In this document: positions 1 through 32,000 of the stretch, in pieces
Layout: each line of letters begins with the position of its first letter
How positions within the stretch are numbered: position 1 is the stretch's first letter
From: Crocosphaera subtropica ATCC 51142
Lineage (GTDB): Bacteria; Cyanobacteriota; Cyanobacteriia; Cyanobacteriales; Microcystaceae
NCBI RefSeq assembly: GCF_000017845.1
Contig: NC_010546.1
Span: 720,001-752,000 of the forward strand
Direction of reading: 5' to 3'
Length of the DNA stretch: 32,000 nt
Made by a program: the position numbers and the translations under genes
Notes under the pieces: generated by a model
Seen by the model: the letters and a program-made list of their open reading frames with translations, nothing else
The model's database searches: none
What the model was told of the DNA's origin: nothing

Positions 1-1127
1 AAAATAAGGTTGTTTTTGGCACGAAGCGCAAAGAAGGCAGTATTCCAGGGGTTTTAAAAGCTATCTATACCCCTTCTCGCCAAGTTCGCCCCGAAACTCA
101 TCATTATGTGAGAACTTTAGAAAATGCTGTACTGCAAGGACAAGCGGTTTATCGTCTCGCTGATCAGTTAAAGCGAGAAAACTTTATCCCGGATGTGGTC
201 TATGGTCATTCTGGGTGGGGTCCAACCTTATTTATTAAAGATATCTTTCCCAACGCAGAGTTATTGTGTTTTTTTGAATGGTTTTATCATGCTCACGGAA
301 CCGATGCCGACTTTGATCCCAAAGAACCCTTAACGGCAGATGATGAAGCCCGTATTCGTATGAAGAATACACCTATATTAACCGATTTGTATAGTTGCGA
401 TCGCGGTTTATCTCCCACACAGTGGCAAAAACAACAATTCCCCCCAGAATTTCATACTAAAATTACAGTACGTCACGATGGAGTGGATACTAACTATTTT
501 CAACCGAAACCTGGCGCAAAATTGGTCTTAAATGATAAGAAACTGGACTTATCAGAAGTTGATGAAATTGTTACTTATGTTGCTAGGGGAATGGAACCTT
601 ATCGGGGGTTTCCTCAGTTTATGGAAGCAGTTTCAATCTTATTAAAAAAACGGCCTCATTGTCACGTGGTTATTGTTGGAGAGGATAGAGTAGCTTATGG
701 GCGATCGCTACCGGATGGGAAAACCTATAAACAGTTAATGTTAGAAACTTATGATTATGATTTTTCCCGTTTACATTTTACGGGATCATTGCCTTATTCT
801 CAATATTTACAAGTGATACAAGCGTCATCAGTTCATGTTTATTTAACCCGTCCCTTTGTTTTGTCTTGGTCTATGTTGGAAGTCATGTCTACAGGAGGTT
901 TAGTTTTAGGATCAAAAACGCCTCCTGTTGAAGAAGTTATAGAAGATGAAGTTAATGGTTTATTGGTGGATTTTTTTGCTATCGATAGGATAGTAGAACG
1001 AATAGAAGAAGTGTTAGATTCTTCTGATAAAATGGCTGATTTAAGGGTTAAAGCCAGAGAAACCATCCAAGAAAAATATGATTTATCCAAGTTATTAGCT
1101 GAACATATTAAGTGGATTTATAATTAA
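1..1127 (+). CDS. Glycosyltransferase, GT-B fold family 1 (5' end outside the window)
   Basis: The frame of the 108..1127 ORF is open from base 3 to the window edge (NKVVFGTKRKEGSIPGV...), so the GTG at 108 is probably internal. The C-terminal half has the GT1 signature (FTGSLPY..., MLEVMSTGGLVLGSKTPPVEEVIEDEVNGLLVDF, E-x7-E-like). Confidence 0.75.
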   Translation, partial: NKVVFGTKRKEGSIPGVLKAIYTPSRQVRPETHHYVRTLENAVLQGQAVYRLADQLKRENFIPDVVYGHSGWGPTLFIKDIFPNAELLCFFEWFYHAHGTDADFDPKEPLTADDEARIRMKNTPILTDLYSCDRGLSPTQWQKQQFPPEFHTKITVRHDGVDTNYFQPKPGAKLVLNDKKLDLSEVDEIVTYVARGMEPYRGFPQFMEAVSILLKKRPHCHVVIVGEDRVAYGRSLPDGKTYKQLMLETYDYDFSRLHFTGSLPYSQYLQVIQASSVHVYLTRPFVLSWSMLEVMSTGGLVLGSKTPPVEEVIEDEVNGLLVDFFAIDRIVERIEEVLDSSDKMADLRVKARETIQEKYDLSKLLAEHIKWIYN

Positions 1128-1291
1128 TAAAATTTTTTTGTATTGCTTGATTGTTAAACTCCGTGTAAATACTGTTTTTATATAGTTAATATTTGTCCAT
1201 TTTTAATAAAAAATATCGTGGACATTTGCTAAATATCAGGGATACATTGACTAATATGATAATCAAGTATAAACAATACATTTAGAAAATT

Positions 1292-2503
1292 ATGGAGCGT
1301 TCTTTTAGTCCATTTAATATTTTAGAAAAAGCTGCAAGTTCTCACTATACCGGACAGCTAAGCATCAGCAGTCAAGACATTACTTGGACTCTCGACTTAG
1401 CAGAGGGAAGTTTAAAATCAGTTGTTCATTCATTACAATCACTTGCAAGCATAGAGTTATGTTTATATTCATTAGGATATGGACAAAAAACCCCTCTTAT
1501 TATCGAAGGAATGACCGAAGAAGGCTTAAATTTAGAGAAAGGTCAGTCTTTTATTCAACAATCAATTAATTGGTTAAATAAAGAATATAATCTGAGTTTA
1601 CCAGAGCAGATAAAACTCATTAATCAATTGACACAAGATGCTCTAGAATCGTTTTTTAATCTCACAAAAGCTGATTATTCTACCAGTCAGCATAAAAGTT
1701 TTATGATTTCCTCAGAACAAGGATTTAATATAGTTGAATCTTTAAAAATGTGGCGAGTCAAACAAGAATCATGGCAAAAATTTAGCCCTTTAATTACTTC
1801 CCCTCATCAACGTCCCTACTGTCCAAATTTACACACTATCAACAAGTTACTAGCTTCTAAATCTAGCCATTTATTACTAAAAATTGCTCAATTAAAAGGT
1901 AAAATTAGTATTCGACAACTCAGTATTTTAATGAAGTTAGATGATTGTCAATTGGCAGAACTTCTTTATCCTTATCTCCGTTCAAAAGTTTTACAACTTC
2001 ATACACCTGTATCCCCTTTCGATCAACTCCCTAACCTTTCATCATCTCCTAAATTTTTGAGAGCAAATAATCCTTTATTAAAAGGATTAAAGAAAAGTCC
2101 GTCTATTAATCAAATTGAGGAAATTCATGAACCATCTAAATGTCATAAAATTGTTTGTATTGATGATAGTGAAACAGTATTAAATACCTTTAAACGATAT
2201 TTAAACTCAGATAATATTGAACTTTTCACCTTGTCTAACCCTACACTTGCCATTAATAAATTATTTGAAATTAAACCAGATTTATTGTTGGTTGACATTG
2301 CTATGCCGGGTATTAATGGAGATCAACTCTCTAAAATATTGAAGCGTAGTAGTGCTTTTCAAAATCTTCCTATTATCATTGTTAGTGCTGATACCAATAA
2401 AATTAAAGACGCACAAGAAAAAGGAAATATTGCCAATGATTTTTTAGCAAAGCCTTTTAGTCAGGACGATCTAATGACCATTATCAAGAAACACCTAAAA
2501 TAA
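1292..2503 (+). CDS. PatA-type (PATAN + receiver) response regulator, PixG/PilG/HmpA-like
   Basis: C-terminal receiver domain (KIVCIDDSETV, DLLLVDIAMPGINGDQL, IIIVSAD, FLAKPF) follows a ~270-aa N-terminal region, as in cyanobacterial PatA-family regulators. It is the first gene of a PatA-CheY-CheW-MCP-CheA operon. Confidence 0.8.
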   Translation: MERSFSPFNILEKAASSHYTGQLSISSQDITWTLDLAEGSLKSVVHSLQSLASIELCLYSLGYGQKTPLIIEGMTEEGLNLEKGQSFIQQSINWLNKEYNLSLPEQIKLINQLTQDALESFFNLTKADYSTSQHKSFMISSEQGFNIVESLKMWRVKQESWQKFSPLITSPHQRPYCPNLHTINKLLASKSSHLLLKIAQLKGKISIRQLSILMKLDDCQLAELLYPYLRSKVLQLHTPVSPFDQLPNLSSSPKFLRANNPLLKGLKKSPSINQIEEIHEPSKCHKIVCIDDSETVLNTFKRYLNSDNIELFTLSNPTLAINKLFEIKPDLLLVDIAMPGINGDQLSKILKRSSAFQNLPIIIVSADTNKIKDAQEKGNIANDFLAKPFSQDDLMTIIKKHLK

Positions 2504-2627
2504 AAAAATATCGTTATATCAAAACCTGAGTTTTCACGGAGGAAAACTATGCATAATTGGGATAAAGTTAAAAGAGTTAATCCTCTGTAATTTCTTCTTT
2601 TTACAATCTTAATCTTCTGTAATTACC

Positions 2628-2990
2628 ATGAAAAATATCTTAATTATCGATGACATACAATCTGAATTAACTCTGCTAAAAAACTATTTAACTAAAGCAG
2701 GTTATACCGTTGTAACAGCGACCAATGGACAAGAAGCTTTAGAGAAAATCTCTCAGAAAAAACCTGATGTTATTGTTACAGATTTGATGATGCCAGATAT
2801 GGGAGGATTAGATTTATGTCGTAAGCTAAAAAAACAAACGGATACGGTTGATATTCCCATCGTTGCTTGTAGCGCAAAAAATAGAGAAGTCGATAAAATG
2901 TGGGCTTTTAAACAAGGGGTGAAAGCTTATGTAACTAAACCCTGCACTCAAGAAGACTTGGTGGATGTTTTGCAGTCAGTTACAGCATAA
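2628..2990 (+). CDS. Single-domain CheY-like response regulator (PixH/PilH-like)
   Basis: 120 aa, entirely a receiver domain: ILIIDD, DVIVTDLMMPDMGGLDL, IVACSAK, AYVTKP. Confidence 0.9.
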   Translation: MKNILIIDDIQSELTLLKNYLTKAGYTVVTATNGQEALEKISQKKPDVIVTDLMMPDMGGLDLCRKLKKQTDTVDIPIVACSAKNREVDKMWAFKQGVKAYVTKPCTQEDLVDVLQSVTA

Positions 2991-2996
2991 AAAAGG

Positions 2997-3521
2997 ATGT
3001 CATCAACCAATTTATCAACTAAGTTAGAAACCTTACTACCTCACTTATTCAACCCCCAAACCATTCCAGGGGAACCCTACTTACGGTTTCAATTAACATC
3101 GGAAATATCAGGGGTTATTTCGATGGATAAGGTACAAGAAACTATTGTTATTCCTTCATCACAAATCACCCCTATTCCTAATATGAAAGGGTCATTTATA
3201 GGATTAATGAATGGTCATCATTCTATTTTTTCTGTTTTTGATTTTGCCCAATTGTTGAACCTTTCGGCTTCTTATTCATCTTCGCAGTTACTACATCTTA
3301 TTATTGTACGCTTACCCTTCAAAAATAATTCAAATGAATCATTATTAGGGTTATCGGTACAACAAATTTTAGGACTTACTCGACTATCTCAAGATAGTTT
3401 AGAACCCTTAACAAAGAATGTTCCTCAAGAATTATTACCTGTCATATCGGGGTACTTTCTAAATCATGAGAAGCAGATTTTTTCTTTTGATTTGGAAAAA
3501 ATTATAACAGCTTGTTTTTAG
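2997..3521 (+). CDS. cheW: CheW-like coupling protein (PixI/PilI-like)
   Basis: 174 aa with a CheW-like pattern (YLRFQL..., VQETIVIP...ITPIPNM...FIGLMN..., GLSVQQILGL). It starts 7 nt after the CheY stop and sits between the CheY and MCP genes. Confidence 0.8.
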   Translation: MSSTNLSTKLETLLPHLFNPQTIPGEPYLRFQLTSEISGVISMDKVQETIVIPSSQITPIPNMKGSFIGLMNGHHSIFSVFDFAQLLNLSASYSSSQLLHLIIVRLPFKNNSNESLLGLSVQQILGLTRLSQDSLEPLTKNVPQELLPVISGYFLNHEKQIFSFDLEKIITACF

Positions 3522-3537
3522 AGAATGTTCTACTGAT

Positions 3538-3680
3538 ATCTTGCACCAGTACAGGAAAACTCAATAACCAAGGACAGAAAATCAATTCTTAAGAAGTTAC
3601 CGTCAAAATAAACTCTGTTTCCTGTTCCCCGTTCCCTGTTTTCTACCTAAAGGAGCTTCGTTTGAGCGAAGGTGCAAGAT
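3538..3680 (-). repeat. MITE-like repeat copy with 10-bp perfect terminal inverted repeat
   Basis: ATCTTGCACC (3538-3547) is the exact reverse complement of GGTGCAAGAT (3671-3680). The interior (AATCAATTCTTAAGAAGTTAC...CTGTTTCCTGTTCCCCGTTCCCTG) aligns by eye with the reverse complement of the 27587-27693 element. It lies in the CheW-MCP spacer. Confidence 0.5.
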
Positions 3681-3779
3681 GTGAGTCTAGCTGTTTTTTC
3701 TACCCCCTGAAACAGCATGGGGGTATCTCTATTCTACACAATTAAATCTTTAATCATAAATTTTATCAAAATTAAAACC

Positions 3780-6209
3780 ATGACAACTCATCAAGATTTT
3801 CTCTCCCCCTCTAATAACCATGAGATCATAGATTTATCTTCTGAAAAAAGTTTTGAAGAAACTAATAATCAAACTTCAAATAAATCTATTAGAAAAGTTA
3901 CTAAAATTATCGGAAATAGCTTACGAAGTCGATTATTGATGACAGTCTTACCTACTGTTTTAGTCCCTTTAGGGGTGGCTAGTTTAGTAGGATTTAAGAT
4001 TATTCAACAAAAAGCACAGTCTGAAATTTTATCACAACTTCAACAAAATTTAATCCGTTCCCAAGACGAAGCAGAAACTTTCATTAAAGATAACTTTACT
4101 TTAACTGATTTAGTGGCAGCTAATCCTTTAGTAATTGATGAGTTACGATCCATTAATAATGATCCTGAAACACAAAAACTATCTTTAGTTCCCATCGAAA
4201 CCTTAGAAAAGTCCTTTAATGAAACAAAATTATTAAAATCCAATCCTGCGATAAATACTTATCTTCAACAATTAGTAAAAACAGGGAAAATTGCTGAAGT
4301 TTTTATCACTAATAGTGATGGATTTAATGTGGCTTATAGTAACCCTACTTCTGACTTTGTACAACGAGATGAAAGTTGGTGGCAAACTGCCGAAAAAGAA
4401 GGGATTTCCGTTGATGATCCTGAGTACGATGACTCAGCAAAAGCAGTGGTTGTTGCATTAGCAGAAGCCATTAAAGATCCCAATACAGGGGATGTATTAG
4501 GGGTGATTAAAACCGGGGTATTGGCTGATAGATTAAATGAGAGATTAACAGATAACGTCAGTTCTAATTTAAGAGAAACTGAGGAGATACAAATCATTTC
4601 TTCTCAAGCCGGTATTCCTTTAAATACTGTTAATCAACAAGGGAGTGATTCTGAAGTTCAAACTATTATTGGAGGGGATAATCTTCTGACCTTTATTAAA
4701 GAAATTGTCAGTTTAAATAACAGTGAGTCAACCATCAATTCAGAAGAAATCAAAAATTTAGAACAACAGTATAATTTATTTGATTTAACCTTTAAAACTC
4801 TAGAGAATAGTGATAACAAGCAAAAGACCTTATTAGCTGAATTTAAACAAGACGGTAAAATTTTTAATTTATCAACCATTCCTGGGGTTGATTGGGTGGC
4901 AGTTGCTTCTATTAATCAATCTGAAATTGCAATGGCAGGTCAGGAATTATTAATTGTTTTTGCCATTACCGCCATAATTTTAGGGGGTTTAAGTGTTGGT
5001 TTAATTATTCTTTTAGCCCGTAATTTATCCAATCCTTTAACTAACTTAACCAATAAAGCGCAACAGGTAGCATCAGGAGATTTGAACGTTCAAGCAGAAT
5101 TAGCAGGAACCTTTGAAATTAAAACCTTAGCTAATAGTTTTAATGACTTGGTTTTAAAAGTTAAAACCTTATTAAACCAGCAAGAATTAGCAACAGAAGA
5201 ACAACGAGAACAACGAGAAAATATCGAAAACGCTATTATAACACTGGTGGACGAAATTGAAGGAGCAGCAGATGGGGATTTAACTGTAAGAGCAAGTTTA
5301 GACTCTCTAGAATTAAGTACCGTTGCTGACTTATTCAACTTAATTATTGAGAACTTAAAAGACATTGCTACAGAAGTAAAACAGTCTACTAATAAAGTAA
5401 GTCACTCCTTAGAAACTAACGAACATTCTATTAGAAAACTTGCCGAACAATCTATTCAAGACGTAGAAGAAATTCAAAAAACATTGACTTCTATTGAACA
5501 AATGTCTCAGTCGATCGAAGAAGTCACTAATAATGCTGCCCATGCTGCCCAAAGTTCTGAAGAAGCTTATCAAGAAGTACAAAAAGGCAGTAATGCGATG
5601 GAAACAACCGTAACCAGTATTCTTACGCTGAAAAACACCGTTAACGACACGGCGCAAAAAATGAAGCATCTAGGAGAGTCATCTCAGCGTATTTCTCAGG
5701 TGGTTGCTATCATCGAAGAGATTGCCCTCAAAACCAATTTACTCGCCATTAACGCCAGTGTAGAAGCCCGACGGGCAGGGGAACAAGGTCAAGGCTTCAC
5801 CGTGGTTGCTGAACAAGTAGGGGCATTAGCGGAACAGTCTTCCAACGCAACTAAAGAAATTGGTCAAATTATTGCAGCAATTCAACGAGAAACCCAAGAG
5901 GTAGCGACTCAGATGGAAACGGGTACAACTCAGGTGGTTGATGCTTCCCGTTTAGTAGAGACAACTCAAGCTTATCTGACTAAAGCGAGTCAAAAATCTC
6001 AAGAAATTAATCAATTAATGCAGTCTATTTCTCAAGCAACCATTTCCCAAAGTGAAACCTCTCAAATAGTGACCAATTTGATGCAAAAAGTAAGTCAATC
6101 ATCCCAAGATAAAGCCAGTTCTTCTAATCAAATTGCTGAAGCCATTCATCAAACAACAGAAGTAGCCAAAGACCTGGAGTCTAAGGTGGATCAGTTCCGT
6201 GTTAATTAA
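3780..6209 (+). CDS. Methyl-accepting chemotaxis protein with periplasmic Cache-like sensor, HAMP and MCP signalling domain (PilJ/HmpD-like)
   Basis: Two TM segments ([21 protein letters not shown]; [24 protein letters not shown]) flank a ~300-aa region with a Cache-like motif ([25 protein letters not shown]). A HAMP domain follows TM2. The conserved MCP hairpin is present ([43 protein letters not shown]). The ORF track starts at 3717, but ATG 3780 (MTTHQDF) is more plausible because the upstream 21 codons look like AT-rich read-through. Confidence 0.9.
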
Positions 6210-6287
6210 TGGATTTATTTATCAATAATTATGTAGAAGTGATCTATATTTAACTCCTGCATTAGTTTTATATAATAGTGAGATAAA

Positions 6288-9143
6288 ATGATGGAAACTG
6301 AACAGCAAGTACGTTTGAATTTTTTAGAAGAAGCCGAAGCTTTCTTAGACAGCTTAGAATCTGTTTTACTACAATTATCTACTGTAGCCGTCGAAATCAA
6401 ACAACTGGACTTGGCTTTGCGTGCTGCCCATTCTCTTAAGGGAGGGGCTTCTATGATGGGGTTTAATATTTTAAGTCAAGTTGCCCATCGTTTAGAAGAT
6501 TTCTTGAAAATTATCCGTGTTCGTCATCAACATCAATTACTAAAAGTTGAAATCGAAACCTTACTATTGCAAGGGTTAGATGCTTTGCGTCAAATTAGTG
6601 AGTTTCATCAGCAAGGACAAGAAATTAATCCTATTTGGTTAGAAAAAAATGTTGATCCCATTTTTGATCAGTTAACTGAATATTTAGGCGAGTTACAATC
6701 TGAAGATGAAGACGCTTTATTATCTCAAGAAGAAGAGGTTAACCCTGCTTTATTAATGTTTGAAAATGGAGTAGAAACCCTCCTTGAACAGTTAGAAACT
6801 CAGTTAACTTTATTAGAACCAGAACAATTATATGACGAATTAATGAGTATTTCAGAACAACTGATTGAGTTTGGTTTAATGGCCGAAGTTAACTCATTTA
6901 TTAACTTATCCCAATCCGTTAAAGAACAATTATCATTGATTACCATTGAAGAGGTTTTTTCCTTTGCAAAAGAAGCCCTAGAAACTTGGCAGCGATCGCA
7001 CGCTTTAATTATTCTAGGCCGTTTAGATAATCTTCCTACCATATTAGACTTTTCTCCTAATTCTTCAGTTGAATTAAATTTACTAGATGAATTACAAGGT
7101 TTAGAAAACTTAGAGAATGATCCCTTAAAAGATATATCTTTTAGCGAATTAGCATCTAGTATGTTAGGAGAAGAAACATTTAATGATTTGCAAGAAGCAT
7201 TTACCCAAGCTATAGAAGAACAAAAAGAATCTTCTGAAGAATCAGAAAATAGTCAAAATCAATCAAATATAAAACAAAATCAAAGAAACTTTCGTATATC
7301 GGGTCAACAAATTTCTGCATTTAATCGCTTATTTGAAGACTTAATACTTGAAAGAAATAGTATTAATTTTAGAGTCGATCAACTTAAAAATTTTATGACC
7401 TTAATGTGGCAAAGAATGCAAAGCTTAGAAGATTCTAATACTTTGTTACGTCGCTGGTATGATGCCGTATCCTTGAATTACAAACTGCCTCAACTGGTTA
7501 ATCATTCTCCTCAACCTGTTGTAGCAAATGTCACTTTATCTTCTTTTAAAACTAATTTAAAAGAAAATTTTGATGTCATGGAGATGGCACAATATACCGA
7601 TTTACATTTAATTTCCCAAGAACAAATGGAAACCATTGTTCAATTACGAGAAGTAGCAACAGACATCGATTTAGGCTTTAAAGAACTTACTCAAAGTGTC
7701 AGCGAATTTAATCAGACAACCCACTTTTTGTATGATAATTTAATTCGTTCACAAATGCGTCCTTTCGGTGAGATTACACAACGGTTCCCTAGAGTAATTA
7801 GAGACTTATCAGTACAGTTTAATAAAACAGTAAAGTTACAACTAAAAGGAGAAACGACCTTAATTGATAGTTCAGTTTTGAACCATATAAATGATCCTTT
7901 GATTCATCTTTTACGAAATGCTTTTGATCATGGCATTGAAGATAAAAAAACTCGTTTAGAAGCAGGTAAAATTATAGAAGGAACGATTACGATAGAAGCT
8001 AATAATAGAGGCAATCAAACGATTATTACCGTAAGTGATGATGGTCAAGGAATTGATTTAAGTAAAATTTCTTCTCGTTTAATTTCTCAAGGAATGAGTA
8101 AAGAACAGGTTGAATTACTATCAGAAAAAGAATTACTCAATCAAATTTTTGAGCCAGGATTTAGTACCGCCGAGAAAATCAGCGAATTATCGGGTCGTGG
8201 CGTAGGAATGGATATTGTAAAGACGAATTTAACCGAAGTCCGTGGAGAAATAGCTGTAAATAGTAAATTAGGTTTAGGCACTACTTTTACCCTTACCGTT
8301 CCCATCAACCTATCCGTGTTGCGTGTCATGATAGTTGAAAGCAAAGGGATGGTCTTTGCGATCGCTGCTGACAGTATTAAAGGAGTTATTCAGCACCATC
8401 CCGAAGAAAATACAGTAATGTGGGGAGATAAACTGATTCCTGTCCTTAATTTACCCGAAAAATTTCACTTTTCTCGACCCAATAAACCCTTTACCATGAC
8501 AGGGACTCCGATGATTAACCGCAGTATTGCCTTAATTATAGAAGACGGTAACACCCTGCGAGGCGTTTCTGTAGACCGTTTCTGGGTTGAGGAGGATATG
8601 ACCGTTCGTCCCATTGCCACACCCATTCCTTTGCCTCCTGGCTTTAATCAGTCTATCATCTGGGGAGATGGTCGTGTGATTCCTCTGATTGATTTGGCGG
8701 AATGGGTTAACTCCTTTGATAATCATGCTCAAACAATAAACACTATAGAAGATAATTCTGTGGTTGTAGAACAAACATCCACCATTTTAATTGTAGATGA
8801 TTCGATTAATGTCCGTCGCTATTTAATGATTATGTTGAACAAAGCAGGGTATCAAGTAGAAGAAGCAAAAGATGGTCAAGAAGCAGTGGATAAATTATTC
8901 AATGGGTTACAAGTCAACGCTGTAATTTCTGACTTAGAAATGCCTCGTTTGGATGGATATGGGGTCTTAGAAATGGTAAAACAAGATACCCGATTTGAAC
9001 AATTACCAATTATTATATTAACTTCCCGTAGTCAAGAAAAACACCGTAAATTAGCCATGAATTTAGGAGCATCTGCTTACTTTTCTAAACCTTATACCGA
9101 ACAAAAGTTATTAGATACTTTAGAAGAGTTATTAATGAATTAA
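6288..9143 (+). CDS. cheA: Hybrid CheA-type histidine kinase (Hpt - kinase core - CheW domain - receiver), PilL/HmpE-like
   Basis: Hpt motif AAHSLKGGASMMG; N box DPLIHLLRNAFDHGIE; G1 VSDDGQGID; G2 GRGVGMDIV. A CheW-like region (VMIVESKGMVFAI...) and a C-terminal receiver (ILIVDDSINVRR, AVISDLEMPRLDG, IIILTSRS, YFSKPY) follow. Confidence 0.9.
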   Translation: MMETEQQVRLNFLEEAEAFLDSLESVLLQLSTVAVEIKQLDLALRAAHSLKGGASMMGFNILSQVAHRLEDFLKIIRVRHQHQLLKVEIETLLLQGLDALRQISEFHQQGQEINPIWLEKNVDPIFDQLTEYLGELQSEDEDALLSQEEEVNPALLMFENGVETLLEQLETQLTLLEPEQLYDELMSISEQLIEFGLMAEVNSFINLSQSVKEQLSLITIEEVFSFAKEALETWQRSHALIILGRLDNLPTILDFSPNSSVELNLLDELQGLENLENDPLKDISFSELASSMLGEETFNDLQEAFTQAIEEQKESSEESENSQNQSNIKQNQRNFRISGQQISAFNRLFEDLILERNSINFRVDQLKNFMTLMWQRMQSLEDSNTLLRRWYDAVSLNYKLPQLVNHSPQPVVANVTLSSFKTNLKENFDVMEMAQYTDLHLISQEQMETIVQLREVATDIDLGFKELTQSVSEFNQTTHFLYDNLIRSQMRPFGEITQRFPRVIRDLSVQFNKTVKLQLKGETTLIDSSVLNHINDPLIHLLRNAFDHGIEDKKTRLEAGKIIEGTITIEANNRGNQTIITVSDDGQGIDLSKISSRLISQGMSKEQVELLSEKELLNQIFEPGFSTAEKISELSGRGVGMDIVKTNLTEVRGEIAVNSKLGLGTTFTLTVPINLSVLRVMIVESKGMVFAIAADSIKGVIQHHPEENTVMWGDKLIPVLNLPEKFHFSRPNKPFTMTGTPMINRSIALIIEDGNTLRGVSVDRFWVEEDMTVRPIATPIPLPPGFNQSIIWGDGRVIPLIDLAEWVNSFDNHAQTINTIEDNSVVVEQTSTILIVDDSINVRRYLMIMLNKAGYQVEEAKDGQEAVDKLFNGLQVNAVISDLEMPRLDGYGVLEMVKQDTRFEQLPIIILTSRSQEKHRKLAMNLGASAYFSKPYTEQKLLDTLEELLMN

Positions 9144-9212
9144 TGTTATCATTGATTAATAAAGAAAAGATGGCTTATGGAACTTTAGAAAAGTGACTAA
9201 ATGGTTTAACAT

Positions 9213-9344
9213 AAATATAGTTAACTGTCTTAAGAAATATAGATAAGTCATAACCCCTTAAGGTGCGCTTTCCAATAGACAGCGAACCTCTCCCTTTGCT
9301 CCCCCGCTCATTTCACAGTAATATTTATTTTTGGCCAGTTACTT
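9213..9344 (-). repeat. MITE-like repeat copy (same family as 27587..27693)
   Basis: The reverse complement reads AAGTAACTGGCCAAAAATAAATATTACTGTGAAATGAGCGGGGGAGCAAAGGGAGAGG...ATATTTCTTAAGACAGTTAACTATATTT. Copy 27587 reads AAGTACCTGGACAAAAATCAACGTTACTGTGAAGTGAGCAGCGAGCAGAGGAAGCAGGGAGAAGG...ACATTTTTTAAGACAGTTGATTATATTC. Confidence 0.7.
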
Positions 9345-9907
9345 ACTTGTCCAAGTTTATTTAAAAGCATCTTTTTATAAGCATCAGACAAAGATCCTGT
9401 TTCATAAGCCAATTTAAAAGTATCAGTTAACTTAAATTCAAGGGTAGCTAGTTGGTTTTTATCCTTTGAATTAAACCCTTTTAGTTTTAAAGTATTACCT
9501 CTAAACTGCCATTCTCCTTGCCAAGTGATATCTTCAACGCTTTTTTTATCTTGATAAATACGATGTCTTGCTAAAAAACTACCATCAGGACGAAATTGAT
9601 AACCATAATAAACCGTTAATCCCTCAGATTCATGAAACCCACGCCAAAGGCCAATAATGAAATTACCGTGATCAATAATATTAGGAGAATCCTCAGAATT
9701 AATATTATCTTCTTCTTGACTGGTTAACAGTGAGTTAGCCAAATATATTGTCTGGTTAGTCTTTAAATAATTTAGCTGTTCCCTCTCTTGATGTGCGTTT
9801 CCTATTTCCTGTTCCCTATTCTTATTGAGAGACTCCCTTCTAATGTCCCCAGAAAAAAGCAAAAAGTTTAAGCAACAATAACAAAACAAACAAAAATAAT
9901 TGATCAT
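9308..9907 (-). CDS. Hypothetical protein with hydrophobic N-terminus; last 12 codons and stop lie inside a repeat element
   Basis: 199-aa ORF with no motif I recognise. The N-terminus MINYFCLFCYCCLNFLLFSG is signal/anchor-like. The region encoding NKNREQEIGNAHQEREQ overlaps a CT-rich repeat-like stretch (about 9780-9835), so the 5' part is uncertain. Confidence 0.45.
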   Translation of the reverse strand: MINYFCLFCYCCLNFLLFSGDIRRESLNKNREQEIGNAHQEREQLNYLKTNQTIYLANSLLTSQEEDNINSEDSPNIIDHGNFIIGLWRGFHESEGLTVYYGYQFRPDGSFLARHRIYQDKKSVEDITWQGEWQFRGNTLKLKGFNSKDKNQLATLEFKLTDTFKLAYETGSLSDAYKKMLLNKLGQVSNWPKINITVK

Positions 9908-9972
9908 TTGTCGGTCAATATCGTTAATAATAGATAATATAAGGGGACGAAGGCCATGCTATCAGAGGAATT

Positions 9973-11118
9973 ATGACACGACTATGCAAAGGCGTTGAAG
10001 TGGAAATGTACACAGGTACATCCCAAGGAGAAATTGTGGGATTATCCGATCGCATTACTAAGGATCTTAACGGGTTTGTGCGAGAACCCGATACTCGTAA
10101 TGTTGAATATACTACCGCCCCTTTGTGTTGTTACGATCGCCTCTTGTGTTCTCTGGTGCGTCCGAGACAGCGTTTAAGAGAATATTTACAAAAAATTGGT
10201 AATTACACCATCATCCCAGGGAGTACCCTCTCTTTAGGGGATAGTCAGCAATTTTATCGCTCCGATCCCATTAATCCTTATCATAGCTACATTGAACATA
10301 CCTATGGTGCCGATGTGGTTACCGCTAGTGTCCATCTTAATATCGGCATTAATGATCCAGAATTATTAATGAAAGCCTGTCGTTTAGTACGGGTTGAAGC
10401 CCCTTTATATTTAGCTTTAAGTGCCTCTTCTCCTTTCTTGGATGGACAGGTAACAGGGTATCACTCCACTCGTTGGCAGATATTTCCTCAAACGCCTCAA
10501 AAGGTTCCTTTATTTGAGAGTCATCGTCATTTTATTCAGTGGACAGAAGAACAGTTAATACTCAAAACCATGCAAAATGTCCGTCATCTCTGGACATCGG
10601 TGCGCCCGAATGGTCATAATCGACCGTATCATCTTAATCGCTTAGAATTGAGAATTTGCGATTTAATTATTGATCCCATTGCTTTATTGTCCGTTATTGC
10701 CTTATTAGAATCTCGTCTTCTACAATTAATCGACGATCCCACTCTTGATCCCCTCGGTGGTAGTCAACTATCTCCTGAGACGCTACTGGATATCATCCAT
10801 CACAATGAAACTGAAGCAGCCAAACACAGTTTAGAGGCACAACTTTATCATTGGCGAGATGGTCATAAGATTGATGTAACCACTTGGATAGAACAAATAT
10901 ATCAGGAAGTGTGGCCATTCGCCCAAAAAAATGGATTTAGTTGTTTTCTTTCTCCAGTGAAAAAGATTTTACGCAATGGTAACTTAGCTCAACAATGGTT
11001 AAGACAATATCAACTTTCTCACGATATCCCCTCAATTATCACCGCAGAAATCCAAACCATTGCCCAACAAGAAAAAATGTTAGAAGATAAACTCTGCGAT
11101 GCTCTGTTAGTTGCTTAA
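9973..11118 (+). CDS. gshA: Glutamate--cysteine ligase, cyanobacterial type
   Basis: N-terminus KGVEVEMYTGTSQGEIVGLSDRI...GFVREPDTRNVEYTTAPL and length (~380 aa) match my memory of the cyanobacterial GshA family (TIGR02048-like). Not verified by search. Confidence 0.75.
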   Translation: MTRLCKGVEVEMYTGTSQGEIVGLSDRITKDLNGFVREPDTRNVEYTTAPLCCYDRLLCSLVRPRQRLREYLQKIGNYTIIPGSTLSLGDSQQFYRSDPINPYHSYIEHTYGADVVTASVHLNIGINDPELLMKACRLVRVEAPLYLALSASSPFLDGQVTGYHSTRWQIFPQTPQKVPLFESHRHFIQWTEEQLILKTMQNVRHLWTSVRPNGHNRPYHLNRLELRICDLIIDPIALLSVIALLESRLLQLIDDPTLDPLGGSQLSPETLLDIIHHNETEAAKHSLEAQLYHWRDGHKIDVTTWIEQIYQEVWPFAQKNGFSCFLSPVKKILRNGNLAQQWLRQYQLSHDIPSIITAEIQTIAQQEKMLEDKLCDALLVA

Positions 11119-11238
11119 AAAATAATTAAATTTTACCAATTAATCGATAAATCTTTTCAATCAAAATAGAAAGATTGTTTAATAAATTTAATTATTAGCA
11201 CGAAGTTTATCATCGATAAAAAAAAACTATCAATCACT

Positions 11239-11700
11239 ATGCCCAGAGTCGTTTTAGTTAATCCTCAAATTCCCCCAAATACAGGAAATATAGCCAGAAC
11301 TTGTGCTGCTACCAATACAGAACTCCATCTGGTGGGTCCTTTAGGATTTGAATTAAGCGATCGCTATCTCAAACGAGCCGGACTCGATTATTGGCCCCAT
11401 GTCAAGCTTCAGTATCACCTAGATTTAGAGCAATTTCAAGCCTACCATCAACAACAGAAAGGCAGATTACTGGGATTTAGTGTCAGAGGAAAATCCTGTT
11501 ACGGAGATTGTCAGTTTAAAGAGGATGACTGGTTAGTGTTTGGCAGCGAAACCGAGGGACTTCCCCCTACATTCCAAGACCAATGTGATCAAATGCTTTA
11601 TATTCCCATGCCTCACCCCGAAGTCAGAAGCCTGAACCTATCGGTCAGTGTCGCCATTGGGTTATTTGAAGCCTTAAGACAGTTAGATCACTTACATTAG
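11239..11700 (+). CDS. trmL: tRNA (cytidine/uridine-2'-O-)-methyltransferase TrmL (SpoU/TrmH family)
   Basis: VVLVNPQIPPNTGNIARTCAAT..., LKRAGLDYW, WLVFGSETEGLP and SLNLSVSVAIGLFEALRQ align with E. coli TrmL/YibK motifs (IPPNTGNIIRLCANTG, RRAGLDY, FGPETRGLP, SMNLSNAV). Confidence 0.85.
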   Translation: MPRVVLVNPQIPPNTGNIARTCAATNTELHLVGPLGFELSDRYLKRAGLDYWPHVKLQYHLDLEQFQAYHQQQKGRLLGFSVRGKSCYGDCQFKEDDWLVFGSETEGLPPTFQDQCDQMLYIPMPHPEVRSLNLSVSVAIGLFEALRQLDHLH

Positions 11701-12102
11701 AAGAGACAGAAGTAGATAGATTAATCATATTTTTAATAAGAAATTTCTATCATTGCTTCCCTAGAAACAATCAGAACAAAAAATAAGCTACGAAAACCCG
11801 TGAGAGAAGGGCTTCTAGTATCAAGGATGACAATCAATGAAACCTTTTGAGGATTGAGAACGTCAACCAACTCGCGTCTTGCAACAATTATTAAAGATAG
11901 ATGAAGAATTCCTGAGTAGATTACAATCAATTCACGCTTGTTTAGAATAGGCAAAACAAGTTAGTTTTTCATAACATAAGGACTAAGTATATTGACTTAA
12001 TTGGCAATCTGAATTAAAACTAAACTCTGATAGGTCTACTCAGTAAAAAATCATCCCAAAAGACTCTTTATAGTCTCAATCGCTCGTTCACACAGTAGGA
12101 GG

Positions 12103-14160
12103 TTGTCCTTGAAAGGTAAATTTAACAAAATAACAACAATGTCTTCTTGTCTGGCAGACTATACCCAAGCACGGGGATCATCTTCTCCAGAAGACTCTCA
12201 AAACAAACTAGCCTCAAGTGAAAAAAGTCGCGTTCGTCGTTCGGCAGCCATGATCGGCTTAGCTATTTCTATGGGCGCAACCGGAATGTTATTGAGCCAA
12301 GACAAAGCAGCAATGGCAGCTAATGCTGTAACGGCGAATACAGCTATTCCGAGTCTTCCAAATCTTTCTGATCTTCAAACTAAAGATAGTCGACTAGCTC
12401 CTTTAGCCCTTAAACATAAGGTAGAAGTGGGCGATACCATTGCTCAACTGGCATATAACTATCAAGTGAAACCAGAGGCGATCGCTGCAATCAATAATCT
12501 GACTATCGCAGCTGAACTCAAGCCAGGGGAAACCATCAAAATTCCTTCTGTAAAGGACTCAGTTGAGAAAATTACCCCCAAAAGCTCTCCAGAAACTAGC
12601 CCTCAAAATAAGAATGTTGGCAGAAAATCAGTCAACACCTCTCTTGATCACCTTAGAGAAACCCGTAAGCGTCTCCAAGATAGCTTAGCAGAACTCAAAA
12701 CCGAAGAAGCGAGAAGCACTGGAGAAGGGGAAACCATCGCCGATGTTAGTCAACCCCTAAAGCAGTCGCAAGAGCCAGCAACTCTAGCTGAGATTGAAAA
12801 AGTTGAAGTAGCTCAAGCCATTGAGATTCCTGTATTCAGCCCTGAAAATGAACAGGAAACTGGGGCGATCAAGGAAGAACAAGAAGAATATGCTTCCCTA
12901 AAAGGGTCTATCTTGGAAGAGAATGAGCCATTAGACCTTCCTGTTGTTCCCTCTCTCGAACCACAAACCACCGCTAAGATCGAATTCAATCAACCCACTC
13001 CTATCAATGTCATTCCTGCAAAAGAGGAAACCGAACCCTCAGAAAGTCGTCAACCTATTGATTTGACAACCCCTGAGCAAACCTCTTTTATCCCCCCAAG
13101 ACAACCGATTGTTCCGACACCAACCATCAGAGCCACTGAAAAAAGCTACCGTGTTCGTCCGGGTGACACCCTCAACAGTATTGCCCGTCGTCATGGGATC
13201 TCTACCCAAGAATTAATTCGCGCCAACAGAATTACCAATGCCAATTTAATTCGGGTTAATCAGACCTTGATGATTCCTCAACAAGAGACTATCGCTAAAG
13301 CTCAATCGACTCAACGAAGCACTTTACCCTCTGTATTTGAGGAGTTACGCTCGCAAACTCAGTCTTCTAGAAGCTTGCTTTCTAGCCGTGAAACTGAACA
13401 AGTCGAAATCCAAATTTCCACCGCTCAACAGTCCCATACAGACAAGTTAAAAGCTGATATCGTCAGTTTACAAAAAGATTACGGCCAACCAGAATCAGAG
13501 ATTTCCCTAGATCAACCCCGTCCTCGAATCTCCAATAAAACCGTGGTAGGGGAGGCCTTAAACCCTGAATGGGCAAGCGATCGCCAAGCAATTACTTCAC
13601 CTCAACAAGCGATCGAAGAACGGTTAAATACCAAAAAGCCCGAATTAATTAGTGCTGCACCTAGTGACCCCAGTATTTACAACAACGCCTTTGAGATCCC
13701 TGTCGGAACCGCTGTCGGTCCAAATCTTCCCGGAATATCTAACCCAGATGACTATCTTCCCGATGCTCCAATGAAATTTACTGGTCATATCTGGCCCAGT
13801 AAAGGGGTGATCACCTCTGGGTTTGGTCGTCGTTGGGGCAGAATGCACAAAGGCATTGATATCGCTGCTCCCGTGGGAACACCGATTATGGCTTCAGCCC
13901 CTGGTGAAGTGATCAGCGCAGGCTGGAATTCGGGCGGTTACGGCAATTTAGTTAAAGTTCGTCACCCTGATGGTAGCGTTACCTTATACGCTCACAACAG
14001 CCGTATTTTAGTGCGTCGTGGTCAAAAAGTAGAGCAGGGTCAGCAAATTGCTGAAATGGGTAGCACTGGTTATAGCACCGGTCCTCACCTTCATTATGAA
14101 ATCCATCCCAACGGTAGAGGAGCCCAGAATCCCATGGCTTTTTTACCTAAGAATCGCTAA
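12103..14160 (+). CDS. LysM-domain M23 family peptidoglycan endopeptidase
   Basis: Signal/TM AAMIGLAISMGATGMLLSQDKAAMA; two LysM repeats (HKVEVGDTIAQLAYNYQV...IKIP and YRVRPGDTLNSIARRHGIS...LMIP). The C-terminal M23 domain has HKGIDIAAPVGTPI and GSTGYSTGPHLHYEI. The start is uncertain: AGGAGG at 12097-12102 favours the in-frame TTG at 12109, and ATG 12139 is also possible. Confidence 0.85.
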   Translation: MSLKGKFNKITTMSSCLADYTQARGSSSPEDSQNKLASSEKSRVRRSAAMIGLAISMGATGMLLSQDKAAMAANAVTANTAIPSLPNLSDLQTKDSRLAPLALKHKVEVGDTIAQLAYNYQVKPEAIAAINNLTIAAELKPGETIKIPSVKDSVEKITPKSSPETSPQNKNVGRKSVNTSLDHLRETRKRLQDSLAELKTEEARSTGEGETIADVSQPLKQSQEPATLAEIEKVEVAQAIEIPVFSPENEQETGAIKEEQEEYASLKGSILEENEPLDLPVVPSLEPQTTAKIEFNQPTPINVIPAKEETEPSESRQPIDLTTPEQTSFIPPRQPIVPTPTIRATEKSYRVRPGDTLNSIARRHGISTQELIRANRITNANLIRVNQTLMIPQQETIAKAQSTQRSTLPSVFEELRSQTQSSRSLLSSRETEQVEIQISTAQQSHTDKLKADIVSLQKDYGQPESEISLDQPRPRISNKTVVGEALNPEWASDRQAITSPQQAIEERLNTKKPELISAAPSDPSIYNNAFEIPVGTAVGPNLPGISNPDDYLPDAPMKFTGHIWPSKGVITSGFGRRWGRMHKGIDIAAPVGTPIMASAPGEVISAGWNSGGYGNLVKVRHPDGSVTLYAHNSRILVRRGQKVEQGQQIAEMGSTGYSTGPHLHYEIHPNGRGAQNPMAFLPKNR

Positions 14161-14198
14161 ACATTGTCTCGTTTGTGAATTAGAGCGATGGGATACTT

Positions 14199-14234
14199 AA
14201 AATCAGAGAAGTTTTTTCTTCTCTGATTTTTTTT
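14199..14234 (+). terminator. Rho-independent terminator after the M23 peptidase gene
   Basis: AAAATCAGAGAAG (14199-14211), loop TTTTTT, CTTCTCTGATTTT (14218-14230), running into a T tract that ends at 14234. Confidence 0.65.
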
Positions 14235-14292
14235 GTAATAAGGTAGACATTGGATAATTTTTATTCTATTATGACAAAGGTGCAAAAATAAT

Positions 14293-14366
14293 GGCTCGGT
14301 AGCTCAGTTGGTTAGAGCAGGGGACTCATAAGCCCAAGGTCGGCAGTTCAAATCTGCCCCGAGCCA
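14293..14366 (+). tRNA. tRNA with CAU anticodon (elongator Met or lysidine-modified Ile2), copy 1
   Basis: Hand-folded cloverleaf: GGCTCGG TA GCTC AGTTGGTTA GAGC A GGGGA CTCATAA GCCCA AGGTC GGCAG TTCAAAT CTGCC CCGAGCC A. G1-C72 is paired, so it is not an initiator. No CCA is encoded. Confidence 0.9.
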
Positions 14367-14483
14367 TTTGAAGGTAAAGCATTGAAAACCAGATGTATAA
14401 GGCGATTCGAGCAATTAGATGGCTTCTGAAGTTATCAAGATTGTTAAAATTTGTTACGGTTAACTACCACCTTTGACTATCAA
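14293..14483 (+). repeat. Left ~190-bp direct repeat (attL region): tRNA + diverged spacer + conserved 24-mer
   Basis: Matches 25885-26074: the tRNA is identical, the following ~95 bp are alignable but diverged, and then TTAACTACCACCTTTGACTATCAA is identical (14460-14483 and 26051-26074). Confidence 0.8.
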
Positions 14484-14546
14484 ATGACTATCATTCAGTT
14501 ATGAGTTTGGTTAGAACTTAGGTATTGATAGTCAGGAGTTAGAATA

Positions 14547-15755
14547 GTGGCTAAAGTATCGGTCAAAAGCAAAGGTTCTCATGGTACGGTTGGCGTTGAA
14601 TCGTTTAGAGGTAAGTTACGTCTCAGATTACCTAGACATCTGTATGATGGTAAACAAAAATACTTATCGCTTGGTTTAGACGATACGTCAGAAAATCGTC
14701 AAATTGCTGAAGCTAAAAAAAGAGAAATCGAGTCAGATATAGCTAAAGATTTAGTCGTTAATGGTACTTTTGATCTAACTTTAGCTAAATATCGTCCACA
14801 GACTCATTTAAAACTTGTTCAGTCGATCCAGGTTCATCATAAAACGGAAGAACAGGTACTTTTAAGTGATTTGTGGAATAAATATACAGAATTTAAGAGT
14901 AGTCAGGTAGAAAAAACTACTTTAATTCGAGATTATGGAAAAATTGCTAAAAGAATCGCTAAATTACCGACACAAGATATTAACGAGGCGGTTGCAATTA
15001 GAGATTATCTATTGAAAGTTTATGCTCCTGAAACAGCTAAAAGAACATTAAAGCAGTTAAACGCTTGTTGTAATTGGGCGATGCGTTCTAAACTCATTAC
15101 ATCTAATCCGTTTGATGGAATGGCAAGCGACATTAAGAGTAAGAAAACTAGCAAAACATCTAGAAAACCATTTACACAGGATGAAAGAGATGTAATTATT
15201 CAAGCTTTTGAAGAAAATATCTACTGTTCCAAGTATTCTCGTGTTAATCACTCTTATTATGCACCCTATGTTAAGTTTCTGTTTTTAACGGGATGCAGAC
15301 CAGAAGAAGCGATCGCATTACAGTGGAAACATATTGAGAAAAATTACATTAACTTTTGTGAGGCAGTGGCGACGGATTTAAGAATTCGTAAATCTACCAA
15401 AACTCATGAATCACGCCATTTTCCGATTAATCGACAATTACAAGCTTTTTTAGCTGAAATTAAACCTGAAAATGCTTCTAATGATGACTTAGTATTTCCT
15501 AGTACAACAGGAATTGAAATAGATGCTCATAACTTTCTCAATCGTATTTGGAAACCAGTAGTAGAAGCATTAGTCAAGGAAGGTAAGCTTAAGCAGTATT
15601 TACCCCAATATAATTGCCGACACACTTTTATAACGATGGCACTAGAGAAAGGTGTAACAGTGGTGCAAGTCGCTAAATGGGTGGGGAATAGTCCAGAAAT
15701 TATAATGAAGCATTATGCAGGTACGATTCGACAGGTACAAGTGCCAGAATTTTAA
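14547..15755 (+). CDS. Tyrosine recombinase / phage-type integrase
   Basis: GTG start 8 nt after AGGAG (14534-14538). Catalytic-domain motifs LTGCRPEEAIAL (Arg), CRHTFITMALEKG (His-x-x-Arg region) and IIMKHYAG (Tyr). It lies next to the tRNA/att repeat. Confidence 0.9.
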   Translation: MAKVSVKSKGSHGTVGVESFRGKLRLRLPRHLYDGKQKYLSLGLDDTSENRQIAEAKKREIESDIAKDLVVNGTFDLTLAKYRPQTHLKLVQSIQVHHKTEEQVLLSDLWNKYTEFKSSQVEKTTLIRDYGKIAKRIAKLPTQDINEAVAIRDYLLKVYAPETAKRTLKQLNACCNWAMRSKLITSNPFDGMASDIKSKKTSKTSRKPFTQDERDVIIQAFEENIYCSKYSRVNHSYYAPYVKFLFLTGCRPEEAIALQWKHIEKNYINFCEAVATDLRIRKSTKTHESRHFPINRQLQAFLAEIKPENASNDDLVFPSTTGIEIDAHNFLNRIWKPVVEALVKEGKLKQYLPQYNCRHTFITMALEKGVTVVQVAKWVGNSPEIIMKHYAGTIRQVQVPEF

Positions 15756-16102
15756 GTTATTGTTTCTAGATGTATCATTTGTACCAGTACCCATTAAGGT
15801 TAGGACATTGTTGTTTTCTATCTTTTCTATTCCCTTGTGTTAACATCTATATGTCCTACCTATTTTATTTAGTGCTATAGCTATTTTGGATTATAGATAT
15901 GAAGTTAGACTAAATTGATGAATATTGAGATAGATTTTAATGTTAAAACTCTTGCAGTTAATCCATTAATTCTTTATCAGTGATTTGTAAAATAAAAGCT
16001 TTACAAAAATTAATAAATATGTCGAATATAGATTATTGAATGACTTTAGCTATTTTAAAAATATTTTTTTGTCAGATTCTTGACAATAACCTGATGTTTA
16101 GG

Positions 16103-16120
16103 TTACATTTATAAATGTAA
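16103..16120. promoter_or_regulatory. Perfect 18-bp palindrome TTACATTTATAAATGTAA, candidate operator upstream of the RHH gene
   Basis: The sequence equals its own reverse complement. A third half-site TTTACA at 16125-16130 forms a second inverted repeat with TGTAAA at 16115-16120. A TTGACA hexamer lies at 16080-16085, and the RHH-like ORF starts about 40 bp downstream. Confidence 0.45.
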
Positions 16121-16161
16121 ATTGTTTACAATATAAAAGTAAGAAGTAGAAATAAAAATAT

Positions 16162-16368
16162 ATGATTTTAGAAGGTAAAGATAAAATGATAGAAAGAGAA
16201 TCAAATACAATGGACTCTATAATAAGTTTTAGAATATTAGACAAAGATAAAACTAAATTAATGGATATTCTTGATCAAAAAAATATAACTCTTTCAAAAT
16301 TGATGAGAAATTTAATTAGAAAAGAAATTGCTAATTATTTTGTTGTGAAAAATAGTAATCAGGTTTGA
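16162..16368 (+). CDS. Small ribbon-helix-helix (CopG/Arc-like) DNA-binding protein, putative island regulator
   Basis: DSIISFRILDKDKTKLMDILDQKNITLSKLMRNLIRKEI fits a beta-strand/helix/helix RHH pattern. Alternative starts at 16186 and 16210. This is inferred from the pattern only. Confidence 0.45.
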   Translation: MILEGKDKMIERESNTMDSIISFRILDKDKTKLMDILDQKNITLSKLMRNLIRKEIANYFVVKNSNQV

Positions 16369-16645
16369 TTTCTAGATTTAATTTGTAGCTAGGGTTAAAA
16401 TCAAGCTTTAATACAGGTTTCTAGAACTTATTAACCTGAAAATGGTATGATTTCTTTTATTATATCAATCAATTTTTAAGACTTTTTCTTATTCTTATTA
16501 AAATCATTAAAAATGACTTTAACAGAGTACCTTTATCATGGTTTCTAAAATTCAAAATGAATAAATTAGAAACTAATTATCCGTGATGTAAACGACGGAA
16601 TACCAGTATCGCAGTAAATAATAGATAGATTGGAACACATTAAAA

Positions 16646-18844
16646 ATGAAAGAAATAACAATAACAATGAAAGATCATAATATTGTTCAAATGATAGAAA
16701 ACTTAAAAGATAATGATTTTCCTAATAATTGGCGTTTTATTCCAGTTGATAAAAATAAAGCTCCTATGACAACTAAAACATTTCAAGCAACAGGTTGGAC
16801 AAAGAAAGAAGCTTTAACTAAACAGGAAATAATAAGAGAACTCTGTGATTATGATGTTAATGCCGTTGGTTTAGCATTAGGTAAGCATAGCGTTAATGTT
16901 GTGGCAATTGATCATGATGGTGAAAGTTGTGACAAGTTAATTGAAGAATTAACAGGTTTATCTCTTAAAGAAGCTTTACCATCAACAGTTGCTTTTTCTA
17001 GTGGTCGAACAGGACGGTATCAAAAATTATATTCTGTATCGGAAGATATATTAAATCAATTAACCAATAAACAAATTAAAACAGGTGAAAAAGATGAAGA
17101 TGGAAAGAGTGAACAGCTTGAATTTCGAGTCAATGGATATTCAATAATAATGGGTTTTCACCCAAAAACTCAAAGCTATAGTTATCATTGGTTAGATGGA
17201 TGTTCACCACAAGAGATTGATATTACTCCATTACCTGAATGGTGGCTAAATATATGGCTAAATAGCGAAAAAACCAATAAAAAGGAGAAAAAGAAATCGT
17301 TAAGTAAAATTAATGATATTCCTAACGATTTAAGTTCAATTATATCTAAATGTCAAAATCTTTTGAGTCAACTTAAACCTTTCAGATGTGACAATTATGA
17401 TGATTGGAATAGAGTTGGCATGGCTTTACATCATGAAGCTGGTGACGATCCTATATTAAGTGAATTACTGTTAGATTTATGGACAAACTGGAGTCAAAAT
17501 TCTAATAAATTCAAAGACGGCGAATGTGCTACAAAATGGCAAAGTTTCGATAGTAATAAGGATAATACTGTTACATTAGGTACTTTAGTAGAATGGGCAA
17601 AAGAGGATAGTAATTTACCTCAGCAAAATTCTAAAAATACATTAGATGATGAACGTCAAGAATTCTATCAAATGCTTGATGATATTGATAAAATTTATGA
17701 GGAAGAAGATTATGGATTTCAGCAAGTTCTTTCAAGAAAGATAGCAAAAAAATATGGATATAATTCTAATATTAGCCAAATGTTAAAGGATTATTGGAAT
17801 GCAAATCCTAATCTACTTAAAAGTGACTTTATTGATATAAAAAACTATGTAAAAGATACACCTAGAATTGATTATTTAATTAGTAATCTTTTACCCACTG
17901 TGGGGTTAGGCATTTTTTATGGTGAATCCAATATGGGTAAAACAACTTTGTTATATAGTTGGATGATTGCAATTGCAACAGGTAAAGACTGGAATGGATT
18001 TAATACAATACAAGGTAAGTGTTTAATTTACCAGTTAGAGGAATCTCAGCCTGTTACCTCACAACGATTATCCAAAGCGGTTGATAGTCTGCCAGATAAT
18101 GCAATTTTAATCAAAAAAATTTGGAATATTGCTCAAATCCATTCTTTAAAGAAAGATGTAGCGAAGCATCAACCTAAATTGGTAATTATTGATAGTTTGA
18201 AAGCTGCTAGTGCAGGAACAAATAATGATGAAAATGACAGTCGTTTTGCTGATTCATTATATCAACTGCACCAAATATCTGAATCTTATCAATGTGCCAT
18301 TTTTGTAATTCATCATTGTAACAGTAATGGTGGTTTGCGTGGTTCTACTGCTATTAAAGCTGCGGTAGATACTGTTATGAAGTTTGGACGGGATGAAAAG
18401 GATGAATTACCTGAATTACAACGTCTTCTTACCATTGAAAAGTCACGAGCTTTAGATGAAAATCCAACACTTCTTTTAGAAGGTAGTGAGGATAATGTAC
18501 TCAGTTGGACATATTTAGGAACGTTCGATGGGAATAAAAAAGGAAAAAATTGGAGTAATTCAGTTGAATGTCAGCAATTTATTGATCATCATCCTAATCA
18601 GAAGTTCACAGTTGATGAGGTGTTGAATGGATTAAAAGAGAAAATTACCAACCGAGATACGGTGAAGAAGACTCTCAATCGTTTAGTTAATAAGGGTAAA
18701 ATTAACAAAGATGATAGCTTTGCGAAAAAACCTCTGTATTTTAGTAAAAAGTGTCCCAATATCAGTAGCCAGAGCGGTTCAAATGCAGATATAGCAAGTG
18801 TTTCGGCTATCAAGACAGTTACGGGACAGCCAGAAGAGGTGTAA
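16646..18844 (+). CDS. Replication protein: bifunctional primase-polymerase (PrimPol) + PriCT-2-like + RecA/DnaB-like (AAA_25-type) ATPase + C-terminal wHTH-like tail
   Basis: PrimPol N-terminus (NWRFIPVDKNKAPMT, AVGLALG..., VVAIDHDGE acidic motif). PriCT-like segment (YDDWNRVGMALHHEAGDDP...LWTNWSQNSNKF...KWQSF). Walker A GESNMGKTTLL and Walker B-like LVIIDSLK. C-terminal FTVDEVLNGLKEKITNRDTVKKTLNRLVNKGKI. Confidence 0.85.
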   Translation: MKEITITMKDHNIVQMIENLKDNDFPNNWRFIPVDKNKAPMTTKTFQATGWTKKEALTKQEIIRELCDYDVNAVGLALGKHSVNVVAIDHDGESCDKLIEELTGLSLKEALPSTVAFSSGRTGRYQKLYSVSEDILNQLTNKQIKTGEKDEDGKSEQLEFRVNGYSIIMGFHPKTQSYSYHWLDGCSPQEIDITPLPEWWLNIWLNSEKTNKKEKKKSLSKINDIPNDLSSIISKCQNLLSQLKPFRCDNYDDWNRVGMALHHEAGDDPILSELLLDLWTNWSQNSNKFKDGECATKWQSFDSNKDNTVTLGTLVEWAKEDSNLPQQNSKNTLDDERQEFYQMLDDIDKIYEEEDYGFQQVLSRKIAKKYGYNSNISQMLKDYWNANPNLLKSDFIDIKNYVKDTPRIDYLISNLLPTVGLGIFYGESNMGKTTLLYSWMIAIATGKDWNGFNTIQGKCLIYQLEESQPVTSQRLSKAVDSLPDNAILIKKIWNIAQIHSLKKDVAKHQPKLVIIDSLKAASAGTNNDENDSRFADSLYQLHQISESYQCAIFVIHHCNSNGGLRGSTAIKAAVDTVMKFGRDEKDELPELQRLLTIEKSRALDENPTLLLEGSEDNVLSWTYLGTFDGNKKGKNWSNSVECQQFIDHHPNQKFTVDEVLNGLKEKITNRDTVKKTLNRLVNKGKINKDDSFAKKPLYFSKKCPNISSQSGSNADIASVSAIKTVTGQPEEV

Positions 18845-19070
18845 ATAGTCGAACGTATCAAACCCATACACAGTCTATTATTCAAGCATTTTCAGCATCA
18901 GGATAATAACGGGACAGTGAATGCTGTAACAGGACAGTTGAAGCGTCCCACCATTTGGGGGGGAGATGCAATTGATAATTATGGGGACAAAATCAAAATG
19001 TCCTGATAGTTGTTCTGCTTCAAAAACGTTACAGGATAAGGATTCTAGCGTTATCGGGACATCAGGACAT
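18818..19070. repeat. Iteron-like array of (G)TTA(C/T)-GGGACA(G/T) motifs, candidate origin of replication
   Basis: GTTACGGGACAG 18818-18829; TAACGGGACAG 18907-18917; TAACAGGACAG 18927-18937; GGGGACAA 18983-18990; TCAGGACAT on the minus strand 18998-19006; GTTACAGGATA about 19028-19038; CGGGACAT 19055-19062; CAGGACAT 19063-19070. Confidence 0.45.
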
Positions 19071-19727
19071 GATCTATAGATAAATGAAGATGAAAAGTTT
19101 TATAGAGTAAATACAATTTACGTTTAGCGATCGCAGAATTGGTGAGAAGTAGGGGTTTAGAGCCTTTAAGTAGCTATTCTGATGATAAAAAAATAGAACA
19201 AAAAACTATAATTTTTTTAGTCAACAAATAGATAAAGAAAATAATGAATTAAAATCTTAAAATAATAAACCACATGAATAATTTAAACTTCTACTTTGAA
19301 TATCCATGTAGGTTAATGAGAAATATAATTGTTATACTCGATTAAATAAAACCATGTATATCCACTTTACATATCACAAAAAAACTGATACCCTAAAAAG
19401 ATTGGGGGGGTACTCTACTAACCTATGATTACAACACAAACAAAAGTAAAGTATGTTAACCTTAATTGATGGTGATCAGTGCTAGGCGTTAGGATAATTG
19501 TTAATAGATCAGTATTGTTAGAATCACTTATTTGAAAACACAAGTTTTTTTGATATGGTTTCTAAACTCAATAAAAAATAGTTCTTGATATAGGTATAGG
19601 TAATGGTAACGAATACATAGGTTTTGATTATTATTACTAATTACCGATTATTTTCTGATGAACAATTAGTGAGTTATTTTGAATCAAAAATCAAGCATCT
19701 CTAATGATTAGAAAATTTGCTTAGTGA

Positions 19728-19761
19728 TTTTACTATTACTTTTACTTTACTTTTACTTTAC
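19728..19761. repeat. Short tandem repeat TTTTACTATTAC / TTTTACTTTAC x2
   Basis: Read directly from the sequence: three adjacent 11-12 bp units in the non-coding gap of the island. Confidence 0.7.
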
Positions 19762-20361
19762 TATCTGTGTTATTAACTTAAAATTATAATCGAGAAATTG
19801 GATTGTAAATTTTCTTACCTATCAGACCAGTAACGGTGTGATAAGTAAGATTTATGGGGAAAGACAAATGGTTAAAATTCATTTTACAAAGAAAGTAATC
19901 TGTAGTATTTTCTTCTCCTCAAAACAACAAATGATGCGATCGCATGGTTTGACCAGTATGATGAGATAGAAATGGAAGAAGGAATGATTGATATTCTTGA
20001 AGCTTGCACGAGCTTTCTCAATTTAATCAATTATTGGCGCAATAAATTACGGTAAATAGCGATAATTTACCATAAATTGATAGATTAAGTCGAGAATCAT
20101 TGAATTTCTCGGCTTTTCCTCTATTACTATGATTAAGCAGAATAACGCAAAAATTGGATCGTTCGTTCCGCAATTTTAATAAAACTTTACAAAAGAAAAA
20201 GATGGGAAATTTGTGGAAGTTTCACAACGCTTGTTGGTGCAAATGAAAATGGTATTAGGATGATTTTGAGTTGTTTTAAAAATTCTTATCTAACATTAAT
20301 GATAGTTAACATCAGAATTTGGGAACACTATACAGAGAAACACTGATGGCAGAAACAATTT

Positions 20362-23300
20362 ATGTCAAATTTAGTTGGTGAACTCATTGCTGGTAAATAT
20401 GATCTATTAACCCAACTGGGAGAAGGGGGAAGTAGTGTAGTATATCTGGCTAAAAAGCTAGGGACTCAAGAACGTTATGCGATTAAAACGCTTTCTACCG
20501 ATGAAAAGAATGCCATAAAACTTTTAGAAAGAGAAACGCAAACTTTAAAACGTCTTAATCATCCTAATATCGTCAAGTTTATTGAAGAAGGTTATGAAGA
20601 ACGGCACAAACTTGTTTACTTAGTCTTAGAGCATTTAGATGGTCAAGACATAAAAACTTATTTTGATAGTAACATTGATTTGTCAACCAAACTTAATATA
20701 TTTTTGCAAATTATTGAAGGGATCAGTTATGCCCATTCTAAAAATATAATCCATAGAGATATTAAACCAGATAATATTCAAATTGTGGATACTGGTGAGC
20801 ATCCAGATGCTAAAATTTTAGATTTCGGCATAGCAATTATCACTACTACAATTCTAACGAATACGATTAGAAGTTATCATACTCCCTTGTTTTCTGCTCC
20901 TGAACAAATTACGCTTGACGGGGTTTCAAGGAATTCGGATATTTATTCTTTAGGAATGACATTTTTATATTTGTTATCAACTCAAGAAGCCAGAATTAAT
21001 TTTCAAGATGAACAAAATAAAAGCATACTTTATCAGTCTGCTCAAGAAAGCTTAAATAACATTAGTAATTCTGAAAAGTTAATAACTATTCTGACAAGTG
21101 CTACAGATATAGATCGTGAAAAGCGTCCTAAGATAGACAAACTTAGAAAAGTTCTTTGTGACTTTCAGGAAGAATTAGCTGATTCCATTCCTGTTGTCTT
21201 TAATATTACTCGTAAAGTAGAACAAGAGATTAATGATCAATATAACTATCAAAATGATCTTTTAAAAATCAAGAATCATCTTAAATCCTTAATTGAAGAA
21301 AATAATAATTCAATATACATCAAAAAAAGTCCCGATAAATATCAAAAGAGAGAAGATTCAATAACGGTAGAAATAGGGTTAGAAACTTCGCAAAAATTTT
21401 ATCGTGGATTTATTAACCTGCATAATCATAATTCTACTCAAATAACGATTATCTATGAGGTTTCACAGCCTCCTCATATACAGGAAAAAATATTTGAAAA
21501 TGGATTGTCTGTAAAAGTTAATCCCATTATTGAAATTGGCTCTGGACTTAAAAGAAAAACAGATTTATCAGAATTAATCAAGCAAATTTTACAGAAAGAA
21601 CAACAAATTGAAAATGAAATAAAAAATAACAAAATACTAAAAGCAACTTTTGAGCAATGGCAGTCTGTCATTGATATTGAAAAACAAATTATTAGTGACA
21701 GAAAGGAGACTTTTCAATATAAAGAAAAATTTCATGATCAGCAAAGACAAATGTTGATTGTAACCTTAACACAACCTATTTCAATCGAAGATTTTGAAAA
21801 AATCACATCTCCCCCTTTACCTGTTACCATATCTGTTAAAAAAGTTTCAGCATCTAATCGTCAAAAAGAAATACAATGGTCAATTGGAGATATTACTGAT
21901 GGAAATAAATCCCCCAATGGTGAATCAATTGACAAATTACACATTAGCATCGGGGATTTTTGTGATCCTGAAATTATAGAATCTATCTTAGATAAAGGAA
22001 AAATTGAAACAAATTTTAAAGCACAAGAATCTGAAATTGAAAAACGGCGTAAAGCCTTAAGAGAAATTCGATATGGTGATTCTGAAAATCAGAATTTGTC
22101 TAAGGTGATAGCCGATCCATATAATGTTAAGTTAATTGAACCTATTTTAATTCATCGCTTTTTTAATGAACAATTAGATGAATCACAGAAAAAAGCAGTA
22201 TCTAAGGCATTAGCTACTGAAGATATTTTTTTAATTCAGGGTCCGCCAGGAACAGGTAAAACTTCTGTTATTACAGAAATAATTTTACAAATTCTAAGTC
22301 GTTATCCTAATGATAAAATTTTAATTTCTTCTCAATCTAATGTCGCTGTAGATAATGTTTTAACTCGACTCGCTCGTGTTGAAGATAAAGAAATTAAGTG
22401 TATTAGAATTGGGAGAGAAGAGAAAATTGAAGAAGAAGCTAGACAATTTGAAATAGATAAAGCTATCATAACATGGCAAAATTCTATTACTTCTAAATCT
22501 TTAGCCTATTGGCAAGAGTATCAACAAAAAAATGAGGAACTGTTATCAGGTAATCAAAAAATAGCACAATTGGAAGATGTAAAAAATAAAAATCAAGAGT
22601 TACAAGTTTTGGCTAGTCGATTAACCCAAACAATTGCTAGATTTAATTCAGAGTTGACTATCTATAAAGATAACATAGCATCAGCCGACTTCTCTGATAT
22701 TGCTGTAGAATTAATTTATGAAAAGCTAGAACTAGAACAAAAAATCCTAAAAGTGGTTGAACAATATACGACTAAATTTGGTATAGAGTACCCTGAGCAA
22801 AAACTGCTTTCAACTTGGATTGATGAAGAGGATAAAGTCTTAAAAAGTATTTTAGGTGATAATCAGGAGAATTATCAAAAATTTATTGGATTAGAAAAAC
22901 TAAGTCAAGAGTGGAATGAAAAGCTTAAAAGAAAACAACAAAGTTTAATGCCTTTATTTATAGATGAAATAGATGTTGTTGGTGCAACTTGTTTAGGTGT
23001 AGCAAGATTTCAAGATCGTAATTTTGATTGGGTAATTATCGATGAAGCAGGAAGATCAACTGCACCAGAAACTTTTGTGCCGATGTCAAGAGGGAAAAAA
23101 ATTATCCTAGTTGGAGATCATCGACAATTACCACCAATGATTGATAAAGAGTTACAGGAAAGAGCGTTAAGTGAACAGGAAATTCAAAAAATAATTTTGG
23201 AAAGAAGTTTATTTGAATATCTCTATGAACAGTTGCCAAAAACGAATAAAATAACCTTAAATAATCAGTATAGAATGCACCCTCATATTGGTGATTTAGT

Positions 23301-23928
23301 GAGTGAATTATTCTACGATGGTCAAGTAGCTAGTAAATTGGTTAGCATTCAGGAAAAAGCACATAATATAACAATATTTGATAAAAGCATTTATTGGATA
23401 TCAACCAGTGATGTAGAAGAGGAAATATCTAAGGAAAGAGAAAATGGAAAAAGTAGGAGTAATCCTTATGAAGCAAAAATTATTAAAGAAGTTTTACTAA
23501 AAATTCAAAAAGATTGTGAATCTAACAACTTATATAAAAAGGTTGGTGTTATTTCAGCTTACCGTTCACAAATTAGTATTTTAGAATCTGCCATTGCCCC
23601 TAATAATAAAGAATTATGGAAAAATCTGCATATTATAATTCACACAGTTGATGCTTTTCAAGGAGGAGAATGTGAAATTATTGTCTACGATTTGGTTAGA
23701 AGTAATCGTCAGAAAAAATTAGGATTTACCTCTGATGATCGAAGATTAAACGTGGCTTTATCCCGTGCCAAGCAACTATTAATTATCGTGGGTAATGATA
23801 ATATGGCTTATCAAGGGAAAACGCCTAATAATCTAGCCAATCCTTTTAAACCATTGATAGAATATATTGATAGTAATAATAATTCTTGTTCTCGATTAAC
23901 ATCCAGTGCGTTTTCTAAAGAGGTGTAA
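20362..23928 (+). CDS. Ser/Thr protein kinase fused to Upf1-like SF1 helicase (COG1112-type; AAA_11/AAA_12); type I Mokosh-like helicase component
   Basis: Hanks kinase motifs: GEGGSSVVY, AIK (K42), HRDIKPDN (D133), DFG, SAPE. Helicase motifs: Walker A GPPGTGKT (aa 627-634, nt 22240-22263), VIIDEAGRS, ILVGDHRQLPP, NNQYRMHPHIGD, ISAYRSQ, VDAFQGGECEIIV, LNVALSRAKQLLIIVGN. Confidence 0.9.
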   Translation: MSNLVGELIAGKYDLLTQLGEGGSSVVYLAKKLGTQERYAIKTLSTDEKNAIKLLERETQTLKRLNHPNIVKFIEEGYEERHKLVYLVLEHLDGQDIKTYFDSNIDLSTKLNIFLQIIEGISYAHSKNIIHRDIKPDNIQIVDTGEHPDAKILDFGIAIITTTILTNTIRSYHTPLFSAPEQITLDGVSRNSDIYSLGMTFLYLLSTQEARINFQDEQNKSILYQSAQESLNNISNSEKLITILTSATDIDREKRPKIDKLRKVLCDFQEELADSIPVVFNITRKVEQEINDQYNYQNDLLKIKNHLKSLIEENNNSIYIKKSPDKYQKREDSITVEIGLETSQKFYRGFINLHNHNSTQITIIYEVSQPPHIQEKIFENGLSVKVNPIIEIGSGLKRKTDLSELIKQILQKEQQIENEIKNNKILKATFEQWQSVIDIEKQIISDRKETFQYKEKFHDQQRQMLIVTLTQPISIEDFEKITSPPLPVTISVKKVSASNRQKEIQWSIGDITDGNKSPNGESIDKLHISIGDFCDPEIIESILDKGKIETNFKAQESEIEKRRKALREIRYGDSENQNLSKVIADPYNVKLIEPILIHRFFNEQLDESQKKAVSKALATEDIFLIQGPPGTGKTSVITEIILQILSRYPNDKILISSQSNVAVDNVLTRLARVEDKEIKCIRIGREEKIEEEARQFEIDKAIITWQNSITSKSLAYWQEYQQKNEELLSGNQKIAQLEDVKNKNQELQVLASRLTQTIARFNSELTIYKDNIASADFSDIAVELIYEKLELEQKILKVVEQYTTKFGIEYPEQKLLSTWIDEEDKVLKSILGDNQENYQKFIGLEKLSQEWNEKLKRKQQSLMPLFIDEIDVVGATCLGVARFQDRNFDWVIIDEAGRSTAPETFVPMSRGKKIILVGDHRQLPPMIDKELQERALSEQEIQKIILERSLFEYLYEQLPKTNKITLNNQYRMHPHIGDLVSELFYDGQVASKLVSIQEKAHNITIFDKSIYWISTSDVEEEISKERENGKSRSNPYEAKIIKEVLLKIQKDCESNNLYKKVGVISAYRSQISILESAIAPNNKELWKNLHIIIHTVDAFQGGECEIIVYDLVRSNRQKKLGFTSDDRRLNVALSRAKQLLIIVGNDNMAYQGKTPNNLANPFKPLIEYIDSNNNSCSRLTSSAFSKEV

Positions 23929-23930
23929 TT

Positions 23931-25358
23931 ATGGCTAATCAAATCAAAGATTTTGAAAGCAAGATTCGTAAATATCACTCACTGCCTGAAGCTATAGTGA
24001 TTGATTGTAAACGAATAGGTTATCCTTTTTATGTTTTGTATCTTGATGTAACTTATTTAGTACAACGAGAATTAGAACTACTAGAAGAATTTGTCATGAA
24101 ATGTATTGATAATGGATTAAATAAATTGGAAAAAATTGCTAGTTTCTTGGGTATGGATAATAATGTAGTTGAAAAGACTTTATCAGAATTAATTTCAAAA
24201 GATTTGATTAAAAAAGAAGATATATTCAAGTTAACTGAGAAAGGTTCAGATGCTTTAAAACAACAAAAAGAATTAGCTCCTGTTTCGGATACTAAAACTT
24301 TTTATTTAGATGCTTTAAGTGGAAAGTTAATGGATTATTTTTACCTGAGTAAATTTGATAGTAAAAATAATCAAAATACTTCTATTGGTAAAATTATTAA
24401 AAAGCCACGAAAAGATCATGTAGAAGATATCATTAGTTATTTCGAGGATATTGAAAAATATTTGCAAAATCCTAATAATCCCCATGTTGAACTTATACAG
24501 GTAAATAGAATAGAAAAAGTGTATCCTGAATGGCATGAAATTTCATTGGTTTTATATAAAAGTAATCCTAAAGATCAAGAAATAGAGTATGAAATTTTCT
24601 CTAGAGATTCTATCCAAAAAGACTATAGAGAAACTATCGAAAAAATATATGCTGAAGGTAAAAAAATACTTGATCCTATTTTTCAAGATATAAAGCAGGA
24701 TAATACTACTAATGAATCATTTAATAAAATAGTTGAAAGCATCAATGATGAGGATGTTAGAAATGTAGAACAAATCAGTATAAAAATCAGTTCTCTCAGT
24801 GATCCAGATTCTTTTATAGAAACTCAAAATGACTCAGTTAAGAAAGAAAAATCTAAACTTGAGCAACAACTAAAAGAAATCAAAAATCAAACGAGAATTT
24901 CAGAGGTAGTTCATACTTATGAAATCAGAGAATATCTTTTAAAAGCCTTAAAAGAAGCTAAAAATAGAGTAATGATAGTTTCTCCTTGGATAAAAGGAAA
25001 TGTGGTTAATCAACAATTTATATCAACCTTAGAAGATAGTTTAAAACGAAAAGTAAAAGTGTATATTATATATGGAATAAAAGGATCAAGTTTTCAAAAT
25101 GATAATTGGTCAATTAAAAAATTAGAAAATTTAAGTGATAATTATCGTAATTTAAAATTTGAAAAAACAAAAAATAGTCATCGTAAACAAATTGTTTGTG
25201 ATGATAAATTTGCTATAGTAACTAGCTTTAATTTTTTATCATTTAGAGCAGATCCTAATTTAACATATAGAGATGAATTGGGAGTGGTTTTAAGAGATAA
25301 ACAAACTATTGAAGACTTATTTAACAGTGGGCTTGGTTTAATTCGCAGTGCTGAATAA
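23931..25358 (+). CDS. PLD-superfamily (single HKD motif) nuclease with N-terminal wHTH-like domain; type I Mokosh-like nuclease component
   Basis: The ATG lies 2 nt after the upstream stop, with GAGGTG at about 23918-23923 as the SD. HKD motif HRKQIVCDD (H417, nt 25179). PLD-fold flanks RVMIVSPWI and FAIVTSFNFLS. N-terminal LEEFVMKCIDNGLNKLEKIASFLGMDNNVVEKTLSELISKDLIKK resembles a winged helix. Confidence 0.85.
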   Translation: MANQIKDFESKIRKYHSLPEAIVIDCKRIGYPFYVLYLDVTYLVQRELELLEEFVMKCIDNGLNKLEKIASFLGMDNNVVEKTLSELISKDLIKKEDIFKLTEKGSDALKQQKELAPVSDTKTFYLDALSGKLMDYFYLSKFDSKNNQNTSIGKIIKKPRKDHVEDIISYFEDIEKYLQNPNNPHVELIQVNRIEKVYPEWHEISLVLYKSNPKDQEIEYEIFSRDSIQKDYRETIEKIYAEGKKILDPIFQDIKQDNTTNESFNKIVESINDEDVRNVEQISIKISSLSDPDSFIETQNDSVKKEKSKLEQQLKEIKNQTRISEVVHTYEIREYLLKALKEAKNRVMIVSPWIKGNVVNQQFISTLEDSLKRKVKVYIIYGIKGSSFQNDNWSIKKLENLSDNYRNLKFEKTKNSHRKQIVCDDKFAIVTSFNFLSFRADPNLTYRDELGVVLRDKQTIEDLFNSGLGLIRSAE

Positions 25359-25629
25359 TTGATGAAGTCTAATAGCAACATCATCAACAAAACAACTATT
25401 AGAAACACACTAATTTAGTAATGTTTACTCTTGACAAAATTAGTATTTGCTTTTGGCACGATTCTACTAGCCTATGTTGCAATGAAGTGTGTTAAATTTA
25501 GCGATCGCATTAATCACCCGATCCACCAATACCGTTAAAATGCGCTATGAAGCTTAGATAACCACTTGAATGAATAGATCAGATAAGTTGGTTAGAAACA
25601 AGCTGATCACTTGAAAATAGTACATTAGC

Positions 25630-25836
25630 ATGAATTCTGAAGCCAGCAGTAGTAATGAAGAAAAAAAAGTAATTGTGGCAATTTTGAACGATACCACAGA
25701 GCGATGGGATTATTTAACATTCGATACACGAGAAGAAGCGAGACAAGCAATTAACAAAGCTAGAAATGAAGGTAAAGCTGCGGTATTCTATAAAGATGAA
25801 AATAGCGATGATCAAAGTGCGCCACCAGAGCTATGA
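25630..25836 (+). CDS. Small acidic hypothetical protein at the right end of the island
   Basis: 68-aa ORF with no recognisable motif. Its TGA stop (25834-25836) is the first three bases of the TGACTATCAA repeat. Coding status is uncertain. Confidence 0.35.
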   Translation: MNSEASSSNEEKKVIVAILNDTTERWDYLTFDTREEARQAINKARNEGKAAVFYKDENSDDQSAPPEL

Positions 25837-25884
25837 CTATCAAATGACTATCAACGTCAATGACTATTTTCTAAAATGTAGTAA

Positions 25885-25958
25885 GGCTCGGTAGCTCAGT
25901 TGGTTAGAGCAGGGGACTCATAAGCCCAAGGTCGGCAGTTCAAATCTGCCCCGAGCCA
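25885..25958 (+). tRNA. tRNA with CAU anticodon, copy 2 (identical to 14293..14366)
   Basis: Base-for-base identical to copy 1 over all 74 nt. The 5' flanks of the two copies are unrelated. Confidence 0.9.
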
Positions 25959-26074
25959 TTTGAAATCAAAAATCGAAAACCAGATATATTAAGCAATTCA
26001 AGCAATTATATGACTTCTCAAGTTATGCAAGTTGTTAATAATTATTGAGTTTAACTACCACCTTTGACTATCAA
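25885..26074 (+). repeat. Right ~190-bp direct repeat (attR region)
   Basis: Partner of 14293-14483. It ends with TTAACTACCACCTTTGACTATCAA, followed by host sequence GGGTGATCGC. Confidence 0.8.
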
Positions 26075-26242
26075 GGGTGATCGCTCATTGATCTTGTTCA
26101 AGTCATATCACCTTTTGAGCCTTTGCCATTTCCCCCTAACTTACCAAAAAGATGAAATAATAGAGAAAAATCAATCAGCAATGTAATAAAATCAAACTGT
26201 ACCTGAGTTAAATTCTCTCAGTTGTCATTACCATTCACTACA

Positions 26243-26905
26243 ATGCAATATGAAATTCGATATAAACCAGCTTTTGCTGCTATCTTCGTCACCTTAGCTC
26301 CTGGTGAAAGCATCATAGCCGAAGCCGGAGCGATGGCCAGTATGGATGGCCGTTTATCCATGAAAACAAAATTATCTGGGGGGCTTTTTTCAGCCTTATT
26401 ACGAAAATTTTTAGGGGGCGAATCCCTATTTGTCAATGTCTTTAAAAATCAAACATCTCAAGCCTTAACTCTGGTTTTAACCCAATCAATCATAGGAGAT
26501 ATTGAATGCTTAGAGTTAAGCGGAAATGAAATGTGTTTTCAACCAGGAGCTTACATAGCTAGTAGTCCTAAAATTGACTTAGGGGTACGGTGGGCTGGTT
26601 TAGCCAGTTGGTTTGCAGGAGAAGGATTATTTAAGTTAAAAGTCAGTGGTCATGGGAAAGTCTTTTTTGGAGCTTACGGCGGTCTAAGTAAACAAACCAT
26701 TACAGGAGAATTTATTGTTGATAATAGCCATTTAGTGGCCTACAGTCCCGATATTTCCATGAGTATTGGCTTATCAGGAGGATTAATCAGTTCTATGACC
26801 TCTGGAGAAGGGTTAGTCAATCGTTTAAAAGGTCATGGAGTCATTTATCTGCAATCTCGAAGTGTTAGCGGTTTACTGGGATTTTTACGCCCTAAAGTGA
26901 AGTAA
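26243..26905 (+). CDS. AIM24 / TIGR00266 (DUF124) family protein, paralogue 1
   Basis: MQYEIRYKPAFA..., AGAMASMD, FLGGESLFVNVF, FAGEGLFKLKVSGHGKVFF, GEGLVNRLKGHGVIYLQS. The ORF track begins at TTG 26222; ATG 26243 matches the starts of the paralogues. Confidence 0.8.
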   Translation: MQYEIRYKPAFAAIFVTLAPGESIIAEAGAMASMDGRLSMKTKLSGGLFSALLRKFLGGESLFVNVFKNQTSQALTLVLTQSIIGDIECLELSGNEMCFQPGAYIASSPKIDLGVRWAGLASWFAGEGLFKLKVSGHGKVFFGAYGGLSKQTITGEFIVDNSHLVAYSPDISMSIGLSGGLISSMTSGEGLVNRLKGHGVIYLQSRSVSGLLGFLRPKVK

Positions 26906-26910
26906 TAATC

Positions 26911-27588
26911 ATGGATATTCAATTAATACATCAACCCGACAGTGCGATCGCTAAAGTGATCTTAAATGCCGGAGAGGAAATTGTCGCACAAGCTGGTTCA
27001 ATGGTGGCGATGAGTGGATTTATTAACACCAGTACCACCCTCAGACAAGGAAAAGGTGGGGGGATTATGGGAGGATTTAAACGAATATTAGGGGGTGAAT
27101 CTCTCTTTTTAAGTGTGTTTCGCTCCCCAACTGCAGAAGGAGAGGTTTTTCTTGCCCCTAGATTGATGGGTGATATCTTAGTGTATGAAATGCAAGGTCA
27201 AGAATTGGTAGTACAAGCAGCCTCTTATTTAGCCTCTGCTAATGATGTAGACCTCGATTTAGGGTTTCAAGGGATGAAATCTCTGTTTTCTGGGGAATCA
27301 ATTTTCTGGTTGAGTGTGACAGGATATGGACCAGTCATTTTAACTTCCTTTGGCGGCATTTATGAAATCGACGTGGATGGGGATTATGTGGTAGATACGG
27401 GTCATATTGTCGCTTTTGAAAAAACGTTAGATTTTCGCATTGATAAAGCTAATTCGAGTTGGCTAGGGGCATTTTTTGGGGGTGAAGGATTTATTTGTCG
27501 TTTTCATGGCAAGGGTAAAGTCTATTGTCAAACCCATAACCCCGGTGGTTTTGGTTCTATTGTTGGTTCTCAATTACCGCCTAAATAA
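26911..27588 (+). CDS. AIM24 / TIGR00266 (DUF124) family protein, paralogue 2
   Basis: AGSMVAMS, ILGGESLFLSVF, FSGESIFWLSVTGYGPVIL, GEGFICRFHGKGKVYCQT. It starts 5 nt after paralogue 1. Confidence 0.85.
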   Translation: MDIQLIHQPDSAIAKVILNAGEEIVAQAGSMVAMSGFINTSTTLRQGKGGGIMGGFKRILGGESLFLSVFRSPTAEGEVFLAPRLMGDILVYEMQGQELVVQAASYLASANDVDLDLGFQGMKSLFSGESIFWLSVTGYGPVILTSFGGIYEIDVDGDYVVDTGHIVAFEKTLDFRIDKANSSWLGAFFGGEGFICRFHGKGKVYCQTHNPGGFGSIVGSQLPPK

Positions 27589-27693
27589 GTACCTGGACAA
27601 AAATCAACGTTACTGTGAAGTGAGCAGCGAGCAGAGGAAGCAGGGAGAAGGGTTACAGCTTGTTTACATTTTTTAAGACAGTTGATTATATTC
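27587..27693 (+). repeat. MITE-like repeat copy (reference copy of the family)
   Basis: Both ends match inverted copies at 9213-9344 and 29305-29432. An internal short inverted repeat AATCAAC (27602-27608) / GTTGATT (27681-27687) is present. The element begins inside the TAA stop of paralogue 2. Confidence 0.7.
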
Positions 27694-27735
27694 ATGTCCA
27701 ACTATTTAGTTCTTTGTTATTTCAGGTAAATTTAG

Positions 27736-28434
27736 ATGTCAAACATTACTTATCAAATTGAACATTCTCCTGCTTATGCTTCGTTAATTCTTGATTTACG
27801 GCCTCAGCAAACTGTTTTAGTAGAAGCTTCGGCGATGGCTGCAATGGATACCTCTGTGAAAATGCAATCTAAGATTAGAGGAGGATTAATGAAAGGTGTG
27901 GGTCGAATGTTAGGGGGTGAATCTCTTTTTATTAATCAATTTACAGCAAAAAATGATTCAGGAAGAGTTTATGTTTCCCCTGGAGTGCCTGGGGATATCC
28001 AACACTATTCTATCGAGAATCATTGCGGTTTATTGGTTCAATCATCGGGGTTTGTTGCCTGTAGCGATACGGTACAAATAGATACCCAGTTTCAAGGATT
28101 CAAAGGTTTTTTTAGTGGAGAATCTTTATTTTTATTAAGAGTAACAGGGCGGGGAGATTTTTGGTTTAGTTCCTATGGGGCTATTTTAGAAGTTCCTGTT
28201 ACGAAAGATTATGTAGTTGATACCGGTTATGTCGTCGCTTTTGAAGATACCCTAAATTATAATGTAGAAATGATTGGCGGTTTATCTTTTAGAAATTTAA
28301 AAACAGGAATTTTAGGGGGTGAAGGATTAGTTTGTCGGTTTAGTGGCAAAGGTCGTCTCTGGATTCAAAGTCGTGCTATTTATCCCCTACTCAATTTTTT
28401 ACATCCCTTTCGACCGACTAAAAGTAGTAATTAA
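27736..28434 (+). CDS. AIM24 / TIGR00266 (DUF124) family protein, paralogue 3
   Basis: ASAMAAMD, MLGGESLFINQF, FSGESLFLLRVTGRGDFWF, GEGLVCRFSGKGRLWIQS. Confidence 0.85.
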   Translation: MSNITYQIEHSPAYASLILDLRPQQTVLVEASAMAAMDTSVKMQSKIRGGLMKGVGRMLGGESLFINQFTAKNDSGRVYVSPGVPGDIQHYSIENHCGLLVQSSGFVACSDTVQIDTQFQGFKGFFSGESLFLLRVTGRGDFWFSSYGAILEVPVTKDYVVDTGYVVAFEDTLNYNVEMIGGLSFRNLKTGILGGEGLVCRFSGKGRLWIQSRAIYPLLNFLHPFRPTKSSN

Positions 28435-28438
28435 AATT

Positions 28439-29239
28439 ATGAGTGATCGCAATCCGCCACCGAGTTCCCGTCAACTCTTAATTTTATTAGGAATTTTTCT
28501 GATCCTTATTATCTTCATTATTCAGTTAATCTCATTTTTAGTAGATTGGGGAATTACCTATATTCCTATTAGTTGGGAACAACAATTAGGATCGATGATT
28601 GTTCCTATTTATGAAGAAAAAGCACAAGATTCTCCTCAACAACAAGTTCTTAATCAACTATTAGATCGCTTAGAATCTCAAATAGATAATGAGTCCCTAG
28701 CAAAAAGAAATTATCGAGTCATATATATTCCAGAAAATACGGTAAATGCTTTTGCCATTCCTGGAGACGTTATTGGGGTTTTTCAAGGTTTAGTAGAAAA
28801 AATAAATTCAGAAAATGAATTAATGATGATTTTAAGTCATGAATTAGGGCATTTTTTTCATCGGGATCATCTTCGAGGTTTGGGAAAAACATTAATGATT
28901 CGAGTAGCGATCGCAACCCTTTTAGGAGATAAAACCTTTTTATCAAATAGTATGGCAACTATTACCGAAACTATCAGCAAAACTCACTATTCTCGCTCTC
29001 AAGAATATCAAGCTGATGAATATGGTTTAACGTTATTAAATAAAACTTATGGTCATGTGGCAGGAGCAACGGATTTTTTCGAGAATTTTGAAGAAAAAGA
29101 AACGTTAAATTGGGTTTTTTTTTCTAGTCATCCCACTTCAAAAAAACGGGTGAAAAGACTCAATCAATTAATCAAACAACGACAATATAAAATTGGGGCT
29201 TACTCTCAGTTAGACTCTGATTTACTACAACTTGATTAA
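28439..29239 (+). CDS. M48 family zinc metallopeptidase, membrane-anchored
   Basis: HExxH in LSHELGHFFHRDH, downstream EYQADEYG, and an N-terminal TM LLILLGIFLILIIFIIQLISFLV. ATG 28439 (MSDRNPPP) is preferred over the track start at 28343, which overlaps the previous gene. Confidence 0.8.
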   Translation: MSDRNPPPSSRQLLILLGIFLILIIFIIQLISFLVDWGITYIPISWEQQLGSMIVPIYEEKAQDSPQQQVLNQLLDRLESQIDNESLAKRNYRVIYIPENTVNAFAIPGDVIGVFQGLVEKINSENELMMILSHELGHFFHRDHLRGLGKTLMIRVAIATLLGDKTFLSNSMATITETISKTHYSRSQEYQADEYGLTLLNKTYGHVAGATDFFENFEEKETLNWVFFSSHPTSKKRVKRLNQLIKQRQYKIGAYSQLDSDLLQLD

Positions 29240-29304
29240 TAATTTTTGAGAAAGACAGAAAATAAATTCTTAACCAGTTACTAACCTGAGTTCGATATAA
29301 AAAA

Positions 29305-29432
29305 ATCTATAGATAACTTGTCAAAATAAGAAGTCTCAAACCCTGATTCCCTAGTTAAAACAATCCTAACTCCGACTTCCGAACTCCTAAGACTGAACTG
29401 ACGTTGTAACGTTTATTTTTGTTTAGGTACTT
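29305..29432 (-). repeat. MITE-like repeat copy
   Basis: The reverse complement of 29401-29432 is AAGTACCTAAACAAAAATAAACGTTACAACGT, against AAGTACCTGGACAAAAATCAACGTTACTGTGA at 27587. The tail near 29305-29330 resembles TTAAGACAGTTGATTATATT more weakly, and the interior differs. Confidence 0.55.
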
Positions 29433-29439
29433 AGTCGGA

Positions 29440-29548
29440 TCTAATACCAAATCCGCTTATCATCGTAGAGTAATCTTCTTTCTCCCTCTGCCTCCTCTGC
29501 TCCCTCTGCCTTCGTCGGCTCATTAAGTCTTTATCTTTTCTTAAGAAA
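29440..29548 (-). repeat. Degenerate MITE-like repeat copy adjacent to the previous one
   Basis: TCTCCCTCTGCCTCCTCTGCTCCCTCTGCCTTCGTCGGCTCATTAAG aligns by eye with CCTCTCCCTTTGCTCCCCCGCTCATTTCACAG of copy 9213-9344. Boundaries are approximate. Confidence 0.4.
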
Positions 29549-29646
29549 ACTGAAATTAAAGTAAAGATTTTCTATTAGTGAAGCATCATTAGTATGATTT
29601 TCGTCAGGGAAAGGGAAGACTATTTTAAACCTTCAACTTTGAGCTA

Positions 29647-29973
29647 ATGGTTATGATGCTACTTTCTTCAAAAACATCACTAACGATTCAAACTAATTCC
29701 AACAGACCAATAGAGGGAGTATTTGATGATATTTATCAGAAGCATTGGTTTGAGGACAGAATTACCATTAATGGTATTCATATTCCCATAAAATTTTCAG
29801 ATTCTCGTGAAAACTTTTTGCCTTCTCAAGAAACAATTAGTGCTTGGTGTTTAGCTCATTACGGACTTAGTAATCTCTTGGACTTAGAGCCGGAACAAAT
29901 AGAAGAATCTATTGAAAAATTAGCCACTTGGTGGGTCAGCGTTTCGATGATTAAACTAAAGTCAACTTTTTAG
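29647..29973 (+). CDS. Hypothetical protein
   Basis: 108-aa ORF in an otherwise empty 0.9-kb gap, with no recognisable motif. Start uncertain. Confidence 0.35.
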   Translation: MVMMLLSSKTSLTIQTNSNRPIEGVFDDIYQKHWFEDRITINGIHIPIKFSDSRENFLPSQETISAWCLAHYGLSNLLDLEPEQIEESIEKLATWWVSVSMIKLKSTF

Positions 29974-30134
29974 TCTCAACTGTCATAATCAACAATTTTT
30001 TGTACAACCGATGGTTCTCTTTGCTAAAGTTATATCTCATCTTTAAAAATAAAGAAATATTGATTTTTAGGTAATCAGATTAGGGAACAATCATATGGCA
30101 ATAAAGATTAAGAATTTACAATCTTTGAAAGCCT

Positions 30135-31838
30135 TTAACCATGATGATGTCTATTGAACTTATAAGTTAAGCCAAGGCCAAAAATGCCAAGACCCAATAA
30201 ACTTAAAGGGGAAGCGTTTTCAGGAACCGATTTTAAAGAAAAGGTTTGAATTGAATTATCAACATCCCCGGCTACATAAACCGTATCATCAATTAATGTT
30301 ACTCCTGTCATTCCATAAGGGGGAGGCCCACCAGGGAATCCTAAAAGGCCGATGGGCAAATCAGTGGCTAAAGTTTTTGTTTTACCAGTTGTAATATTAA
30401 TGGTCTTAAGACTTCGAGTCCCAATTTCAGCAACTACAGCAATACCATCAGCATGATAAGCAACCCCTTCAGGTTGTAATAACCCTGTAGCAATAACATC
30501 GACCTCTCCTGTTACGAGATTAATCATTGAAAGCCGATTACCCAGAGATTCGCTGACTAAAATCCTATTATCATCAACAACAGCTAAACCCGTTGGACAA
30601 AATAAATTATTAGCTGCTACACCTCGTTGATCCCCTGCTGTATTAAGAATTTGTGTAACTTGTCCCAAAAGGCAATCAGCGACTAAAATGCTGCCATTGC
30701 CCAATTCCACGGCATCGTAAGGTAAGCCAAAACCCTGGTAATTATTCAATAGGGACCCAGTATTGCGATCTAATCTTTGTACAGCCCCACTAAACCAACT
30801 ACTTGTTAAGATATGATTTTCGTTGGCAAAAGCATTGAGGGGAAATTGAATCGGGTTAATAATAGTCTCTTCTATCAAACCACTCTCTCGATCTACTACT
30901 CTGTAACTGTAAGTATCGGCAACATAGAGTTTGTTGCCAAAAGCTGCAATTCCATGAGGTAACGTTAGTCCTCCACTTTCAAGAACCAAGCGAACCTCAC
31001 CGGTTTCTGTATTAATTTCATGAATTGTTCCATCGACGTTATTGGTGACATAAAGCAAGTCGTTAGAACTAAATACCATACTATCAAGACCTGGAGACAG
31101 AGAAACCACAACCTCTGTTGCACCGGTAAGAGGATCGATTTGTACCACTTCACCGTCAAGATTATTTAAAGCAAAGAGTTCACCAGAGGAATTAAATTTG
31201 ACTGCAGTAACAACGGATAAACCAGCGGTGACTGGTTGACTGACACCGGTATCTACATCAATTTTAACTACTGCTCCAGCTAACTGTAGAGGACTATATA
31301 AGAGTCCATCAGGACCAAAATCAAAAGAGTTCAAGAATCCTGGATTATTGTTAATCAATGTTGGTGGTTGTGATCCCGTAGCGTCAATTTCAAACAAACC
31401 ATCACCCTGAGGTGTTAAACTTTGAGCGACAAAAATACGACCATCATCTTTTTGAGTGATGGGATTAACACTGGGTAAATTGGAAACAATGGTGTTAAAG
31501 TCTCCTGTTATGGGATCAAAAGTTCTCACTTGGCCACTGAGGGGTGCTGTGTAAAAAAGTGTACCGTCAGCAGAAAAGAAAAAATCATCTCCTTGACCTT
31601 GAGGCGCATTAATAAAAGTCTCAAATTCACCGTTGTTAATGTCAACTCGATAGAGAGTTTGTTCAGCGACACTTCCTACATAAAGCTCTCCTATACTATC
31701 AAAATTGATGCCGTTAAGTCCTTTAAAAGGTGATGGAGAGATTAGTACATTAGCCTGAACTTTTTGACTATTCATTAGAAACAAACTGCTGATTAAAATT
31801 AGACAAAATTGTCTATAGTTATTGAGATATTTTTTCAT
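30135..31838 (-). CDS. Secreted beta-propeller repeat protein (NHL/SMP-30-like blades) with C-terminal PEP-CTERM-type sorting signal
   Basis: Signal peptide MKKYLNNYRQFCLILISSLFLMNSQKVQA. Repeated blade-like units (LYVT/LFAL/LYVAD ... G.V..ID..TG). C-terminus VPENASPLSLLGLGIFGLGLTYKFNRHHHG has a PE motif, a hydrophobic helix and a basic tail. Confidence 0.7.
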   Translation of the reverse strand: MKKYLNNYRQFCLILISSLFLMNSQKVQANVLISPSPFKGLNGINFDSIGELYVGSVAEQTLYRVDINNGEFETFINAPQGQGDDFFFSADGTLFYTAPLSGQVRTFDPITGDFNTIVSNLPSVNPITQKDDGRIFVAQSLTPQGDGLFEIDATGSQPPTLINNNPGFLNSFDFGPDGLLYSPLQLAGAVVKIDVDTGVSQPVTAGLSVVTAVKFNSSGELFALNNLDGEVVQIDPLTGATEVVVSLSPGLDSMVFSSNDLLYVTNNVDGTIHEINTETGEVRLVLESGGLTLPHGIAAFGNKLYVADTYSYRVVDRESGLIEETIINPIQFPLNAFANENHILTSSWFSGAVQRLDRNTGSLLNNYQGFGLPYDAVELGNGSILVADCLLGQVTQILNTAGDQRGVAANNLFCPTGLAVVDDNRILVSESLGNRLSMINLVTGEVDVIATGLLQPEGVAYHADGIAVVAEIGTRSLKTINITTGKTKTLATDLPIGLLGFPGGPPPYGMTGVTLIDDTVYVAGDVDNSIQTFSLKSVPENASPLSLLGLGIFGLGLTYKFNRHHHG

Positions 31839-32000
31839 TTTTGATGAAACGATTAGAATTTCTGCGTCAATACTATATCAAGTAAATTTGAAAAAAGCTT
31901 AAAAAATAAAAAAATATAGGGTTTTGAAGAACTTCCAATGTATTGTTTTATTTTCCAGAACACTGGGCAGCCAAACCCATCTAGTATTGGAAGTCCCCCT

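Follow-up and report, generated by a model that had tools for sequence, protein, structure and literature searches.

Why should the chromosome of Crocosphaera subtropica carry two identical tRNA(CAU) genes in direct repeat, with a handful of AT-rich genes enclosed between them? In the 32-kb stretch of DNA analysed here (the window), a reading made from the sequence alone had proposed an integrative island of 11.6 kb whose flanking repeats each hold a complete tRNA(CAU). Our analysis agrees: the interval from about 14328 to 25919 (11,592 bp) is, in our judgement, quite probably a tRNA-targeting integrative element of C. subtropica, with arm-type motifs at both ends and an integrase whose family is found at the same locus elsewhere.

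The two tRNA(CAU) copies

ARAGORN and Rfam agree on two tRNA(CAU) genes in the window, each scoring 64.8 bits and lying 11,592 bp apart. The features that bound the element are the following.

14244..14272, +, promoter-like site TAGACA-17-TATTAT (10/12 consensus matches; a consensus match only), in host DNA outside the element
14293..14366, +, left tRNA(CAU), core of the predicted attL (ARAGORN/Rfam; exact repeat)
25885..25958, +, right tRNA(CAU), core of the predicted attR (ARAGORN/Rfam; exact repeat)
25959..26074, +, host-side homologue of the integrase-proximal arm, with spacer and two arm-type sites, ending abruptly at 26074

The 74-nt gene, described earlier as repeated base for base, is indeed an exact repeat, and the identity extends to 80 nt (14293-14372 and 25885-25964). 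Beyond it the homology continues up to 14483 and 26074 with 22 differences in 112 alignment columns, none of which falls in the last 24 (TTAACTACCACCTTTGACTATCAA, 14460-14483 and 26051-26074; P = 0.0024 by permutation), and this is the diverged extension with an identical terminal 24-mer that had been noticed earlier. The far end of the element therefore holds a direct tRNA repeat, 80 nt exact within about 190 bp of homology, that exceeds the usual partial repeat.

The DNA on the 5' side of the two copies does not align, as had also been stated. The left copy retains the host 5' flank and the synteny with an M23 peptidase gene that is kept in relatives, and its promoter-like site comes after the terminator-like hairpin of that gene (14199-14230); no comparable site was found when sought 5' of the right copy. 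The 5' half of the right copy must be element-derived. Where the element got this perfect half from is a point that was counted against the explanation by an integrative element.

Genes of the element

Between the tRNA copies lie six genes, encoding an integrase, a ribbon-helix-helix (RHH) protein, a PrimPol/PriCT-2/helicase replicase, MkoA and MkoB, and a second 68-aa protein.

14547..15755, +, tyrosine integrase with N-terminal arm-DNA-binding domain (Pfam PF12167, Arm-DNA-bind_2, and PF00589, Phage_integrase; PHROG 1 integrase, 1e-46)
16162..16368, +, 68-aa ribbon-helix-helix-like protein (DUF6290/RelB-like; Pfam matches below the curated cut-off, E 2e-4)
16646..18844, +, replication protein with Prim-Pol, PriCT-2 and AAA_25 (RepA/DnaB-like ATPase) domains (Pfam; PHROG primase/helicase families)
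18845..20361, unstranded, 1.5-kb stretch without an ORF of more than 48 aa, with TTTTACTTTAC three times at 19728-19762 and two HIP1 sites
20362..23928, +, MkoA, Ser/Thr kinase and Upf1-like SF1 helicase (PADLOC MkoA 1.3e-220; Pfam Pkinase, AAA_11, AAA_12)
23931..25358, +, MkoB, winged helix-turn-helix (wHTH) and PLD-family nuclease (PADLOC MkoB 5.3e-75; Pfam PLDc_2)
25630..25836, +, conserved 68-aa protein at the element's right end (orf68b; 100% identical to cce_0728)

The integrase gene, recognised earlier as lying just inside the left repeat, starts 180 bp past the tRNA on the same strand, and its product is 100% identical to Cy51472DRAFT_2979 of C. subtropica ATCC 51472. The RHH-like protein is likely a regulator, and a DUF6290 gene occupies the same place in the related element L120. 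The N-terminal 45% of the replication protein has 30-34% identity to Rep and DUF3987 proteins of cyanobacterial plasmids. The stretch that follows it, for which an Rfam search gave no match, could represent either an origin or a gene in decay. The protein cce_0728, whose stop codon falls within the first distal-arm site described below, has homologues at the same position in the relatives L117, L120 and L123 and no family or fold match in Pfam, PADLOC or a fold search. No excisionase was recognised in the element, and this absence was counted against the integrative-element explanation.

The cargo is by its sequence a Mokosh anti-phage system of type I with both genes complete, in which activity in defence would be expected. 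MkoA matches the PADLOC profile end to end (residues 8-1177 on profile positions 6-1106 of 1112), the mkoB start lies 2 nt past the mkoA stop codon, and in the translations the motifs HRDIKPDN, DFG, GPPGTGKT and DEAG of MkoA and the HxK(x)4D motif of MkoB (HRKQIVCD) are intact. Defence by Mokosh needs both the helicase ATP-binding site and the PLD active site (bioRxiv 10.1101/2022.05.11.491447). The architecture agrees with the published definition of type I (Millman et al., bioRxiv 10.1101/2022.05.11.491447), namely a two-gene operon of a kinase fused to a COG1112/Upf1-like helicase and a PLD nuclease; the present pair differs from it in being a cyanobacterial homologue known from sequence and in the N-terminal wHTH region of MkoB.

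Could the element be a phage satellite, of the PICI, P4 or tycheposon kind, which depends on a helper cyanophage for transfer and carries Mokosh as accessory defence? Defence cargo is common on phage satellites. Both the order of modules, in which accessory genes come after an integrase, a small regulator and a primase-helicase, and the length of about 11.6 kb are reminiscent of satellites and of PICI-like tycheposons. Against this, the six ORFs include no capsid, terminase, packaging-redirection or helper-sensing gene in Pfam, PHROGs or PADLOC, the integrase has no matches in the viral contig collection, and the replicase is closer to plasmid Rep than to phage proteins. We regard a satellite as rather improbable.

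Composition

The impression of an interior more AT-rich and richer in Asn, Lys and Ile than its surroundings is borne out by computation, and the shift is real but modest. The GC content is 0.304 in the island and 0.368 in the flanks, GC3 is 0.14-0.25 in the cargo and 0.22-0.38 in the flanks, and the tetranucleotide distance to the flanks is 0.24-0.30 within the island and 0.12-0.21 outside. Asn, Lys and Ile together make up 0.25-0.28 of PrimPol, MkoA and MkoB (0.20-0.35 over all six island proteins) and 0.09-0.24 of the flanking proteins. In AT content, some of the left flank (1-8 kb) comes close to the island.

The sequence-only reading had further remarked that HIP1 sites are lacking in the PrimPol gene and the Mokosh operon, whereas the CheA-like and M23 genes have two each. 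This is correct for those genes, but it does not amount to a depletion across the island, where four sites occur (15309, 19127, 19936 and 25501) at a density of 0.35/kb compared with 0.44/kb outside (binomial p = 0.78). Since the overall density is host-like, the element is not a recent stranger to cyanobacteria, which was counted against the integrative-element explanation.

The same locus in other cyanobacteria

Related integrases of 55-89% identity adjoin this M23-peptidase/tRNA(CAU) locus in further cyanobacteria, where the cargo differs. Homologues with 55-75% identity lie beside an M23 gene and tRNA(CAU) in Leptolyngbya, Coleofasciculus and Chroococcidiopsis, and beside tRNA(CAU) after other genes in L117 and Gloeothece. 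A site preference is seen across the family. Of the 19 metagenome loci scanned, 15 contain a tRNA, and in these an integrase homologue follows it on the same strand at a distance of 115-230 bp; no tRNA was found in the remaining four, which are short or partial contigs.

In one relative, L120 (Coleofasciculus FACHB-542), the element is intact. Its far end is a classical partial tRNA (attR), with identity from the anticodon stem, and this comparison upholds the view that duplication of a whole tRNA is unusual. L120, L121 and L116 have a common left flank, and L120 and L121 also a common right flank; between these flanks the cargo measures 9 kb in L120, 3 kb in L121 and almost nothing in L116.

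A single tRNA follows the M23 gene in 20 of the 22 relatives scanned, and the present element was in none of those inspected. No relative showed, in exact form, the empty site that had been predicted (M23 peptidase, one tRNA, AIM24); each species representative has a different sequence past the tRNA, often one with defence genes, as in five of the relatives.

Candidate arm-type sites and the predicted point of crossover

The motif TGACTATCA occurs exactly six times in the window, always at the two ends of the element: five copies are in its two arms and one is in the adjacent homologue beyond the right tRNA. These motifs are likely the arm sites of the integrase, a prediction made from their sequence and placement.

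14325..14331, +, anticodon loop CTCATAA, predicted strand-exchange region in attL (by analogy with L120)
14367..14545, +, integrase-proximal (P') arm, with a spacer of about 105 bp followed by candidate arm-type sites
14460, 14474 and 14485, +, candidate P'-arm sites TTAACTAC, TGACTATCA and TGACTATCA (motif matches)
25834..25868, +, distal (P) arm, with candidate sites TGACTATCA at 25834, TGACTATCA at 25845 and TGACTATT at 25861

Candidate sites are thus found on both sides of the core, and an inverted TGACTATCA at 14526-14534 overlaps the Shine-Dalgarno sequence AGGAG of the integrase. In L116, L117, L120 and L121 the DNA ahead of the integrase homologue shows this P'-arm layout again, including the motif and its spacing. 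In the P arm the sites stand at -84/-73/-57 relative to the anticodon, compared with -83/-72/-56 in L120.

Recombination most likely takes place in the anticodon loop and not in the 24-mer, by analogy with L120, because the identity between attL and attR of that element begins at the anticodon stem (from 2 nt 5' of the stem to 13 nt past the tRNA 3' end) and the arm-site distances match within 1 bp. This position rests on one comparison together with the geometry, since L120 is the only other family member with both ends intact. An anticodon-loop class of tRNA-targeting integration sites was reportedly recognised by Williams in 2002.

A competing view makes the 24-mer itself the core, it being the sole perfectly identical block past the diverged spacer and standing exactly where the homology ends, as expected of a crossover core. 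In that case the element would span 14484-26074, with a tRNA(CAU) of its own and 110 bp on the right, and its point of insertion would lie 117 bp past the host tRNA. But the 24-mer consists of two directly oriented arm-type motifs, TTAACTAC and TTTGACTAT, without the inverted-repeat symmetry of a core; the attL/attR identity in L120 stays within the tRNA, from the anticodon stem to the 3' end, short of the arm sites; and there would be no reason for the distances from P arm to anticodon to be conserved to 1 bp if the core were 150 bp further. We find this arrangement very unlikely, and the 24-mer is predicted to be a pair of arm-type sites.

The same arms bear on a further proposal, that the tRNA copies are a host segmental duplication or native paralogues and that the genes between them came by unrelated events. 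The repeat spans the whole gene and downstream DNA, as a duplication would. The single tRNA(CAU) after M23 in most of the relatives scanned speaks against it, and so does the setting of the copies: arm sites and the terminal gene that is conserved in the family stand ahead of the right one, within 32 bp, and matching arm sites and the integrase follow the left one. As arm sites and family genes adjoin both copies, the interval is bounded exactly like an attL/attR pair, and a duplication is hardly credible.

Under the preferred reading, an integrative element that crosses over in the tRNA, two features are atypical. The attachment site of the element has a whole tRNA, including a 5' half not needed to restore the target, and the host side of attR has 116 bp more that resemble, in sequence, the element's own P' arm. 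These 116 bp are best read as a fossil integrase-proximal arm (attL) left by an earlier, related element; two further Crocosphaera genomes (L006 and L007) have similar P' arms after this tRNA and no integrase with them.

Proposed mechanism and present mobility

We propose that the integrase would bind TGACTATCA and its variants on both sides of the attachment site through its N-terminal arm-binding domain, and that it would exchange strands in the anticodon loop of the tRNA(CAU) gene that follows the M23 peptidase gene. On excision, orf68b, the P arm, one complete tRNA, the spacer, the P' arm and int would come to adjoin one another on a circle, and one intact tRNA would stay in the chromosome. 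The PrimPol-helicase, a relative of plasmid Rep, could replicate the excised circle.

The element could be fixed in C. subtropica, because both sequenced strains carry it, and this was counted against the preferred reading, as was the failure to find an empty site, a circular junction or a strain without the element. It is even conceivable that it is a remnant no longer mobile, with repeats that are scars and with loss only through homologous recombination between them. Besides its presence in both strains and the HIP1 sites within it, this is favoured by the lack of an empty site or circle among the relatives and in the Logan contigs SRR26036484-89, all of which equal the window exactly with no element-free variant, in k=31 assemblies that break at the 80-nt repeat and cannot resolve it. 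Several relatives, moreover, are clearly locked in, for L121-L124 no longer have the P arm and attR, L116 has the integrase only and L117 is without attR. On the other side, every ORF of the present element is intact with its catalytic motifs kept, the five exact arm-site copies in the two arms survive, together with the one in the presumed fossil arm, and the 80-nt core repeat is perfect, although decay as in the relatives should blur arm sites and core first. We consider an immobile remnant unlikely, and an element that may still be mobile remains our preferred reading.

Comparison with known systems

The element resembles the defence-carrying satellites of the P4-like and PICI groups in being a small integrative element with integrase, primase-helicase and anti-phage accessory cargo; it differs from them in that no helper-exploitation or packaging genes were detected among its six ORFs.

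Tycheposons of Prochlorococcus are seeded at tRNAs, one of three Met-CAT tRNAs being a target, are flanked by partial tRNAs, and are defined by a particular recombinase clade (Hackl et al., bioRxiv 10.1101/2020.12.28.424599). The present element is likened to them by architecture only: it is cyanobacterial and tRNA-seeded, it combines a tyrosine recombinase, a primase/helicase replication module and cargo, and degenerate remnants pile up beside the tRNA so that the tRNA-proximal region is the most variable. Unlike tycheposons, it resides in a large-genome diazotroph and carries a defence system instead of nutrient-acquisition genes.

The element is also like the classical tRNA-targeting islands and prophages with lambda-type (arm-binding) tyrosine integrases. 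As in these, the integrase gene stands beside an intact tRNA and has the same orientation, tRNA-containing direct repeats form the bounds, the core is flanked on either side by candidate arm-type sites, and the same site holds different cargo across genomes. The far repeat here differs in having a complete tRNA, with its 5' half, and not just the part 3' of the crossover, and in that a copy of the element's own arm extends the homology 116 bp beyond the gene. The element is ordinary in kind, and is unusual only in holding a whole copy of the tRNA instead of a piece.

Gene content of the element

The interval between the two tRNA(CAU) copies (about 14328-25919; 11,592 bp) holds the following features, and to date we found no paper mentioning cce_0723 to cce_0728.

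Genes and features of the element
14547-15755, tyrosine integrase (int) with an Arm-DNA-bind_2 domain
16162-16368, RHH-like protein, 68 aa
16646-18844, replication protein, Prim-Pol / PriCT-2 / AAA_25
18845-20361, stretch of 1.5 kb without an ORF longer than 48 aa
20362-23928, kinase-helicase, 1188 aa (MkoA)
23931-25358, wHTH-PLD protein, 475 aa (MkoB), starting 2 nt past the kinase-helicase stop codon
25630-25836, 68-aa ORF (orf68b, cce_0728)

PADLOC matched the large gene pair to MkoA, over its whole length (1.3e-220), and to MkoB (5.3e-75). Type I Mokosh is composed of a helicase gene with a Ser/Thr kinase domain and a separate gene for a PLD nuclease, and its defence needs the ATP-binding and PLD active sites (bioRxiv 10.1101/2022.05.11.491447). 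Each of these features can be read in the two translations.

The N-terminal half of the replication protein shares 30-34% identity with Rep and DUF3987 proteins from small plasmids of cyanobacteria, and its phage matches are weaker than these. The stretch that follows it may be an origin or else a gene in decay; it contains three tandem copies of TTTTACTTTAC (19728-19762) and a pair of HIP1 sites. We infer mobility, replication and defence activity for the element.

The interior is AT-richer than its surroundings, as the sequence-only reading had judged by eye, although the shift is modest (GC 0.304 against 0.368 in the flanks); GC3 is also lower and the tetranucleotide distance larger. HIP1 sites inside the element lie in the integrase gene and in non-coding parts, at an overall density not different from that of the flanks (p = 0.78). 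Such a host-like density would be expected of an element family restricted to cyanobacteria.

The last gene, orf68b, encodes a small acidic protein that is conserved at the integrase-distal end of every member of the integrase subfamily. Homologues are encoded at L117:11420-11620, L120:18703-18903 and L123:10001-10189 (L-numbers denote fetched loci or contigs of relatives), and W26, T30, E36-A37, GKAAV, Y54 and PP are invariant among them. A 33-kb contig of C. chwakensis also encodes a homologue of orf68b (P0123, 79%). The product had no match in Pfam or PADLOC and one weak match in PHROG; its AlphaFold model (pLDDT 74.5) is arranged beta-beta-alpha-beta and matched no PDB fold at E <= 0.001. 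In the excised circle orf68b would be placed directly upstream of attP and int.

The repeated tRNA and the putative arm-type sites

Two tRNA genes with anticodon CAU were identified by both ARAGORN and Rfam, at 14293-14366 and 25885-25958. They belong to an exact repeat of 80 nt that comprises the whole tRNA and TTTGAA, beyond which global alignment extends the homology to 14483 and 26074. The 112 columns past the identical block contain 22 differences, none of them in the last 24 (TTAACTACCACCTTTGACTATCAA), which is unlikely if divergence were uniform (permutation P = 0.0024). No alignable sequence is common to the 5' sides of the two copies. The sequence-only description of an exact repeat, a diverged tail, an identical terminal 24-mer and unrelated 5' sides was thus correct to the base.

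Two pairs of the anticodon stem (arm 14319-14336 / 25911-25928), G27.A43 and A31.G39, are non-Watson-Crick, and the arm, GGGGACTCATAAGCCCA, is identical among the copies of Leptolyngbya, Coleofasciculus, Gloeothece and Chroococcidiopsis. Judged from its paired positions 1-72, the target tRNA(CAU), which may be a Met or an Ile2 tRNA, is evidently not the initiator, which is present separately in the relative L004; the second tRNA-Met of that locus proved to be this unrelated initiator. A permissive Rfam scan of the island found tRNAs only, plus one sub-threshold antisense match on the tRNA to the Plastid-ycf2 5'UTR family (E 0.09), which may reflect general tRNA likeness only.

In the 32-kb window the exact nonamer TGACTATCA has six occurrences, all of them at the ends of the interval; a seventh site is slightly degenerate.

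Putative integrase arm-type sites
14474 and 14485, and inverted at 14526, TGACTATCA, between the left tRNA and the integrase start
25834 and 25845, TGACTATCA, just 5' of the right tRNA
25861, slightly degenerate arm-type site
26065, TGACTATCA, within the right-hand 24-mer

A further degenerate copy, TTAACTAC, makes up the first half of the 24-mer. Since both halves are arm-type motifs, the 24-mer is a pair of arm-type sites and not a symmetric core. The sites at 25834-25868 (the distal or P arm) and 14474-14534 (the integrase-proximal or P' arm) must both belong to the element, and the stop codon of orf68b falls within the first distal site. The inverted site TGATAGTCA (14526-14546 region) overlaps the integrase Shine-Dalgarno sequence AGGAG, 12 nt 5' of the GTG start, and an inverted ATAGTCA is found at the equivalent place in five relatives (L116, L117, L118, L120 and L121). 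The conservation of this site over the Shine-Dalgarno sequence suggests that the integrase may be autoregulated.

Predicted position of the crossover

One other member, L120, has both ends intact, and its far end holds a partial tRNA. Its left and far ends are identical over a segment that starts 2 nt 5' of the anticodon stem and stops 13 nt beyond the 3' end of the tRNA. This is the classical signature of an exchange within the anticodon loop, reportedly described by Williams in 2002. Counted from the first anticodon base, the distal arm sites are at -83/-72/-56 in L120 and at -84/-73/-57 in the window. The two sets agree to within 1 bp, which links the core of each element to the region of the anticodon. 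In L120 the DNA between distal arm and anticodon is not a tRNA 5' half (10/19 positions match, by eye); the same interval in the window is a perfect one. From the partial tRNA and the arm spacing together, the crossover is placed in the anticodon loop, at the probable position 14325-14331 / 25917-25923. The 24-mer had also been considered as the recombination core and was rejected on the arm geometry and the comparison with L120.

Exchange anywhere within the repeat would yield an excised circle with one complete tRNA. The complete tRNA in the attachment site, beside the presumed fossil arm described below, is the one unusual trait of the element, and we found no usable precedent for a complete-tRNA attP in the literature.

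A probable fossil arm beyond the right tRNA

The 116 bp 3' of the right tRNA resemble the integrase-proximal arm of the element, two arm sites included, and then the resemblance ends abruptly. With the crossover in the tRNA, these 116 bp would be host-side DNA. Two Crocosphaera loci without an integrase, L006 and L007, carry the same sequence of about 110 bp after the M23-adjacent tRNA at 83-86% identity, and L006 retains GACTATCATTCA. In the closer relatives of the host (L001-L004, L008 and L012) homology ends with the tRNA.

The simplest reading of these sequences is that the 116 bp and the stretches of L006 and L007 are fossils of earlier family members, the present element having presumably integrated at a tRNA already trailed by a fossil arm. 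The perfect 24-mer, sitting in a stretch that is otherwise 75-80% identical, fits divergence while both arms were under selection for integrase binding. The fossils of L006 and L007 are about equally far from both spacer copies of the window (83-86%), and the comparison therefore does not single out the native one. The 5' tRNA half that the element holds is identical to the Crocosphaera type.

The host locus

C. subtropica ATCC 51472 encodes a protein with 100% identity to the integrase, and the terminal 68-aa ORF is likewise 100% identical to cce_0728 of ATCC 51142; the element is therefore in both sequenced strains.

The order GCS2 - SpoU methylase - LysM/M23 peptidase - tRNA(CAU) of the left flank is kept in Crocosphaera, Cyanothece, diatom endosymbionts, Prochloron, Coleofasciculus, Leptolyngbya and Chroococcidiopsis. 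A scan of genome contigs with the M23 peptidase gave 80 loci, and ARAGORN found a single tRNA(CAU) 3' of this gene in 20 of the best 22, which were those scanned for tRNA. Because this flank is conserved in relatives, the left tRNA copy is in its native context. By consensus scan only, it is preceded by a terminator-like hairpin and a promoter-like site, and nothing comparable was found upstream of the right copy.

Pfam marks on L090, a Logan contig identical to the window, reveal a chemotaxis-like cluster farther left (108-9143).

Members of the left-flank cluster
3717-6209, HAMP/MCP-signal protein
6288-9143, hybrid CheA-like kinase with Hpt, HATPase, CheW and receiver domains

At 26222-29239 the right flank contains three tandem AIM24-family paralogues (227, 225 and 232 aa) and, 3' of them, a gene for an M48 peptidase. 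Two segments of this flank, intergenic and each about 125 nt long (27583-27708 and 29284-29405), are 78-79% identical to L001:5445-5575 and L007:739-860, on the opposite strand, and may represent a small dispersed repeat.

The sequence-only reading had looked to relatives for an empty site, M23 peptidase - tRNA - AIM24. This arrangement was seen in no relative, with no AIM24 gene within 10 kb of M23 in the best 22 loci, and look-ups of the AIM24-family protein AIM24b and of SpoU gave nothing but Logan contigs that match the window exactly. The DNA 3' of the M23-adjacent tRNA differs in every species representative inspected, and in five relatives defence genes or fragments follow it directly.

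Defence genes or fragments 3' of the M23-adjacent tRNA(CAU)
L001:10603-11565, MkoB-like PLD protein
L004:12593-13709, DRT UG34 and NERD-helicase fragments
L010:11167-14169, type II methyltransferase and HerA-like ATPase
L011:12503-12850, AriA/GajA-like fragment
L013:12208-20793, type I R-M

The site behaves as a hotspot of defence genes in Crocosphaera and its relatives.

The integrase family

Relatives of the integrase were found in metagenomes, where a same-strand tRNA (Phe, Leu, Ser, Gly, Val or Met) lies 115-230 bp upstream of the gene in 15 of 19 scanned loci; the four loci without a tRNA are all short or partial contigs. The viral contig collection yielded no relatives. Closer relatives (55-75% identity) adjoin tRNA(CAU).

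Integrase relatives at tRNA(CAU)
Beside the M23 gene: L061 (Leptolyngbya); L116, L120 and L121-L124 (Coleofasciculus and relatives); L127/L128 (Chroococcidiopsis)
After other genes: L117 (CBS-domain gene); L125 (Gloeothece, ClpB)

Members of the subfamily with at least 66% identity have in common the arm motif TTTGACTAT, an inverted copy of it 5' of the integrase gene, and a homologue of the terminal 68-aa protein, whose stop codon is located within the first distal arm site. L120 and L121 have the same two host flanks, M23 on the left and, on the right, a gene for a glycogen-debranching enzyme; enclosed by these flanks are 9 kb and 3 kb, respectively, of different cargo; L116, with the same left flank, has kept almost nothing but the integrase. 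This is comparative evidence that the family moves cargo into and out of the M23-tRNA(CAU) site. No attR was detectable in L116, L117, L121, L125 and L128, and no tRNA repeat was found within reach in L104, L098 and L096.

The closest homologue outside the species (89%; L118:1-1245, a Microcystaceae MAG) has no tRNA upstream. At the beginning of its contig lies a 344-aa ORF, the end of which takes the place of most of the P' arm and spares only the inverted arm site; this may be an insertion into attL. At L098:11188-13650, 3' of an integrase relative located at tRNA-Gly, direct repeats of 8 bp (TCTGTAAC-like) and 22 bp (beginning TGCATGGTTTCGGGAGA) form dense arrays which look like iterons.

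Significance of the complete tRNA

It is tempting to ask whether the full tRNA is selected. If so, the complete tRNA(CAU) in the attachment site would be kept by selection and not by accident, and the tRNA gene of the element would be working, expressed from the circle or by read-through from orf68b. In another variant, the homology of about 190 bp (tRNA and arm) would allow RecA-dependent entry and exit at sites pre-marked by the fossils of relatives, an integrase-independent path in which fossil arms would serve as landing pads. In a related scenario, orf68b and int would form one transcription unit across attP in the excised circle only, which would be an excision-dependent switch. Taken jointly, we consider this reading with its variants improbable.

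The analysis documents a cyanobacteria-wide family of arm-binding integrases landing at the M23-adjacent tRNA(CAU). The Mokosh system that the model diazotroph C. subtropica ATCC 51142 has at that site is complete and may be mobile. These results can be useful for genome annotation and for studies of cyanophage resistance in ATCC 51142, and they offer a candidate tool for site-specific integration. The full-length tRNA copy is also a warning for island-finding software keyed to tRNA fragments.

This is a tRNA-targeting integrative element of familiar kind with a known defence system, and the family to which it belongs has now been clearly delineated. Current understanding of how such elements work is unchanged. 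The variable DNA after the tRNA in relatives fits the tRNA-seeded, additive island model of the tycheposons (bioRxiv 10.1101/2020.12.28.424599).

Follow-up and report, generated by a model that had tools for sequence, protein, structure and literature searches.

A probable type I Mokosh gene pair carried on a tRNA-Met island of Crocosphaera subtropica ATCC 51142

Two genes and the island that carries them

Within the window (the whole 32-kb stretch of DNA that was analysed), two adjacent genes on the forward strand match the protein records ACB50077.1 (WP_009545966.1) and ACB50078.1 (WP_009545967.1) of C. subtropica ATCC 51142. We refer to them as mkoA (20362..23928, + strand), which encodes a 1188-aa fusion of a Ser/Thr kinase and a Upf1-like SF1B helicase, and mkoB (23931..25358, + strand), which encodes a 475-aa protein with a winged helix-turn-helix (wHTH) and a single-HKD phospholipase D (PLD) nuclease. 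At the junction between them (23920..23933, + strand), a Shine–Dalgarno-like GAGG (23920-23923) inside the end of mkoA is followed by the TAA stop, a 2-nt spacer (TT), and the mkoB ATG, which lies 7 nt beyond the GAGG; both the short gap and the ribosome-binding site within the upstream gene had been read directly from the sequence beforehand, and both stand. The corresponding gap among relatives is mostly between -27 and +70 nt.

The pair sits in an 11.6-kb element, bounded by duplicated tRNA-Met genes, that also carries an integrase and a Prim-Pol replicase. The left junction (14292..14483, + strand) comprises a tRNA-Met(CAT) gene at 14292-14367 together with a repeated flank, and the right junction (25885..26074, + strand) a second full tRNA-Met(CAT) gene at 25885-25958 with its own flank, both being identified from ARAGORN, Rfam, and the direct repeats themselves. 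The repeat is 100% identical over 80 nt (14293-14372 and 25885-25964), and identity drops to 82% over the ~103 nt that follow. TGACTATCA occurs six times in exact form across the window, each time at an island junction. A tyrosine integrase with an arm-DNA-binding domain (14547..15755, + strand; Pfam Phage_integrase and Arm-DNA-bind_2; PHROG 1 integrase, 1.2e-46) starts 180 nt past the tRNA-Met gene, so that the locus combines an integrase beside a tRNA, direct tRNA repeats at both ends, and candidate arm-type sites, as expected for a tRNA-integrated element. Further in lies a Prim-Pol/PriCT_2/AAA_25 primase-helicase (16646..18844, + strand; Pfam, and PHROG primase and primase-helicase families), the putative island replicase, and the presence of this gene suggests that the element may be self-replicating. 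Between it and mkoA, an AT-rich stretch of 1.5 kb (18845..20361, no strand assigned) contains no ORF of at least 50 aa; a cluster of RGGACAK repeats at 18823-19070 places 6 of the 12 window-wide matches within about 250 nt, and the stretch may hold the island's origin of replication as well as the mkoA promoter. GC content is 0.25-0.36 inside the island; immediately before it, in the 12-15 kb region, the value is roughly 0.37-0.47. The tRNA-Met repeats, integrase, Prim-Pol gene, and low GC together bear out the initial description of a tRNA-integrated, AT-rich island with the pair as its main cargo.

Simple consensus scans detected neither a terminator nor a strong promoter for the pair. Taken with the 1.5-kb non-coding stretch that separates it from the upstream gene and the frequent decay of relatives, this is the pattern one might see if the genes were an intact-looking but silent relic, unexpressed or inactive in ATCC 51142. 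However, neither ORF is truncated and no catalytic residue is lost, the 2-nt junction with its Shine–Dalgarno-like site is preserved, and the 100% identity of the att repeats over the tRNA suggests that the island was acquired recently. We therefore regard a silent relic as very improbable.

Domain architecture of MkoA and MkoB

The N-terminal part of MkoA is a Hanks-type kinase domain (aa 13-261; 20398..21144, + strand; Pfam Pkinase, 4.9e-44) with structural matches to Stk1/PknB and PknS in Foldseek searches. A script check and alignment place its motifs at K42 (in AIK), E58, HRD 131-133, K135, N138, DFG 154-156, and APE 179-181, and all of these positions are invariant in the alignment and also kept in distant relatives. 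At the opposite end of the protein, the SF1B helicase core (aa 604-1146; 22171..23799, + strand) is supported by Pfam AAA_11 (604-928, 1.4e-60) and AAA_12 (946-1146, 4.9e-52), by its motifs, and by the AF2 model (MkoA pLDDT 83). Walker A and B and motifs III-VI are all present, as confirmed by script: GPPGTGKT at 627-634 (with K633), DEAG at 894-897, GDHRQLPP at 918-925, QYRMHP at 969-974, QGGE at 1100-1103, and LNVALSRA at 1129-1136. Indeed, the sequence-only reading had proposed a 1188-aa ORF with a complete kinase and a complete helicase, and its coordinates proved exact, with each motif that it named found at the residue given for it. The same reading had described a coiled-coil-like insertion of about 250 aa between Walker A and B; this description holds, because 260 aa separate Walker A from Walker B and the AF2 model shows only helices across residues 691-868 (22432-22965, + strand).

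The region between kinase and helicase (aa 276-570; 21187..22071, + strand) yielded no match in a Pfam search and is detectable by tblastn within the close cyanobacterial clade only. The initial reading had left about 330 aa of MkoA unassigned; the AF2 secondary structure permits a partial assignment: a beta/alpha domain (276-392) is followed by a helix (403-447), a beta domain (450-550), and a further helix (553-570), and the last three elements (403-570) probably form a Upf1-type stalk/1B module.

Matches to solved structures place the MkoA helicase among Upf1-like enzymes. By sequence, it matches Upf1/NAM7, IGHMBP2, DNA2, SEN1, and ZNFX1 (E 1e-39 to 1e-45 for Upf1/NAM7 and IGHMBP2), and the best Foldseek matches of MkoA are Senataxin, IGHMBP2, Upf1, Sen1, Aquarius, and Dna2 (E 1e-29 to 1e-35 for the Senataxin, IGHMBP2, Upf1, and Sen1 RNA-helicase structures). 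That Upf1, IGHMBP2, and Senataxin, all RNA-surveillance helicases, are the nearest counterparts of the helicase by sequence as well as by fold, and that it is joined to a standard Hanks kinase, could be read as the signature of a host housekeeping module for RNA surveillance or signalling, in which a kinase regulates a Upf1-like RNA quality-control helicase with no immune role. The pair, however, is part of an AT-rich island that was acquired horizontally and has att repeats at its ends, is patchily distributed with pseudogenised copies in several species, is strictly coupled to a nuclease gene, and is recognised by the profile models of a defence system that has been validated, all of which make a housekeeping role extremely improbable.

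MkoB carries a wHTH (aa 50-111; 24078..24263, + strand), for which the Pfam matches at 55-115 fall just under the cut-offs (25.4 bits against 27, and 21.5 bits against 25.5). The PADLOC WH and CARF-HTH models also match this part of the protein, the AF2 model (pLDDT 81) shows three helices and a beta wing, TrmBL2 is among the Foldseek matches, and the published name for this protein family, 'HTH-PLD', agrees, all lending further support. The C-terminal PLD nuclease domain (aa 323-472; 24897..25346, + strand) matches Pfam PLDc_2 (336-462, 2.6e-10), and its best Foldseek matches are NucT (6ehi), Nuc (1byr), and Zucchini (4ggj/4gel). The HKD motif reads H417-R-K419-QIVC-D424 (25179-25202, + strand), and the alignment shows no variation at H417, K419, D424, or N434, which every relative retains, so the single-HKD nuclease fold proposed for the C-terminus of this 475-aa protein is confirmed. 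MkoB was a potential match for DISARM DrmC, which we ruled out (NF038319 gives 29.3 bits vs a cut-off of 133, and no drmA, drmB, or MTase partners occur in the window).

Identification and conservation of the pair

Type I Mokosh is defined as a gene joining a Ser/Thr kinase to a COG1112 helicase plus a PLD gene (Millman et al. 2022), and Pfam, motif, and fold evidence show that composition here, with a COG1112/Upf1-like helicase and Ser/Thr kinase in MkoA and an adjacent HTH-PLD gene. PADLOC calls both genes in the window: MkoA matches PDLC03920 with an E value of 1.3e-220 (residues 8-1177 on profile positions 6-1106 of 1112), and MkoB matches PDLC03922 with an E value of 5.3e-75. Fragments of MkoA and MkoB from the verified E. 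coli H10407 system match the same two models. Pkinase, AAA_11/AAA_12, and PLDc_2 were all recovered by Pfam as had been anticipated. The single-gene type II system (MkoC) is ruled out, given two ORFs with a stop codon between them, the presence of a kinase, and MkoC scores far below those of the type I models.

Among the 65 species-level loci with enough upstream sequence to be counted, 57 have a kinase-helicase gene immediately upstream of, and co-oriented with, the MkoB relative, the exceptions being partial or decayed copies. These syntenic loci come from Cyanobacteria, Acidobacteria, Proteobacteria, Actinobacteria, Planctomycetota, Bacillota, and other phyla, and the catalytic residues of the kinase, helicase, and HKD nuclease are kept in nearly all relatives. 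The ATCC 51142 pair belongs to a separate clade (47-78% identity) seen in cyanobacteria only. Decay is nevertheless evident in places: mkoB is split in Limnospira, and mkoA is split or truncated in loci L013, L014, L023, and L027. We count the patchy distribution, the decayed relatives, and the siting on a mobile island in favour of defence-like population behaviour.

The PADLOC calls, the Pfam domains, and the conserved adjacency across phyla thus all came out as the sequence-only reading had predicted for a type I Mokosh-like pair, and we conclude that mkoA–mkoB is very probably a type I Mokosh anti-phage system, forming one operon and constituting the main cargo of the 11.6-kb integrase-bearing tRNA-Met island. 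In the E. coli systems, defence against phages is lost when either the helicase ATP-binding domain or the PLD active site is mutated (Millman et al. 2022).

The mobile setting also invites an explanation in which the pair chiefly benefits the island itself, either by stabilising it or enforcing addiction to it, or by attacking competing mobile elements (plasmids, other islands, satellites), instead of shielding the host against lytic phages. Consistent with this, the pair is the sole sizeable cargo of a small integrase and Prim-Pol element, the verified E. coli copy is likewise found on an integrase/relaxase island at ssrA, and the boundaries of the two-gene cassette coincide exactly with breaks in many assemblies. 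Most relatives' pairs, however, are chromosomal and have neither an integrase nor a replicase within 10 kb, and thus the pair is not tied to the type of island found in ATCC 51142; in addition, E. coli Mokosh systems protect against phages, and an addiction module would leave the conserved helicase motor motifs unexplained. On balance, we judge such a role improbable, and retain anti-phage defence as the preferred reading.

Searches of the 32-kb window revealed no further defence genes, and the flanking genes are housekeeping ones. Enrichment beside other defence systems, the property by which Mokosh was discovered, is accordingly not seen at this locus; it is a statistical property of the family and is not demanded of each copy.

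A possible mechanism and comparison with known systems

On infection, the MkoA helicase would load onto phage-derived single-stranded nucleic acid and move 5'->3' at the expense of ATP; in line with the proposal of Millman et al., this substrate would most likely be RNA or an RNA:DNA intermediate of replication or transcription. MkoA would then recruit or license MkoB, which would cut the nucleic acid and so stop phage development. With only one HKD per MkoB, the nuclease would have to dimerise to build its active site, as Nuc and Zucchini do, while the wHTH would tether or position it on nucleic acid. The conserved, predicted-active kinase most likely gates the MkoB step, through autophosphorylation or through phosphorylation of MkoB or other targets. 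We infer the substrate, the kinase's role, and the MkoA–MkoB contact alike; a literature search found no mechanistic study of Mokosh.

It is conceivable, though we consider it rather unlikely, that the ATCC 51142 type represents a mechanistically distinct branch of type I spread across many phyla, in which a competent kinase and a single-HKD, Zucchini-like MkoB would provide phosphorylation-dependent defence through kinase-gated assembly of the MkoB dimer on helicase-bound phage RNA. The contrast at issue is with the verified E. coli prototypes, in which the kinase is degenerate and MkoB carries two HKD motifs in tandem.

The pair is an already described system, correctly but ordinarily identified, and standard defence annotation would call it automatically. 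Existing knowledge is unchanged, and the locus is a sensible experimental candidate, not a discovery. ATCC 51142 is a genetically well-studied diazotrophic model strain, and its Mokosh copy is intact; with a textbook, predicted-active kinase and a single-HKD nuclease, this copy offers cleaner material for study than do the E. coli prototypes. The copy could serve two questions, the kinase's role and the closeness of the MOV10L1/Zucchini parallel, and it adds one further case of a small integrase-borne island carrying a single defence system.

With respect to individual domains, the C-terminal part of MkoB finds its best fold matches in Nuc (from pKM101) and NucT (TM to target 0.71-0.74), which, unlike MkoB, are small nucleases, periplasmic or secreted, that lack both a wHTH and a helicase partner. 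A larger stretch aligns with TrmBL2 of the TrmB family (Foldseek E ~7e-7), an alignment that we take to span the wHTH plus a PLD-like-fold domain. TrmBL2 itself is known as a non-catalytic chromatin protein.

The animal piRNA factors MOV10L1/Armitage and Zucchini/PLD6 likewise combine a Upf1-like 5'->3' RNA helicase and a PLD nuclease that has a single HKD and works as a dimer, and the MkoB PLD domain matches mouse and fly Zucchini (4ggj, 4gel) with Foldseek E values of ~1e-6 to 1e-5. Unlike the Mokosh pair, however, the animal proteins have neither kinase nor wHTH, are anchored to the mitochondrial membrane, and work with PIWI proteins; the likeness is one of domain and fold (12-15% identity) and is not evidence for the same pathway. 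The sequence-only reading was right that this analogy has been published but misplaced its source, which is Cury et al. (bioRxiv 10.1101/2022.12.12.520048); in the Millman preprint we found the Upf1 comparison and did not find the MOV10L1/PLD6 piRNA analogy.

Within Mokosh, type II systems use the same helicase and PLD families in a single helicase-PLD fusion gene lacking a kinase, and the MkoC model matches MkoA and MkoB of ATCC 51142 weakly (1.5e-33 and 1e-17). The closer comparison is with the verified type I system of E. coli ETEC H10407 (NC_017633.1, 3053165-3058610; Millman et al. 2022). In both, two adjacent co-oriented genes encode first a kinase-like protein with a Upf1-like helicase and then an HTH-PLD protein; the HKD contexts are similar (H-x-K-I/Q-I-V-C-D), and the helicase blocks are 31-33% identical, whereas beyond the helicase core the overall identity does not rise above noise. 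Both pairs also directly follow an integrase at a tRNA-type gene (ssrA in H10407, tRNA-Met in ATCC 51142), although the H10407 island carries a relaxase and that of ATCC 51142 a Prim-Pol/helicase. H10407 MkoA has no Pfam Pkinase match, HRH in place of HRD, and no DFG, whereas the ATCC 51142 kinase is complete and canonical; H10407 MkoB has 602 aa and two HKD motifs (H368, H554), against 475 aa and one HKD. MkoA of SEC470, also verified as type I, is 1652 aa long with an extra N-terminal region. Since both verified type I systems differ from the ATCC 51142 pair, its function is assigned across real architectural differences. The one further type I system with a canonical kinase among those checked, from Bacillus nealsonii, is marked 'x' in the table of Millman et al., where verified systems carry a 'v'; we read this mark as no defence detected and count it against a defence role for the ATCC 51142 pair.

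Three features that had been put forward as new have precedents: 'HTH-PLD' is the label for MkoB in the table of Millman et al., the verified H10407 system is also cargo beside an integrase, and cyanobacterial type I systems appear in Table S8 of the same study, namely those of Cyanothece sp. ATCC 51472 (a sister strain of C. subtropica ATCC 51142), Scytonema hofmanni UTEX 2349, and Microcoleus sp. PCC 7113. Proteins of the Scytonema-type clade are ~25-33% identical to those of ATCC 51142, with no detectable similarity in the middle region, and the Scytonema locus (L046) places a kinase-helicase gene upstream of a single-HKD MkoB, just as in ATCC 51142.

Genes and family assignment

ORF calling places mkoA, which encodes a 1188-aa kinase::helicase protein, at 20362-23928 on the forward strand, and mkoB, which encodes a 475-aa protein with a wHTH and a PLD nuclease domain, at 23931-25358 on the same strand, exactly the coordinates that a sequence-only reading had given for a proposed type I Mokosh-like anti-phage system. 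A script check likewise found every motif at the residue named in that reading: the MkoA kinase motifs K42, HRD (131-133), DFG (154-156) and APE (179-181), the MkoA helicase motifs GPPGTGKT (Walker A, 627-634), DEAG (894-897), GDHRQLPP (918-925), QYRMHP (969-974), QGGE (1100-1103) and LNVALSRA (1129-1136), and the MkoB HKD motif H417-x-K419-xxxx-D424. At the junction, read directly, the TAA stop of mkoA is followed by TT and then the mkoB ATG, with a GAGG 7 nt 5' of this ATG and within mkoA, in keeping with the 2-nt spacing and the Shine-Dalgarno-like site inside the upstream gene that had been described.

The domains anticipated for the two proteins were all obtained in Pfam: MkoA matches Pkinase (4.9e-44), AAA_11 (1.4e-60) and AAA_12 (4.9e-52), and MkoB matches PLDc_2 (2.6e-10), with sub-threshold wHTH matches; neither protein reaches an NCBIfam model. 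PADLOC calls both genes, with MkoA matching the MkoA model PDLC03920 (E 1.3e-220) in one alignment of residues 8-1177 to profile positions 6-1106 of 1112, and MkoB matching the MkoB model PDLC03922 (E 5.3e-75). The corresponding proteins of the experimentally verified system of E. coli ETEC H10407, queried as the N-terminal ~400 residues that Millman et al. give in a supplementary table of their preprint, match PDLC03920 and PDLC03922 too, and the same profile families therefore hold both window proteins and a verified type I Mokosh system. DISARM DrmC was rejected as an identity for MkoB (29 bits against an NCBIfam DrmC cut-off of 133, with the architecture also against it), as was type II Mokosh for the pair, on scores and architecture. 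PADLOC, Pfam and the synteny described below thus agree that the type I Mokosh interpretation was right: the mkoA-mkoB pair is a member of this known defence family, with its function predicted from sequence, and standard tools would annotate it as Mokosh.

Mokosh is defined by a COG1112 RNA-helicase gene together with a PLD nuclease; in type I, which has two genes, the helicase is encoded together with an STK domain, and defence is lost upon mutation of the helicase ATP-binding domain or the PLD active site (Millman et al., bioRxiv 10.1101/2022.05.11.491447). A table of the same preprint labels the proteins "Kinase-Helicase MkoA" and "HTH-PLD MkoB", and the cyanobacterial type I systems in Table S8 include one from the sister strain Cyanothece sp. 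ATCC 51472 as well as those of Scytonema hofmanni UTEX 2349 and Microcoleus PCC 7113 (10.1101/2022.05.11.491447). The cyanobacterial host, carriage on an island and the nuclease wHTH, which the sequence-only reading had singled out as special, are already in the published picture. The wHTH in particular was rejected as a novelty because the MkoB profile, from position 3 on, covers the N-terminal region of MkoB and the published label already reads "HTH-PLD". An analogy to the piRNA factors MOV10L1/PLD6, credited earlier to Millman et al., was published by Cury et al. (10.1101/2022.12.12.520048); in the Millman preprint we found only a comparison with Upf1. No mechanistic study of Mokosh was found in the literature searched, and PDB sequence searches with both proteins yielded no solved Mokosh structure, MkoA retrieving only Upf1-like helicases and kinases and MkoB nothing significant.

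In the public records, MkoA is ACB50077.1 / WP_009545966.1, annotated "serine/threonine protein kinase", and MkoB is 100% identical to ACB50078.1 / WP_009545967.1 from Crocosphaera subtropica (ex-Cyanothece) ATCC 51142, annotated "unknown / phospholipase D-like domain-containing protein"; Mokosh is absent from the record names of ACB50077.1 and ACB50078.1. A homologue search with MkoA did not return MkoA itself, the best match being 76% identical, because the 90% cluster that contains it has a 396-aa fragment as representative, an artefact of the protein database and not biology.

Relatives, predicted folds and a candidate mechanism

A pattern scan built on the MkoB alignment, with one genome per species, recovered 77 loci, and the synteny count was restricted to the 65 with at least 3.7 kb upstream. 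Kinase and helicase matches lie upstream on the same strand in 57 of these 65, with a gap between mkoA and mkoB that is usually -27 to +70 nt, bearing out the expectation that the two genes are neighbours across genomes; the other eight loci hold incomplete or decayed copies. Taxonomically, the loci span Cyanobacteria, Acidobacteria, Latescibacterota, Actinobacteria, Planctomycetota, Armatimonadota, Bacillota, and Alpha-, Beta- and Gammaproteobacteria, and form two groups: a close clade at 47-78% identity, seen only in cyanobacteria and including the window, and a distant group at ~25-33% identity that contains the Scytonema locus of the Millman list. The kinase residues K, E, HRD, K, N and DFG, the helicase Walker A/B, Q and R residues, and the HKD motif are kept in nearly all intact relatives, and all three activities are therefore under selection. 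As the ORFs and motifs of the window pair are themselves intact, we regard it as very unlikely that the pair is a silent relic.

Decay is apparent at some other loci, with mkoA split in several relatives. In Limnospira platensis (L003-L005, 9027-17547), mkoB is split into parts of 280 aa and 225 aa lying ~840 nt apart, and the cassette is flanked by direct repeats of 300 nt (99%) and 190 nt (93%), within which a 184-aa hexapeptide-repeat gene occurs twice; the locus has the look of a copy in decay whose insertion duplicated a large target. Such decayed copies, the patchy distribution of the family and the island location of the window pair all contradict a housekeeping role in RNA surveillance, which we consider the least probable of the alternatives to defence. 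Among metagenome and Logan contigs with close homologues, many span no more than 5.3-6 kb and contain nothing but mkoA and mkoB (for example L006, 5599 nt), as if assembly tended to stop at the edges of the cassette, perhaps because of variable or repeated flanks.

The AF2 model of MkoA (pLDDT 83, pTM 0.65) consists of a kinase to ~272, a beta/alpha domain at 276-392, a helix/beta domain/helix unit at 403-570, a RecA1 domain interrupted by an all-helical insertion at 691-868, and then RecA2. Its top Foldseek matches are Senataxin-RNA, IGHMBP2-RNA, Upf1-RNA, Sen1, Aquarius and Dna2 (E 1e-35 to 1e-24), followed by Stk1/PknB-type kinases. From the order of secondary-structure elements and ~780 aligned columns, we infer that the 403-570 unit may be a Upf1-type stalk/1B module. 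In the MkoB model (AF2, pLDDT 81), a helix and a beta hairpin at the N-terminus precede a winged helix of three helices (50-111). A middle domain rich in beta structure comes next, and a poorly ordered linker of helices then leads to the PLD domain at the C-terminus (323-472). In Foldseek against the PDB, NucT (6ehi) and Nuc (1byr) rank first (TM to target 0.71-0.74), with mouse and fly Zucchini next; archaeal TrmBL2, which contains a wHTH, matches MkoB along a longer stretch.

Our analysis establishes which domains and folds the two proteins have, the conservation of their catalytic residues, the operon structure and synteny of the genes, and the family to which they belong; how the parts work together can be proposed by analogy. 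Like the Upf1, IGHMBP2 and Senataxin families, the MkoA helicase would translocate 5'->3' on single-stranded RNA or DNA. MkoB would dimerise as Nuc and Zucchini do, forming one active site from two HKD motifs, and would be positioned on nucleic acid by its wHTH, judging from related families. More speculatively, the kinase might gate recruitment or activation of the nuclease.

The island and its surroundings

The island lies between two tRNA-Met(CAT) genes, at 14292-14367 on the left and 25885-25958 on the right, whose copies share 80 nt at 100% identity beginning exactly at the tRNA 5' end; in the downstream flank, the next ~103 nt are 82% identical. The resulting att repeat (14293-14483 and 25885-26074) is unusual in comprising a complete tRNA-Met gene plus flank, and the element therefore carries a full tRNA copy together with a diverged copy of the host flank. 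The tRNA genes enclose a tyrosine integrase that has an arm-binding domain, then a 68-aa ORF (16162-16368), a replicase (a Prim-Pol/PriCT_2/AAA_25 protein), a 1.5-kb AT-rich stretch without any ORF of at least 50 aa (18823-20361), mkoA, mkoB and a second 68-aa ORF (25630-25836). The two 68-aa ORFs have no family assignment save one weak PHROG match, and no related locus outside ATCC 51142 was found to carry either; the first, which separates the integrase gene from the replicase gene, is a possible small regulator or excisionase.

Exact copies of the nonamer TGACTATCA are confined, within the 32 kb, to the two junctions of the island, where six occur (14474, 14485, 14526 on the reverse strand, 25834, 25845 and 26065); tolerating one mismatch raises the count to 29, whereas 8.7 are expected and no shuffle attained 29. 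These are probably arm-type binding sites of the integrase, which has an Arm-DNA-bind_2 domain. Half of the 12 RGGACAK sites in the window fall within ~250 nt (18823-19070), right after the replicase gene and adjoining very AT-rich DNA, and this region could be a replication origin with iterons. The 18823-20361 stretch may also hold the mkoA promoter; Rfam, run on the whole window, reported the two tRNAs and nothing else, leaving this gap without an RNA family match.

No relatives of the island Prim-Pol replicase were found in viral contigs. The integrase and Prim-Pol occur together in none of the related loci, and Mokosh is therefore cargo that the island picked up. That the pair is instead a selfish module serving the island is unlikely, as many Mokosh copies have no mobile element nearby. 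One Logan contig (L007, 11,572 nt) equals the island; we rejected it as a circular excised form, since 11,512 nt of its sequence are unique and the remaining 2 x 30 nt are repeat, as expected when a k=31 assembly breaks at the tRNA repeat.

The genes flanking the island are housekeeping genes, and the 32-kb window contains no other defence genes. On the upstream side are GCS2, SpoU, a LysM-M23 peptidase and a chemotaxis-like operon (1292-9143; response regulators, CheW, an MCP with HAMP and a hybrid CheA), which is unrelated to Mokosh. Directly downstream, three tandem AIM24-family paralogues (26222-28434; 227, 225 and 232 aa) are followed by an M48 peptidase gene that overlaps the third.

Comparison with tested type I Mokosh systems

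The H10407 locus (NC_017633.1 3051082-3062451, here L087) carries MkoA-MkoB at L087 6166-11611, in the order ssrA, integrase, MkoA, MkoB, several ORFs and a relaxase. The window shares this layout, with Mokosh as the first cargo behind an integrase that sits at a tRNA-type gene, and an island setting is therefore no novelty for Mokosh.

The proteins themselves differ. H10407 MkoA (1215 aa) has AAA_11 and AAA_12 but no Pfam Pkinase match at E 0.01 or better, and its N-terminal fragment likewise has none, whereas the window kinase is canonical. In a weak pairwise alignment (E 0.24), H10407 MkoA has HRH-L-D (HRH at 155) in place of the HRD-I-K of the window protein, and TGF in place of DFG; a degenerate kinase is a reasonable reading of these sequences rather than proof. 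H10407 MkoB (602 aa) has two HKD motifs (H368 and H554), and each of them aligns with the lone PLD domain found in the window family; window MkoB has one such motif. A single H-x-K-x4-[D/E] match is present in window MkoB and in 75 of the 79 relatives examined, the extra match in the other four not being a second C-terminal PLD domain, a set that is uninformative on the frequency of double-HKD MkoB because it was seeded with window-family patterns. In SEC470, the other verified system, MkoA is 1652 aa long and includes an additional N-terminal region. The Bacillus nealsonii type I system has a canonical kinase like that of the window; it is marked "x", as against "v" for verified systems (10.1101/2022.05.11.491447), which we read as no defence detected. 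Given the apparently degenerate kinase and the double HKD of H10407, the extra region of SEC470 and the "x" of B. nealsonii, we found no experimentally verified member of the sub-type with an active kinase and a single HKD. The points of modest interest in the window system are its canonical kinase and its single-HKD nuclease, in which it differs from the verified E. coli prototypes.
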